Positions 1 through 64,000 of a stretch of DNA of 64,000 nt are shown one piece after another. This DNA is from an uncultured Clostridia bacterium (GTDB taxonomy: Bacteria; Bacillota; Clostridia; Christensenellales; UBA1242): contig CAKNPS010000002.1 of NCBI GenBank assembly GCA_930990515.1, positions 189,327 through 253,326 of the forward strand, in the 5' to 3' direction. The stretch's first letter is position 1. Each line of letters starts with the position of its first letter. The notes beneath the pieces are model-generated. The model ran no database searches and was not told the origin of the DNA. It saw nothing but the letters and a program-made list of their open reading frames with translations. The position numbers and the translations under genes were made by a program.

Positions 1-317
1 ACGAAAAGGCACGAAAGTTTATGATTGAGAAAAATATGAAAAATGTGCCAGTGAGTAAAGATTTTGATGTCGACAAAATTGTGAAACAGACAAAAAACTA
101 TAGTGGTGCTGACATTGAAGAACTATGCGACCGTGCAAAAGATGAACCACTTTTAAAAGCGATTGAACTTGACAGCGTGGTGGAAGTGACAAATAAAGAT
201 TTTAATAATATATTAAAAATTTTCCCACCAAGTGTGACAGAAAACGAACTCGAAAAATTTGCAGAATATAACAATGAAATTGACAGTTTAATTAAAAACA
301 GAAAAAAGAAAGGGTAA
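1..317 (+). CDS. AAA+ ATPase, C-terminal fragment (classic AAA clade, Vps4/CDC48-like lid); 5' end lies outside the window
   Basis: Frame 3 is open from the window edge to TAA 315-317. The translation '...NYSGADIEELCDRAKDEPLLKAI...VTNKDFNNILKIFPPSVTENELEKFAEY' fits the SGADI..LC..A / DF..A...PSV...L..Y..F pattern of the helical lid and C-terminal helix of classic-clade AAA ATPases. The ATPase core is not visible. Confidence 0.6.
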   Translation, partial: EKARKFMIEKNMKNVPVSKDFDVDKIVKQTKNYSGADIEELCDRAKDEPLLKAIELDSVVEVTNKDFNNILKIFPPSVTENELEKFAEYNNEIDSLIKNRKKKG

Positions 318-3300
318 ATGAGAGAACGAATTTGTAATAATTGCGGGGGCAAGAAATATAAAGAGATTGGGCAGAATATGGTGAAATGCTTATTCTGTGG
401 AACTATCTATGTCGATGAATATGCCAACAAAGAAGAAGAAATTTTGATTGTCCAAGCCTATGAAAAAATTCGTGATTTCAAGTTTCAACAAGCAGTTGCT
501 GATTTTGATAAAATTTTAGCATTATATCCAAAATCACATGAAGCCTACTATGGCAGACTTCAAGCCAAAAACAAGGTAATTTATTATAATAGCAAGGAAG
601 GAACGAAACGATACCCTTCATTTTTTGGCAAAGAAATTCCAAACTATTTTGATGACGATGACTTTAAAAAGGCAGTGGAGTTTGCTCCAAAAGAAATTGC
701 AGAAAGTTACAACGAACAAGCAAGTCGAGTGGAAAAAATCCGCAACGAGTGGCTTCAAGATGCCAAAAATTATTCTTGTGATGTTGTCTTAAACTTCAAA
801 GAAAGAACGGGAAATTTTGAAAAAATAAATAGAGCCTTAAACGAAAAAGGTTTGAAAGTCTTTTTGCGTGATGAAATTAAAAAGCAAAAGAAAAACATTG
901 AAGCCTACACTTTTCAGGCTATAAACACCGCAAAGGTGGAAGTTTTATTACTAGAAAAACCAGAAAACTTATTCGAGCCAAAAATAAGAAATCTTTATCA
1001 AAGGTTTTTATATCGAATTGAAATTAAAGATAGATTTCCTTCAAGTTTTGTTGTCGTTTATGATGACAAAAATGTTTCACTTGATGAAATAAAAAAGACA
1101 TTTCCAAATTTAAAGAAATTATATTCTTTAAATGACATTAACTTTGTGGAAGATTTATCCACATTTGTTAAAAGTGCGACCGAAAGAAACTATAATGAAA
1201 ATATTGGACTTGAAAAACGAGAAGTAGAGAATGCTACACCAACAAAGAAAGAACAAGTTGAAATTGTGACTGTTATGCCGTCAGAACTTGGGCATTACAA
1301 CGTGGAGAATGTGCCACTTTCTGACAAAAACAGAGTGAAATGGATTTTTTATAGCATCAAAAACGGCGACTTTGAAACCGCTGAAAGACTTATTAAAGAA
1401 GAGAAAGAAAAAAGTGCACCAAGTGGAGAAGTTTATTTTGCTTCGCTACTTTGCGAAAAGAAAATAAGAACGGAAGAAGAATTTTTTGCCAACATTGAAA
1501 ATTTTAAAAACAAAGAAGAACTTGAAAATGTCTTAAAGTATTCTTCCACAGATTTTGCTAACGATTTTGTTAATAAATGGGAAAGATTGATTGTTCAAGA
1601 AAAAGATGTAGATAATTATTTAACTTATATGGAGTTTCTTGCTCAATATAAGAACTCAATGCACGATGATTTTCTTAAGGAAGCGGAAAATCTTGCAATA
1701 GAGACAATGAATGAAGATTTAATCAACACCATTCTAAAATGCTATGATCCAAAAGATATTGATAGATACACGAACTTCTATTTTCAACTTGCTCAAAAAT
1801 CGGGAGATGAAACTTATTATCACAAAATTTTGGAGTTAGATGAAGGACACATTCAAAGTCTTTTTGCTCTTTTCACAAAGAATTTTGATACTGTGGAAGA
1901 AAAACTTTCATATCGAGATGGGAAGGCACTTGAGAATGTTTTGAAATATTGCGATGCCGATAGGCGTAGCGGGTTTTTAACTGATATTATTAACATTGTC
2001 TCAGAAGTTTCTTTCTATGACATCAAAAAAGCGGAAGCACAGTTTGACTTCTATCTTTCATATATAAACAATGATGAAATTTTGCAATCAACACTCTTAA
2101 GTCTTGGTAAAAAATTGCAGACAATTGGATTTTTCAGTTTAGCAGAAAAATATCTCACTCTTGCCATTAAAAATGATAAAGAAAATGCGGAAATATATTG
2201 GCTTCTCATTCAAGTCAAAACGCATTGCCACAGTGAAAACGAACTTTTGACAACAAGTGTTAAAATTTCCGAAATGGACGACTGGGCAACAGTTTTAAAT
2301 TATGCAAGCGACTCTCAAAGCGAAAAATACGCGCAAATTGTGGCAAAAGCAAATACAAGTTCGGCTAAAAAGATTTTTAGGCAAGAACTTTTGGATAAAG
2401 TTACCTTAAAAGAAAAACTTAGAGAGTTTTTAGTGAGAAATGACAAAGTGCTAAACGATGCTGACGACAAAGCAACCGTCAAATACTATCGTCAACAGTT
2501 CACGGCATTTGAAAGTTATTTTGACAAAATAGACAACTCTAAAACTTTTGATGAATACAATGAAATCTTCACAAGACTTTTTGATAGGCTTGATATGATG
2601 GATTTGACGATTGACACTTCTGTCAATATTGCAAAAATTTCCACCAAAAAAGAAAATTTGGAAGTTTTGGAAAAAGAAGAAAAAAAGAGAGATGAAAAAT
2701 ATCTTTCAGTGATTGAAGAAGAAAAAAGAAACAGAAAGCGTAAAATTGTTTTGTTCTGCACTTTGGAACTTGCTCCTATGCTTTTGGTTCTTCTCTTTCT
2801 CATTTTGGTTATTTCTGCACCTAAAGAGATGTATATGGTGTTCAGCCAAGACGGAGTTATCATTTTCACCATACTTTCTGTCATTTTGGGGCTCGGAAAT
2901 TTAATTTATAATTCCATAAAAAAGAAGGGTGAGAAAAAATGGAGAATTGCTCGTCTTTCCATAACAATGATAGGTTTTGCCAATCTTATTTGCTTACTAT
3001 TTGGCTTTTACATTTATCCACCAGAAATCAGCATCTTGAATGCCGATGAATTTAACAAGATTGTTCACAATGCAAGTTATGTTGACATCTCGCTTGAAAA
3101 TGACATAGATATGAACAATTTTTCTTGGGGAAGTGTGGATTTCTATGGAAATATCGAAGGGAACAATCACAGAATTTTCAACTTAAAATTTAGAAATCAA
3201 AGAAATAACTATGGTTTGTTCGATGAACTAGGTGGAAATGTGCATAACTTGACTATTGAAATTGTCGAAGAAACTTATGAAAATGTTTCAAATTTTGGTG

Positions 3301-4088
3301 CTCTTGCAATCACAAACAACGGAAGAATTGAAAATTGCTCGGCTATCGTTTCTTGCAATATTGCATCTACTTCAAGCGAAGTTGTAATTGGCGGGCTTGT
3401 GGCATATCAAGGTGCAGGTCAAATTTTAAATTCCAGTGTGAGTGGAACTTTGTCTATTTCTTCAAGTGGAAACATAATTGCGGGTGGTCTTGCTGGTCAA
3501 TCTCGAAGCGAAAATGAATTAAGCAAAAATTTGGTCGAAATTTCTTTTGATCTTTCGTTTAATGGTGGTTCATTAAATTTTGGTGGACTTGTTGGAGAAA
3601 ACAATTCAGTTATCACTGAGTCAAAAGCAGATATAAATTTTAATCTTTCTGGGCAATTAGAGAATGGTTTTGTTGGCGGAATTGCAGGAACAAGCAGAAG
3701 TGGAATTAACAATTCTTATGCGACTGGAACATACAATTTAAACAGCACAAATGTGACAACTGGCGGGCTTGTCGGAGAGTTTTCAAGACGCCGAGAAGTT
3801 GTGGAATATTGCTATCAAAACATTGAAATTCAAAATGTTAGTGGGGTGACAGGGGCGCTAGTTGGAAGTTTAAGAGAAGGAATTTTCAGAAACTCATTTG
3901 CAGTGTCAACTCTTGACAATACTTATGGAAGTAAGGAGTTAAACACGGAACTTGCACCATATCCAGAGCGTAACAATTGCCAAATTTTTGCATCTGCCGA
4001 ACAAGTGACCAACTCATTCGGTTTCTCGTCAGAGATTTGGGATTTTGATGAAACACTTCCAGAACTTATTTGTTTCATTAACAGCTGA
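318..4088 (+). CDS. Zinc-ribbon / TPR-like cytoplasmic region, TM segments, extracellular GLUG-repeat protein (1256 aa)
   Basis: The ATG abuts the upstream stop (TAAATG). The N-terminus has a CxxC...CxxC zinc ribbon (CNNCGG...CLFCG) followed by TPR-like helices. A weak TIR/flavodoxin-like alpha/beta stretch follows (DVVLNF...GLKVFL...AINTAKVEVLLL), then a long helical region. Hydrophobic TM segments lie at about aa 815-900 (LELAPMLLVLLFLILVI, VIIFTILSVILGLGNLIY, MIGFANLICLLFGFYIY). The C-terminal ~350 aa carry repeated GG[LI][VA]G GLUG motifs (GGLVAYQ, AGGLAGQS, FGGLVGEN, VGGIAGTS, TGGLVGEF). Confidence 0.8.
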   Translation: MRERICNNCGGKKYKEIGQNMVKCLFCGTIYVDEYANKEEEILIVQAYEKIRDFKFQQAVADFDKILALYPKSHEAYYGRLQAKNKVIYYNSKEGTKRYPSFFGKEIPNYFDDDDFKKAVEFAPKEIAESYNEQASRVEKIRNEWLQDAKNYSCDVVLNFKERTGNFEKINRALNEKGLKVFLRDEIKKQKKNIEAYTFQAINTAKVEVLLLEKPENLFEPKIRNLYQRFLYRIEIKDRFPSSFVVVYDDKNVSLDEIKKTFPNLKKLYSLNDINFVEDLSTFVKSATERNYNENIGLEKREVENATPTKKEQVEIVTVMPSELGHYNVENVPLSDKNRVKWIFYSIKNGDFETAERLIKEEKEKSAPSGEVYFASLLCEKKIRTEEEFFANIENFKNKEELENVLKYSSTDFANDFVNKWERLIVQEKDVDNYLTYMEFLAQYKNSMHDDFLKEAENLAIETMNEDLINTILKCYDPKDIDRYTNFYFQLAQKSGDETYYHKILELDEGHIQSLFALFTKNFDTVEEKLSYRDGKALENVLKYCDADRRSGFLTDIINIVSEVSFYDIKKAEAQFDFYLSYINNDEILQSTLLSLGKKLQTIGFFSLAEKYLTLAIKNDKENAEIYWLLIQVKTHCHSENELLTTSVKISEMDDWATVLNYASDSQSEKYAQIVAKANTSSAKKIFRQELLDKVTLKEKLREFLVRNDKVLNDADDKATVKYYRQQFTAFESYFDKIDNSKTFDEYNEIFTRLFDRLDMMDLTIDTSVNIAKISTKKENLEVLEKEEKKRDEKYLSVIEEEKRNRKRKIVLFCTLELAPMLLVLLFLILVISAPKEMYMVFSQDGVIIFTILSVILGLGNLIYNSIKKKGEKKWRIARLSITMIGFANLICLLFGFYIYPPEISILNADEFNKIVHNASYVDISLENDIDMNNFSWGSVDFYGNIEGNNHRIFNLKFRNQRNNYGLFDELGGNVHNLTIEIVEETYENVSNFGALAITNNGRIENCSAIVSCNIASTSSEVVIGGLVAYQGAGQILNSSVSGTLSISSSGNIIAGGLAGQSRSENELSKNLVEISFDLSFNGGSLNFGGLVGENNSVITESKADINFNLSGQLENGFVGGIAGTSRSGINNSYATGTYNLNSTNVTTGGLVGEFSRRREVVEYCYQNIEIQNVSGVTGALVGSLREGIFRNSFAVSTLDNTYGSKELNTELAPYPERNNCQIFASAEQVTNSFGFSSEIWDFDETLPELICFINS

Positions 4089-4132
4089 TTCTACTGATTA
4101 TTAGGAAAATATTTATATATATATTTATTTTC

Positions 4133-4162
4133 TTGACAATCATATTTTAAAGATGCTAAAAT
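4133..4162 (+). promoter_or_regulatory. Sigma-A-type promoter for the GT2 gene
   Basis: TTGACA (4133-4138), 18-nt spacer, then extended -10 TGcTAAAAT (hexamer 4157-4162). Confidence 0.5.
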
Positions 4163-4186
4163 GTGATGTCTAAAAGGAAAAAAGAA

Positions 4187-6079
4187 ATGAAGCAAAAGAA
4201 GAAAAATAAATTAGAGAAAATTGAAAAAGACCCAAAAAAAACAAAGCCTGTTAATGTGATGAAGAAAAGTCCAATTCTTTATATTATTATGATTTTGATT
4301 TGGACGGCCCTTACTGTTTTTCTGTGGTATTATTTTGTCCAAAGTTTCATCAATGTGCCATTTTATGAAGGAACTAATGTGACAAAAACATTAAGGGTGT
4401 TTGCAACTATTATATTGGTTTTAAATGCAATTTTTGTTTCATACTTTTGGTTAAATGGTGTTAAAGATTTTATTTATGTAATTTGGTATTATATTTTTAA
4501 AAACAAATTAAATAAGAGATATTACGAAATAATTGAAACGGATGTTTCAAATGCAAATGACAGAGTTTTGCTTGTTTATTGCACTTGCAATGATTTTGAC
4601 CCATTTAGTTTGGAAAGAAGTATTCAACAAAAATACCATAATTTTGAAGTTGTAATTTTAGATGATTCTTCTGATGAAAACTACAAAAAGCAAATTGATG
4701 AATTTGGCTCCAAACACAACATAAAAGTTGTAAGAAGAGAAAATCGAGTTGGTTTTAAGGCTGGAAATATTAATCACTATTTAATGTCAGAAGAGTGCTT
4801 AGCGGGGGGGGGATTTGATTACTTTGTAATTTTGGATTCCGATGAGATTATCCCTCAAAATTTTATTACTGAATGTTTAAAATACTTTTATGCAAAAGAT
4901 AATGTTGGAATAGTTCAAGCCAATCATATTTCAACAAGAAATAGAAATTTTTTTATGAAATTATTCCATGTAGGAGTTAATTCTCATTGGCCAACATATC
5001 AGACTATGAAACATTTTTATGGCTTTTCAACAATGCTTGGACACGGAGCTATGATAAAAAGTGATTGTTACTATAAAGCTGGTGGATTTCCAAATCTGGT
5101 TGCGGAAGATTTATGTTTAAGCATTGAAGCAAGAAGTTTAGGCTACTATGTAGCATTTGCTCCAAACATTATTTGCGAAGAGGAGTATCCTATTGATTAT
5201 GTTGCTTTTAAAAAGCGTCATTCAAAGTGGACTCAAGGCAATCTAGAATTTATTAAAAAATATACGGGCAAAATAACAAAATCAAAAATGAAATGGTATG
5301 AAAAAATGGATATTGTCTTATTTACTTACAACTTACCATTAACAGCAATTTTTGCTTTCTTTATATTCTTAAATTTAATTATTTCTCCGTTGTTACATAT
5401 AAATTTAGGACAAGTATATGCCGTTTGGATGGTTGTTCCGACTATAATATTTTTCTTCTCTCCAATGCTCAACGATTTTATAACATGGGCATTTAGGCTA
5501 AATCCTTTAAGAAATTTGATGTATTTTATTTGTGTAATAATATTATATGGTTCTATGTTGACGACTTCCTTAGTGAGTGCTTTGCTTGGTATGTTTGGGA
5601 AAAAAGCAAAGTTTATTGTCACTCCAAAATCTTCACAAAAGATAAGTGTATGGTTTGCTCTTAAATTTCAATGGAAAGAATTTTTATTATCGACCATATT
5701 GTTATTGCTTTCAATTTTTATAACGCGCAGTATATTTCCAGTTATTTTAATTATTTGCACAGGATATTTATCTGTTTTCTTGTTGTTCTTTTCAAATAAG
5801 AGATACAATCAAGAACAAGTAGCGAAAATTGACAAGAAAACTTCAATGATTTCTTTAAGAATAAATAAAGTTTTTCAATATAATCAAAATTTTACATTTA
5901 ATAATATTCAGTCAAATAATATTGAAAATGAAGATGGAAAATCTGAAGAGTTAAATAAAGATATAATTCTTGAAAATAGCGTGGAAGTAGAAAAACCTAA
6001 AGAAGATTTACTGGTTAATATTGAGACTCAGCAAAAGAATAGAGAAGATGAAATTGAGAATAAACAAGAAAATCAATAA
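4187..6079 (+). CDS. Membrane-embedded family-2 glycosyltransferase, processive synthase type (OpgH/BcsA/PgaC-like)
   Basis: N-terminal TM helices, then 'VILDDSSD' and 'ILDSDE' acidic motifs. 'KRHSKWTQGN' resembles the Q/RxxRW processivity motif followed by QG/HG. Multiple C-terminal TM helices and an Asn/Glu-rich tail follow. The ORF track starts at GTG 4163, directly against the -10 box. ATG 4187, preceded by AAGGA (4174-4178), is the more likely start. Confidence 0.8.
   Translation: MKQKKKNKLEKIEKDPKKTKPVNVMKKSPILYIIMILIWTALTVFLWYYFVQSFINVPFYEGTNVTKTLRVFATIILVLNAIFVSYFWLNGVKDFIYVIWYYIFKNKLNKRYYEIIETDVSNANDRVLLVYCTCNDFDPFSLERSIQQKYHNFEVVILDDSSDENYKKQIDEFGSKHNIKVVRRENRVGFKAGNINHYLMSEECLAGGGFDYFVILDSDEIIPQNFITECLKYFYAKDNVGIVQANHISTRNRNFFMKLFHVGVNSHWPTYQTMKHFYGFSTMLGHGAMIKSDCYYKAGGFPNLVAEDLCLSIEARSLGYYVAFAPNIICEEEYPIDYVAFKKRHSKWTQGNLEFIKKYTGKITKSKMKWYEKMDIVLFTYNLPLTAIFAFFIFLNLIISPLLHINLGQVYAVWMVVPTIIFFFSPMLNDFITWAFRLNPLRNLMYFICVIILYGSMLTTSLVSALLGMFGKKAKFIVTPKSSQKISVWFALKFQWKEFLLSTILLLLSIFITRSIFPVILIICTGYLSVFLLFFSNKRYNQEQVAKIDKKTSMISLRINKVFQYNQNFTFNNIQSNNIENEDGKSEELNKDIILENSVEVEKPKEDLLVNIETQQKNREDEIENKQENQ
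4804..4812 (+). repeat. G9 homopolymer inside the GT2 coding sequence (encodes AGGG)
   Basis: Read directly as gcGGGGGGGGGa at 4802-4813, in frame as GCG GGG GGG GGA. It is the longest G/C run I noticed in this AT-rich window. Confidence 0.95.
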
Positions 6080-6100
6080 CAAAAATGTTATTGATTTTTT
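6071..6100 (+). terminator. Intrinsic terminator after the GT2 gene
   Basis: A 10-bp stem aatcaataac (6071-6080) / gttattgatt (6087-6096) with loop aaaaat, followed by a T-run. The stem overlaps the TAA stop (6077-6079). Confidence 0.6.
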
Positions 6101-6119
6101 ATTTTATTTTTTAATTCAG

Positions 6120-6148
6120 TTGCTAAATATAAAAAATAGTGTTAAAAT
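6120..6148 (+). promoter_or_regulatory. Sigma-A-type promoter for the ABC exporter operon
   Basis: TTGCTA (6120-6125), 17-nt spacer, then extended -10 TGtTAAAAT (hexamer 6143-6148). Confidence 0.5.
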
Positions 6149-6248
6149 ATACTGCGAAAACATTTCGTTTTCAACTTTGAGTAGAAAAATTAAAATTTTT
6201 CATATATATTATTGTTGCTTTTTAGTAAGTGTATTTTAAGGTGATATT

Positions 6249-7982
6249 ATGTTTAAATTATTAAGGTATTTGAAGAAAATAGACTATGTCTTTATTCTTA
6301 TTATTCTTGGACTTATTGTCTTTCAAGTTTGGCTTGATTTACAACTTCCAGAATATATGTCCACAATTATTACACTTCTTCAAATAGGTTCAGAGAATCT
6401 TGTTAATGACATTTTGATAAATGGAGCATATATGCTTGCTTGTGCAGTGGGCAGTTTGATTTCTGCCATTCTTGTTCATTTCTTCGTTTCTCAACTTGGG
6501 GCAAGACTTTCTGCAAGCTTAAGACTTGCGCTTTATGGCAAGATTGAAAGTTTTTCTTTATCTGAAATGAATAAATTTTCAACTGACAGTTTAATCACAA
6601 GAACAACAAACGATGTAACTCAAGTTCAAATGTTAATAACAATGGGAACGCAATCTCTTATTAAGGCTCCTATTCTTGCGATTTGGGCGGTTGTTAAAAT
6701 TGTGGGAATTGGTTGGGAATGGTCAGTCGCAACAGCGGTAGCAGTTGTTGTCCTTATGATTATTACTCTTATTGTGGTTTTGTTTGCTCTTCCAAAATTT
6801 AAGAAAATTCAAACTTTAACAGATAATTTGAACAGAGCGACTCGTGAAAATTTGACAGGTATTAGAGTTATTCGTGCAAATAATGCTGAAGAATTTCAAA
6901 CAAACAAGTTCCAAGAATGCAATGCTAAACTTACCAAAAACAACTTGTTTGCAAACAGAATAATGGCAATTATGTCTCCTGGTATGTCGCTTCTTATGAC
7001 AGGTTTAAGTCTTGCTATTTATTGGATTGGTGCTTATATTGTTAAAGATGCAGTTGATGTTGCCAATATGATGACTTTCACTTCCTATGGAATGCAAGTT
7101 GTTATGGCATTTATGCTTTTAATTGTCACATTCATCATTCTTCCTAGAGCATTAGTTTCTGCAAAGCGTATAAATGAAGTCTTGGACACTCACAACACAA
7201 TAATATCAGGAGAACAGACAACTGGCGAAAACAAAGAAGATGGTTATGTTGTTTTTGATAATGTTTCTTTCAAATATCCAGATGCTAATGAATATGTTTT
7301 GAAAGATATCTCATTTAGCGTCAACAAAGGCGAAACAGTGGCGTTTATTGGTTCAACAGGAAGTGGGAAAAGCACACTCATCAATTTAATCCCAAGACTT
7401 TATGATGTAACTGATGGTGCAGTTTATATTGATGGCATTAATGTTAAAGATTATAACTCACACCTTTTAAACAAAAAAATTGGCTATACTCCACAACGCG
7501 GAGTTCTTTTCAGCGGAACAGTTAAATCTAATGTCGATTTTGGGGATAACAATGCTGATGATGAGACAATTAAAAAATCTTTAAGTATTGCTCAAGCTTC
7601 AAATTTTGTTTCTCGTATGGAAGGTGGAGTTGATGGGAGAATTGCTCAAGGCGGAACAAATGTTTCAGGCGGACAGAAGCAAAGGCTTTCCATTGCAAGA
7701 GCGATTGCTCGTAAGCCAGAAATTTTCATCTTTGATGATAGTTTTTCTGCTCTCGATTTTAAGACTGACAAAAAACTAAGAATGGCTTTAAATAAACACA
7801 CAGATGGAATAACAAAATTTATCGTGGCACAGCGTATTGGAACAATTAAAGATGCTGACAAAATCATTGTTTTAGAAAGTGGCGAAATGGTTGGCATTGG
7901 CAAGCACGAAGATTTGCTTAAAACTTGCCCTATTTATAAAGAGATAGCGTTGTCGCAGTTATCAGAGGAGGAATTACAATGA
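6249..7982 (+). CDS. ABC exporter, fused permease/ATPase subunit 1 of a heterodimer (degenerate catalytic site)
   Basis: Six-TM exporter domain plus NBD. Walker A is GSTGSGKST and the signature is VSGGQKQR. Walker B is IFIFDDS, so the catalytic Glu is replaced by Asp. The SD AAGGTGA precedes the ATG. Confidence 0.9.
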   Translation: MFKLLRYLKKIDYVFILIILGLIVFQVWLDLQLPEYMSTIITLLQIGSENLVNDILINGAYMLACAVGSLISAILVHFFVSQLGARLSASLRLALYGKIESFSLSEMNKFSTDSLITRTTNDVTQVQMLITMGTQSLIKAPILAIWAVVKIVGIGWEWSVATAVAVVVLMIITLIVVLFALPKFKKIQTLTDNLNRATRENLTGIRVIRANNAEEFQTNKFQECNAKLTKNNLFANRIMAIMSPGMSLLMTGLSLAIYWIGAYIVKDAVDVANMMTFTSYGMQVVMAFMLLIVTFIILPRALVSAKRINEVLDTHNTIISGEQTTGENKEDGYVVFDNVSFKYPDANEYVLKDISFSVNKGETVAFIGSTGSGKSTLINLIPRLYDVTDGAVYIDGINVKDYNSHLLNKKIGYTPQRGVLFSGTVKSNVDFGDNNADDETIKKSLSIAQASNFVSRMEGGVDGRIAQGGTNVSGGQKQRLSIARAIARKPEIFIFDDSFSALDFKTDKKLRMALNKHTDGITKFIVAQRIGTIKDADKIIVLESGEMVGIGKHEDLLKTCPIYKEIALSQLSEEELQ

Positions 7983-9769
7983 GAGGCGGTCGTATGATAG
8001 CGGGCGAAAGGCCAGCAAAGGGTATGTTTAAAAAGTCATTAGTTAAACTTTTAAAATATTGCAAAAAATATTATGGCGTAATGATTTTGGCGATTCTCTT
8101 AGGAGTTGTTTCGGTTGTATGTCAAATTCTTTCTCCAAGCAAAATCGGAGATTTAACTGAAGTCATAACTGGCGGAATTATGTCAGGAACGCCAATTGAC
8201 CTTGATAGAGTGACAAGTCTTGCACTTTTGATTTTGACTTTGGCGCTCATTATGGCAGTGTTTAACTATTTCCAACAATTTATTATGGCAACTGCCACAC
8301 AGAAGATTGTTTATAATTTTAGAAGAGACATTTCATTCAAAATTAACAAATTACCATTGAAATATTTTGATACGCATCTTTATGGAGATACATTAAGTCG
8401 TGTCACAAACGATGTTGACACCATTGGGCAATCTTTGAACCAATCAATCGCTTCACTATTTTCAAATGTCATTTTGTTTATTGGTGTTGTTATTGCAATG
8501 TTTGTCACTCAATGGATTATGGCATTCACAGTTATTGTAGCGACAATAATCGGTTTTATGATTATGCTCATTTTCCTAACAAAATCGCAAAAATATTTCA
8601 ATATGCAACAAAAAGATTTAGGAGATTTGGAAGCGCATATTGAAGAAGTTTACTCAGGACACAATGTTGTTAAACTTTTCAATGCTGAAAAGAGTGAAGG
8701 TGAAGAATTTCAAAAAATAAACAAGAAACTATATCGTAGTGCTTGGAAATCTCAATTTTTGTCTGGTTCAATGATGCCTTCAATGAACTTTGTCGGAAAT
8801 TTTGCCTTTGTTGCTGTGTGTGTTGTTGGTGCAATTCTTGCAACAAACAATATAATTGGTCTTGGACCTATAGCTACATTTATGATTTATGCTAGAATGT
8901 TTACAAATCCTTTGTCTCAAATTGCACAATCACTCACAAGTTTGCAATCAACATCGGCATCAAGTAATCGTGTATTTGAATTTTTGGAAGAAAACGAACT
9001 TGAAGATGAAAGCAATAAGACTTTGAAACTTGAAAATGTCAAAGGCAATATTGATTTTGAACACGTAAAATTTGGTTACAATAAAGATAAAGTTATCATT
9101 CACGACTTTTCAGTAAGTGTTAAAGCGGGGCAAAAAGTGGCAATCGTAGGTCCTACCGGTGCAGGGAAAACCACCCTTGTTAATCTTCTTATGAAATTCT
9201 ATGAAATTGATGATGGCGATATAAAAATTGACGGAACTTCCATTAAGGATTTGACTAGAGAAAACATTCACGATTTGTTTGGTATGGTGCTTCAAGATAC
9301 TTGGCTTTTCCAAGGGACTATCAAAGAAAATTTGAGATACAACAAAGAAAAAGTCACTGATGAACAAATAATTGAAGCGTGCAAGAGCGTTGGAGTTGAC
9401 CACTTTATTCAAACCTTGTCAAATGGCTATGACACTGTGGTTGATGATACAGTTAATTTGTCAGCAGGGCAAAAGCAATTACTCACGATTGCAAGAACAA
9501 TGGTTGCAAACAATCCTATGCTTATTTTGGACGAAGCGACAAGTTCGGTTGATACAAGAACGGAAGAACTTATTCAAAAGGCTATGGATAAACTTATGGA
9601 AAATAGGACTTCTTTCATTATTGCTCATAGACTTTCAACCATCAAAAATGCCGATATTATTTTGGTGCTCAAAGATGGAGATGTCATCGAAAAAGGAAAT
9701 CATGAAGAACTTATGGCTAAAGGTGGCTTCTATGCCGACTTATATAACAGCCAATTTTCTGAAAGTTAA
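7979..9769 (+). CDS. ABC exporter, fused permease/ATPase subunit 2 of a heterodimer
   Basis: ATGA start/stop overlap with the upstream gene, and a GGAGGA SD. Walker A is GPTGAGKTT and Walker B is the canonical LILDEATS. The signature is non-canonical (LSAGQKQ). Confidence 0.9.
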   Translation: MRGGRMIAGERPAKGMFKKSLVKLLKYCKKYYGVMILAILLGVVSVVCQILSPSKIGDLTEVITGGIMSGTPIDLDRVTSLALLILTLALIMAVFNYFQQFIMATATQKIVYNFRRDISFKINKLPLKYFDTHLYGDTLSRVTNDVDTIGQSLNQSIASLFSNVILFIGVVIAMFVTQWIMAFTVIVATIIGFMIMLIFLTKSQKYFNMQQKDLGDLEAHIEEVYSGHNVVKLFNAEKSEGEEFQKINKKLYRSAWKSQFLSGSMMPSMNFVGNFAFVAVCVVGAILATNNIIGLGPIATFMIYARMFTNPLSQIAQSLTSLQSTSASSNRVFEFLEENELEDESNKTLKLENVKGNIDFEHVKFGYNKDKVIIHDFSVSVKAGQKVAIVGPTGAGKTTLVNLLMKFYEIDDGDIKIDGTSIKDLTRENIHDLFGMVLQDTWLFQGTIKENLRYNKEKVTDEQIIEACKSVGVDHFIQTLSNGYDTVVDDTVNLSAGQKQLLTIARTMVANNPMLILDEATSSVDTRTEELIQKAMDKLMENRTSFIIAHRLSTIKNADIILVLKDGDVIEKGNHEELMAKGGFYADLYNSQFSES

Positions 9770-9806
9770 TTTTTGATAATTTGAGATAGTGTTGGAAAAC
9801 AGTGGG

Positions 9807-9893
9807 TGGACGAACGAAAGAAATTCAAAACTTGTTTTGAATTTTGCGAGCGGATGCTCGCTGTTCGCGTTAAGCGAACTTTTCGTTCGTCCA
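9807..9893. repeat. Nested-palindrome four-helix (cloverleaf) element, copy A
   Basis: Outer stem 9807-9820 / 9880-9893. Inner hairpins are 9821-9831/9834-9844, 9846-9851/9856-9861 and 9863-9868/9874-9879. At most 1 nt separates the helices. It lies 38 nt downstream of the ABC operon stop. Confidence 0.6.
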
Positions 9894-9924
9894 GCATAAA
9901 CCGACAAAAATCTGCAAACAATGC

Positions 9925-9953
9925 TAGTTTTAATAACAAAAAATGTGTATAAT
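9925..9953 (+). promoter_or_regulatory. Candidate promoter for the 195-aa ORF
   Basis: Perfect -10 TATAAT (9948-9953) preceded by TG. The -35 is weak (TAGTTT, 9925-9930, 17-nt spacer). Confidence 0.3.
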
Positions 9954-9996
9954 ATAAACCATTTTTCGCAAAATAATAAAAGTTTAGGAGGCGAAA

Positions 9997-10584
9997 ATGG
10001 TTTCAAGATTATTTTTTTCATTTATGGGGTTACCAATGATTTTTAATGCGATGTTTAATTTTATTGATATTTTTTCTTATGGTCAGATGAATTTGATATA
10101 CAATAATCAAATTATTGAAATGACTGATGAAGACAAAGCAGACATTCAAAAAGAACTCATTAAATATCTAGAAAATTCTTATGATAGTCCAGCACTAGCA
10201 GTTACTTTTCCAGAATTTTATAAAGAGATGCTTAAAGATGGTTACTTTTTGAATTTTAAATTTGATAAACATTATGAGTTTAATGGATTACCATTTGACG
10301 AAGTAACCATTAAGGTGGAAGATAATGCTTATGGTTTCAATATCTTCCGTGGCGAAAATGGAGTTTTTCAAGGAAGATGTATTTATATAAACACAGAAAA
10401 TTCTTCTTCTGATTTATATAAAGTTATAAAGGAAATTGTAGATAGTAAAATTCCAGTAGAAGTGGAAGAAGATAAAAATCAAGATGTGGAAAGTGCGACA
10501 GAAACATCAAAAGAAGAATTAGAGCAACTTGAGAAAAACGAACAGAACAATCTAAATCCAAATGACGAAGATAAAAATTTTTAG
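9997..10584 (+). CDS. Hypothetical protein (hydrophobic N-terminus, acidic C-terminal tail)
   Basis: 195-aa ORF with a strong SD (AGGAGG 6 nt upstream). I recognise no family. Confidence 0.6.
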   Translation: MVSRLFFSFMGLPMIFNAMFNFIDIFSYGQMNLIYNNQIIEMTDEDKADIQKELIKYLENSYDSPALAVTFPEFYKEMLKDGYFLNFKFDKHYEFNGLPFDEVTIKVEDNAYGFNIFRGENGVFQGRCIYINTENSSSDLYKVIKEIVDSKIPVEVEEDKNQDVESATETSKEELEQLEKNEQNNLNPNDEDKNF

Positions 10585-10612
10585 ATAATCTATAAAATCA
10601 TATTTAAAATGT

Positions 10613-10641
10613 TTGACTTTATATTTAATTTGATATACAAT
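10613..10641 (+). promoter_or_regulatory. Candidate promoter for pflB
   Basis: TTGACT (10613-10618), 17-nt spacer, TACAAT (10636-10641). It overlaps the first copy of a 13-mer repeat (see findings). Confidence 0.35.
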
Positions 10642-10729
10642 ATATAGGCAGAAAGGGAGTAAAATTTTCTATATATTGTATTTTTTCTTTAATTGTATAC
10701 AACATATAGACAATAACAAAGGAGAGTTT

Positions 10730-12967
10730 ATGAAAGAAGAATTTAAAGAATATTGGAAAGGTTTTAAAGCAGGAAATTGGGAAGAAAATATTGATGTTCA
10801 AGACTTTATCGATAGAAACTATAAAGAGTATAAGGGGGATGATTCTTTCCTTGCTTCAATTTCTCCAAAGACAAAAAAAGTTTGGTCAAAATGTGAAAAA
10901 CTTCTTGCTGAAGAAGCAAAGAAAGGACTTTTAGATGTCGAACTTAATGCTGTTTCTGGGATTACAAGTTTTGCACCTGGCTATATTGATAAGAAAAATG
11001 AAGTTATTGTTGGACTTCAAACTGATAAACCACTTAAAAGAATTGTCAATCTATATGGTGGAACAAGAATGGCGGATAAGGCTCTTGAGGCTTATGGCAA
11101 ACAACTTAATCCAGAGATTGAAAGATATTTTAAAGAATTTAGAAAAACACATAATGATGGTGTATTCGATGCTTACACACCAGAAATTAGAAGAGCAAGA
11201 AAAGCTGGACTTTTAACAGGTCTTCCAGATGCTTATGGACGTGGAAGAATTATTGGCGACTATCGTAGAGTTGCTCTTTATGGAATTGACAAGTTGATTG
11301 AATTTAAGCAAAAAGATTATGCGCAAATTGATGTTTCAAGCGAAGAAAACATTAGACTTCGTGAAGAAGTTCAAGAACAAATCAGAGCTTTGAACAAAAT
11401 TAAAGAAATGGCAGCAGGATATGGCTTTGACATTTCAAAACCTGCAAAAACAGCAAAAGAAGCATTCCAATGGTTATACTTTGCATATTTGGCAGGAATT
11501 AAAGAAAACAACGGTGCAGCAACAAGTTTAGGAAGAACATCAACCTTCCTTGATATTTATATTGAAAGAGATATGAAGGAAAATGGACTTACAGAAGAAG
11601 AAGCACAAGAGCTTGTTGACCAATTTATCATCAAACTTCGTCTTGTTCGTCATTTAAGAACTCCTGAATATGATGAAATTTTTGCTGGCGATCCAACTTG
11701 GGTAACTGAAAGCGTGGGTGGTATGCTTGATGATGCTAAGAGTTTGGTAACAAAAAATTCGTTTAGATATTTACATTCTCTTATCAACTTAAATCCATCA
11801 CCAGAACCAAATTTGACAGTTTTATATTCGCCAAAACTTCCACTTAACTTTAGAAAGTTTTGTGCAAAGATTTCCATTTTAACTGATGCCATTCAATATG
11901 AAGGCGATGAAGTTATGCGACCAATCTATGGAAATGATTATGCGATTGCTTGCTGTGTTTCTGCAATGAAGGTTGGCAAACAAATGCAATTCTTTGGTGC
12001 AAGATGTAATTTGGCAAAAACACTCCTTTATTCTCTTAATGGTGGTGTTGATGAAAAGTCTGGAGCGCTTGTTGTTGAAGGGTTGAAGAAAAATACTGAA
12101 AAAGTTTTAACTTACGATAAAGTTTGGAAAAACTATCAAAAGACAATGGAACTTGTGGCAAAAACTTATGTTGATGCAATGAATATCATTCACTATATGC
12201 ACGATAAATATGCCTATGAAGCATCTCAAATGGCGCTTCATGACACAAATGTTGAAAGGCTTATGGCGTTTGGTGTTGCTGGCTTCTCAGTTGCAGTTGA
12301 TTCTCTTTCAGCAATTAAATTTGCAAAAGTTAAACCTATCAGAAATGAAGAAGGTGTGATTGTTGACTTTGAAACAGAAGGAGATTTCCCTAAATACGGC
12401 AACGATGATGACCGAGTTGACGAAATTGCCGTTCAACTTGTTGAATATTTCTATAACTGTTTGAAAAAATATAAACTTTACCGTAATGCAAAACATACTT
12501 TGTCACTTTTGACCATTACATCAAATGTTATGTATGGAAAGAAGACTGGAACGACTCCAGATGGTAGAAAAGCTGGGGAACCATTTGCACCAGGGGCAAA
12601 CCCAATGCACGAAAGAGATGTTTCAGGGGCGCTTGCATCTTTGAACTCAGTGGCTAAAATTCCATATTGTAACTGCTGTCAAGATGGAATTTCAAACACA
12701 TTCTCAATTGTTCCAGATGCACTTGGAAAAGATGAAAAATCAAGAGTTAAAAATCTTGTTGATGTTTTAGATGGTTATTTTGTTCAAGGGGCTCAACATA
12801 TAAATGTCAATGTGTTAAATCGAGAACTTTTGATTGATGCTATGAATAATCCTTGGAAATATCCAAACTTAACAATCAGAGTTTCTGGATATGCCGTAAA
12901 CTTCAATAAACTTTCTCGTGCTCATCAAGAAGAAGTTATTGCAAGAACTTTCCACCAATCTCGTTAA
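10730..12967 (+). CDS. pflB: Pyruvate formate-lyase (formate C-acetyltransferase)
   Basis: 745 aa counted from ATG 10730, which is preceded by AAAGGAGAG. The active-site Cys pair is IACCVSAM and the C-terminal glycyl-radical motif is RVSGYAVNF. The track start TTG 10676 lies in the leader repeats and is unlikely. Confidence 0.95.
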
Positions 12968-13026
12968 AGGTTGATTATAAAAAGATAGTTTTGGACAATT
13001 GCTATTAGAAAAGGTTAAATTTTAAT

Positions 13027-13731
13027 ATGGAAATTTTAGGAAATATTGATAGTTTTGAAAGTATGGGGTTGGTGGACGGACCTGGTGTTAGGTTTGTTGT
13101 CTTTATGCAGGGCTGTCCACTTCGCTGTGCATACTGTCATAATCCAGAGACTTGGTCAGATGAAAAGAAAATTCAAATGACGCCAAGTGATTTGGTTAAG
13201 AAAATTTTGAAATATAAACCATATTTTGGAGATGAAGGTGGGGTCACATTTTCTGGTGGAGAACCTTTGCATCAACCTGAATTTTTGTTAGAAGCTTTAA
13301 AAGAATGCAAAAGAAATGGTATACATACATGTCTTGACACTTCGGGTGCAGGAGAAAACTATGATGAAATTTTAGATTATTGTGATTTAATCATTTTAGA
13401 TGTGAAAGAACTTGACGAAGAAAAATATAAAAAACTGACAGGTCAAAATATGGATTGGTTTAAAAATTTTCTTAAAAAATGTCAAGGAAAGCATAAAAAA
13501 ATGTGGCTTCGACAAGTCATTGTCCCAGGGTACAACGATACAGAAGAAAGTGTTTTGAAACTTAAAGATTTTGTATCAAAACTTCATAACATTGAAAAAG
13601 TTGAACTTCTTCCTTATCACAGTATGGCAAAGGAAAAATATAAAAAACTAGGAATAAAATATAGACTAGAAAATGTTTTAGATATGAATAAAGAAAAATG
13701 TAAAAAATTAGAAAAATTGCTAAATAATTAA
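13027..13731 (+). CDS. pflA: Pyruvate formate-lyase activating enzyme (radical SAM)
   Basis: The N-terminal 'ESMGLVDGPGVRFVVFMQGCPLRCAYCHNPETW' carries the CxxxCxxC cluster typical of PflA. It lies immediately downstream of pflB. Confidence 0.95.
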   Translation: MEILGNIDSFESMGLVDGPGVRFVVFMQGCPLRCAYCHNPETWSDEKKIQMTPSDLVKKILKYKPYFGDEGGVTFSGGEPLHQPEFLLEALKECKRNGIHTCLDTSGAGENYDEILDYCDLIILDVKELDEEKYKKLTGQNMDWFKNFLKKCQGKHKKMWLRQVIVPGYNDTEESVLKLKDFVSKLHNIEKVELLPYHSMAKEKYKKLGIKYRLENVLDMNKEKCKKLEKLLNN

Positions 13732-13912
13732 AAAATTAGCAATTTTTTATTATTTTTAATTCATTTTTTTGCGTTTTAATATCGAATTTTAAATTATTTA
13801 TTATTTTTATTTATATTTTTTATTATTAATAAGAATTTTATCTAAATATCTTATATTAAATTTATATTGTTATATTTGTCTTAAAATTTCCAAATATGTC
13901 AAATATCTATAT

Positions 13913-14584
13913 GTGGACTATCTTCTTTTAACAATATGTGGACTTTATGCGATTAAGGGGTTTGTGAAAGGATTTGTGAAAATGCTGGTGTCTTTAATTA
14001 GCGTTTTCTTTATCATTTTCATAGCGTATCAAATTGCTAAAAATGTTGACAATCTGTTTGGTTTATATAATTATTTAACTGATATGTTTGAAAATATTTT
14101 TAACAATATGCTAGAAGGGACTTTTTCAAATAAAGAAGAGTTGATGCTAGCGCTGGAAGGAGTAAATATTAATGTTTTTATTTATTCTATTTTAAACATT
14201 GTTTTAAGTAGTATTTCGTTTTCAGGAGAGATGACTTTTGGAGAAATTGTTGCTCCATCTTTGGCTACGTTTGTGTATAGATTAATAGTTTTCCTTATAG
14301 TTTTCTTTGTTATTTTAGTTGTAATCAAAATTTTTAGTTACTTACTTAATTTTGTTATAAAAAAGACAGGACTTTCGCCTGCCAATAGATTTTTGGGTTT
14401 ATTACTAGGACTCGTAAAGGGTATAATTATTTCGTCAATCATTTTTATTGTTTTATCTTCAATTTCAAGTTTGAATATAAGTGAGAGTTTGACAACTTTC
14501 GTAAATAGCGGTTATGTTTCAAGTCATATTTATGAAAGATATATTGTTAAATTGTTTGAAGGGTTGTATTCGCTAATTTCATAG
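13913..14584 (+). CDS. cvpA: CvpA-family membrane protein
   Basis: The N-terminus 'DYLLLTICGLYAIKGFVKGFVKMLVSLISVFF' fits the CvpA pattern (..RGF.RGF....), and there are four or more TM helices. It has a GTG start and no clear SD. Its 3' end overlaps the convergent ORF by 55 nt. Confidence 0.55.
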   Translation: MDYLLLTICGLYAIKGFVKGFVKMLVSLISVFFIIFIAYQIAKNVDNLFGLYNYLTDMFENIFNNMLEGTFSNKEELMLALEGVNINVFIYSILNIVLSSISFSGEMTFGEIVAPSLATFVYRLIVFLIVFFVILVVIKIFSYLLNFVIKKTGLSPANRFLGLLLGLVKGIIISSIIFIVLSSISSLNISESLTTFVNSGYVSSHIYERYIVKLFEGLYSLIS

Positions 14585-14832
14585 ACTTGATTTCCATAAG
14601 TCTCTGATGTTGTTGGAATTTTATCAATTTCATCTTGAGTTCGATCAATTTTATTGTTTAACACAATGATTAATATTACTTCAACTATGATGGCAACGAT
14701 TAAAAGTGATAATAAAACTATAGAAAAAATCTTTAAAAAATTATTTTTTTTGTTATTTTTTATTGTTTTTTCAACATTTTCTTTTTCATTTGATATTTTT
14801 TTTATTTTTTCTTTTTCTAATTTTATTTTCAT
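14530..14832 (-). CDS. Small bitopic membrane protein (possibly DivIC/FtsB-like by position after yabQ)
   Basis: Lys-rich N-terminus, one TM (IFSIVLLSLLIVAIIVEVILIIVL) and a short ectodomain. It sits where divIC follows yabP-yabQ in Bacillus. It overlaps yabQ by 47 nt and cvpA by 55 nt, so its boundaries are uncertain. Confidence 0.35.
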   Translation of the reverse strand: MKIKLEKEKIKKISNEKENVEKTIKNNKKNNFLKIFSIVLLSLLIVAIIVEVILIIVLNNKIDRTQDEIDKIPTTSETYGNQVYEISEYNPSNNLTIYLS

Positions 14833-15163
14833 ATATCCCTTTTAATCCTTTTGATACTTTATTATAGCATTTTTCAAGGAATTTTCCAAGTAAATTGCCA
14901 ATAAATAATCGTTCGATAAATAGAGATAGAAAGAAGGATAGAAGGATATAAAATCTAAATTCACCGTAATTAAATTTTAAATTTACAAAAAAATATATTA
15001 AAATTACTAAAAAAACATTAAAAAATGTTAAAAAATTAATAAAAAACCGATTTTTTATGCGATTTTTAAATATTTTAAAAATATCAAAAATAATTCCACT
15101 TATAAAACCAAATAAAACCACAAATAAAAATATTTGTGGTTGACTTAGAGTTTCGTATAACAT
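14786..15163 (-). CDS. yabQ: Spore cortex biosynthesis protein YabQ-like membrane protein
   Basis: 125-aa polytopic membrane protein. Its start shares one base with the yabP stop (position 15163, ATAATG-type junction). The call rests on the conserved yabP-yabQ pairing. Confidence 0.55.
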   Translation of the reverse strand: MLYETLSQPQIFLFVVLFGFISGIIFDIFKIFKNRIKNRFFINFLTFFNVFLVILIYFFVNLKFNYGEFRFYILLSFFLSLFIERLFIGNLLGKFLEKCYNKVSKGLKGIYENKIRKRKNKKNIK

Positions 15164-15414
15164 TATTTAAATATCCTTTTAAGTAAGGATACCTTTTCTT
15201 TTTTGTTAATATATTTAAAGGAACTGATTTCGCCTGAGAACTCCACTTCTTTGTCGTCTAAATTTAGTTTTACGACTTCCAGGTTGTTGCCAGTAATCAA
15301 TATATTTGTGTCGCCAACTTCAACAACTGCTTGTGAACTTGTTGAAGAAACAACTTTTGTTGCTCCAAAAATTGTTAAAAGTTTTCTTTTATCTAAAATG
15401 ACTTTTTCTTCCAT
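15163..15414 (-). CDS. yabP: Sporulation protein YabP
   Basis: 83 aa. 'ILITGNNLEVVKLNLDDKEVEFSGEISSFKY' matches the YabP pattern (L.I.G.NL....LNL..G.....G.I....Y). The SD AGGGG lies 6 nt upstream. Confidence 0.75.
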   Translation of the reverse strand: MEEKVILDKRKLLTIFGATKVVSSTSSQAVVEVGDTNILITGNNLEVVKLNLDDKEVEFSGEISSFKYINKKEKVSLLKRIFK

Positions 15415-15449
15415 AAAAACCCCTTTTTTTCTAAGATATGCTAATCTTC

Positions 15450-15478
15450 TTGATTATTATTCAAAAATGTATTAAAAT
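15450..15478 (+). promoter_or_regulatory. Sigma-A-type promoter for the pseudouridine synthase gene (candidate leaderless transcript)
   Basis: TTGATT (15450-15455), 17-nt spacer, TAAAAT (15473-15478). The ATG at 15485 lies 6 nt after the -10 and has no SD. Confidence 0.45.
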
Positions 15479-15484
15479 ATCAAT

Positions 15485-16297
15485 ATGATTAAGAAAGAAT
15501 TTGAAGTTAAAAAAGCGAAAAAACTTTTAGATGTTCTTGTGGACAATTCTTTTTCTTATTCAGTTGCACAAAAGATGCTTAGGAACAAAGATGTAAGACT
15601 GAATGGAAAAGTTTGCAAGGAAAATGTTAAGACGGAGTTAGGAGATATTGTTACTTGTTATTTTAAGGAAGATGTTAAACCTTATGAAATTATATATGAA
15701 GATAATGATTGTGTGATAGTAAATAAATATTCTGGAATTGAAGTTGAGAATGGTTTAGATAAATTATTGAAAGCATATCCAGTTCATAGACTTGACCGAA
15801 ACACTGAAGGATTGCTCATCTTAGCAAAAACTGTTGATGCAAAAAAGAAACTTGAGAAGGCTTTTAAAAATCATTTGATTAGGAAATTTTATTTAACTGA
15901 AGTGGTTGGGAGATTTGAAACGAATAAACTTTATACCGCTTATCTTGTTAAAGATAGCGAAAATTCTCTTGTCAAAATTTTTCCTAATGAAGTTAAAAAC
16001 TCTGTGAAGATTGAAACAAAGATTAGAACTTTAAAGAGTAATAGTGAAAGCAGTTTGTTGGAAGTGGAAATTATAGGTGGAAAAACGCATCAAATTAGGG
16101 CTCACCTAGCATTTTTAAATCACGCAATTATTGGTGATGGAAAGTATGGCAAAAGAGAAGATTTAAAAAGATTTAAGGAGAAGAAACAAAAACTTTTTGC
16201 TTACAAATTAATTTTTGGAGACGTTGGAATTGATGGGTTAAACAATAAGGAGTTTCAAATTTTACCTAAGTGGCTTCAAGGAGTAACACTTTCATAA
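15485..16297 (+). CDS. RluA-family pseudouridine synthase with N-terminal S4-like domain
   Basis: Catalytic motif 'HRLDRNTEGLLILAK' and the downstream 'GKTHQIRAHLA' motif are present. The N-terminal region has an S4-like pattern (AQKMLRNKDVRLNGK). Confidence 0.85.
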   Translation: MIKKEFEVKKAKKLLDVLVDNSFSYSVAQKMLRNKDVRLNGKVCKENVKTELGDIVTCYFKEDVKPYEIIYEDNDCVIVNKYSGIEVENGLDKLLKAYPVHRLDRNTEGLLILAKTVDAKKKLEKAFKNHLIRKFYLTEVVGRFETNKLYTAYLVKDSENSLVKIFPNEVKNSVKIETKIRTLKSNSESSLLEVEIIGGKTHQIRAHLAFLNHAIIGDGKYGKREDLKRFKEKKQKLFAYKLIFGDVGIDGLNNKEFQILPKWLQGVTLS

Positions 16298-16317
16298 AAC
16301 TTTTCATAAAACAAATT

Positions 16318-16770
16318 ATGAAAATTAAAAATTCTTATTATGAAGGGTTGTTGCAAGACCTTTTTTGTGGGAATGACGGTTTTTTCACAATTTTTATGCA
16401 TTTTTTATACCAATATAATCAAATTTTTGTTTTTTATCCAAAATTTGAAAAAGAGTTTGAAAAATTGTTTCAAACAGAAATTGAAGTTTGTAACATTCTT
16501 TCCAAGATTATTATTGAAATGGGTGGAGATGCAAAATATTATTCATCGACTAAAAAATTTTTAAATGGCAATATTGATTACATCAAAAGTCTGTCATCTA
16601 TCATTGATGTTGATTTGGAACTTGTTGAAAAGGGGCTTATTGATGTTAAGAATGTTTTAAGTAAGGTTGACAATATAAGAATAAAGACAGAACTTAGAAA
16701 GGTTGTGGCGTTAAAGGAATTTGAAGAAAAAATATTAAAAGAAATAAAAATTAAATTATTAACAATTTAA
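16318..16770 (+). CDS. Hypothetical protein, possibly a degenerate ferritin-like / Mn-catalase (CotJC)-related domain
   Basis: 150 aa counted from ATG 16318. 'LLQDLFCGNDGFFTIFMHFLYQ' loosely resembles the first helix of CotJC/Mn-catalase proteins, but the usual E..H metal ligands are not evident. The functional call is weak. Confidence 0.45.
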   Translation: MKIKNSYYEGLLQDLFCGNDGFFTIFMHFLYQYNQIFVFYPKFEKEFEKLFQTEIEVCNILSKIIIEMGGDAKYYSSTKKFLNGNIDYIKSLSSIIDVDLELVEKGLIDVKNVLSKVDNIRIKTELRKVVALKEFEEKILKEIKIKLLTI

Positions 16771-17046
16771 AACAAAAATTAAAATAAATTCAAAAAATAT
16801 CGAAAAAATCATAAATTTTAATCATTTTTAAGTGCTTTGTTATCGTTTTTTCGGTATTTTTTATTTTTTTGTATTATTTTTTGATTATGATTTCGATTTT
16901 TTAATTAAAAAAATATTTTTAATAATTTTGAAAAAAATAATTTAATTTATATTTTTATCATTTTTGTTTGATAAATTTGTCAATAAAGTGTTATTATATA
17001 AATAAATATATGGGCGTTTGAAAATTGGGATAGTGAGGTGTTTTAT

Positions 17047-20000
17047 ATGAAGAAATTTAACATTGTGCTTGTTTCCATTTTTACTATAATCTTAGGAACG
17101 GTACTTTCTAGTTGTGGTTTTAAACAACCTTCTGTAAATTTCACGGAAGATGAAATTTTAATTTCTGTTGGACAAGGCATTGAGTTAAAAGATTATCTCT
17201 CTGTTTCAGAAGTAGACACTGACGATGTGCAGTTTGCTTTTTCAAACTCCTCGTTTTTTACTATGGACAACTCCTATTTAACTCCTAATGCTTATGGACA
17301 GACAAATGTTTATGCTCTGGTTGATGGTAACACTTTGGATAGTATGCACATTGTTGTGAAAAAACAATTTGAGAAAGTGGAAAATGTCACTATGGACGAT
17401 AATGGGCTTGTGACATGGAATCAAGTTGTCGATAAATTTGATGAAACACAAAATTTCGTGAGTCCAACTTCTTATCAAGTTAATGTTACATATCAAAATC
17501 CTAACACTAATGAGTCAAACACCTATTCGGAAATTGTAAATACAAATTCTTATCAACTTACTGACGAAGGAAGGTATACTTTAAATATAGTAAGTGTTGG
17601 CGAAGGTTATTTTGATAATTCAGAAGCGACAGAAACAATTTTGTATTTTGGATATATGCCAAAACTTTTGGTGGAAGATTTTAGTTTTAATGTGGAGTCC
17701 AATACGCTTTCTTGGGCAAATGTAAGTTCCGCAAATTTTACCATTACTTTTAATAATGCAATTGTTGTGGAAAATTTGTCAGAAAACTCTTTTAATTTAG
17801 GGGCTGTGCTTTCTTCTTTAGATGCTGGTTCATATTCTCTTATTGTCACAACAAATGATGTCAATGGAGAAAAAATAAGTGTTGATAGCGAAGAAATCAC
17901 CATTAATAAGATTGATAATTCTTCTGCAGAATTTCTATATGATGAAGAAAATGGCGGAAGATATAACTTTGAACTTCCTGAAAACGCAGAAAGTGTGGTT
18001 GTTACTTTAGGCGAACAAAATTACACATTTTCAGAAACTACTGAAACAATTTTTCCTGATTTAGCACAAGGAACTTATGAAATTTTTGTTCAAGCGGTGG
18101 CTGAAGATAGCGTTGAAAATGGAATTTTCTATGCTAGTAGCAGTGTGGAAAGTGTAGGCTTTATTTATAAACTTGGGAAAGTTTCTATTAGTGGAACTGG
18201 AAATAACGAAGAAAACGACACCACTTTCAATTTTGATGTCACAAGAACAGACTCTGGCATTGAGACAAATCTTGCAATTTCTTTAAACGAAAATACGGTT
18301 AATGAAGCTGGTTTTACTTCTCAAGATAGTGTTGTAAATAAAGAAGTGACAAATCTTACAGCGGGTAGTCACACACTTACCATTTCTCAAATTGCTGGAC
18401 AAGAAAATGTTCAGATTGAAGATGTGGCTTATAGTGTTATTAATTCGGACGAAAGCGACTCTTATTCATTTACCAAACTTTCTTCGTTTAGCGAGATAAA
18501 TTTGGGAGAAAGTATTTCTCATTCTTATGTTGAAGAAAATTCGGTTTTAGAATTTAATTTAGTAGATAATGCTGAAGAGTATGCTCTTTATGTCCAAGGT
18601 GCGGAAGATTTTACACTTGTTGATAGTTCAAATTATTCTTTAGAAGATGGAGTTATCACTTTTAATGGTAAACTTGAAAATCTCTTCGTTGATAATTTCC
18701 AAGAAAATGTTTTAACCTTTAAACTTGTTGCTCTTGGCAACGAAGAAAACGTCATTTCTTCTTCTACTATTAAAACTTTAACTCGCCTTGATACTCCTAC
18801 AAGTTTAGCAGGAAATGAAGAAAGTGGAATTTACTCTTGGAACGAAGTTTTAGATGCTGGGCGTTATAATGTTAGATATGCAGTTATCAGTAAAGAGCAA
18901 TATGATGCAGGCATTGACGAACTTGAACTAGAAGGTTTATCATTCACAACAGAAGAAATTACTGAAGCACAAATTGAGTTAGATGCAGGGAATTATTACT
19001 ATATTGAAATTTTTGCACTTCCTGAAAATGAAAGTGTTAACTTAACTTCTCAAGTTTTTAAAACCATTTTCTATCTTTCAGAAAAACTAATAACTCCTAA
19101 TGTTGACTTTATGTATGGAATTTTGGGTGAAGAAGACACCGCAAGTTACTATATTCGCGTAGAAAATGTGGAGAATATGGCATCGCTCACAGTTCAACTT
19201 GATAATGAAGATTTATCTACCTATAATTTAGGGCAAGAAAGTGAATACACAATCTATCGTTTGACGGAAGATTTTAGCACTGCTTATAATGGTATGGTTG
19301 TCTCTGTTGTTGCACATTCGGTTGACGAAACCATTTATCTTGACAGCGAAACTTACAATCTGACAATCAGAAGGTTGCGTGCTATCCAGTATTCCGACTT
19401 GCAATTTGATGAATTAACAAAAACTGTGACCATTGCAGGTGGGCGAGAAGGTGTGACATCAATTGTGCTTTCAGACGGAGAAACTGATGTTGAAGAGAAC
19501 AATGTTGACACAACATTACCAATTTACGATATTGAAAATGGCAATATAACAGCCCTTTTGAAAGGCAGTGAAAATGTGGAAGGCGTTTACCAAAAGAGTA
19601 ACAACACAGTTTATCTTGACAGCAGTTTAGCAACCTTTAATATTATGCGTGTGGATAGGCCAACTAACTTTACATATAATAATGGAAATTTAACATTTAC
19701 AGCAACTCACTCGCAAGCCAATGATTTTGTTTTAGATGTTTATCTTACCGATGCAAATGATAATCAAACACTATTTAAAATTAGTAACTTGAATCTTAAT
19801 AATGATGCTTTAACTCAAAATTATCCTACTTTAAGTGTTTATGGTGTGAATGGGGAAGATTTAACGGAGATTTTGGACAATCTTACCATTGAGAATATTC
19901 TTCTTTCTTCTGTAACTACTAATAACTACTCAATTGACCTTAACACAATTATGAGTTTTATAACTTCAAATGACACTCTTAACTCATATTATAGTCAAGC

Positions 20001-23000
20001 AGTAAAAGTGGAATTTGGAATCTATTGTTATAAGATTACTTTAAACAATTCAATTTATCTTAACTCTTACTACGGAACGCTTTTGTCCGATACTTCTAAG
20101 ACCTTGCTTGAAGTGCAAAAAATGGCAAGTCCAACAATAAACTATGATAAAGCAACCAACACTTTGTCGTGGGCAAGTGTAGGTGACGGTTTAGAAACCA
20201 CTTATGTTGTCTATCAAGAAGGTCGAGGTGTTCTTAGTCGCTCGACAGCCAATTCTTATCAAATCAATCTTTCGAGTTTAACTCTTTCTCAAGACTATAC
20301 ATTCTATGTGACAGCAACAAATCCGTATTATCTTGAATCAGCACAATCCAATGAGATTTTGATTCATAGATTGGACTCTGTAAATCAAGTTACTCTTTCA
20401 AATAATAATTTGCAATTTACACCAAATAGTTATGACAACACGTATATAAATTCAGCAACAGTTCAAATTGATGAAAATGCTGCAGAAACTATATATAAAG
20501 ACACAAATTTCTCGCATTTAATTTCTGCAAATGGTGTTTACACATTAAAATATTTAGGAATTACTGATTATGAAAGTGAAGGAAGATTCTATTTGGATTC
20601 TCAAGGAACAACTTTCACAATTGCCGACATTACAACGCTTGCGCCTTCAAACAATAATGTAACATTTGAAAGCAATGTTGTTTCATTTAATGCGTTTGGA
20701 GAGAATGCAAATTTGCAAAGTGTCACATATTATATTGTCTTTACTGACGAAAGTGGAAATTATGCAACAAAACGCACAAAAGAAAATTCTCTTACAATTT
20801 CGCTTGATGATGAAGATTTAGTTAATTTGAATTCCGAAACAATAACAATCAATGTTTATGCGACTTTGGAAACATATAGTGTTTCTGCTGGTGGAACAGT
20901 TTACTATAGTGGACAAACTTCAATCACTCCAACAACTTCTCTTTATAATGTCTATAAATATACCAGTGAAGAAACAATAACTAAACTTGCTACTCCAGAA
21001 ATCACTAATATAGAATTTATTTCAAGAGAATCGCAAACTTATGATTCCATGCCAACAATGAGAATAAATATTGCTGGAAATTATAGTTCAAATGAAACTT
21101 TTCTTGTTTTCTTTGGTGATAATGATGAAATCATAAAGGAAGTAAATTGTATTGATGCTTCATCAGATGGGCAATATTATATTGATTTAACTTTTGATGA
21201 GTATAGTAATTATTTTGTTGTGGGACAAAGCACAGAAATTTCTGTTATTGTTAGAAGTTCTGTCAATTTACCATCAACTGAAGCAGTAGCAAGTGTTTAT
21301 CGAAATGATACTCTTAAAAGTATTTCTCACAATAGTGAAAAGATCGAAATTGGAGATGCTTCGTTATCAAGTTATAATTCAACAATTACTCTTACGTTCA
21401 AAGATGCTGAACTTTTGAGTTATGCTTCAGGTGGAATTGCTTTAAAAATTACTTATACTCCTAATGATGGAAAAGAACAAGTGGCAGATGTTTTAATTCC
21501 TTCAAGTAGTTATGAAGTTGATAGCGACTCAGTAACATACACATTACCTGAAACGATCAGAAATGCGCTTGAAAATGGTGGAGTTATAAGTTATTCTGCT
21601 TTTATAAATAGTTATAGCGATAATCAACCACAAAATAAAACCTATTACTTGCCTTCGCAAAGTATTCAAAGTGATGTTGAATATTATGAAATTTTAGCAA
21701 CTCCAAGTTTATATACAAGAACAAATGGTGGCATTCAAATTGTTGAAGAAAATCCATCAATTAATACTGTAAATACCAAATATTTAGTAAGTTACCATAA
21801 TGGAACAGAAGTTGTTAATGAAATTATAGGGCAAGAAGAAGGGTTCTATTTTGAATTTCCTTCAGAGTGGGCTAATAATACTGAATATACAATTGTTGTC
21901 ACAGCCTATGAAAACAACAAAATAATTTCTACCCCTACAGAAATTTCCGTTTCATTATCGCGTCTAGAAAGAGTTTCTAACATCACATTAAATAGAAATG
22001 CAGAACAAGTTGTATATTTAGAGTGGAACGATGTTCCAAATGCAACATCTTATATAGTGAGAGCATACATTGGACAAGAAATGTTGGAAATCGAAGTAGA
22101 TAGCACATCTTTCACTCTCTATGACATCTTTGGAGATAATTATAATGAAAATGTGCTAAGTGGTTATTTGACAAGCGGGACAGCAATTCGTTTTGATATA
22201 ATTGCTTGCAATCATACAGATGCAACATACACTGATTCTCCAATTCAAAGTGTTAATACAACTTTAATCGGAAGCGGTTCAAATTTAACTAGTTATAATA
22301 TTGATATGGGAGAAGATGGACTTTTGTATTTCCAAGGTGTCGCTGGTGAAACATATCTTTATAGACTTGTTGCCCAGTCTGCATCTAGCGAAACTTTTGA
22401 CTGGAAAGAAATAACTTTGCAAGAAAATGGGGCAGTTTTAATTGACTTAACACAGTTTGAAAATTTGAATGAGACAACAAATTTCAATGTGGAAATCAAG
22501 AAAAAAGGTGATGTAGATGGGACTGTATATAACACCGACAGCACAAACTTGCAACTTGATTCTGTGATAATTTCAAGTTCAAATGTTTTCCAACTTTCCG
22601 ACACAGTAAAAAATGTGGCTTTTGATAGTGTTAATGTCGAAAAAATAACCATTTCATTAAACAATCAAGATTCTCGTGTTTTTGCAAGTCTTGAAGATAA
22701 GTTTAATATGGAAAATGCCACAGAACTATCCATTGTTGATACCGAAGTATTAGATGAAAACTTCAACTATATATATAATATTAATTATACTGAAATTTTA
22801 GACGGACTAGATTTGCAACCTGGTCAAAATACAATTTATTTCTATACACTGCAAGGAAATTCGTTGGGCACTTATGTTAATGTAATTTCGTTTAATTATG
22901 AGTTTACTTTTACCGTTGATACAGGCGAGATTTTAGCCGTTGAAAAAGTTCCTGACACCGTTCAAGATGACACTGTGGAAGGAGTGGAACTTGACCTATC

Positions 23001-26000
23001 TAAAACTCAAATGGTATTTAGTTATGATGCGAACATTGTTGGTTTCTATTTCCGAGTTGATTACACTTCTCCATTGCAAGAAACAAGCGTAAGTAAATTT
23101 ACTTATAGTCTTGAAGATTGTTCGGTAGATGCTGATAATGGACAAATCATTCTCGACCTTTCATTACTTTTCTCAAGTGATGAAGTTGATAATGGTGTGG
23201 GCGTTTATAAACTTAGCGTAAGTATCTTAAAATCTTCTAATGGTCTAATTACTTTCAGTGATTACATTACTCAATTTAATGATGCTGAACTTGAGTTTAC
23301 AAAACTTCCAGACCTTGCATCTGTAAATTTAAATTCTGGTAATTTGGTCTGGTCGATTGATAGAATTTATGAAATTTATGCTAGTTTAGCGGATAAATAT
23401 TATATTTACTTTGTTAGTGTGGAAAATCCTAACGAAGCAAGCCGCTATGAAACTTCTGATAATTTGACGACTTCATACAATGGAGACCTTTTCTCTGCAG
23501 CATATAACGAATATAATGTCTATGTTATTGCTGTTGCCGAAAATCCTTTTGTCATCGCTTCAAACCCAAGATATATTTTAGATGATGAAAATCAAATTAA
23601 AAATGTGGCAAAAAATCGTTTTAACTCTGAGTTGACATTATCAGGTTCTGGAACGCTATCTATTAATTGGAATGCCAATGGAACTGATGGCGGAACTTAT
23701 GATGAACATGACATTTATTCACTTTTATCACAAGAAAATATCACAGTTGAATATGCAAGTGATTTTGTTAATAATATTTTCTTCTATCCATTCACATTCA
23801 CACTTCAAGATTTAGTCAATGGAAATGTGCAAGTAAGACTTAAATTTACTTCTTATGATGAAAACACTGATGCCATTTTAAGCACACAAACCATCACTAT
23901 TGATGCAATGTATCTTTTGGCAGAACTTGATATTCCAAACTTAAGTGAAAAATTGACAAGCATAAGCAACGCTCTTACTAGTGCAAGTGACAGAAACTTA
24001 GTAACTAACTTTCAAAACAGAATAAACAATCAAGTTTGTGGTGGAATTGGAAACTATATCAACCTTTTTGATAGTTTCTTTGAAAGAATACAACCAGGCA
24101 AATATAGAATTGAATATTGTCTTCTTGGAAATGCTTCCACATTTACTTCAACTTGGTATACTTTAAAAAGAGATGTTGAAGAAGAAAACAATGATGTTTT
24201 CTATGTAAATTCAATGCCAAGAGTAACTGCTCAATATGAAGACATTGATGCAGGGGAAAGCATTGCAAGAACCTTTAGTTTGAGAATAAGTCAATCAGAT
24301 GTTTATGGTGCAAATGGCTCTTTGAGTCGTGCAACAACATATTTCTTACAACTCAAGAGTAACACTAATAAATACGGCTTTGAGATTTCAAACATAAGCG
24401 GAACATGGACATGTAAACAATATGGAGATGAAGGCGAAACATTTAATGTTTACACTGATGGCAATGATTTAATCTTATATCTCAACTTAAATGGAGAAAA
24501 TTCTCTTAAGAGTAAGTATAACGATATTGTAAATTCAGGTAGTTACAGTTTTGAAATTTTTGCACAGGGAAATGAATATTCAATTTCAAGTAAATCTCAA
24601 TATTACACTCTTGCATTTAATGGTGCTTGTCATAATTTCAAAGTGGAGAATGGAACTTTTACTTGGCAATCTCATGAATATTATCCAACAAGAGTGGTAT
24701 ATAAACTTTCAACAAGCACTGGCGAAGCACCACCAATCGACCTTGAAAGTGAAACAACAGCAAATCTTTCATTGACACTTGAACAAGACGGTTTATATGA
24801 CTATATCAAGTTCATAACCCTAGGTAATATAACTGGAAACAATATTCGTGTTGACAGTGAAACATTTATGATTGAAGATGTTTATAAACTTTCAAGACCA
24901 ACTCTTCAAACAGATTTCAATATGCTTAGAATTACTGAAAATGAAAACAACCTTAGCCAATATGCTGGAGCATATACATCTGATGCATTTAAGAAGTATG
25001 AAATCTATAATGATGTTTCAACTGCAAGTTCTTCATTCAGGTTTACTGATACAAACTTAGCAAACAGAGTTTCTTACTATGAAACAGGAACAACATATTA
25101 CGACACAACTTCTCAAGACTATACTTATAAGAATACGGAAGCACAAGCTTCAACATTCTACGTATCAACACTTGGAAGCACTTCAGATTTCAATAGTGAA
25201 CAATATATGTCTAGCGGTTCTCCTGTTGCTGATGTCTACAGTTTTGTTCTTAGTGAAGAAGGGGCAAGTGGAAACATTCTGCTTCGTTCGGCAACAAATT
25301 CTGTGACAGCAAAAATGTTAAATCCAATTTCTTCAAGAAGTTTGGGAATTAATAATGGTGTGGTAAGTTGGAACGAAGACGGAATCCTTGGAGATTACAC
25401 TCTTGAAGGTGGAGCAAGTTTGGTTTATAAAGTGACATTGTCATTCTATTCAACTTCCACCACAGAAAGTGGAGAAAATTCACAAGATTTCTTGTCGTCA
25501 GATAATAACATTGTGAGATACACTGCAAACACAAGTTTTGACATTGCTCAAGTTGCAAGCGAGTTCCCAACAAGTGGCAGTTTTGAATTTATTAAAATTA
25601 CCATTCAAGCAATGGCATTAAATATTATTAATGAAGAAGAATATGCACCTTCAGATAGATATTATGCAGAACTTGTTGAAGGCGGTTTTGTGAGTGGTGT
25701 TGATATCACAATGACATCACAAACTGAAGGAAGTTATCGAGTGCTTATGTCTAACGGTGTTTCTCTTGAAGGAATCATTCTTTCCACACCAGTAGAAAAT
25801 GTCCAACTAGATGAAAATGGGCATTTGACTTGGACATATCATACAAACGAAAATGTTGTTTTCATTGTTGAAGATGAAAACGGCAATGTAATTTCCGGCA
25901 CAGATACAAATGTTCAAAATGGAGAAAGTTACACTTATACATTTGTGGAAGCAGAAGGCGCATTATCTGGCGGAGAACACACACTCACAGTTTATGCTGT

Positions 26001-27849
26001 TCAAACTTCTCTTCAAGGTCAAAACATTATTAAGTCGACAGGTGTAAGTTTAAGTGGTGTTATCAAAATAGGACGAATGACAACAAATGACTATACAATT
26101 TCTGCAACTACACTTTACGAAAATAATGTGCCAGTTAATGTTGATTTCATTGATTTCTCAAATTATTTTGATAACAATAATTATAACGACATTGAAAGCG
26201 GAACTACAGTAGATTTGACAATCAACATTAGTTATGGTTCAAACAGAAATATAACAATTTCAAGTTCTGCAGATGCAAACAAGAAACGCATAATTGTGTT
26301 TAGCAGTGAAGAAGATGCTACCATTTTAGGAAGCGAGCGACTTAATGAATATGCAGGTTACATTGTTGTTTCAGATGCTTTAAGTCTTAACATTCAAATA
26401 ACAGGACAAATAACTGGTTCGTCAAGTTTGAGCATAATGTCATCAGACAATTACACTCTTGAATTAAGACGACCAACAAATGACATCTCAATTTCTTACG
26501 ACGAGACTAGTCAAGTGTTTAACTGGACAGAACCAACACTGGATGTTGCTGGAAGTGAAGTTGTTTATGTTGTTTCCATAACATATAACAATGACATTAA
26601 CAGAATTTATCAAATCACAGAAACCACATTTATGCCAACAATAATCGGAGAAATTACCGAATTTAGAGTGGCTATTAAATATGGCGAAAATGCTCTTCAA
26701 TCCACCTTTGTTATCTTTGATGCTGATAGTGAAGCAAGTGGCACTCAAACAGTAAACTTTGACTTATTTGTTTCAGGTGAAGGCACAAGCACAAGTCCTT
26801 ACATAATTAATAGTGCTGAAACATTTAAAAACATTGCACAAAGAATGGAAAAACCAACGTATCTGTTGAACTACACTCAAAATGGAGTTGAAGAATCTGA
26901 AGTTTCTGCAAACCGATATTTCTACTTTGAAATTAATCTTGGAAGCGAAACAGGGGAAATTCAACTTGAAGAATTTGACGGAATTTTGTTTAAGGGGATA
27001 TTTAATGGAGTGATTAGAGGTGGCGGAAACACCATTTCTTACACATCTAACTATTCTTCCGCAGCAAGCAGACTTTCTTCAACTGTGACGGTTTCAGTTG
27101 GTAGAATAACTGGCTTGAACACAGGCGAAAATGCTGTATATAATTATGGATTAAGTCTTTTTGAAACATTAGGAAATAATGCCGAAATCACAAACTTAAG
27201 CATTACTCCAAATTTCACGAGTGCAGGAAACATTGGAAATAACATAATTGTTGCGGGACTTGCAATCGCCAACTTTGGCGATGTCACAACAGTGAATGTT
27301 AATGGATTAACCTCAAATCTTGTTGTATATTCTGCAAGCCAAGGAAGAATTGGGGCTTATGCTGGACTTGTTGGAATTAATAATGGTTTGATTTCTTCTT
27401 GCGTTTTGGAAGAAGATATAACACTTTCTGATACGCAAAATGGCATAACTTACAATCAATATTTCTTCATTGGTGGGCTTGTTTACACAAACTATAGCGA
27501 AATTTATTCGTCAGAAATAAATGCAAACATAACATTAAATATCACAAATCAGGGTAACACTTCAAGCACAAGACATCAAATTGCTGGAATTGCCGTTACT
27601 TCGACTTCTTCAAGCACTTTGGTTAACAACAGAATTGGTGTTAACAGTGCAACGAGTGAAACTTATAGAATTTCGTTTAATGCAGGCTCGTCAAACTATG
27701 ACCAGGTTTATATTGCAGGAATTTCTGTTCTTTCACAAACAAGCAATTATACTAGCAATACCGCAAACACTGGTTGCACTTTTGCTTCACAAACATCAGG
27801 AACAGTTTATATTGCAGATGAAATAAATCCTACAACACCAAGAGCATAA
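17047..27849 (+). CDS. Giant surface lipoprotein (3600 aa): FN3/Ig-like repeat array with C-terminal GLUG-type module
   Basis: ATG 17047 is preceded by GAGGTG. The lipoprotein signal is MKKFNIVLVSIFTIILGTVLSS|C (lipobox LSSC). Many ~90-100-aa modules carry '..[LF][ST]W..V..A..Y.V' signatures. The C-terminal ~360 aa begin 'GEGTSTSPYIINSAETFKNI' and contain G[LI][AV]-type GLUG repeats (AGLAIANFG, YAGLVGINNG, IGGLVYTNY, IAGIAVTS). There is no C-terminal anchor. Confidence 0.9.
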   Translation: MKKFNIVLVSIFTIILGTVLSSCGFKQPSVNFTEDEILISVGQGIELKDYLSVSEVDTDDVQFAFSNSSFFTMDNSYLTPNAYGQTNVYALVDGNTLDSMHIVVKKQFEKVENVTMDDNGLVTWNQVVDKFDETQNFVSPTSYQVNVTYQNPNTNESNTYSEIVNTNSYQLTDEGRYTLNIVSVGEGYFDNSEATETILYFGYMPKLLVEDFSFNVESNTLSWANVSSANFTITFNNAIVVENLSENSFNLGAVLSSLDAGSYSLIVTTNDVNGEKISVDSEEITINKIDNSSAEFLYDEENGGRYNFELPENAESVVVTLGEQNYTFSETTETIFPDLAQGTYEIFVQAVAEDSVENGIFYASSSVESVGFIYKLGKVSISGTGNNEENDTTFNFDVTRTDSGIETNLAISLNENTVNEAGFTSQDSVVNKEVTNLTAGSHTLTISQIAGQENVQIEDVAYSVINSDESDSYSFTKLSSFSEINLGESISHSYVEENSVLEFNLVDNAEEYALYVQGAEDFTLVDSSNYSLEDGVITFNGKLENLFVDNFQENVLTFKLVALGNEENVISSSTIKTLTRLDTPTSLAGNEESGIYSWNEVLDAGRYNVRYAVISKEQYDAGIDELELEGLSFTTEEITEAQIELDAGNYYYIEIFALPENESVNLTSQVFKTIFYLSEKLITPNVDFMYGILGEEDTASYYIRVENVENMASLTVQLDNEDLSTYNLGQESEYTIYRLTEDFSTAYNGMVVSVVAHSVDETIYLDSETYNLTIRRLRAIQYSDLQFDELTKTVTIAGGREGVTSIVLSDGETDVEENNVDTTLPIYDIENGNITALLKGSENVEGVYQKSNNTVYLDSSLATFNIMRVDRPTNFTYNNGNLTFTATHSQANDFVLDVYLTDANDNQTLFKISNLNLNNDALTQNYPTLSVYGVNGEDLTEILDNLTIENILLSSVTTNNYSIDLNTIMSFITSNDTLNSYYSQAVKVEFGIYCYKITLNNSIYLNSYYGTLLSDTSKTLLEVQKMASPTINYDKATNTLSWASVGDGLETTYVVYQEGRGVLSRSTANSYQINLSSLTLSQDYTFYVTATNPYYLESAQSNEILIHRLDSVNQVTLSNNNLQFTPNSYDNTYINSATVQIDENAAETIYKDTNFSHLISANGVYTLKYLGITDYESEGRFYLDSQGTTFTIADITTLAPSNNNVTFESNVVSFNAFGENANLQSVTYYIVFTDESGNYATKRTKENSLTISLDDEDLVNLNSETITINVYATLETYSVSAGGTVYYSGQTSITPTTSLYNVYKYTSEETITKLATPEITNIEFISRESQTYDSMPTMRINIAGNYSSNETFLVFFGDNDEIIKEVNCIDASSDGQYYIDLTFDEYSNYFVVGQSTEISVIVRSSVNLPSTEAVASVYRNDTLKSISHNSEKIEIGDASLSSYNSTITLTFKDAELLSYASGGIALKITYTPNDGKEQVADVLIPSSSYEVDSDSVTYTLPETIRNALENGGVISYSAFINSYSDNQPQNKTYYLPSQSIQSDVEYYEILATPSLYTRTNGGIQIVEENPSINTVNTKYLVSYHNGTEVVNEIIGQEEGFYFEFPSEWANNTEYTIVVTAYENNKIISTPTEISVSLSRLERVSNITLNRNAEQVVYLEWNDVPNATSYIVRAYIGQEMLEIEVDSTSFTLYDIFGDNYNENVLSGYLTSGTAIRFDIIACNHTDATYTDSPIQSVNTTLIGSGSNLTSYNIDMGEDGLLYFQGVAGETYLYRLVAQSASSETFDWKEITLQENGAVLIDLTQFENLNETTNFNVEIKKKGDVDGTVYNTDSTNLQLDSVIISSSNVFQLSDTVKNVAFDSVNVEKITISLNNQDSRVFASLEDKFNMENATELSIVDTEVLDENFNYIYNINYTEILDGLDLQPGQNTIYFYTLQGNSLGTYVNVISFNYEFTFTVDTGEILAVEKVPDTVQDDTVEGVELDLSKTQMVFSYDANIVGFYFRVDYTSPLQETSVSKFTYSLEDCSVDADNGQIILDLSLLFSSDEVDNGVGVYKLSVSILKSSNGLITFSDYITQFNDAELEFTKLPDLASVNLNSGNLVWSIDRIYEIYASLADKYYIYFVSVENPNEASRYETSDNLTTSYNGDLFSAAYNEYNVYVIAVAENPFVIASNPRYILDDENQIKNVAKNRFNSELTLSGSGTLSINWNANGTDGGTYDEHDIYSLLSQENITVEYASDFVNNIFFYPFTFTLQDLVNGNVQVRLKFTSYDENTDAILSTQTITIDAMYLLAELDIPNLSEKLTSISNALTSASDRNLVTNFQNRINNQVCGGIGNYINLFDSFFERIQPGKYRIEYCLLGNASTFTSTWYTLKRDVEEENNDVFYVNSMPRVTAQYEDIDAGESIARTFSLRISQSDVYGANGSLSRATTYFLQLKSNTNKYGFEISNISGTWTCKQYGDEGETFNVYTDGNDLILYLNLNGENSLKSKYNDIVNSGSYSFEIFAQGNEYSISSKSQYYTLAFNGACHNFKVENGTFTWQSHEYYPTRVVYKLSTSTGEAPPIDLESETTANLSLTLEQDGLYDYIKFITLGNITGNNIRVDSETFMIEDVYKLSRPTLQTDFNMLRITENENNLSQYAGAYTSDAFKKYEIYNDVSTASSSFRFTDTNLANRVSYYETGTTYYDTTSQDYTYKNTEAQASTFYVSTLGSTSDFNSEQYMSSGSPVADVYSFVLSEEGASGNILLRSATNSVTAKMLNPISSRSLGINNGVVSWNEDGILGDYTLEGGASLVYKVTLSFYSTSTTESGENSQDFLSSDNNIVRYTANTSFDIAQVASEFPTSGSFEFIKITIQAMALNIINEEEYAPSDRYYAELVEGGFVSGVDITMTSQTEGSYRVLMSNGVSLEGIILSTPVENVQLDENGHLTWTYHTNENVVFIVEDENGNVISGTDTNVQNGESYTYTFVEAEGALSGGEHTLTVYAVQTSLQGQNIIKSTGVSLSGVIKIGRMTTNDYTISATTLYENNVPVNVDFIDFSNYFDNNNYNDIESGTTVDLTINISYGSNRNITISSSADANKKRIIVFSSEEDATILGSERLNEYAGYIVVSDALSLNIQITGQITGSSSLSIMSSDNYTLELRRPTNDISISYDETSQVFNWTEPTLDVAGSEVVYVVSITYNNDINRIYQITETTFMPTIIGEITEFRVAIKYGENALQSTFVIFDADSEASGTQTVNFDLFVSGEGTSTSPYIINSAETFKNIAQRMEKPTYLLNYTQNGVEESEVSANRYFYFEINLGSETGEIQLEEFDGILFKGIFNGVIRGGGNTISYTSNYSSAASRLSSTVTVSVGRITGLNTGENAVYNYGLSLFETLGNNAEITNLSITPNFTSAGNIGNNIIVAGLAIANFGDVTTVNVNGLTSNLVVYSASQGRIGAYAGLVGINNGLISSCVLEEDITLSDTQNGITYNQYFFIGGLVYTNYSEIYSSEINANITLNITNQGNTSSTRHQIAGIAVTSTSSSTLVNNRIGVNSATSETYRISFNAGSSNYDQVYIAGISVLSQTSNYTSNTANTGCTFASQTSGTVYIADEINPTTPRA

Positions 27850-27890
27850 ATTAAAGTATAAAGATAAAGTCTTTTGAATAGAATTATTCT

Positions 27891-28757
27891 ATGAAAAAGG
27901 CTTTTCTTTTATTTTCAACCTTTCTTTTTATTTTCCTTTTCTCTTACTCGCCGAACATTGCTTATGCAGAGAATGAAGATAAAAATTCGATAAGTTTAGT
28001 GCGTATAACTTTAGGGCAAACAAATGCTTTCGCCTATCTTTTTCCAGTAAATACTGCCGAGTTTGAACAAATGGAAATTGGAAGTATTGAAATTGAGGGG
28101 TTTAAATATTTCCTAAAATCTAGGATTTCCCTTTTAAAAGATAGTTACAAAACGCGTGCTGATGGAATTGATGGCGCGAATGTCAGTGATGTGAAATATT
28201 ATACAGAATTTGATGCAGTAGGGTTTGAAATCACTTTTGATAATATGAATGCATATAACCAATTTTTTGATAGTGGCAGTGATGACAGCGTAAATGAAGG
28301 AGAAAACGAAAGTGGAAATAAAAAAGTGCAAAATGGACTTTTTGTTTCTAAAACAATTTATGAAACAAGTTTTCCTTTTGGGGGAAGCACAGTAAACATC
28401 TTTAACACCCTTTATGATGTCACAATTTCTTCGTGGGCTGACACTTTCAACGTTGATGTTCAGAAAGAAGATTATATCAATCAAATTTTTGATGCAACAT
28501 CTTATGTTTACGAAATAATCTCACCGCGAAAAACAATCTATAGCGATGAAATGGTTGAAAGTAATGGTATGTATTATAATGTTTTCAAAAAAAGCCAAAC
28601 AGAAATATCAGAAAATGGAAAAATTACCTTTTGGACGGTTAAAATCAATTATGGCTGGTGGTATTTTTTCGCATTAATAATTACAATTTTTGTGGCATTA
28701 ATTTTATTGCTTTTAGATGCTAAAAAACGAAAAAGGAATTTAAAAAATGAAAATTAA
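27891..28757 (+). CDS. Hypothetical secreted protein with C-terminal TM anchor
   Basis: The signal peptide is MKKAFLLFSTFLFIFLFSYSPNIAYA|EN. The C-terminal TM is WWYFFALIITIFVALILLLL followed by KKRKR. It starts 41 nt after the giant lipoprotein gene, with no SD and no separate promoter seen. Confidence 0.6.
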   Translation: MKKAFLLFSTFLFIFLFSYSPNIAYAENEDKNSISLVRITLGQTNAFAYLFPVNTAEFEQMEIGSIEIEGFKYFLKSRISLLKDSYKTRADGIDGANVSDVKYYTEFDAVGFEITFDNMNAYNQFFDSGSDDSVNEGENESGNKKVQNGLFVSKTIYETSFPFGGSTVNIFNTLYDVTISSWADTFNVDVQKEDYINQIFDATSYVYEIISPRKTIYSDEMVESNGMYYNVFKKSQTEISENGKITFWTVKINYGWWYFFALIITIFVALILLLLDAKKRKRNLKNEN

Positions 28758-28862
28758 TAATTAAAAATTTTTGAATTTTTATAAAATAATAAAAAATTTA
28801 AGATTTTAGTTTAGAAAATGATAAAAATGTTATAAAAATTTTTTCTAAACACCATAATTATC

Positions 28863-28891
28863 TTGAAATTTAAAAAAATATGTGCTAAAAT
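28863..28891 (+). promoter_or_regulatory. Sigma-A-type promoter for typA
   Basis: TTGAAA (28863-28868), 17-nt spacer, extended -10 TGcTAAAAT (hexamer 28886-28891). Confidence 0.55.
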
Positions 28892-28974
28892 ATAAAAGAA
28901 GTCAAGTTCTGACTTTTTTTGTCGTCTAAAAAACGAGATTTTGAACATAGTTCATTAAACTTACGAGGTAAATT

Positions 28975-30807
28975 ATGGAAAATACAAAGATTAGAAATGT
29001 GGCAATCATCGCACACGTTGACCACGGCAAGACCTCTCTTGTCAATGAAATGCTTAAACAAGGGAATGTTTTTAGAGATAATCAAGTGGTGGAAGATAGA
29101 GTTATGGACAGTAACGCACTTGAAAGAGAAAGAGGTATCACAATTTTGAGCAAAAATGCCTCTTGTCTTTATAATGGCGTTAAAATCAATGTCGTGGACA
29201 CTCCGGGACACGCTGACTTCGGCGGGGAAGTGGAAAGAGTTTTGAAAATGGTTGACGGAGTTCTTCTCGTTGTCGATGCTTATGAAGGTCCAATGCCTCA
29301 AACTCGTTTTGTGCTTGAAAAGGCCCTTGCTCTTGGACTAAAAGTTATTGTTGTTGTCAACAAAATTGATAGACCAGATGCTCGCATAAAGGAAGTTGTT
29401 GATGAAGTTTTGGAACTTTTCCTTGAACTTGATGCAAATGAAGAACAACTTAATTCTCCATTTGTTTTCGCTTCTGCAAGAGAAGGAATTGCCTCTACTG
29501 ATGAAAACAAAAAAGGCACAGATTTAAAACCACTTTTTGAAACAATCATAAACTATATTCCAGCACCAAGTGGCGACGAAAAAGCAGGGCTCAAAATGCT
29601 TGTTTCTTCCGCTGAACACAATGACTATGTTGGAAAACTTGCAGTTGGTAAAGTGGAAAGGGGAGAAATTCGAGTTGGACAAAACGTGGTGGTATGTAAC
29701 TATCACGATGAAAACAAAAAAGTTAAGTCAAAAATTGTCAGCCTTTTTGTTTACCAAGGGCTTAAGCGTGTGAATGTCGAAAAAGCAACAGTTGGCGAAA
29801 TTGTTTGCGTTGCGGGGCTTACTGATGTGACAATCGGCGACACAATCTGCGATGAAACAGCGGTTGAACCTATTGAATTTGTCAAGATTGCTGAACCTTC
29901 TGTTGAGATGACTTTTATGGTTAATGACAGCCCATTCGCTGGAAAAGAAGGAAAATTTGTGACATCTCGTCATCTTCGTGATAGACTTTATAAAGAAGCA
30001 GTCAAAGATTTGTCACTTAGAGTTACCGACGGCGACACTGCAGAAAAGTTCAAAGTTTGTGGGCGTGGAGAAATGCATCTTTCCATTCTCATTGAAAATA
30101 TGCGTCGTGACGGTTATGAATTTCAAGTTTCACAACCAAAAGTTTTAATTAAGGAAATTGATGGTGTGAAATGTGAACCTATTGACCTACTTTATCTTGA
30201 TATACCTGAAGATAGTGTGGGAACAGTTATGAACAAAATGGGTGTGCGAAAAGGCGAACTTCAAAGTATGACACCACATGGAAGCCGTATGCGTATGGAA
30301 TTTTTGATCCCATCTCGTGGACTTTTTGGTTTCAAAAGTGAGTTTTTGACTGATACTCGTGGTGAGGGAATTTTAAGTTCGGTTTTCCATGACTATGAAC
30401 CATATAAAGGGGAAATTAATCGCCGTGATTATGGTGCTTTAATTGCTCATGAAGACGGAGAAGCCATTGTGTATGGTCTTTATAACGCACAAGAGCGTGG
30501 CGAACTTTTCATTGGACCGGGAACTCCTGTGTATGCTGGTATGGTTGTTGGTATCAATCCAAAAGGTGGCGACATTGTTGTCAATGTTTGCAAGCGTAAA
30601 CACTTGTCAAATATGAGAGCATCAGGTTCTGACGATGCTTTAAGACTTACTCCTCCAAGAATTATGAGCCTTGAAGATTGCATTGAATTTTTGGCTGATG
30701 ATGAATATCTGGAAGTAACTCCAAAATCAATTAGAATTAGAAAAATTATACTTGACCACAATATGCGTTTAAGAGAACGCGGAAAAATGCTTAGAGGCGA
30801 AATTTAA
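28975..30807 (+). CDS. typA: Translational GTPase TypA/BipA
   Basis: '[18 protein letters not shown]', '[14 protein letters not shown]' and 'NKIDR' G-motifs are present. At 610 aa it has the TypA-specific C-terminal region. The SD GAGG lies upstream. Confidence 0.95.
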
Positions 30808-30824
30808 TTTAATATTAAAAAAAT

Positions 30825-30854
30825 ACTTTAACAACTTTAGTTAAGGTGTTTTTT
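30825..30854 (+). terminator. Intrinsic terminator after typA
   Basis: Stem actttaac (30825-30832) / gttaaggt (30840-30847), 8 bp including one G.U, with a 7-nt loop, followed by gTTTTTTaTTT. Confidence 0.45.
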
Positions 30855-30939
30855 ATTTAAATCTAATTTTAAAATTAAAATATTATAGGAACATTATCTA
30901 ACTTTCTAATTTCATATTTCCACATTTTTTCAAAACGCA

Positions 30940-30968
30940 TTGACTTTTGAAAAGAAATTTGGTAAAAT
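30940..30968 (+). promoter_or_regulatory. Sigma-A-type promoter for the WG-repeat gene
   Basis: TTGACT (30940-30945), 17-nt spacer, extended -10 TGgTAAAAT (hexamer 30963-30968). Confidence 0.55.
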
Positions 30969-31000
30969 GCATTTGAAAAATAAAGAAAAAGGAGAAAAAC

Positions 31001-32014
31001 GTGAAAGAAATATACCCTAAACCAGTCTATGTAGATGATGGAAAACAAACTTTTCAAGATGCAGATGGTTCTCTTTGGCCAGTGAGGTTTAAAAGAGCTT
31101 TGGATTTCAGAGAAGGTTTGGCAGCAATAGAGTTAGGCTTTCATAAATGGACATTTATAGACAAAGATCGTAACATGTGGTCAGAAAGGTTTATAGATGT
31201 GGCGGATGATTTTCATGAAGGCTTTGCAGTAGTCCAACCAGATTATGGTTCTGGTTATAAATTTGTTGATAAAGACCATAACTTTTGGCCAGAGAAATTT
31301 GGAAACTATACTCAGTCTTTCAGAGAAGGATTGGCAGTTGTCCATATATATAAATATGAGGAAAACGCTTTTACATTTGTTGATAAAAATCGTAATTTTT
31401 GGCCAGAAAGGTTCAGTTATGCTATGAGTTTCAGTGATGGCTTAGCGCCAGTTAAATTAGAAGATGGTTGGACATTTGTGGATAAAGATCATAAGTTTTG
31501 GTCAGAGAGATTTAAATCTGCTGGAAGTTTTTGCAGAGGTCTAGCACTAGTTGAATTAGAAGATGGTTGGACATTTGTGGATAAAGATCATAAGTTTTGG
31601 CCAGAGAGATTTAAATATCATCCATCGATCCAATATTATGGACTTTATAAAGTTTATAATACAGGCAGAAAGGATGAAATTTATGTAGATAGAGAACATA
31701 GATTTTATTCAAAAAAGGAAGCAGAAGCATTAGAAAAAATTCATAATAATCCAGAACTATTTTTGGAATTGCCGACGGAAAGTTTTAAGGATGAAAATTT
31801 CATTCAAGGAGCAATTTTGCAAGTGAAAGATGCTTTGATAAAGCCAATCCTAAGTCAAGAAACTGTTGATGATGAATATGAAAAAGCTTGCCTTGAGCTT
31901 CTTGAAAATTGCAAAGAAAAAACTCAAAAAGAACGCCAAATCATTGGACAGCATCAAAAAGAAAATGCAAAGAAGGAAAAAATGATAAATTCCATTAAAG
32001 AGTTTAATTTGTAA
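31001..32014 (+). CDS. WG-repeat (KWG-type) protein
   Basis: About eight ~33-aa repeats of the form F.EGLA.V......W.F[IV]DK..N.W.E.F. It has a GTG start preceded by AAGGAGA. Confidence 0.85.
   Translation: MKEIYPKPVYVDDGKQTFQDADGSLWPVRFKRALDFREGLAAIELGFHKWTFIDKDRNMWSERFIDVADDFHEGFAVVQPDYGSGYKFVDKDHNFWPEKFGNYTQSFREGLAVVHIYKYEENAFTFVDKNRNFWPERFSYAMSFSDGLAPVKLEDGWTFVDKDHKFWSERFKSAGSFCRGLALVELEDGWTFVDKDHKFWPERFKYHPSIQYYGLYKVYNTGRKDEIYVDREHRFYSKKEAEALEKIHNNPELFLELPTESFKDENFIQGAILQVKDALIKPILSQETVDDEYEKACLELLENCKEKTQKERQIIGQHQKENAKKEKMINSIKEFNL
31455..31616 (+). repeat. Near-identical 63-bp direct repeat at 99-bp spacing inside the WG-repeat gene
   Basis: 31455-31517 and 31554-31616 (aattagaagatggttggacatttgtggataaagatcataagttttgg[t/c]cagagagatttaaat) differ at a single position, 31502 versus 31601. 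Confidence 0.9.
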
Positions 32015-32023
32015 GGAGTTTTT

Positions 32024-32101
32024 ATGAAAAAAGAAGAATTTTTGAAGTTAATTGATGAAAAAGTGGAAGAAATTAAAAACTTACTTAAAAAGACAAACTA
32101 A
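32024..32101 (+). CDS. Candidate 25-aa small protein (MKKEEFLKLIDEKVEEIKNLLKKTN)
   Basis: It is below the ORF-track size cutoff. A perfect AAGGAG (32013-32018) lies 5 nt before the ATG and overlaps the WG-gene stop. The ORF is followed by a terminator. The peptide would form an amphipathic helix. Confidence 0.4.
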   Translation: MKKEEFLKLIDEKVEEIKNLLKKTN

Positions 32102-32115
32102 GATATTTAAATTTG

Positions 32116-32143
32116 AAGGGTAGCAATTTGCTATCCTTTTTTG
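32116..32143 (+). terminator. Intrinsic terminator
   Basis: Stem aagggtagc (32116-32124) / gctatcctt (32130-32138) with one G.U, loop aattt, then a T-run. Confidence 0.65.
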
Positions 32144-32192
32144 TTGCAAAAATTTATTATCTTTCTTTTTATTTTAAAAAAAGGTGCAATCG

Positions 32193-32221
32193 TTGACAAA
32201 ATACTTCAAAATTGTTATACT
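32193..32221 (+). promoter_or_regulatory. Sigma-A-type promoter for the dnaB operon
   Basis: TTGACA (32193-32198), 17-nt spacer, extended -10 TGtTATACT (hexamer 32216-32221). Confidence 0.6.
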
Positions 32222-32241
32222 TATGGTAGTAAAGGGAAATT

Positions 32242-32499
32242 ATGAAAGTTTCAGAAAGAATGATTTTAAAACAAAGGTTGAAAAGGTTAGGCTTGTTTTG
32301 CCTAATTGTTTTGATACCAATTTGCTTTTTAGCATTTGGACTTGCTTATGCCGGTCTTTCTCAAGCATGGAACATTGTTATCATAGTTTGCGTGCTTTTT
32401 CTTCTTTTTGGACTTTTTATGATGACTTGCAGTGCACTTGATAAACGAAAAGAGAAGAAACTTAAGGAAAGTGGCAAAAAAGACCCTTTTGCTGACTAG
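32242..32499 (+). CDS. Small two-TM membrane protein, hypothetical
   Basis: 85 aa with two clear hydrophobic helices and a Lys-rich tail. It lies downstream of the promoter and has an AGGG SD. The competing ORF 32184-32441 begins upstream of the -35 box. Confidence 0.55.
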   Translation: MKVSERMILKQRLKRLGLFCLIVLIPICFLAFGLAYAGLSQAWNIVIIVCVLFLLFGLFMMTCSALDKRKEKKLKESGKKDPFAD

Positions 32500-32508
32500 G
32501 AGAAAAAT

Positions 32509-33882
32509 ATGGCAGAATATAAAATATTACCTAATAATTTGGAAGCAGAACAAGCAGTTTTAGGTTCTGTTTTAATTGACCAAGAGGCTCAAACCGATAT
32601 TTTATCTACGCTTTCGCAAGATGATTTTTATTCTGAAGCACACAGAAACATTTTCAAGGCAATGCAAAACATTTTCTCAAAAAGCATTCCTGTTGACTTT
32701 GTGACTCTTACGAGCGAACTTGAAGTTGAAAAGAAACTTGAAAGTGTGGGTGGAATTGATTACATCACGTATCTTACAAATGTTGTTCCATCGGCTGCAA
32801 ACTTCAAACATTATTGTGACATTGTTGTTTCCAATTCTGTGAGAAGAAGTTTAATTAAAGGTGGACAGGCAATCATTGAAGATGCTTTTCAAAATGCTGA
32901 TGAAAAAAATGCTATGCAAAATGCCGAAAAGACAATTTTTGATTTATCACAAAAGGACTCGTCATCTGGGCTTGAACTTGTTGGCAGGCCAGGTGGAGTT
33001 TTAGCAGATGTTTTAAAGGAAATTTCTGAAATTGCTGAAAATCAAGGAAAAATGCGTGGGATTCCAACAGGTTTTCGCGATTTAGATGCTGTTACAAATG
33101 GACTCAACAAGAGCGACTTGATTTTGCTTGCTGCTCGTCCAGGTGTCGGAAAAACTTCTTTTGCCATGAATATTGCTTTGAATGTTGCTTTAAACGAAGG
33201 GAAGAAAGTGGCAATTTTTGCTCTTGAAATGAGCCGTAGCCAACTTGTGCAAAGAGCACTTGCTTCAATCGCAAAAGTAAACTTAACACACATTCTTCGT
33301 GGAACAATGGACCAAGAAGAATGGAAAAGAATTTGGACAGCAGAGAAAAAACTTGCACAAAGTGCACTTTTTATTGACGATAATTCCACAGTTACACCAC
33401 TTGATATTATTTCAAAGTGTCGTAAACTCAAAATGACGGAAGGGCTTGACCTAATAGTTATCGACTATCTTCAACTTATGACCGCAAACAAGAAAGGAAC
33501 AAGAGAAAACAGAACTCAAGAAGTCAGCGACTTAACCAGAATGTTGAAAGTTGCGGCAAAAGATTTGAATGTTCCAATCATCTTGCTTTCACAACTTTCT
33601 CGTAATGTGGAACAAAGAGAAGACCATAAGCCAATTCTTGCTGACCTTCGTGAATCTGGTTCTATTGAACAAGATGCTGATATTGTTATGTTCCTATACA
33701 ATCCTGAAAACTATAACGATGTGACCACAAATGATGAACCGGGAACGGTGTATCTAATCATCGCAAAGCATAGAAGTGGTTCAACTGGAGAGATTAAACT
33801 TAAGTGGATTAAGGAAATCACAACATACACAAATGCGAAGCAAACTTCAAATGAACAAATAACTTCGGAGGTAAATGAATGA
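32509..33882 (+). CDS. dnaB: Replicative DNA helicase
   Basis: The N-terminal 'LPNNLEAEQAVLGSVLID', Walker A 'ARPGVGKTSFAMN', 'VIDYLQLM' and 'LSQLSR' motifs are present. Confidence 0.95.
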   Translation: MAEYKILPNNLEAEQAVLGSVLIDQEAQTDILSTLSQDDFYSEAHRNIFKAMQNIFSKSIPVDFVTLTSELEVEKKLESVGGIDYITYLTNVVPSAANFKHYCDIVVSNSVRRSLIKGGQAIIEDAFQNADEKNAMQNAEKTIFDLSQKDSSSGLELVGRPGGVLADVLKEISEIAENQGKMRGIPTGFRDLDAVTNGLNKSDLILLAARPGVGKTSFAMNIALNVALNEGKKVAIFALEMSRSQLVQRALASIAKVNLTHILRGTMDQEEWKRIWTAEKKLAQSALFIDDNSTVTPLDIISKCRKLKMTEGLDLIVIDYLQLMTANKKGTRENRTQEVSDLTRMLKVAAKDLNVPIILLSQLSRNVEQREDHKPILADLRESGSIEQDADIVMFLYNPENYNDVTTNDEPGTVYLIIAKHRSGSTGEIKLKWIKEITTYTNAKQTSNEQITSEVNE

Positions 33883-34691
33883 AAAAAGGAATTATCATAA
33901 CAGTTGTTTTAGTTGTTATCGCAATCATTTTGGCAATTGTTTTTGTCAATCTTTTTAAAGAACGCGACACAACGGAAATGTCAAATCGTGTGGTTTCTAC
34001 TGTTCAAGACGGATATTTAAATGATGAGAAAGAAGAAGGAGAATTTGAAACAATCAATTCCTATCTTGACAAAGTGTTGGCGACTGGAGATGAACTTACA
34101 ACTGCATATCGCAATGAAGTTCAAAATTTTAAGACCACTTATTTGAACTATACAGTTATTGCTGAATTTTATAGCAAACAAATCATTTTTACAGAATATA
34201 ATGATGCTTATCGCAACAATAAAAGTGATGTTATGAATGGTTTGAATAATGCTCAAAATCGTGTTAATAGTATGGTTAACTATATTAACACAAACAGTTC
34301 TACTTTCGAAGGAAATGCGTATTGGACTGCAAGGTCTTGGGACGATGTTAGGGACTATGTTGTTGATATCATTGACCAAACAAATCGAGCATTCAGGGGA
34401 CTTCAAAACATATATTCTGGTTGTGTAACTTCACAAGTTGCAAACAATGATTTTGCAACTTTGGTTCTTTCCACAATAAACACCGAGTTGGCAAATGTTC
34501 TAGAACATATGAGTGAAAGTGTAAACGACACAGTGGGAACAATGGTAAATGCATATCTTACTGGCACATATCAAGACATAATGACTTATATTTATGATTC
34601 CACTTTACAAGAAAAAGTTAAAGATATTATGGAAAAAAATCAAGAATCCACTTATTATTCTGCTTTGTTAAACGGGACAATTTGTGATTAA
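33879..34691 (+). CDS. Hypothetical N-terminally anchored helical protein
   Basis: ATGA overlap with the dnaB stop, and GGAGG upstream. There is one N-terminal TM (IIITVVLVVIAIILAIVFV). I recognise no family. Confidence 0.65.
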   Translation: MKKGIIITVVLVVIAIILAIVFVNLFKERDTTEMSNRVVSTVQDGYLNDEKEEGEFETINSYLDKVLATGDELTTAYRNEVQNFKTTYLNYTVIAEFYSKQIIFTEYNDAYRNNKSDVMNGLNNAQNRVNSMVNYINTNSSTFEGNAYWTARSWDDVRDYVVDIIDQTNRAFRGLQNIYSGCVTSQVANNDFATLVLSTINTELANVLEHMSESVNDTVGTMVNAYLTGTYQDIMTYIYDSTLQEKVKDIMEKNQESTYYSALLNGTICD

Positions 34692-34701
34692 GGAGTGAAG
34701 T

Positions 34702-35766
34702 ATGGAAAAGACTAAAAAGAGTTTAAAAATTGTTTTGCCGATAGTGTTAATTTTAATAAGTCTTGTTTCAATCATTAGTTTTGCAGGTTGTAATACTGAT
34801 GTCGGAACTCTATCTGAAAACATAGAAAGAATGAATCAATCGCTAGGGGCTTATAGTTTTATTCAAAAAAATAATGGTAAATTAAACACTAGAGATTATT
34901 ATTCCTTGTCTTACGGTGCGGTTGTGAACGAATTAGTTGAAAGCGAAGAAGAAAATTATGACGAACTATACAAATATTACAATTCAATTTTCTCCCTTGC
35001 AATGAGTTATTTTGATGAAAACATATCTGTGGTAACAGGGCTTTCCGATGAAGAAATGAATGATGAAACACGAAATTCCTTAAATGGCTTAAATCAAGCA
35101 ATTGTAGATTTTGTTGATGAATTAAATCCATTTGTTTCTGCGAGAAATCAATTAGTGACATATTTTAATGACTATAGCACTGCAACTGAAGTTGCAAAAC
35201 TAAGTGAACTTCGTTCATTTAAACGCGAATACGCCACTTTTGTTGATAAAGCAGTTCAAATTTCGCTAAATTTGTCAACAGCAGTTCAAGCAACAGGTGA
35301 TTTAGATAATGTAGAAAATGTGGAATTAGTTAAAAATTCCATTTGCAATAAAATGCTTACAATCTACCATAAACTTTTTGTTATGAATATTGGAACTTTT
35401 AACTGGGCAGAATCTCCAGAAACTCCACTTAAAACAAGAGTAAATGCGATAATTTCTAATTTAGAAACAAGTTTCAATTCCTACATTTCCTTATTCCAAA
35501 CAAATAGCGGGTTTAAAGAATTGACTATTGAAGAATTGAATGCAGTTGAAATTGAAGCCGAAAAATTCTTAACTGAAGTTGATGATTATTTGGCAGCAAT
35601 TGATGGCTTAGATTTACATGACTTAGCCATTAATAATTATAATGACTTAGATGAATATCTTAATGAAAATGCAAATGCAGAAATTTATCTTTTGAAAATT
35701 GAACAATTTGTAAATGAAACATTACCAACTTACATTGCAAGATTAGATAACTCTGTGCTTGCATAA
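34702..35766 (+). CDS. Hypothetical lipoprotein
   Basis: The signal peptide carries the lipobox-like SFAG|C (LISLVSIISFAGCNTD), and AAGGAG lies upstream. The mature part is helical and Asn/Glu-rich. Confidence 0.6.
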   Translation: MEKTKKSLKIVLPIVLILISLVSIISFAGCNTDVGTLSENIERMNQSLGAYSFIQKNNGKLNTRDYYSLSYGAVVNELVESEEENYDELYKYYNSIFSLAMSYFDENISVVTGLSDEEMNDETRNSLNGLNQAIVDFVDELNPFVSARNQLVTYFNDYSTATEVAKLSELRSFKREYATFVDKAVQISLNLSTAVQATGDLDNVENVELVKNSICNKMLTIYHKLFVMNIGTFNWAESPETPLKTRVNAIISNLETSFNSYISLFQTNSGFKELTIEELNAVEIEAEKFLTEVDDYLAAIDGLDLHDLAINNYNDLDEYLNENANAEIYLLKIEQFVNETLPTYIARLDNSVLA

Positions 35767-35785
35767 GGATAAAATAGGAGGAAAT

Positions 35786-37417
35786 ATGGATTACAAAAAA
35801 ATAGCAGAAATGTTATTTCCAAACAATAAATTGACAGTTGAAGAGATTGAAAAAAAATATCCACCAAGAAATCTGAAAGAAGGGGCGGAGGTTACTCGTT
35901 TTGCACCAAGCCCAACTGGTTTTATGCATATTGGCGGACTTTTTCAAGCAATTATTGATAAAAACATTGCAAAACGCTCTGGCGGAGTCTATATTTTAAG
36001 AATTGAAGATACTGACAAAAAACGTGAAGTTATTGGTGCGAGCACAATCATACTCAACATTCTTAAAAAATATGGTGCAGAACCAGATGAATATGAAGAG
36101 AAAGGTGTTAAAGTTGTCGGCAACTATGGTCCATATTTTCAAAGTGAAAGGGAAGAAATATATAAGGCTTATGCAAAAAAACTTGTGAGTGAAGGTAAGG
36201 CCTTTCCTTGTTTTTGTCGCAAAACTGAAGGCCTTAATGATGTTAAAGAGAAAAGAGAAAAAATGTTTAGTCTTGGACTTACTGAAGACAAAGACCCTTG
36301 CAGAAATTTAACAGAAGAACAAATTGAAGAATATTTGAAGGACGGAAAACCTTTTGCCATTAAACTTAAGGCTAAAGGAAATGGTCAAAACAAAGTTAAG
36401 ATTTATGATGTTTTGAAAGGCGAACTTGAAATGCAAGAAAATGGTGAAGATGCTGTGCTTTTAAAAAGTGATTTTATGCCTACTTATGCTTTTGCTCATG
36501 CAGTCGATGACCATTTGATGAGAACAACAACAGTTGTTCGTGGAGAAGAGTGGTTGCCATCATATCCACTTCATCTAGAAATTTTTGAAGCGCTTGGTTT
36601 CAAACCTGTTAAATATGTTCACACTCCACTTATTTACAAGATTCGTGAAAATGGCGGAAAAACAAAGATTTCAAAACGTATTGATGCTGAAGCAGATATG
36701 AGATATTTTTCAAAAGAAGGATATGAACCTGAAGCGGTGGAAGAATATTTAGTAAATTTAGCAAATTCCAATTTTGAATTATGGAGAAAGGAAAATCCAC
36801 TTGCTCCACTTTCTGAATTTCCTTTTGACGGATTCAATATCACTGCAAACACACCAGTTTTTGATATTGTGAAATTGAACGATATATCAAAAGAATTGAT
36901 TGCAAAATATTCTGCTGAAAAATGCTATCAAAAACTTCTTGCATGGGCAGTAGAAAATTCTATGGAAAATGTGGAATATCTTAAAAAAGATAAAGAGTAT
37001 GTTATAAAAGTTTTAAACATTGATAGAGAAAAAGACAAGCCAAGAAAGGATATCTATAAATGGGGAATGTTCTTTGATTATTATGATTATATGTTTTCAG
37101 CACCAAAAACCTATCAAATTGATGAAAGTGAAAGAAAGAAATTTGAAGAAGTTTTGAGAGCATATAAAAATTATATAGATTTATCCGACAAAACCGTTTG
37201 GTTTGATAAGATTAAGGAAATGTCAAAAAATTTAGGCTATGCAGTGGACAATAAGGAATACAAGAAAAACCCTGATGCCTTTAAAGGAAATGTTGCAAAA
37301 GTTTGCGAGTTTATTAGAGTTGCTGTTACTGGGCAAAAGAATTCTCCTGACCTTTTTGAAATTATGTCAGTATTAGGGAAGGAAAAAGTTTTGGAAAGAA
37401 TTTCTTTAATTGTTTAA
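35786..37417 (+). CDS. gltX: Glutamate--tRNA ligase (long form, 543 aa)
   Basis: ATG 35786 follows AGGAGG. The class I HIGH motif lies in 'FAPSPTGFMHIGG', followed by 'LRIEDTD', and the KMSKS-type motif is 'KISKR'. The track start at 35759 overlaps the upstream gene. Confidence 0.9.
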   Translation: MDYKKIAEMLFPNNKLTVEEIEKKYPPRNLKEGAEVTRFAPSPTGFMHIGGLFQAIIDKNIAKRSGGVYILRIEDTDKKREVIGASTIILNILKKYGAEPDEYEEKGVKVVGNYGPYFQSEREEIYKAYAKKLVSEGKAFPCFCRKTEGLNDVKEKREKMFSLGLTEDKDPCRNLTEEQIEEYLKDGKPFAIKLKAKGNGQNKVKIYDVLKGELEMQENGEDAVLLKSDFMPTYAFAHAVDDHLMRTTTVVRGEEWLPSYPLHLEIFEALGFKPVKYVHTPLIYKIRENGGKTKISKRIDAEADMRYFSKEGYEPEAVEEYLVNLANSNFELWRKENPLAPLSEFPFDGFNITANTPVFDIVKLNDISKELIAKYSAEKCYQKLLAWAVENSMENVEYLKKDKEYVIKVLNIDREKDKPRKDIYKWGMFFDYYDYMFSAPKTYQIDESERKKFEEVLRAYKNYIDLSDKTVWFDKIKEMSKNLGYAVDNKEYKKNPDAFKGNVAKVCEFIRVAVTGQKNSPDLFEIMSVLGKEKVLERISLIV

Positions 37418-37425
37418 TAAATTTT

Positions 37426-37458
37426 AAAAATAGATAGAGTTTTCTATCTATTTTTTTT
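37426..37458 (+). terminator. Intrinsic terminator after gltX
   Basis: Stem aaaaatagatag (37426-37437) / ctatctattttt (37444-37455) with loop agtttt. The T-run extends to 37458. Confidence 0.7.
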
Positions 37459-37853
37459 ATTTAAGTTCAATTTTCTTTTAAATTTATTAATATTTTTTGT
37501 TTATTTTTATATTAATAATAAGCATTGAAATATAGTCTAAATTAAAGAAATGTTTTATTTAAAATAATTATAAAAATAAAAAACTAATTAAAAATGCAAA
37601 AAAATTAACAAAAAATCAATTTTTTTATGATTTTTAAGGTGTTTTTAATCAATTTTTAAAATATTATTGAATTTTGTTAATATTTTTAATTTGTTTTTTG
37701 TTAAATTAAAATTTATTGAAGATTTACGAAATAAAATTGTGACAATTATTAAATAATATATATAATACTTTTTCTTTAATTTGTTTGCTTTTTTATTTCC
37801 ACTTTTTGTATAATATTATTAGCAGATAGATTTTGGCAGAAGTATGAGGTCGT

Positions 37854-40800
37854 ATGAAAATAAGAAGCCTAATATTTTCATTATTAATGATTTTTGTCGG
37901 CATCGCTGGTGCTTACTCTTTCGTTTTGCCAATTCAAAATGTTAGTGCAGTAAGCGAAGATGCTAGCCTTTGGGACGGGGAATATCCGACACAAGTTTCA
38001 AATTATGATTTTGAAATGGTGGTTGAATTGGGGTCTAATCCAGAATCAGCACCTGATTATAATTACGTTGTTGGCGATATAGATGGTAATGGAGAATACA
38101 ATAATCTTTATTACATATATTCGGCTCGTGGATTTGCATATTTTGCTAATCAAGTAAGTTTGGGCAATACTTATGCTGGTGAAACTGTTTATCTTTGCAC
38201 TGATATTGATTTAAATGGAGCAAATGAAGAAGATAAAAAATTTTGGAAACCTATTGGAATTTCAAGCAATGGCAATGCTAATTATTTTGCTGGAACTTTT
38301 GACGGGCAAGGATATAGCATTTACAGTATGACCATTTCTGGCACTTATGGTGGAACAAACAATTATGGACAATGGGTAGGGCTTTTTTCAAATATTAATT
38401 CAGCAACAATTAAAAATGTGAATTTGGTTGATGTTGATGTTTCATATACAGGACAAGGAGCAAATGTTGGTGGTCTTGTGGGACTTTCAAGAAATTCCAG
38501 CATTTTAAACTGTTCTGTTTCTGGTTCGGTAACTGGAAATGGCGATGGGAATGGCAACATTCAAGGTGTTGGTGGTCTTGTGGGAACTTTTTATGGTGAC
38601 ACATCGACAACTTATAATGATGGTGATTATTCTTCAAAACACCGAATTGCAAACTCTAGAAACATGGCAACAGTTTCTGGAGAAGCAAATGTTGGTGGTA
38701 TTGTTGGAAATACTCACGACAGTGTTGTGATTTTGGAATGTTTTAATGAAGGAGAAATTAAAGCAAGTAGCACTGGTTCTTCAAATAATCTTGGCGGTAT
38801 TGTTGGATATACCATAGCAAATTCAACTAACTCGTCTTTGCTTGTAAGTTATTCTTATAATGCTGGAAATATTGTTATTGACAATGCTACAAATTCTGGT
38901 GGTATTTTAGGATATGGGGCTTCACAAAGCAATGGTTATAATTCCTACTTTAATATAGAAAATTCGTTTAACCGTGGAAATTTCACTTATTCTTCCGAAA
39001 GTGCTGTTTTAAGTTCTAGCAGAATTGGTGGTATTGTTGGTTTTTCAAATCGTCCAAATGGTGGAACAACTGGAAATGGGGCACAAACATTTAGTCGAAT
39101 TTTTAATGTCGGAAAAGTTGTAAATAATAGTGGAGAATACACAATTCCACAAAGTTCTACTTTCAGTGAGATTATCAATGTTCAACAAGGAGCAGTTATT
39201 GTTGGTTGTGAATTTGTTTACTATGATTCGGACTATCTTTATTCATACACAAATCCAGATAGAATTAGTTCTTGGAGTTTAACAAGTTCGAATGTGACAC
39301 AGATTTCAAATAATCCTGCACTTGTCGAAGTAAGTTTAATGAATGACAAATTTAGAACCGCGAACTTTGGTGGAGAAGTCTTTTTAGGAGATGGTATTTC
39401 AAATGTCAGAGACAGTGATATTTGGGCTATGAGCTCAGGCATTAATGGTGGATATCCATATCTTAAAAATACATATAATTTGAATAATGCAAACAACAAT
39501 TCTTCAAGCACGGTTGACAATCTTTGGAAAGGAAACGGAACTAAGTTAAGTCCATATCTTATCTACACTGCAGGCGATCTTGCTCGTGTTTCAGAAATTT
39601 ATAATAATGGATATGTAAATGATAAAGGCGAGTTTGTTTATGGCGAAAACGAAAACGGACAAAACATTTTAGGCGGAGATGTAATTAATGAAAAAACAAT
39701 AACTTACTTTTCGCTTCAAAACGACATTGACTTATCTTCAAGAGCATGGGCTCCTATAGGGAACGGTAGAACAGAGAATAGTAACACCTATAAATTTATC
39801 AATGCAGTTTTTGATGGCAACGATTTTACAATTTCTGGGATAAATTGTTCACTTCAAGCAAATTATTCTCATCTCGGGCTTTTTGGTTATGCTGAAAATT
39901 CAATCATTCGCAATGTGAAAATTTCTGATTTTAGATTTATTGGAACATCTAGTTCTGAAACAACTATTTATAAATCTACCCTTGTTGCTTATTTGGATGA
40001 ATCTTATGTTATTAATTGTGCTGATTTAACTGGTGGTGTTGAAGACACCCCAACAATTGGTGGTAGTACAACTTCTTCATATCTAGTTTATGGTTTAAAT
40101 AACTATATTGAAGGTGATAATGTTTTTGCTGATAATAATCTTTATGGTATAAATGATATTAAAAATATCACAACTTTATACCTTACTTACATCAATACTA
40201 ATGGCGGTGTTATTTATGACACAATCATAAGAGATGAAATTAATGAAAGCGGCGAGAATATTGGAGAAGTTATTGTTCATAGCGGGCAAGCAGAATTACT
40301 TATAAATACAGATGGAATAATTCATAAGGCTATAAATACATCATTTGGAAATACTTATTTAACCAAATTGCCAGAAGACTCTATTGATAGTAATGGAAAT
40401 TTGATTGAAAATTCTGTAATTATTAAAGAAGGTAATATAATTCAATATTTTAAAACTGATGATAAAAATAATAATCCTGGAGCAGATTCAATTTCTTTAC
40501 CTGATGGTGATGGTACTAGTGCGATTCCAAACTTGGTAAAATCAGGGCTTACTGCATCTTGGGGTTCAGCAGATGTTGTGACAATTACTATAAATTATAA
40601 TATTTATGAAACGAAAAATAATTATGAAAATATCACTCAAAATGAGATTACATTTAAGTCTAAGTACAATGAATATTGGACAAATCGTCGTTTCAGTGAA
40701 AATATTTTACAAGAATTAAAAAATCAAAGTATTTCTCGCCAAGGTTATCAAATTGTTGGAATTTATACAGGTTTTGACACTGATTTTACTGGCTATAATT

Positions 40801-43800
40801 ATCTTGTTAATGAAAATTCGTTAGAAAGTGGTGTTGGTTTATTCTTAAATTATGCACAAACATTTTATGTGGATTGGGAAGGAAATTCTAATTATTCAAT
40901 TTCTTTAAATTTAATCGATTCAGGAGACAATTCATCTCTGGCTTCCACTCCGCTCAACTATGTTTGGAGAGATGCTGTTGAAAGTGTTATTGTAACATTT
41001 ACAGCGACAGGAGACTCAATCACTTTAAGAGATGATATTTTAAGTGACGGAAGCACTGCCTTTAATTATTCGACAGCAAATGTTGATTTAAGTGATGAAA
41101 CCGTTGAAATTCAAATTCTTTTAAAAGAGGGTTTTGAATTTGACATTAATGATGAGTTTTTACAAAATTCTGGGTTTGTTAATGCTGGGACAACTGGTGA
41201 TTATGTAGAGAAGTTTGGTTCTGCAAGTTTAGATCATTCTAATGTTAATTCAAATGATTATGTTTATCTGCCAAAGGAAGTTTTGACCATATACCTTTCT
41301 AATATTGTGGGAAATGGAAGTCTTAGTGTTAATGTCAGAAGGTCAAATCATACTTATAATTTAACAGTTGATAATGAAATTTACTTTGCAATGACGGCAC
41401 CACAAGTGGTTAACACTGCAACCAGCATTTCGGTGCTTACAGGAGAAAATTCTTGGGAGCCACTTTCAAACTTTAGTCCAGAAACATTCCAACTTATTGA
41501 TGATAAATCTGATTTCTATTTTGGTGTAAATTTGTTTGATAATTATTTCCTTTCTTCTACTGATAGTTATGATAGAAGTGAAATTCCTAGTAGATTGTTT
41601 AAAATAGAGTATAATAATATTGTTGGAGAAGGCATTTTAATCAACATTCGTGATATAAGTTCGGCATCGCATTACTTTTTGTATGTTCTTACGACAGAAA
41701 CAGTTTCAACACCTAATCCAGATGATGACGGCATAAGAAATGTTCAAACGCTTTATTCGATCTCTAGAGATAGTGCTAGTAATCTATCTTATTCAAATTT
41801 CATAATTGAAGATATGCTAGCATCTATTACTGAAGGCTATGAAGATGCTGGAAATAATGGGGCAACAGAAAACGTTTCTAGCAAATTTTACAACTTTACA
41901 TATTACACAAATTCTAATTTTGGTATAGTTTTCTCGACAGAAACTGATGATGCAGAAATTGTTGATTATCAAAGCCGTCCAGAAATCTTAATGTTTAATG
42001 ACGCAAATGGAAATGGTGAACATGATGAAGGGTCACCAGATGACGGGACTATTGCTGAAGAAGTAAGAAAAATTTTCTATAATTTTGTATGGCCAACAGA
42101 TACTGATAACAATGGAACTACAATTGAGTCTTATTATGGATTTGATATCTCAAATCTTGAAACTGTTGACGAATTCACAATTACTCAAAGTAAGACAACT
42201 GTAAGTTTTGATTTTAAATTTGCAACATTAGAAGGGGACACTTTAACTGATGTTACAAGTACTCTTGAAAATCTTCCACAAATCGACATTTCAGTTGGGA
42301 ATACTGCAAGTGGAGATTTAGGAAACTATTTCAATAGTCATGGTGTTTCTTTGAATGTGAACAACTATGATTATTTGACTTTGACGATAAAAAATACCGA
42401 TAGTATAATGTGGCAATATAGAGATTTTGCTCGTATTTCTAATGTTGGAAAAATCACTTCTTCAACTATAGATGGCAATGAAATATTGACGATTGGAAGT
42501 TATTTAGATACATATTTATTCATTACGCCTAAAGGCAGTGATGGCAAATATACACTTGATGGAAATATTGAAAATCCAGATTCGGGCGGTCAGTCAATTT
42601 CTTATGACCCAGCAAGTTATTTTAGTTATAGCCTTATTCCAACTGAAACTGATTCGGACTATCTATATGAATATACCTTGAGCATTGCTTTCCCTTCAGA
42701 CATTACTCCAACAGATTTTGATATAACTTTTGTTGTAAGAGAAGTGAATTTCAATATTTCAGTTTCTTCAATATACAAACAAACAAGCCAAGATACTGGT
42801 TACACTGACACTACTAATGAAACAGTAATTTCTATTGACGGAGAAGATAACTTTGATTCTAGTCTTACTTTAAAGGCTTCAGACACTTTTGAAATTTCCA
42901 CTAATACTGAAAATCCGGGTTATACATTCAATGGCTTTGTTGTTACAAAGGGAAGCGGTAGTAGTTATACTGAAACATATTTCCCACCAATTTCTCATGA
43001 TGAATACGGACAAACAAGACTGTCAATGTCTATGCAAGAATTTTTGTCTTATTATAAAGATAACTTTACCACTTTGGCAAGTTCCGAAGATTATGATTAT
43101 ACATATACAATTCGTGCAGTTTATGTAAGTAAATATCTTTCCTATATGGCATCAATCAATAGATTTGTAATTTCTAATTATAATGGACATGCAGGAAGAT
43201 TTGGTTTGGCATCAGGAAACATCGGCAATGTAGATACGAACAATCTTACAACTGGAGTTTTCTATTATTATTCTGAGAACAGTAATTCAAGTTTGACAAA
43301 TGGGTATTTTAATTTTTCATTAAAGTCAAATTCAAGTTTGTTATATGAGTTAACTGGATTTGCTATTTTGACATCTGATGAACATGATTTAACGAGTGAA
43401 AACTTTGTCACTGAAAATGGAGCAATATATTTAGATGAAAGCTCTTCCACATTTGAAACTGATGGTAGCGCAATCAAAATTTATGGAAGTGCTGTGGAAA
43501 ATTATTTAAAAGAAAAAATGTCTGACATTAATTTCATCAATGATTATGCTAATTCAACTGTATACATAGTTCCAGTTGTTAGACAAAAAACTTTACAAAT
43601 CACGATTAATGATGGCGTGACTTCTAGTGATATTGATAATGCAGTTTATAATACGGAAGGCACAGAAACAACAGGAACAGAAATTGTTATGACCTATTAT
43701 TACCTTTTAAATTCTTCACTTCCAATTTCAAATGCCATTTATTTTGGAGAAGAAAATGATAATAGGGGAAACTATATTGCTTCTGTAAATGGCGGGTCTT

Positions 43801-46800
43801 ATATATCATTAATTTTGAACGATCTTTTTGCATATCGCGTGGGCTATACGTCTCGAAGTTGGGCGGCTTTCTACGGAGATAGATACATTCAAACATATTC
43901 TTCAAACATATCACTTGATACTTTCTTTAATTCTAGTTATGTCTCAGATGATGGCTTATCAGATTACAAAATCACAGTTTCAAGAAGCTGGACTCCTAAC
44001 ACTTATACAATTACTTATTATAGTGGAGATTCTAGATATAACTCTGATATTTATGGAACTAGTACAACCGCTAATTACTCTCAAACCGCAACATATAACG
44101 TAGCCACCACACTTCTAACAAACAGATTTTTAATTACTGGGTATGATTTTGCTGGTTGGGAAGTTTATAAAGTCACTGCAGACGGAAATATATATCTAGG
44201 CAATTACGATGAAAATCAAGATATAACAAACATCATTACTGGGGCAGACCAAATTGCAAATGAAGAAAATTTTGGAACAAGTTTAAATGTTTATGCAACT
44301 TGGACAGCCAAAACTTATAACATTACACTTAACGGAAATGGCGGAAGATTTTCAAATGGAAACGAAACTTTAACATTGCAACTTAGCTATAATCAAATGT
44401 TTAATAGTGCTACTGTTTCAGAGAATCAAAACATTACTATAAGCAATATTGAAAACTTGTTTAGAGTGGGAACAAATGAATATATTTTAAGAGATTCTTT
44501 CGCTTTTAACGGATTTTATGTTTCAAACGACCCTTCTTTAACTATAAGCGTGACAAATAATATTACCACAAGCACATATCTTAGAAACAATATTTTAACT
44601 TTCGTTGATAGCTTAGATGAGGCCTTGGTCGTTTATGCGACTTGGAGATTTACAGATGTTCCATCTATATCATTCCTAAATCAAGTGGAATACACATATA
44701 ATGGCGCACCAATTGAAGTTGGAATTGATGAATTTAATATTGTAGCTGACAATTTAGATGTTATTAACGGCGATGCTTTCAGTATTGCATATTCAAATGC
44801 TAATTCTGGAATTGATGTTGATTTTACATTTGCAGGCGAACCATCTCAAAACATTGAAATTGAAGAAGTTTCATTAGCAACTGGACAAGGCACAACATAT
44901 TTATTTACTGTCGGAGAAAATGTTGGAACTTACACAATTACATTGACAATTAGTTTAATTGACAATGCTTCCACCTATTATAATTTAGGGACTTTCACTA
45001 ACTTGTCAACAACATTCTCTATTGTCATTAATCGAGCAGATGTTACATTCTCAATTTCGGAGAATAATGCTATATGGCTTAAAAACCTTCAATATATGGT
45101 TTCGCTTGTTGGTAGTTCAACTGAAATTGCACAATTTAATAATTACACCACTTTTGAAGATTTAAGATTAGATTATGTAAGTAAAGAAAATTATGAATTT
45201 ACTGCTAATCTTGTTTATGAATATCTCTTTATGAAATACTATAACATCATTAACACAAAAACAAGTGAAATTCATACTTTTAAAAACTGGACATATAAAG
45301 ATAATGATGATAACACCACAAATGATTATTTTTCATACTACGGTGGAATTTCCTATTTTGGTGAAGATGAAAACAACACAAATTGGGATGGTATTTCTCA
45401 GGAAAGACAAGAAAGAGCACAAATTTTAAGCAATAGTTTGTTTGTCTTTGGTTATACATTTGGAAACGATGTATCACAAGTTGTTTTAACAGGAGAAGAT
45501 AATTCAAGATATAATGTTGGCGACATTACTTTGAGTTTTGCTGATTCAGACAATCTTATTACTGAACTTCAAATCACATCAATCACTGTTTATTCCACAA
45601 GAACTATGATTCCAGGAAATAGTTACTCTGTTCGTGCATACCTTACTGACACTGAACTTAATGCGGGAAATCTCAATAATTATAACTTAAACACTGACGC
45701 AAATGGACAATATTACATTGAACTTGACAATGCGTATATGTTTGTTCAAGTTTTGAGACTGCAAAATAATTCTCTTGCAAGGTCAACTTATTACAACGGA
45801 GAAATTGCCGATGTTTCTTGGACAAGTGCTGAACAAGAAGCAAATGGTCGAATCTATTTTGATGGTAGCATTTTATATCCTTATGAAATTGATAGTGAAC
45901 TATACAATGGACTTTATCTTAATTTAACCATACAAACATCAAATGCGGGGAATGCAGATCAAGACACAGAATTTAATTTCTATGATAAGGAAAATTATCT
46001 CAATATCTCAAACTTAATAATCTGCACATTTGGAGATTCTTCTTCAAGCAGTGATTTCACAAATTACTATTCATATTTCAATGTTATTTTAGACGAAAGT
46101 TTTGTCTTCACAATTTATAATGTTGTAGATACTGCAAGAATTGAACTCTCTCCAACATATTTCACTCGTTATAATGGAATTATCACAAATACTGATTTAC
46201 CAGAAGATGTTTTATTAAGTTTGGAAAATGGACTTTTCAGTGTGACAAGTTTCACATACTCTCTTGACAACACAACCACACAAACTTATGCAGAGAATGA
46301 TAGTTTTGGAAATGCAATGCCACTAAGTGATGGACAATATTTCTCAGAAGATGGCAGTATTTTGTTATTCACTCTTGAAGACAATAATTCAAATGCTCCA
46401 ATTTTCTATACATCAGCGGCTGTAGTTTCTGTTGGAATTATGATTAATAGATCACTTTTAAATCAAACAATCAAATATTATGGAACTTTTGATAGTTTAC
46501 TCACAGATTTAGAAAATCCTTATTCTGCAACAACAGAATATAACATAATTCTCAAAACTAAAACAGATGAAGGTATTTTCCAAAGTGATATTGAATATGC
46601 TGACGGAGCGATTACAGACTTAAATTATTATGGCGTATTCTCAGATATGGTAAGAATTGACTATGATTTGAATCTTCCAAATGTAGAGAATATTATGCAT
46701 AATCTTTTGAAACTTAATGAAGATACAGTCGATAATATCATCAATATCACATATTCAAATCTTAGCGTGACCGACTTAAAATATACAATTAATGGTGTTG

Positions 46801-49800
46801 AACAGTCTTATGTCAATTTGTTTGAAATTCAAGAAGAAGAGCCAACTGTATTTATTGGGGCAGATATAAATGATCCACACACATTTGTAACTTTAAAAGC
46901 TTATTGGGAAATCAGTGAATTGAGTTTACTTCAAAATCAAACAGAATTTAATTATGCAGTAGGTTCAATGTCCAGTTTCTATGCTAACCTTGTAGGCAGT
47001 ATGGAAAATGAAGAAAGCGACTTCTTTGATTATACTTATGAATTTTATTTGGGAGAGAATTTACTTGCTTCAAGCAATAATTTTGCCACATTGGTTTTGA
47101 ATTTTAACAATGGTGGTTCAATTTCCGATAATGGCACTTATACTTTGAAATTCACGGTTTCTATAAAAGATAGATATGCATATATCTTAGATGGAACAAG
47201 TGCAAGTTCGGTTTCAGGCTCATTAGATTTTGATATTAACTTCTTTAAAAACCGCTTAACAAATCTAGAATTTGTGACTGAAAGTAATGAAATTACTTAT
47301 GATGGTTTTGACCATATAAACACCTTTAGTATAAGATTGACTTATCAAGTTTTTGACTCAGATTTAAATGATTATGCTGAAGATTTGATAACTGCAGAAT
47401 ATCAATATGGAACATCAAATTATCTTACAATCATAGTAGAAAAGGGTGGAGAAATTGTAACTTCAATTGACAATGTTGGAACTTACATAATTCAAGTAAC
47501 ACTAAATGAGAATTATTTTGATTTTGATGCTGATTTAATTGATACAATTTTTGAATTTATTGTTAATCGAATGAATATTGACCTATCTACTTACAACTTA
47601 AATAGAAGCAAAAACTTTAATGCTGACGACCCAGCACTTACAAACACTTTCCGAATTGCAAATCAAAATGTTCAATTCAATTTAGAAAGAAATATGGTAG
47701 ATGGTGTTTATCCAGAAGATATAGGAGAATATTCACTATACCTTACAAGTTTCACTTCGCAAGATAACAACAACTTTACTCTTTCTTATGGCGAAGTTTC
47801 CTTATTTGACGGAACAAATTATAATGAACAAAATTGCGAAACAACTCCAGTAGGAACTTTGAGTATTGTCAAAACAGGCGATTTAAGAATTTCTTGGCAA
47901 GTTTCTGATAATCTATCAAACACAATTCCAGTGGATTATGATGTTAATGGTTATAGCGTTTCAATAACAACAGATGGAAATCTCATTGTTTACAAAGGTG
48001 GAGAACAAGAAGAAGTTGTAAGTTTAGTTTTCTATGATTTAGTTCAAGGGCAAAACATAACAAAAGAGATAGTTTTAAACATTCTTCTTCCACTTTTAGA
48101 TGAAATTGATGTTTATCTTACAACATCTGGTCAAAACTATGACACTGCATATAATTCTGGTAATTATACTTTCACATTAGATATTCCAGAAAATGCGGAA
48201 ATTTTGAATTACTATAACAACATATATTTCTCATCAGAATATACTCTTCAAATACTTAGTCAAACTCTCAATTTAGACAACTTTAATTTTGAAAAAGAGT
48301 TTGATGGCGATGATGAAATTTATCTTGATATAAATAATAATATCATTGAAGACATTTCTCAATTTGATGGTATTTACATTCAAGGAACTTTCACAGACAT
48401 TCACGCAGGCAATAACATTCTTTTAAGTGTTATGCTTATGTCCACCGATGAAGAAACATATAGCCTAGTAAATTATCAACTTTCTGCTAGTTCTGCTTAT
48501 GGAAACATTTTGAAGCGTGATGCAGAAATAACTTTCACATTTAATTTCCTAGAAGGAAAGAGTAACTTTAATTATGGCGATTTAACCTTAGATAATTTAT
48601 CAAGTTTCATAAGTTATGAAGTTTTTGATGGTGAAGAAGATGTTACTGATCTTTTCCAAAGTTCATATTTCAATTTGAATTATACATTGACACAACAAAG
48701 TGGTTCAGTTCAAACAAATTCTCGTGGCTATGTTTATGTTGGCGAATACACACTTGACACAATAAGCGATTATCAAGATTTTAATATGACAGAAAATCTT
48801 CCTTCAATTATAGTCTTGCCTTATGAATATCAACTTGAACTTGATGAAGGGTTCATAAGTGTTACTGCATTAGACGCAGTTTCTAGTGCTTACAATGAAA
48901 CTGTTTTTGTGGAAGACACAGGAGACACTTTTGTCGTAGGTTTCTATGTTCCAAATGAAATTGTTGGAACAACTGGACAAGTTGGAAACTATGAACTTAC
49001 ATTGAATAGTGATAATAATCTCTACACAAGTTTATATTCAAGTGGAAATATTAGATTGACAATTAATCAAAATAATAATGCTTTTAGTGTTGTTTCATTT
49101 GAAGGGGCTTTATATCTTCAAATTGACGATGAAAGCATTTTGACCCGTCCATACAATGGGCAGACCTATACAATAACAGCAGACGAAACTTCTTTCATAA
49201 TCACAATTGAAAATGGGAATAGCCAGTATTCAGTTTCAAGCACTTTCAGTTTCTTCACTTATCAAGATGGTTCACTTGTCCAAATTGATAATGCCGATTT
49301 AACTTTTGATGAAATTAGCATTACATCATCAAATACCAATGAATTTTCTGCGGTTGGAAGTTATAGGCTCAACCTTTCAGCAACTGCTGTAGGATATACA
49401 AATGTTTCTTTCTTAAGTAGTTACACATTTATTATTGCACCAAGAGAAATAACATTAAGTGATGGAATGTTTGATAAAGTTTATGATGGTTCAAACATTG
49501 TTGAAGTTGAAGCCACAGAAGATATGGGCTTAATTGCTGGTGACAGTGTTACTATTCGTGGTATTTATCAAGATGTGAATGCTGGCGACAATAAATCTGT
49601 AAGAGTTACTCTTGCAGGAAGTTCATCTAGAAATTATACATTAACAACAACCACAACTGTTGGCACAATATCTAAAAAAGATGCCACAATCTCTTTGGTT
49701 CAAGACGAATTTGAATATGGCGATGTTACTAAGAACACAAGTTTAAGTTTTGAAGTTTTTGATGGCGAAAGCATTATTTCAAGCGGAGCATATCAAATTA

Positions 49801-52800
49801 TAAGTCAAACAATCAATTATCAAGGCGAAGGCTATTTACCTTATAGTGTAGATAGTTATTCGGTTAGCATTGTTGTAGAAAGCACAAATTACAATATCAC
49901 ACCGTTATCACTCAATTTCCACATTACAAAACGACAAATAAGTTTCACATTCACTTCGCCTGGGGTTTATATGGCTTCCTTTGGTTCGGACGAAACTTTG
50001 AGTGAATATTTTGTAAGGTCATATACCACTGTCTATGGCGACACAATTGAAATTCAATTTAGAAGAGATGAAGGAACTGCAACAGGCTATTACTTTGTTC
50101 GCGAAGCATCTTTAAATAGTAGCGATGAAGCATCAAATAACTATAGCATTAGCGAAACCGTTACCGATAATGTGGGGGCATACCGTATTGTAAGTTCAGG
50201 AAACAGGATTTATCTTCTTGCAAGTGAAGAAGATGTTATCACTGATGAAAATGAAGGCATTGTCCTTGAATTTGAATATGATGGAAACTCTTATAATCAA
50301 GTTTCTTTAGTGCTTAATGCCGAAGAAGAAAATTATTCGTTGGTTGTTTCAAATTCCGACAATCCTGAAATTTCACAAGACTTTGTTCTTAATATGTATT
50401 CTTATAATGAAGCAAACGGAACTTACACTCGTTTAACTTCAGTTTTTGATTCTACAATCTCGGCAAATACGATTTCTATAAGCGATTTGATTTTGAATGC
50501 TGGCAATTACTATATTTATAATAGCGATGTGACAAGCAGTAATTTTGCTGTAAAACTTGGTAAAAACAATATGCTATTCGCTTTCCAAATAACAGTCACT
50601 AGACGTCCAGTATATTTCAGAGATGCTGTTTTAGAACGACAATTTGACAATCAAAATGCCACATTATATTACGAAAATGCAAACAGCATTTTGACAAATA
50701 TTTTAAGCGGAGATAATTTGTCATTAAATGTTGAATTCTATGATTCTGACGGCGCACCTGCAAGGTATGCTGGCGAAGGTTATACTCTTCGCGGAGAACT
50801 TTCTGGCAGTGACAATTATCAACTTGTCTTTACTTTAAATGATGGCACTCCTGTGACAGGAACAATTACAAAAGCACCGATAAGCATTGCAATCAATGAC
50901 CAAAGTGTTGTTTATGGCGACCAGAACACTCAAATGGGCGGAGTTATCATCACATATCAATTCCAAAGCGAAACAATTGATTTAACTCAATATGAAAAAC
51001 TTGATGAAATGATGTTAAACATTGTTTTGTGGGACCCAGTTTTAAACAGCGAAGCAACATATTCTTCGACAGGCTATTTGAATGCTCAAGTTTATAATAT
51101 GCGTAGCGATGGGCTTGTTTCTGATGACTTCTATATTGACACAAATGGCTTTATTTGCAATGGCACTGCAGGTTCAAACTTAATCACAACTTACACAGTT
51201 TCTCCAAGAACATTGAATATTGTTCAAAGGGACGAAGAACTTCAAACAATTTTCACGAAATATTATGATGGTGGAACAACTGCCAACATCTTTACAGATG
51301 GAGTTTTGAGATTTGATTTTGACGGAGAAATCGTGGGAGATGTTGTCAGTGTTGAAAGTGGAAATTATGCTACAAGTGCTGTTGGACAACAAATTGCCGT
51401 TTCCTTCACTTTAATTGGTGCTGATAGCGGAAATTACGTATTGACACCATACACTTCTGGTGTGATTAATCCAATCACAGTTTCCATAAATTATGATAAG
51501 GGTGGAGACAGCGAAGAAGAAAACAACAATATTATATCTTCTGTTCCAGAAGGAACACCACTTTTAGAAAATATGAATTATCCGTTTGTTTATTCTGATA
51601 GTCTAACATCAAATTCTCAAACAGATTCTCCATTGACTTCTGCAAGTTTCCCTTCATCATTAACCGGAAAAGAAGGGCATACATTTAGTCATTGGTCATT
51701 AGATTTTGAAGTTACTGAAAATTCAACAGAATATGATTATCTTGTTCGTCTTGCTTCTGAACTCAATTTAACAACATCATATCAAGAAGGAATATTCTCA
51801 TTTGTTGTAGGGAACAATAGAGCAACAGTTTCTCTTTTAAATCGTCTTTTAAGTGATGAAAGCAACAATTATTTTGGCCTTTACTTTTTAGGACAAGAAA
51901 CAATTGAAATCACTTTCCATGCAGTTTGGACAACTCAAACTTATAATGTGACAGTTTCATTAGAAAAAGATGGCATGCCAACAACTCAATTTGCTGAAAC
52001 TTATGTCAACGATTATCTTCTTCCAACAGCAAGTTATCAAGCAACTTATGCTTATAATTCTCAATTCACGATTCGTGCCGTATTAGATGACCATATCAAA
52101 GTGGCAAGATTTTACGATATGGCAACTGGAAGTGATTATGTTGATGGGGAAGACGGAGTTGAAATTTCCACGACACTAAACAGCGAAACAAACAAATATG
52201 AAACAACATTCTATGTTGCATCTCTTTCAAGAGCTATGAATATCGTGGTTGAATTTGCTTATAAAGATGTTTCAATCACACTTGACCTTACAAGTTTTGG
52301 TATTGGAGAAGTTACATTTGACGATGATAGATTTACTGAATATTCGACAAATAGATATGTTTGGAATACAAGTTATGATGAATTAAATAACTTAAGTCTT
52401 TCAAATCTTCCAGAACTTACACGTGTTGGATTTATTGTTACTGGTTACTCATTCTCAATGGGCACAGGCTCAACTGAGATAAGTGCTGATGTATTTGATA
52501 GTAGGTTTATTAGTGACTTTGTTTACCCTAGTGGCGATGATTATGAAATTGTATATTCTCCAGTCTTCTTAGGACACGATGTTAATGTTGTTTTGAATTA
52601 CAATGAAGATGGAAATTATCAAAATGATGACACAGACCAAAAAGTCAACATTCAAGTGCCTTATCAAGGAACATTTGGTTCAAGTAGTGAATGGATAGAA
52701 ACTCCAACAAGAACAGGCTATGATTTTGTTGGTTGGTTCTTAAGTGAATCAAGTGAAGAGGCGATAACAGGGGAAAGTGTTGTTGACAACGATGCAGGAA

Positions 52801-55800
52801 TTGTCCTTTACGCAAGGTGGCAAATTCAACAAAACACAGTATATTTGACTTTTGATGATATGACACTTAATAGTGCGAAGATAAATGATATTGATGTTGA
52901 CTTCACAATAGATAACGGAACTTATATCTTTGAAAACTTGACCTTTAATGACACTTTAATTTTAGAATTTACATTACAAGCAGGGTTTAATATTAATTCC
53001 GTAAGTTACCACTATCTTGATGGAGAAGATATTGAAGTGTTATCATTCCGCACAGAAGATAATATTGGCATTGTGGAATTTACAATTCCTGCAAGACCAG
53101 AAGTTTATCTTGAAGTTAATAGTGGTCTTAATGAAAATGAAATCAGAATTACTGGGGACAACATTTTAAGTGTCACAGCAACCGATACACAAGGAAATCC
53201 TTTTGAAATTATAGACAACAGTTTTGTTGTTGACACGAATGTTGATATAATCATTCAAGTAACATTCACTCCTGGTTATGTTTATGTTTCCTCATCACTT
53301 ACTTCAAATTATAATGAAACCTACGATGAAGAAAACAACATTTTAACGATTGAACTATATAACATCACTTCTTCAATGGAAATTGCACTTGTCACAAGAG
53401 TTCGTCAAAATCAAATTTCTGTTGAGTTTGCAACACCATCTCATTTAGAGCAGTTTGTTGTTAACAATATGATTATCAGTTCTGAACTTGTGTTTGAAGT
53501 AGATACTGGAGAGCCTTTTGCTTTCTATACTCAAATTACACACGGCTATAAAACATCAGTTGAAGAAATAGTTTCAAGTGTTCAAGACACTGAAATTCAA
53601 GTTTCTGTTGTGAATGATGCATCTAGTTTATATAATGGTTACTTCTATGTTGTTATTAATAACATTTATAGCGATATTGATTTAATAATCAACACATCAA
53701 AACAATCTTATACAGTTCAAGTTGTAACTATTAATTATGACGAGAATATGCAGTTAGTTGAAAATGCAAGAAACACCGCTTTTGTTAATGGGGAAAGTGA
53801 AGTTACAATGGAATTTGAAAGTGAAGTTGAACTTAGTGCAAATGCTTATGATGATTATGGATTTGCTGGCTTTAGTCTTGACGGACTTTCAGTCTTCACT
53901 TCAGATAATCCTGCAACTTATGTGGTTGAAGATAATGTAATAATTTATGCAATCTTCTCGAAACTTCGTTATAATTTGACATTCCTATCCTATAATTATT
54001 ATCAATTAGATAGTGGTTCAGGAAGCGGTGGAGAAGAAAAATACGAACTTATCTATCAACAAATTTTCTATGCTAATGAAGACCGAACTCAAACAATTAA
54101 CGAAACAACATTGTTCTATGGTGCTTCAATAACACTTTATTTAACAATTCCAAGTGGCTATAATTTCTATGGTTTTGGTTATTATGAAGTAAATAATCCA
54201 AATAGGACTTATATTGTTAGAGATGAAGTGACGGAAGACCGCTTGGTTGACATTTACATTTCTGCTGACGAATTCTTAGATGTAGAAAACACCAATATTA
54301 TTGTCTTTGTGGCATTAAGTCCAATTGAAGTGGAAATTAATGTTTCATCTTGGCTTGATTATGATGGTAGTTATGAAGAAGATGATAGAGCAGGAAATAT
54401 TTCACTAGTAGATGAAAATGCTGGAGAAGTTAATAGCAATGGTTATGTGACAGGAACTAACAATCATTATTCTTCATCATCATTTAATGGTGGAAATCCT
54501 GATGTTAGAGATTTCACAGTTATATCTTATACTAATAGCACAATTTATCTAAAAATCTACGCAGAGCGTGATGGTTATTACTTCACAAGAGTGTCGGCAA
54601 CTCCTAACATCACAATAAACGCTTTAGGAAGGTTCGATGAAGGTGGGGTTGGATATTATCTATATCAATTTGCTGGCTTTATTGGTGGAACTCCTTTAGA
54701 CATACAAGTTTACTTTAAAGCAGAGAAGAAAATTATTGACTATAATTTTGTTAATGAAAATGGCGATATTGTAGTAGGTGGAAACTTGCGTTTGGAAGTT
54801 GATGCTGAAAACAGCAATAAAGTCTGGTCAGATGGAACAAACTTCTCTTCTATGACAGTGACAGGTTTTATTGATACAAATTACACAGTGGTGGCTTATG
54901 TTCGTCTTGGCTTTATGATTGATGAAAATGCTTCTTTTATAACTTATGACGACAGTGTTGTGACAGTATCAAATATAAGTTTTGACCAAGTTTTATCTGA
55001 AGTTTCAAATTACACTTATATTTTAAGATTTAATGTCAGTGGTTATAAGGATAACACAACCATAAACATCAATTTAGTGCCACAGACTTACACTGTTTTA
55101 CTTAAAGATACTTCAATAGAAACTGACGCTGAGACAAGTGACATTTTACTGGAAATTAGAAATGTTAAATTCCATGAACTATTAAATCTAAGCGTAGACA
55201 ATAGTGAAAACTTAATTTTTGACGAAGAATTGTTTGATTATAGAAATGGTGTCCTTAGTGTCGTTCAAACAAAAGATGATTACTCATTTGGTGGTTATTT
55301 CACTCGTGAAAACGGGCAAGGAAGACAATACATCAACGCATCTGGCGAAGCCATTTATGACTTTATGGAAACAGGCTACATTTTAGATGAGACTAACAAT
55401 ATTTATGTGCTTGCAGAAAATGCTGAAATTGTTGATGGACAAGTTGTTATCACTCTTTACTTATATTGGGTATATCTAAAAACACAAATCACTTTTGAAC
55501 TTATTCCTGAAACTAACTTGAACATTGATGCTCTTGATATAGTTAATGGTGTGAATGAATACAACTCTTGGTTTAATGAAGATATACCGCTTTATCTTGA
55601 AGTTGCATTCGACACAAATCTTACATTTACTGCACCAGAACTTTCGGGCTATAGTTTCTATCGATTTGTGATAAGACAATGCGATGCTAATGGTAACTGG
55701 CTTTCAGATGTTGTAAGTTATCAATCTTCTGTTCCTTGGTCAACAAATGAATTTGACCAAATAGTTCAAGTTGAAGTTCAAATTTATTATTTCGCAAAAG

Positions 55801-57188
55801 TTGATGTTCTTCTTTATGGTGGTGAAATGGAATATGAAATTCGACAGACAACTGATGACAATGCCGCAAGAACACTTTTAAGTCAAGGTTATGTTGATAC
55901 AACAAAAGAATTTACCTTAGCAGCACTTGACTCAGACGGATATACCTTCCAGTATTGGATTAATGCAACCAATAATATGCGTTACGATACAAAAGAAGTG
56001 ACATTGACAATCACATCAAGGACAACTTTCTTCTTGTATTGTCAAGGAAAGAGTATTGTCTTAAGATTTGATGAATATGACGCAACAAATGGGCAAATTG
56101 TAATACTTGAAATTAATTCTCGTCTTAGTGGAATTTCTAATCGAGCACTTGGAATTTATAATGATGATGGCTTTGTTAAAACAACCACAAGTGTTAATGT
56201 CAGAGTTGGCGATACTGTCACTTTCTTAACCAGCATTGATTTTGGTTATGGTGCAGAATGGAATATTGACGGTGTTGAACTTACAAGAATGACAAGTGAA
56301 TATTATTACTTCACCGTAACGCTTGATGAAACTTTTGCAAATCAATCTATTCAAGTTATTCCAACCTTCTCTGGAGAAAGTGTAGCATTCTATATTCAAC
56401 AAGATTTCAGTGAAGAAGATTATCTTGAAAATGCAACAGATAACAACAATGCAGCAAATGCAGGTTACTTTGTATATCAAAATGAAACTACAAGTGTTGT
56501 TATTGATAGTATTTTTGTCAACATAAATATTAATGTCGTTTTAAATATGAGATATGCCGTAAAAGAAATTAGAGTTATGTCTTATAGTGGCGAAAGTATT
56601 GATGTGACAGAATGCTATAATAGTCAAACGGGGCTTCTTTCCTTCACTCCAGCCTTTATGGCAGAGAACAACATTGCAGGGACTTTGATTTTGGAAGTTA
56701 TTTATGATAGATTGTATTTCACATACATTGGCGAGTTTGAAGAACACGGCAATGGTCAAGAAGATAATCCATATTTAATTTCCACTGTGGAAGATTTAAC
56801 TTACTATATGCAAAAGATTAATAACGGGGAAGTTAATGCTGACGGACTTAAATATTCTGAAGCAAGTTATCGACTTACCACAAGTCTTAACTTAGCAGAA
56901 AAATTCTGGACACCAATCGGAACGGAAGAAAATCCTTTCAATGGAACATTCAGTTTCAATGGTTATACAATAACTTCAGTTTATCTTGCAAGACTTTATA
57001 ACAGCACAAGTTATGGTGGTTTGTTCGGTGTGCTTGGCGAAAATGCTAGATTTATTCAATCTGAACAAAACTTCTGGTATATCTATGTGATTGTGGGAGT
57101 TGTAGCATTCTTAATTATTCTTTTGGTTATTCTTCTTCTATGGAACAGAAATAGAAAGAAGAGAAGAGAAGAAATGGAAAGAAGGTAG
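37854..57188 (+). CDS. Giant surface protein (6444 aa): signal peptide, GLUG modules, Listeria-Bacteroides (Flg_new-type) repeats, MBG/YDG-type repeats, C-terminal TM anchor
   Basis: The ORF runs uninterrupted for 19335 nt. The signal peptide is MKIRSLIFSLLMIFVGIAGAYSF...VSA. GLUG repeats lie at about 38340-39130 (VGGLVGLS, VGGLVGTF, VGGIVGNT, LGGIVGYT, SGGILGYG, IGGIVGFS). A second GLUG-type module begins near 39500 (GNGTKLSPYLIYTAGDLARV). GY.F.GW...LYA.W repeats are present (e.g. TGYDFVGWFLSE...VLYARWQ). K.YDG-type repeats are present (e.g. FDKVYDGSNIVEV...GIYQDVNAGDNKSV...NYTL). A C-terminal GLUG-like cap lies at about 56740-57060. The TM is FWYIYVIVGVVAFLIILLVILLLW followed by NRNRKKRREEMERR. 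There is no LPXTG. Confidence 0.95.
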   Translation: MKIRSLIFSLLMIFVGIAGAYSFVLPIQNVSAVSEDASLWDGEYPTQVSNYDFEMVVELGSNPESAPDYNYVVGDIDGNGEYNNLYYIYSARGFAYFANQVSLGNTYAGETVYLCTDIDLNGANEEDKKFWKPIGISSNGNANYFAGTFDGQGYSIYSMTISGTYGGTNNYGQWVGLFSNINSATIKNVNLVDVDVSYTGQGANVGGLVGLSRNSSILNCSVSGSVTGNGDGNGNIQGVGGLVGTFYGDTSTTYNDGDYSSKHRIANSRNMATVSGEANVGGIVGNTHDSVVILECFNEGEIKASSTGSSNNLGGIVGYTIANSTNSSLLVSYSYNAGNIVIDNATNSGGILGYGASQSNGYNSYFNIENSFNRGNFTYSSESAVLSSSRIGGIVGFSNRPNGGTTGNGAQTFSRIFNVGKVVNNSGEYTIPQSSTFSEIINVQQGAVIVGCEFVYYDSDYLYSYTNPDRISSWSLTSSNVTQISNNPALVEVSLMNDKFRTANFGGEVFLGDGISNVRDSDIWAMSSGINGGYPYLKNTYNLNNANNNSSSTVDNLWKGNGTKLSPYLIYTAGDLARVSEIYNNGYVNDKGEFVYGENENGQNILGGDVINEKTITYFSLQNDIDLSSRAWAPIGNGRTENSNTYKFINAVFDGNDFTISGINCSLQANYSHLGLFGYAENSIIRNVKISDFRFIGTSSSETTIYKSTLVAYLDESYVINCADLTGGVEDTPTIGGSTTSSYLVYGLNNYIEGDNVFADNNLYGINDIKNITTLYLTYINTNGGVIYDTIIRDEINESGENIGEVIVHSGQAELLINTDGIIHKAINTSFGNTYLTKLPEDSIDSNGNLIENSVIIKEGNIIQYFKTDDKNNNPGADSISLPDGDGTSAIPNLVKSGLTASWGSADVVTITINYNIYETKNNYENITQNEITFKSKYNEYWTNRRFSENILQELKNQSISRQGYQIVGIYTGFDTDFTGYNYLVNENSLESGVGLFLNYAQTFYVDWEGNSNYSISLNLIDSGDNSSLASTPLNYVWRDAVESVIVTFTATGDSITLRDDILSDGSTAFNYSTANVDLSDETVEIQILLKEGFEFDINDEFLQNSGFVNAGTTGDYVEKFGSASLDHSNVNSNDYVYLPKEVLTIYLSNIVGNGSLSVNVRRSNHTYNLTVDNEIYFAMTAPQVVNTATSISVLTGENSWEPLSNFSPETFQLIDDKSDFYFGVNLFDNYFLSSTDSYDRSEIPSRLFKIEYNNIVGEGILINIRDISSASHYFLYVLTTETVSTPNPDDDGIRNVQTLYSISRDSASNLSYSNFIIEDMLASITEGYEDAGNNGATENVSSKFYNFTYYTNSNFGIVFSTETDDAEIVDYQSRPEILMFNDANGNGEHDEGSPDDGTIAEEVRKIFYNFVWPTDTDNNGTTIESYYGFDISNLETVDEFTITQSKTTVSFDFKFATLEGDTLTDVTSTLENLPQIDISVGNTASGDLGNYFNSHGVSLNVNNYDYLTLTIKNTDSIMWQYRDFARISNVGKITSSTIDGNEILTIGSYLDTYLFITPKGSDGKYTLDGNIENPDSGGQSISYDPASYFSYSLIPTETDSDYLYEYTLSIAFPSDITPTDFDITFVVREVNFNISVSSIYKQTSQDTGYTDTTNETVISIDGEDNFDSSLTLKASDTFEISTNTENPGYTFNGFVVTKGSGSSYTETYFPPISHDEYGQTRLSMSMQEFLSYYKDNFTTLASSEDYDYTYTIRAVYVSKYLSYMASINRFVISNYNGHAGRFGLASGNIGNVDTNNLTTGVFYYYSENSNSSLTNGYFNFSLKSNSSLLYELTGFAILTSDEHDLTSENFVTENGAIYLDESSSTFETDGSAIKIYGSAVENYLKEKMSDINFINDYANSTVYIVPVVRQKTLQITINDGVTSSDIDNAVYNTEGTETTGTEIVMTYYYLLNSSLPISNAIYFGEENDNRGNYIASVNGGSYISLILNDLFAYRVGYTSRSWAAFYGDRYIQTYSSNISLDTFFNSSYVSDDGLSDYKITVSRSWTPNTYTITYYSGDSRYNSDIYGTSTTANYSQTATYNVATTLLTNRFLITGYDFAGWEVYKVTADGNIYLGNYDENQDITNIITGADQIANEENFGTSLNVYATWTAKTYNITLNGNGGRFSNGNETLTLQLSYNQMFNSATVSENQNITISNIENLFRVGTNEYILRDSFAFNGFYVSNDPSLTISVTNNITTSTYLRNNILTFVDSLDEALVVYATWRFTDVPSISFLNQVEYTYNGAPIEVGIDEFNIVADNLDVINGDAFSIAYSNANSGIDVDFTFAGEPSQNIEIEEVSLATGQGTTYLFTVGENVGTYTITLTISLIDNASTYYNLGTFTNLSTTFSIVINRADVTFSISENNAIWLKNLQYMVSLVGSSTEIAQFNNYTTFEDLRLDYVSKENYEFTANLVYEYLFMKYYNIINTKTSEIHTFKNWTYKDNDDNTTNDYFSYYGGISYFGEDENNTNWDGISQERQERAQILSNSLFVFGYTFGNDVSQVVLTGEDNSRYNVGDITLSFADSDNLITELQITSITVYSTRTMIPGNSYSVRAYLTDTELNAGNLNNYNLNTDANGQYYIELDNAYMFVQVLRLQNNSLARSTYYNGEIADVSWTSAEQEANGRIYFDGSILYPYEIDSELYNGLYLNLTIQTSNAGNADQDTEFNFYDKENYLNISNLIICTFGDSSSSSDFTNYYSYFNVILDESFVFTIYNVVDTARIELSPTYFTRYNGIITNTDLPEDVLLSLENGLFSVTSFTYSLDNTTTQTYAENDSFGNAMPLSDGQYFSEDGSILLFTLEDNNSNAPIFYTSAAVVSVGIMINRSLLNQTIKYYGTFDSLLTDLENPYSATTEYNIILKTKTDEGIFQSDIEYADGAITDLNYYGVFSDMVRIDYDLNLPNVENIMHNLLKLNEDTVDNIINITYSNLSVTDLKYTINGVEQSYVNLFEIQEEEPTVFIGADINDPHTFVTLKAYWEISELSLLQNQTEFNYAVGSMSSFYANLVGSMENEESDFFDYTYEFYLGENLLASSNNFATLVLNFNNGGSISDNGTYTLKFTVSIKDRYAYILDGTSASSVSGSLDFDINFFKNRLTNLEFVTESNEITYDGFDHINTFSIRLTYQVFDSDLNDYAEDLITAEYQYGTSNYLTIIVEKGGEIVTSIDNVGTYIIQVTLNENYFDFDADLIDTIFEFIVNRMNIDLSTYNLNRSKNFNADDPALTNTFRIANQNVQFNLERNMVDGVYPEDIGEYSLYLTSFTSQDNNNFTLSYGEVSLFDGTNYNEQNCETTPVGTLSIVKTGDLRISWQVSDNLSNTIPVDYDVNGYSVSITTDGNLIVYKGGEQEEVVSLVFYDLVQGQNITKEIVLNILLPLLDEIDVYLTTSGQNYDTAYNSGNYTFTLDIPENAEILNYYNNIYFSSEYTLQILSQTLNLDNFNFEKEFDGDDEIYLDINNNIIEDISQFDGIYIQGTFTDIHAGNNILLSVMLMSTDEETYSLVNYQLSASSAYGNILKRDAEITFTFNFLEGKSNFNYGDLTLDNLSSFISYEVFDGEEDVTDLFQSSYFNLNYTLTQQSGSVQTNSRGYVYVGEYTLDTISDYQDFNMTENLPSIIVLPYEYQLELDEGFISVTALDAVSSAYNETVFVEDTGDTFVVGFYVPNEIVGTTGQVGNYELTLNSDNNLYTSLYSSGNIRLTINQNNNAFSVVSFEGALYLQIDDESILTRPYNGQTYTITADETSFIITIENGNSQYSVSSTFSFFTYQDGSLVQIDNADLTFDEISITSSNTNEFSAVGSYRLNLSATAVGYTNVSFLSSYTFIIAPREITLSDGMFDKVYDGSNIVEVEATEDMGLIAGDSVTIRGIYQDVNAGDNKSVRVTLAGSSSRNYTLTTTTTVGTISKKDATISLVQDEFEYGDVTKNTSLSFEVFDGESIISSGAYQIISQTINYQGEGYLPYSVDSYSVSIVVESTNYNITPLSLNFHITKRQISFTFTSPGVYMASFGSDETLSEYFVRSYTTVYGDTIEIQFRRDEGTATGYYFVREASLNSSDEASNNYSISETVTDNVGAYRIVSSGNRIYLLASEEDVITDENEGIVLEFEYDGNSYNQVSLVLNAEEENYSLVVSNSDNPEISQDFVLNMYSYNEANGTYTRLTSVFDSTISANTISISDLILNAGNYYIYNSDVTSSNFAVKLGKNNMLFAFQITVTRRPVYFRDAVLERQFDNQNATLYYENANSILTNILSGDNLSLNVEFYDSDGAPARYAGEGYTLRGELSGSDNYQLVFTLNDGTPVTGTITKAPISIAINDQSVVYGDQNTQMGGVIITYQFQSETIDLTQYEKLDEMMLNIVLWDPVLNSEATYSSTGYLNAQVYNMRSDGLVSDDFYIDTNGFICNGTAGSNLITTYTVSPRTLNIVQRDEELQTIFTKYYDGGTTANIFTDGVLRFDFDGEIVGDVVSVESGNYATSAVGQQIAVSFTLIGADSGNYVLTPYTSGVINPITVSINYDKGGDSEEENNNIISSVPEGTPLLENMNYPFVYSDSLTSNSQTDSPLTSASFPSSLTGKEGHTFSHWSLDFEVTENSTEYDYLVRLASELNLTTSYQEGIFSFVVGNNRATVSLLNRLLSDESNNYFGLYFLGQETIEITFHAVWTTQTYNVTVSLEKDGMPTTQFAETYVNDYLLPTASYQATYAYNSQFTIRAVLDDHIKVARFYDMATGSDYVDGEDGVEISTTLNSETNKYETTFYVASLSRAMNIVVEFAYKDVSITLDLTSFGIGEVTFDDDRFTEYSTNRYVWNTSYDELNNLSLSNLPELTRVGFIVTGYSFSMGTGSTEISADVFDSRFISDFVYPSGDDYEIVYSPVFLGHDVNVVLNYNEDGNYQNDDTDQKVNIQVPYQGTFGSSSEWIETPTRTGYDFVGWFLSESSEEAITGESVVDNDAGIVLYARWQIQQNTVYLTFDDMTLNSAKINDIDVDFTIDNGTYIFENLTFNDTLILEFTLQAGFNINSVSYHYLDGEDIEVLSFRTEDNIGIVEFTIPARPEVYLEVNSGLNENEIRITGDNILSVTATDTQGNPFEIIDNSFVVDTNVDIIIQVTFTPGYVYVSSSLTSNYNETYDEENNILTIELYNITSSMEIALVTRVRQNQISVEFATPSHLEQFVVNNMIISSELVFEVDTGEPFAFYTQITHGYKTSVEEIVSSVQDTEIQVSVVNDASSLYNGYFYVVINNIYSDIDLIINTSKQSYTVQVVTINYDENMQLVENARNTAFVNGESEVTMEFESEVELSANAYDDYGFAGFSLDGLSVFTSDNPATYVVEDNVIIYAIFSKLRYNLTFLSYNYYQLDSGSGSGGEEKYELIYQQIFYANEDRTQTINETTLFYGASITLYLTIPSGYNFYGFGYYEVNNPNRTYIVRDEVTEDRLVDIYISADEFLDVENTNIIVFVALSPIEVEINVSSWLDYDGSYEEDDRAGNISLVDENAGEVNSNGYVTGTNNHYSSSSFNGGNPDVRDFTVISYTNSTIYLKIYAERDGYYFTRVSATPNITINALGRFDEGGVGYYLYQFAGFIGGTPLDIQVYFKAEKKIIDYNFVNENGDIVVGGNLRLEVDAENSNKVWSDGTNFSSMTVTGFIDTNYTVVAYVRLGFMIDENASFITYDDSVVTVSNISFDQVLSEVSNYTYILRFNVSGYKDNTTININLVPQTYTVLLKDTSIETDAETSDILLEIRNVKFHELLNLSVDNSENLIFDEELFDYRNGVLSVVQTKDDYSFGGYFTRENGQGRQYINASGEAIYDFMETGYILDETNNIYVLAENAEIVDGQVVITLYLYWVYLKTQITFELIPETNLNIDALDIVNGVNEYNSWFNEDIPLYLEVAFDTNLTFTAPELSGYSFYRFVIRQCDANGNWLSDVVSYQSSVPWSTNEFDQIVQVEVQIYYFAKVDVLLYGGEMEYEIRQTTDDNAARTLLSQGYVDTTKEFTLAALDSDGYTFQYWINATNNMRYDTKEVTLTITSRTTFFLYCQGKSIVLRFDEYDATNGQIVILEINSRLSGISNRALGIYNDDGFVKTTTSVNVRVGDTVTFLTSIDFGYGAEWNIDGVELTRMTSEYYYFTVTLDETFANQSIQVIPTFSGESVAFYIQQDFSEEDYLENATDNNNAANAGYFVYQNETTSVVIDSIFVNININVVLNMRYAVKEIRVMSYSGESIDVTECYNSQTGLLSFTPAFMAENNIAGTLILEVIYDRLYFTYIGEFEEHGNGQEDNPYLISTVEDLTYYMQKINNGEVNADGLKYSEASYRLTTSLNLAEKFWTPIGTEENPFNGTFSFNGYTITSVYLARLYNSTSYGGLFGVLGENARFIQSEQNFWYIYVIVGVVAFLIILLVILLLWNRNRKKRREEMERR

Positions 57189-57190
57189 GG

Positions 57191-57264
57191 CGAGAAAGTA
57201 AAATTTTTAACAAGTTAAAAATTTTGAAAACGAAGTTTTCGTGCGTGAAACGCACACTTTCTCG
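57191..57264. repeat. Nested-palindrome four-helix (cloverleaf) element, copy B
   Basis: Outer stem 57191-57199 / 57256-57264. Inner hairpins are 57200-57211/57214-57225, 57226-57231/57235-57240 and 57241-57245/57251-57255. No nucleotides separate the helices. It begins 3 nt after the giant-gene TAG (57186-57188). Confidence 0.6.
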
Positions 57265-57414
57265 ACCGTTCTCCATTTAAGTTTTTTCAGAATTAAATAC
57301 AGTAAATTTAAAATTTTTCATTATTATACCTACAATAAAACAACACAAAAACAAACAACATTTGTGGAAATAATTTTATAAAATTATAAATATAATAAAA
57401 CAAGGGAGAATTAT

Positions 57415-58185
57415 ATGTCGATTTACCTTGTTTTATTTTTTATGGGGATTGTCCAAGGTTTAACAGAATTTTTGCCAGTAAGTTCAAGCGGACACTTAGT
57501 ATTAATTTCACAACTCTTTAACATTGAAGAAAGCCTTTTCATCAGCATTCTTTTGCACATTGCCACTCTTCTTTCAATTATTGTTGTGTTTTATAAAGAT
57601 ATATGGGAGTTGATTCGCCACCCCTTTTCACAGAAAACAATCATACTTGTTTTAGCCACAATTCCAACTTGCATCATTGTTTTAATCTTAATGCCAATAA
57701 TTAAATCTTCTTTTGGTGGAGCATTACTTCCATACTGCTTTATAATTTCAGCAATTTTATTACTTACAACTGAACTTTTGACAAAAAAGAAAATTGTAAA
57801 TAAAGTGGGAGAAATAAATACTAAAACAGCAGTTATTATGGGAATTGCACAAGGTTTTGCAGTTTTTCCGGGGATTTCTCGCTCTGGGACAACCATTTGT
57901 GCAGGACTTCTTGCAGGTGGAGATAAAAAAGAAACAACAAAATTTTCTTTCATTATGAGTATTCCAATAATTTTGCTTTCAATGATTATGGAAATTTATG
58001 AAATTTGCACTGGTGGTGTTGTAATCAATTTTCCGCCTTTAGCAGTTATTCTTTCCTTTGTGATTGCTTTTGTTAGTGGAATTTTTGCCATAAAATTTAT
58101 GATGAAATTAACAGAAAAAGCAAACTTAAAGTGGTTCAGCATTTATCTTTTCCTTCTCGGTGTGACAACATTTTTCGTAATTTAA
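57415..58185 (+). CDS. uppP: Undecaprenyl-diphosphate phosphatase
   Basis: The 'GLTEFLPVSSSGHL' N-terminal motif and the 'PGISRSGTTI' motif are present in a polytopic membrane protein. The SD is AAGGGAGA. Confidence 0.9.
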   Translation: MSIYLVLFFMGIVQGLTEFLPVSSSGHLVLISQLFNIEESLFISILLHIATLLSIIVVFYKDIWELIRHPFSQKTIILVLATIPTCIIVLILMPIIKSSFGGALLPYCFIISAILLLTTELLTKKKIVNKVGEINTKTAVIMGIAQGFAVFPGISRSGTTICAGLLAGGDKKETTKFSFIMSIPIILLSMIMEIYEICTGGVVINFPPLAVILSFVIAFVSGIFAIKFMMKLTEKANLKWFSIYLFLLGVTTFFVI

Positions 58186-58289
58186 TATACTAATACTGAA
58201 TAACTTTTCTGGAATTTAAATTGTCCAAAATTTAATAAAATATTCATAATTTAAAACTTGTCCTTGTATATTAAAATACAAGGGGAAAT

Positions 58290-60893
58290 ATGGAATTTTA
58301 TAAAGAAACAATTGAGAAATGTTTAAATCATTTTTCTTCAAATAAAAATGGGCTTTCATATTCTGAAGTAAATTCCAGAATTAAGGAAAGTGGAGAATAC
58401 ACCATTAAAAAAGAGAAGAAAACAAATTTATTTATAAAATTTTTAGCACAATTAAAAGAATTAATGGTTTTAATTCTTCTTATCTCTGCAATTATCTCAA
58501 TTGTTATTGGAATTGTTGAAAATTCCACAAGTGAAATTATTGATGGAGCAATAATTTTATGCATTGTGGTTATGAATGCTATTTTTGGTGTTTTTCAAGA
58601 GCATAAAACGGAAAAAGCAATTGAAAGTTTAAAGAAAATGGCAGAATCAGAAACATTGGTTTTGCGTTCGGGGAAAGTGGAAAAAATTCCTTCAAGTTCG
58701 CTTGTTTTTGGAGATATTGTGGTTTTGGAAGCAGGTTCAATTGTTCCAGCAGATTTAAGACTTATAGAAACCGTCAATTTTAAAGTGAATGAATCTTCTT
58801 TGACTGGCGAAAGTGAAGGTGTAACAAAGAGTGCCGATGTTGTTTATGACAAAAATGTTCCAGTTGCTGAAAGAAAAAACATTGCCTACTGTGGCAGTGT
58901 GGTGGAAAATGGACACGCAAAAGGTGTTGTAGTAAATTTAGGTAAAGCAACGGAATTTGGAAAAATTGCAGAAAGCATCAAAGACACAAAAAAGGAGCTT
59001 ACACCACTTCAAAAAGACATTCAATCTGTTGGAAAAATTTTAACTTACTTAATTTTATTAATTGCTGGAATAACATTCATCTTGGAAGTTGTTGCTCGTC
59101 CTGATGAAATCTTAAATGCGTTTTTGACTGCAGTTGCAATATCTGTCGCTGCCATTCCTGAAAGTATGCCAGCGGTCATAACAATCATTATGAGTTTAGG
59201 AATTTCCGAACTAAGTAAACAAAAAGCCATAGTCAAGAAAATGCACGCTGTGGAAACTTTAGGTTGTTGTGATGTCATTTGTTCAGACAAAACTGGAACA
59301 ATCACTCAAAACAAAATGTCGGTTGAAGAAATTTATTGCAATTTCACAGAAAAAGATAAGTTTTATGATTTGTTTTTAAAAGATATGGTGCTATGTAGTG
59401 ATGCTCAAATTGGGAAAGAAGGATATGTTGGCGACCCAACAGAAGTTGCCCTTTTAAATTATGCCAAGAAAAAAGGCGTCTTAAAAGAAGAATGGCAAAT
59501 TCCGCGTTTAAAAGAAAATTCATTTTCTTCCACTCGCAAAATGATGTCCACATTGAATCAAATTGGAAATAAAAAAATCTTATTTGTCAAAGGTGCGCTT
59601 GACCGAATTTTAGAAAAATGCTCTTATATCGCAAAGGGCGAAAATGTTTTGCCGATTACTGATAAGCACAAAAAAGAAATTTTGAAAGTTAATTCAAATA
59701 TGTGCAGTAATGCTTTACGAGTTCTCGCTTTTGCATACAAAGAAAGCGAAGATGCTGATGAAAATAATTTAATATTTTTAGGCCTTTGCGGTATGCAAGA
59801 CCCACCACGACCAGAAATTTATGAAGCAGTGAGTAAATGTCGAAAAGCTGGAATGCGTCCAGTAATGATAACTGGCGATTACAAAGATACCGCTTTTGCG
59901 ATTGCCAAAAAAATTGGCATTGCAGAAAAAGAAAAAGAAGTTATGTCTGGAGAAGAAATTGATGGATATAACAATGAAGAATTTGCAAAAATTGTGGAAA
60001 AAGTCAATGTTTTTGCCAGAGTAAGTCCTGCTCATAAATCCAGAATTGTGGAAGCCTTAAAAAAGAACGGACACAATGTTGCAATGACAGGCGATGGCGT
60101 CAATGATGCACCAAGTATGAAAAAAGCAAGTATTGGCATTGGAATGGGAAAAAGTGGAACAGATGTCACAAAAGAAGTTGCGGACCTAATCATAACTGAC
60201 GATAATTTTGCCACAATCATTGTTGCAGTAGAGCAGGGAAGAAAAATATATAGTAACATTCAAAAAACAATCAAATTTCTTTTTTCGGCTAATATGGCAG
60301 AAATTCTAGCACTCTTCTTTTTAACAATAATTTATCCAAATCTTACTTTTCTTCTTCCAGTCCAAATTCTCTTTGTAAATTTAATTACAGACAGTCTTCC
60401 AGCGATTGCTTTAGGTGTGGAGAAAGTGGAAACGGGAGTAATGAATGAGAAACCGCGTGACCAAAAAAGTGGACTATTTTCAAACGGCGTTGGGGTGAGT
60501 ATTTTTGTTTTAGGAATGGTGCAAACAATTTTGACGCTTGGGGCTTATTTATTTGGATTCTATCTATATAATGAGCAAGTGGCAATGACAATGGCATTTT
60601 ACACCTTAAACTTCATTCAACTTTTTTATATGTTCACTGCTCGCTCAAAGGAATGTTGTTTCAAAACCAACCCGTTTAAAAATAAATTTTTCACTCTGTC
60701 AATGGTTGTTGGCTTTGGACTTTTAACTATTATTGCAACCACTGATTTTAAAAATCTTTTAAAACTTACTTCACTTGATGTTTCTTGTTGGCTCATAGTT
60801 TTAGTTTTCTCAATTTCAATAATTTTCATTGGGGAATTATATAAAATTATTGAAAAGAAAATTTTAAAAAAGAAAAAATCTAAAAATTCCTAA
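58290..60893 (+). CDS. P-type cation-transporting ATPase, P2 (Ca2+-type, YloB/SERCA-like)
   Basis: The actuator motif TGES, phosphorylation motif 'CSDKTGTITQNKM', 'MITGDYKDTA', 'TGDGVNDAPSMKKA' and M4 'IPESMPAV' are present. The protein is 867 aa with about 10 TM helices. Confidence 0.93.
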   Translation: MEFYKETIEKCLNHFSSNKNGLSYSEVNSRIKESGEYTIKKEKKTNLFIKFLAQLKELMVLILLISAIISIVIGIVENSTSEIIDGAIILCIVVMNAIFGVFQEHKTEKAIESLKKMAESETLVLRSGKVEKIPSSSLVFGDIVVLEAGSIVPADLRLIETVNFKVNESSLTGESEGVTKSADVVYDKNVPVAERKNIAYCGSVVENGHAKGVVVNLGKATEFGKIAESIKDTKKELTPLQKDIQSVGKILTYLILLIAGITFILEVVARPDEILNAFLTAVAISVAAIPESMPAVITIIMSLGISELSKQKAIVKKMHAVETLGCCDVICSDKTGTITQNKMSVEEIYCNFTEKDKFYDLFLKDMVLCSDAQIGKEGYVGDPTEVALLNYAKKKGVLKEEWQIPRLKENSFSSTRKMMSTLNQIGNKKILFVKGALDRILEKCSYIAKGENVLPITDKHKKEILKVNSNMCSNALRVLAFAYKESEDADENNLIFLGLCGMQDPPRPEIYEAVSKCRKAGMRPVMITGDYKDTAFAIAKKIGIAEKEKEVMSGEEIDGYNNEEFAKIVEKVNVFARVSPAHKSRIVEALKKNGHNVAMTGDGVNDAPSMKKASIGIGMGKSGTDVTKEVADLIITDDNFATIIVAVEQGRKIYSNIQKTIKFLFSANMAEILALFFLTIIYPNLTFLLPVQILFVNLITDSLPAIALGVEKVETGVMNEKPRDQKSGLFSNGVGVSIFVLGMVQTILTLGAYLFGFYLYNEQVAMTMAFYTLNFIQLFYMFTARSKECCFKTNPFKNKFFTLSMVVGFGLLTIIATTDFKNLLKLTSLDVSCWLIVLVFSISIIFIGELYKIIEKKILKKKKSKNS

Positions 60894-60903
60894 TTATAAT
60901 ATG

Positions 60904-60941
60904 AAAAAATGCATAAAAATTTAGTTTTTTATGCATTTTTT
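60904..60941 (+). terminator. Intrinsic terminator after the P-type ATPase gene
   Basis: Perfect stem aaaaaatgcataaaaa (60904-60919) / tttttatgcatttttt (60926-60941) around a short t-rich loop (tttag, 60920-60924), running into a T-rich tail. Confidence 0.75.
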
Positions 60942-61027
60942 ATTTATTTTTTAAATTAATTTAATAATTTTATTTTTTATATTTTAATTTTCTAATTTAA
61001 ATAAATAAAAAGATAATAACTTTTTTG

Positions 61028-61056
61028 TGGACATTTTAGTGGTTTTGTGCTAAAAT
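61028..61056 (+). promoter_or_regulatory. Sigma-A-type promoter for holB (candidate leaderless transcript)
   Basis: TGGACA (61028-61033), 17-nt spacer, extended -10 TGcTAAAAT (hexamer 61051-61056). The ATG at 61063 lies 6 nt after the -10 and has no SD. Confidence 0.5.
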
Positions 61057-61062
61057 ATTCTT

Positions 61063-62019
61063 ATGAGTTTAGCAGAAGTTATTAAGAACCAGAATTTTTA
61101 TAAAAAACTAGAAGGGAAAAAGGATACAAGCACTTTCTCAAATTCTATTATGTTTTTTTGTGAAGATGACAAAACAAGCGAATTAGTTTTAGTTTTAACT
61201 GCTCTTATGTTAAGTTACAAAACTTATCAACTTTTTGATGAAAACTCAAGTGAATATCAAAGAATAATTAAAGATGCCGATTTAGACTGCAAGATCTATC
61301 CGAAAAACAAAGAAAAACTTTTGGTGTCTGATTCTAATGAGATTGTTGATGAAACTTTTGTGAAACCAGTAAATTTGGAGAATAAAATTTTTATTATTAA
61401 AAATATTGATAATTCCACAGAGCAAGCGCAAAACAAACTTTTGAAAGTTTTGGAAGAACCGCCAAAAAATGTCTATTTTCTTTTAAGTTGTGCATCAAGT
61501 GATAAGGTTTTGCCGACAATAAAATCTCGCTGTGATAAAATTACTGTGGAAAAGCTTGAGATGGAAGAACTTAAAAAAGTTTGTCCGAATTCTCTTGCAG
61601 TGACACTGAGTGATGGCTATATTGGACAGGCGGTTGAACTTTCAAAAAAGAAAAATCTTGTTGACATTGTTGATTTTGCAGTCAGTCTAGTTAGTGAGAT
61701 GAAAAATAGTTCGCAAGTTCTTCGCTTTTCAAAGAAGTTTGCAGAATTTGAAAATGATTTGGAACTTGTTTTGAAAGTTTTTTCTATCTGCCTTGAAGAT
61801 ATGCTTAAAATTAAATCTGAAAAAGTGGAATTATGCAAACTTAAAGAATATTTACCAATTTTAAATTCAGTTGAAAATGAATTTTCGGTTATGGCTATTT
61901 GCGAAATCGACAATTTGATTTTGCATTTTATGGAAAAGATGCGATTTAATGCAAATATGCTTGTTTCAATTGACAATTTTTTACTCAAAATTTTGGAGGT
62001 TAAATATATATGCAAATAA
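61063..62019 (+). CDS. holB: DNA polymerase III subunit delta'
   Basis: 'NKLLKVLEEPPKNVYFLL' and 'TIKSRC' motifs are present. The P-loop region is degenerate, as expected for delta'. The conserved holB-yaaT gene order is kept. Confidence 0.8.
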   Translation: MSLAEVIKNQNFYKKLEGKKDTSTFSNSIMFFCEDDKTSELVLVLTALMLSYKTYQLFDENSSEYQRIIKDADLDCKIYPKNKEKLLVSDSNEIVDETFVKPVNLENKIFIIKNIDNSTEQAQNKLLKVLEEPPKNVYFLLSCASSDKVLPTIKSRCDKITVEKLEMEELKKVCPNSLAVTLSDGYIGQAVELSKKKNLVDIVDFAVSLVSEMKNSSQVLRFSKKFAEFENDLELVLKVFSICLEDMLKIKSEKVELCKLKEYLPILNSVENEFSVMAICEIDNLILHFMEKMRFNANMLVSIDNFLLKILEVKYICK

Positions 62020-62828
62020 ATGTTGTTGGTGTTAAATTTAAAAATAGTAATCATTTATACAGTTTTTCCCCGAATGGGCTGACACTCAAAAAGGGAGATT
62101 ATGTGATTGTGGAGACCGAAAAAGGTCAGGACCTTGGCGTTGTTGTGAAAGAAGAAGAAAAAGTGAATGCTGAAGATTTGGTTTCCGCACTTAAGAATGT
62201 TGTGAAAATTGCCACTCCTGAAATGGTTAAAAAAGCGGAAGAATATGATAAAGAAGCGGAAAAATTAACGCCGAAAGTTAAGGAGATTGTAAAATCTTTT
62301 ATTCTTGAAATGAAAATTGTGAAAGTGGAAGCAAGTTTTGACAATTCAAAAATCATAATAAACTTCACAGCAGAAAATCGGGTCGATTTTCGTGACCTTG
62401 TGAAAAAACTTGCAGAATCTTTTAAAACCAGGGTAGAGTTAAGGCAAATTGGAAGTCGTGATGAAGTGAGAATGATAGGTGGTTTTGGTCCTTGTGGAAA
62501 GATTTGTTGCTGTGTGCAAAATTTTGGAGAGTTCGACCACGTTTCAATGAAAATGGCAAAAAATCAAAATCTTTCTCTCAATCCTTCAAATATCAGTGGG
62601 CTTTGTGGAAAACTTATGTGTTGTCTTGCCTATGAAAATCCAATTTATCAAGAATCAATCAAACTTATGCCAAAGGTGGGAAGTGAAGTCCAAACATTAG
62701 ATGGAAAAGGTGTGGTTGTTTATAACGACCTACTCGATAGAAAAGTTGACATAAAGTTTACAAAGGGCGATGATACAGAAATTAAAACATATAACTTAGA
62801 AGATGTAAAATTTAAAAAGGAAAATTAA
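62010..62828 (+). CDS. ricT: PSP1-domain protein (stage 0 sporulation protein YaaT / RicT)
   Basis: 'FKTRVELRQIGSRDEVRMIGGFGPCGKICCC' and 'SGLCGKLMCCLAYE' Cys clusters are typical of PSP1/YaaT. It overlaps the holB end by 10 nt, and GGAGG lies upstream. Confidence 0.85.
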   Translation: MQINVVGVKFKNSNHLYSFSPNGLTLKKGDYVIVETEKGQDLGVVVKEEEKVNAEDLVSALKNVVKIATPEMVKKAEEYDKEAEKLTPKVKEIVKSFILEMKIVKVEASFDNSKIIINFTAENRVDFRDLVKKLAESFKTRVELRQIGSRDEVRMIGGFGPCGKICCCVQNFGEFDHVSMKMAKNQNLSLNPSNISGLCGKLMCCLAYENPIYQESIKLMPKVGSEVQTLDGKGVVVYNDLLDRKVDIKFTKGDDTEIKTYNLEDVKFKKEN

Positions 62829-63496
62829 TGGACTTAGAAAAGGGCGAGCGTTTAGAAGATTTAGGTTGCAAAAATCTTAAAATAATTCAAAATAAAAATC
62901 TCTACACCTTCACATCTGACAGTGTTATTTTGGCTAATTTTTTGAAAATAAAATCAAAAGAAAGTGCCGTAGAAATTGGTGGTGGAAGTGGGGTTATTTC
63001 TATTCTCGCCACAGCAAAAAATAAAGTAAAAAAAATAAAAATTTTTGAAATTCAAGAAAATTTGCAAAAATTATGCGAAAAAAACATAAAAATAAACAAT
63101 TTAAATGATGTTTTAGAATTAATTTCTGATGATGTAAGGAATTTTAAAAAATATGTTGAAGTTGGAAGTCAAGATGTTGTCTTTTCCAATCCGCCATATT
63201 TTTTGGTTGATAAAACGGAAAATTCAGTTAGAAAATTTGCTCGGCAAGAAGTATTTTTAAATTTAAAAGATTTAATAAAAATTTCTTCACAAATGCTTAA
63301 GTATGGTGGAAGGCTTTATTTGATTTATCCAGCTTCGCGTTTATGTGAATTGATTTATGAATGTGAGAAAAATGATATAAAAATCAAAAAATTGTTTTTT
63401 ACGGAAAACAAAAACAAGGTTGTCAATTTGGTGGTTATTGAAGGAAGAAAAAATGGGAGTGATGGGGTTCAATTTCTTCCAACAATTGAAGTATGA
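62828..63496 (+). CDS. Class I SAM-dependent methyltransferase with NPPY motif (YabB/TrmN6-like, N6-adenine type)
   Basis: 'AVEIGGGSGVIS' (motif I) and 'VFSNPPYF' (motif IV) are present. There is a TAATG overlap with the upstream gene, and the position after yaaT matches that of yabB. Confidence 0.8.
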   Translation: MDLEKGERLEDLGCKNLKIIQNKNLYTFTSDSVILANFLKIKSKESAVEIGGGSGVISILATAKNKVKKIKIFEIQENLQKLCEKNIKINNLNDVLELISDDVRNFKKYVEVGSQDVVFSNPPYFLVDKTENSVRKFARQEVFLNLKDLIKISSQMLKYGGRLYLIYPASRLCELIYECEKNDIKIKKLFFTENKNKVVNLVVIEGRKNGSDGVQFLPTIEV

Positions 63497-63509
63497 AAGG
63501 TGATTATGA

Positions 63510-64000
63510 ATGGAAAAGGGAATAAGTTACTTTTTTGGATATAAAGTTGGAGCTAAAAACCTGGCAAAACTAATTAAAGATGCGGGCTTTGATTCTGTGA
63601 TTACAAGTGCAGATAAGAGATTTAACAAGGAAAATGGAAGAATTTCTTATCAAATTAAAAAGTTAAAAAAATATGGCTTGAAACCTTCAAGTCTACATTT
63701 TACATACAATGCAAGTGAACTTCATTATTTTTGGGAAGAAGGAAAGGAAGGTGAACGTTTAAAGAAAAACTTAATTAAAGATGTTAAGATTGCAAAAAAA
63801 TATGGCTTTAAATGTGTTGTTGTTCACCTTTTTGGCAAATATTCTGAAATTGGAGAGAAAAGGTTAAGAGAAGTTTTAGATGTTTGCGAAAAATTAAATG
63901 TCCCACTTGCGGTTGAAAATATTAATGATAAAGAAACTTTTGTTAAAACTTTTGAAAATATCAAACATAAAATGCTAAGATTTTGCTATGACTCTGGGCA
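63510..64000 (+). CDS. Sugar-phosphate isomerase/epimerase (xylose-isomerase-like TIM barrel) family protein, 3'-truncated by the window edge
   Basis: It is absent from the ORF track because it has no stop within the window. ATG 63510 is preceded by AAAGGTGA. The frame stays open to position 64000: MEKGISYFFGYKVGAKNLAKLIKDAGFDSV...FKCVVVHLFG...VPLAVENIND...LRFCYDSG. The VVH / AVEN pattern is typical of this fold. ATG 63506 in another frame stops after 12 codons. Confidence 0.5.
   Translation, partial: MEKGISYFFGYKVGAKNLAKLIKDAGFDSVITSADKRFNKENGRISYQIKKLKKYGLKPSSLHFTYNASELHYFWEEGKEGERLKKNLIKDVKIAKKYGFKCVVVHLFGKYSEIGEKRLREVLDVCEKLNVPLAVENINDKETFVKTFENIKHKMLRFCYDSG

Follow-up and report, generated by a model that had tools for sequence, protein, structure and literature searches.

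Four-helix palindromic elements at gene ends in uncultured gut Clostridia

The window, the whole stretch of 64,000 nucleotides (64 kb) that was analysed, is an ordinary chromosomal neighbourhood of an uncultured Clostridia bacterium, with genes for an ABC exporter pair, pflB/pflA, yabP/yabQ, uppP, a P-type ATPase and holB. The GC content of the host is about 32%. Contigs near-identical to the window originate from gut metagenome assemblies, the genomes closest to it are MAGs of uncultured Clostridia and Christensenellales, and the ABC transporter of one relative carries the name Candidatus Caccovivens faecavium. The window also harbours two giant open reading frames, at 17038-27849 (3603 aa) and at 37854-57188 (6444 aa, + strand). 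Immediately 5' of uppP, the related contigs L006-L023 retain the tail with which the 6444-aa protein ends (YGGLFGV..., a single membrane helix and a K/R-rich end ...EEL/MERR*); the version of L022 has an additional K/E-rich extension. A weak Flg_new match is the sole domain match on record. The TAG stop codon of the 6444-aa ORF (57186-57188) is followed by GG and then by the palindromic element under study, copy B, which begins at the third nucleotide past the stop. Outside the element, at 57391-57408 on the + strand, uppP has a -10-like TATAAT and a ribosome-binding site. This promoter/RBS block, AAATATAATAAAACAAGGAGG (57386-57410), is found in L006-L023 with or without B and is near-invariant in about 18 species, while the rest of the spacers is unalignable. 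In the near-identical strain L003, one loop base of B is different, and about 45 nt on the 3' side of B (window 57297-57340) are replaced or strongly diverged.

Copy B folds exactly as the earlier note had described, into four helices with zero junction nucleotides and a length of 74 bases. Its outer stem P1 (9 bp) pairs the 5' arm CGAGAAAGT (57191-57199) with the 3' arm ACTTTCTCG (57256-57264), as read from the sequence and the fold; the inner GRAAGT is kept across the family and the outer part is variable. Within P1 lie three abutting hairpins. P2, AAAATTTTTAAC-AA-GTTAAAAATTTT (57200-57225), is AT-rich and is the module with conserved sequence; here 57200-57211 pair with 57214-57225 (12 bp, loop AA). 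P3, GAAAAC-GAA-GTTTTC (57226-57240), pairs 57226-57231 with 57235-57240 (6 bp, loop GAA). The GC-rich P4, GTGCG-TGAAA-CGCAC (57241-57255), pairs 57241-57245 with 57251-57255 (5 bp, loop TGAAA; alternatively 6 bp, loop GAA), and its sequence is variable with the pairing kept. RNAfold returns the four-helix fold on both strands, except that in P2 it opens the C-G pair next to the 2-nt loop. On the + strand the fold has -30.2 kcal/mol (z -5.1), equalled by 0 of 200 shuffles; under DNA parameters z is -7.1. The full match to R1, the covariance model of the family introduced below, spans 57189-57266 with the polarity P1-P2-P3-P4-P1' on the + strand, where it scores 59.4 bits against 24.6 on the - strand. 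The family thus has a clear polarity (59 bits on one strand, 25 on the other). An additional stem outside P1, 'P0', in which the giant gene's last bases would pair with sequence past B that is followed by TTTTTT, was rejected: the flanks pair no better than shuffles for B in the window, L003 and L006, and the signal is only marginal for B in L009.

Copy A (9807-9893, + strand) lies 38 nt past the stop codon of an ABC-transporter ORF (7979-9769, + strand). The description of both copies as directly downstream of stop codons therefore suits B, 2 nt past its TAG, and not A. P1 of copy A pairs 9807-9819 with 9881-9893 (13 bp) and encloses P2 (9821-9844, 11 bp), P3 (9846-9861, 6 bp) and P4 (9863-9879, 6 bp), all on the + strand, with four single junction bases (G9820, T9845, T9862 and T9880). 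RNAfold gives -48.8 kcal/mol (z -8.1) for A, and R1 scores it at 55.9-58.3 bits. Under DNA parameters, z values for A and B on both strands range from -7 to -10. When the 64 kb were folded in sliding 110-nt segments, A ranked first and B third in stability. A scan for three-branch structures, defined as a perfect outer stem around at least two hairpins, covered 670 kb of the genome and relatives and returned the family elements plus one unrelated structure in L030; shuffled sequence yielded no such element. A looser scan permitting G-U pairs also placed the real copies above shuffle noise.

The unrelated structure (L030 16286-16394, -61.5 kcal/mol) is composed of a tRNA 3'-end-like sequence, GGGTTCAAGTCCCACCACCAGCACCA, a canonical terminator, a partial copy of the tRNA-like end in inverted orientation and two small hairpins. 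ARAGORN finds no tRNA in it and nothing reaches the Rfam gathering score, and a tRNA-Cys/Gly/Val cluster is situated 200-600 nt away. It could be an integration-site remnant.

Copy A was proposed to be a relative of B with an almost entirely different primary sequence, in which only the architecture is kept. It is a true relative, with the same four-helix fold, and the architecture is indeed kept; the sequence is less different than was thought. Both copies carry GAAAG at the inner end of P1 (GRAAG in the family) and both fit the 24-nt P2 pattern AAATTYWWAAC-NN-GTTWWRAATTT. The pattern AAATTYWWAAC-WW-GTTWWRAATTT is matched twice in the window, with 0.03 matches expected by chance. Conservation of P2 and the inner part of P1 extends across paralogues and orthologues, so the view that nothing beyond architecture persists does not hold.

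The P2 pattern together with the inner part of P1 was used as the query of a metagenome scan. This returned the same-species copy of A in L062 (97.9% identical to the window) and three new loci, namely C (L058), D (L059 = L061 = L063) and E (L060). All of these, including the L062 copy, fold as a four-helix junction. The covariance model R1, built on a hand-made, N-padded structural alignment, then uncovered on its own a sixth locus, F (L063 690-774; 42.8 bits, E 2e-7). F had no part in the R1 seed, and the P2 search pattern fails to match it; in its P2 one pair has changed from T-A to C-G, P4 is similar to P4 of A, and P3 to P3 of D. Locus C was later recovered at the orthologous site in L072 and L074. 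Further copies, the search for which had been set beforehand as a refutation test, were thus found: the family comprises six separate loci (A-F), spread over two or more uncultured gut Clostridia. Copies are 73-87 nt long and the order of modules is fixed, with P1 around abutting P2 (AT-rich), P3 and P4 (GC-rich). P1 has 8-13 bp in every copy, with outer bases that differ between loci. Since the search pattern required P2, the metagenome hits owe part of their P2 conservation to the way they were searched for; independently of the pattern, this conservation is supported by the comparison of A with B, by the orthologues of B and by F.

Two copies occur in about 76 kb of the window genome and two in the 14.4-kb contig L063. 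No further copies were found in 10 kb to the left of the window, and about 0.8 Mb from relatives held no extra copies beyond orthologues; on the right side of the window the contigs run on for about 2 kb before they end. The copy number looks low, and it is known roughly, from scans of partial genomes (about 76 kb for the window genome). The contig L063, a human-gut contig with a GC content of about 28% which harbours D and F, also harbours a full-length OLE (ornate large extremophilic) RNA (13528-14100, + strand, 371.8 bits).

The earlier note did not recognise a described RNA family in the elements, and they match no family of Rfam. Rfam 15 gave 0 matches at the gathering score in the whole 64-kb window, and none at this score at the elements in L006, L009, L058, L060 and L063. 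A tRNA-like reading of the cloverleaf was rejected with ARAGORN, which calls neither a tRNA nor a tmRNA anywhere in the window. With A and B as BLAST queries, plasmid and phage collections gave short chance matches only, none of them significant. The P2 pattern had five matches in viral contigs, and none of these is regarded as a member. Those in L053 and L055 are non-palindromic chance matches. The IMG/VR contigs L054 (5966-6076), L056 (3834-3944) and L057 (4619-4729) carry a hairpin, AAATTCAAAACAAGTTTTGAATTT, with exactly the P2 sequence of the L062 copy of A, but its surroundings are GC-rich, fold differently and lack the four helices, and the R1 score of 29 bits derives mostly from P2. These AAATTCAAAACAAGTTTTGAATTT hairpins are probably unrelated to the family, though the identity over 24 nt is odd.

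Orthologous spacers differ between relatives in whether they hold a copy. B is limited to the window species, L006 and L009. In L007, L008 and L010-L023 it is lacking, and the stop codon of the giant gene is followed by about 50 nt and then by the conserved uppP promoter block. In a tree of UppP plus ATPase the window, L006 and L009 form one clade, which indicates that B was gained once. A is lacking from the orthologous spacer in five relatives with ABC transporters that are 81-87% identical, and C is present in L072 and L074 and not in L073, where the flanking genes abut. Copies have thus been gained in particular lineages, then vertically inherited and kept. The absence from most orthologous spacers argues for insertion and against an ancestral regulatory RNA. 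The boundaries of eight copies show no consistent direct repeat that would represent a target-site duplication. In L067 (11785-12155) and L068 (11785-12131), a different insert of 345-370 nt is situated in the spacer between the ABC transporter and the next gene, with its first ~100 nt conserved between the two contigs; these long spacers at the site of A were rejected as copies, being unrelated in sequence and without a significant fold.

The orthologues of B also show which parts of the unit are constrained. Fourfold-degenerate divergence between the window and L006/L009 amounts to 0.60/0.57, close to saturation (~0.69), and the spacer past B is barely more alike than shuffles. At this distance P2 with its loop differs at 0 of 26 and 1 of 24 positions from L006 and L009, respectively, and the P3 stems at 2 of 12 and 0 of 12. 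The P4 stems differ at 6 of 12 positions in both comparisons with the pairs kept in all, and the loops of P3 and P4 vary freely. These counts indicate that P2, P3 and inner P1 are constrained in sequence and P4 in structure only.

Pairing was counted in nine sequences at 39 pairs (314 cells). MAFFT alignments were structurally wrong beyond P2 and were replaced by a hand-made structural alignment. Standard pairs occupy 96.8% of the 314 cells compared to 75.6% in shuffles, a percentage flattered by the fitting of the alignment to the fold of each sequence, and pairing falls to about 50% when the partner column is slid by one. Changes on both sides were found at 26 of the 39 pairs (65 cells), and the proposal that base pairing is preserved despite sequence change is borne out by them. 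One-sided changes to G-U account for 0 of the 314 cells. The raw folds are likewise free of G-U pairs, apart from one optional pair of this kind at the base of A's P2. Because every pair is Watson-Crick, the opposite strand folds equally well. Furthermore, two loops occur as exact reverse complements in close copies: P2 of A has the loop TT where the L062 copy has AA, and P3 of B has GAA where C has TTC. When template switching takes place at DNA hairpins, loops that are inverted and arms that are homogenised are the traces expected of it (PMC8794818). From the loop inversions, the lack of G-U pairs and the occurrence of two orientations we infer that the unit behaves as a DNA palindrome that would form hairpins on both strands. 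A pure RNA reading fits poorly with the 0 G-U pairs in 314 cells.

All six loci lie in short intergenic spacers, 0-50 nt from a stop codon, and the genes upstream of them are functionally unrelated. A, B, D and E follow the stop of a same-strand gene and have P2 as their first hairpin. C and F, two of the six loci, are inverted between two same-strand genes, which does not support the fixed 3'-UTR polarity implied in the earlier note. D is located between convergent genes, with an A-run before and a T-run after P1. The distance from the uppP -10 to B differs between species. Most copies have no T-run, the T-tract being weak or absent in B, C, E and F. Canonical terminators are present in five other spacers of the window, and in the window scan no other terminator-like hairpins were found in the spacers of A and B. 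As had been noted, a T-run of the ordinary kind is missing at B, where nothing in the spacer was flagged as a terminator; A departs from this, since its P4 followed by TTTTCGTT, the start of the P1 3' arm, scores as terminator-like. E is followed by a separate canonical terminator, and the element need therefore not be the terminator itself.

Of three options offered by the earlier note, a REP-like repeat fits best. The reading that we favour, with moderate confidence, is an undescribed low-copy family of REP/MITE-like interspersed palindromic repeats, in which template switching, mobilisation in trans and a role at the 3' end of mRNAs would all have a part. Template switching would re-copy the arms and flip the loops. 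Spread, whether now or once, may have been aided by a trans-acting protein that recognises the module of inner P1 and P2, as in REP and MITE systems. Copies behind genes, such as B after the giant gene and A at the end of the ABC operon, would be transcribed into the 3' end of the upstream mRNA. There the very stable fold might hold up 3'-exonucleases and serve as a weak terminator that is poor in T-runs, a predicted role that would explain why B has been kept in three species. The conservation of P2 in old orthologous copies is unexpected for inert junk, and it could equally point to a host function apart from mobility. This strong P2 conservation leaves room for a dedicated RNA element as well as for a protein-binding DNA site.

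The first of these would be a cis-acting 3'-UTR RNA, in which P2 is bound by a protein, or RNase III cuts the stacked P1/P2, so that decay or termination of the upstream mRNA is controlled; its likeness to mobile repeats would be incidental. Four of the six loci agree with it, standing P2-first just past the stop on the strand of the gene, as do the abundance of pair-keeping changes, the conservation of P2 and P3 sequence at near-saturating divergence, the position of A and B at operon ends without another terminator and the terminator-like P4 plus TTTTCGTT of A. However, C and F are inverted between same-strand genes, and the complete lack of G-U in 314 cells is difficult to reconcile with an RNA in an AT-rich genome, which should often make such pairs. 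The orthologous spacers of most relatives moreover lack the element, the giant gene there running into the uppP promoter, and the upstream genes have no function in common. We consider this RNA reading rather unlikely. The second would be a DNA site, for which orientation relative to genes is irrelevant. In that case a sequence-specific dimeric protein that binds DNA, recombines it or recognises junctions would attach to the perfect 24-26-bp P2 palindrome, possibly with the double cloverleaf extruded as a whole, and the remainder of the element would promote cruciform extrusion. Pairs that are Watson-Crick only and strands that fold equally well point in this direction, together with loop inversions that imply DNA hairpins in vivo and a conserved P2 with an AT-rich centre and a 2-nt spacer. 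Yet no candidate protein is known, and a fixed relation to promoters is missing, given the varying distance to the uppP -10 and the place of D between convergent genes. With arms at least 56 nt apart, P1 cannot extrude like a simple cruciform, and P3 and P4 have no obvious role although their pairing is kept. We therefore judge a DNA site of this type improbable, as well as the cruciform-promoting part assigned to the rest of the element.

It might also be argued that there is no family at all, and that each locus acquired on its own, through template switching nearby, an unusually branched intrinsic terminator or a chance palindrome. Template switching can make perfect hairpins de novo (PMC8794818), and D with its flanking A-run and T-run looks like a bidirectional terminator. 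However, the sequence of inner P1 and P2 and the order of the modules recur at six loci in different genomes, shuffled sequence yields no such element, R1 found F without prior knowledge and most copies miss the T-run. The sequence common to the loci largely refutes this explanation, to which we attach hardly any probability. Besides the REP/MITE-like family favoured above, a more speculative possibility, about which we have considerable doubts, is that the unit is a domesticated four-way-junction module and not selfish DNA, in which P2 would dock a specific protein, as RNA or as extruded DNA, and P4 would be a free stability module. If true, uncultured gut Clostridia would possess structured 3'-end elements, or DNA junction sites, of a class that is new.

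REP, BOX, ERIC and Correia are small interspersed palindromes of well-studied bacteria, in which they shape genome plasticity as well as termination and the stability of mRNAs. To our knowledge, none have been described for this large uncultured gut lineage, and we know of no small interspersed palindrome with a compact four-way-junction design, for which Rfam has no match either. Two constraints are separated within one unit of 75 nt, as one hairpin is held by sequence and the others by pairing. The combination of pure Watson-Crick covariation with loop inversions makes the family a clean natural case for distinguishing RNA selection from DNA template switching behind 'compensatory evolution'. 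The R1 covariance model is ready for annotating these genomes.

Comparison with known systems showed partial likeness to several of them. The best Rfam match of B is IMES-5 RNA (RF02995), which also has a multi-branch junction with three inner hairpins. An identity of B with IMES-5 was rejected, since B reaches 22.1 bits where the gathering score is 96.1; the two have no real match in sequence, IMES-5 is of marine source, and the likeness is a generic one between multi-branch structures. Integron attC sites are, like the family, structured variable palindromes right after stop codons with AAC/GTT triplets, and they are recognised as folded single strands. They are characterised by R''/R' boxes (RYYYAAC / GTTRRRY) at the base of the stem, extrahelical bases and a fixed orientation after cassettes. 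In the family, in contrast, AAC/GTT is located at the apex of P2 and not at the base of the whole stem, as compared by sequence reading, the pairing is perfect without extrahelical bases and both orientations occur. No cassette arrays or integrase were found near the copies in the sequence read. Intrinsic terminators resemble the family in their position after stop codons, in the GC-rich P4 followed by the pyrimidine/T-rich 3' arm of P1 and in a purine-rich 5' arm complementary to that tract, and flanking A- and T-runs make D similar to bidirectional terminators. The three tandem hairpins within an outer stem and the core sequence common between loci are unlike intrinsic terminators, and the canonical terminators of the window differ in look from the family elements.

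Bacterial MITEs (for example Correia/NEMIS, RUP, bcr1) are, like the family, non-coding, smaller than 200 bp and intergenic, with outer inverted repeats, patchy presence between relatives and stable predicted RNA folds. Two MITE traits were indeed found in the family: terminal inverted repeats are present as P1 in every copy, and presence/absence polymorphism at orthologous sites was seen for A, B and C. Unlike MITEs, the family elements have no target-site duplication and are much smaller than most MITEs; their termini are least conserved and an internal hairpin is most conserved, and plasmid and phage collections hold no matching insertion sequence. REP/BIME/SMAG elements, which go with RAYT transposases, share with the family that they are small intergenic palindromes near gene ends in either orientation, and REP elements resemble it also in retention at orthologous sites. 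They are often co-transcribed and have been reported to change how stable the upstream mRNA is (PMC3184786). A REP, however, is a single GC-rich imperfect hairpin of ~20-40 nt in tens to hundreds of copies, whereas the family has four helices in 73-87 nt, an AT-rich conserved hairpin and a seemingly low copy number. A GTAG resembling the REP-type head precedes P1 directly in B of the window and of L006 and in E, where it includes the TAG stop codon; the variants ATAG and TTAG occur in B of L009 and in C, respectively, and A, D and F have none. In the ~76 kb read (window and flanks) there is no RAYT (IS200/IS605-like) gene, and no transposase or other partner gene was seen. The lack of a target-site duplication and of a visible partner gene, the weak termini, the multiple hairpins and a GTAG found only with a TAG stop place the elements in neither REP nor MITE. 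The family is outside both groups and is of the REP/MITE kind as reviewed in PMC3184786.
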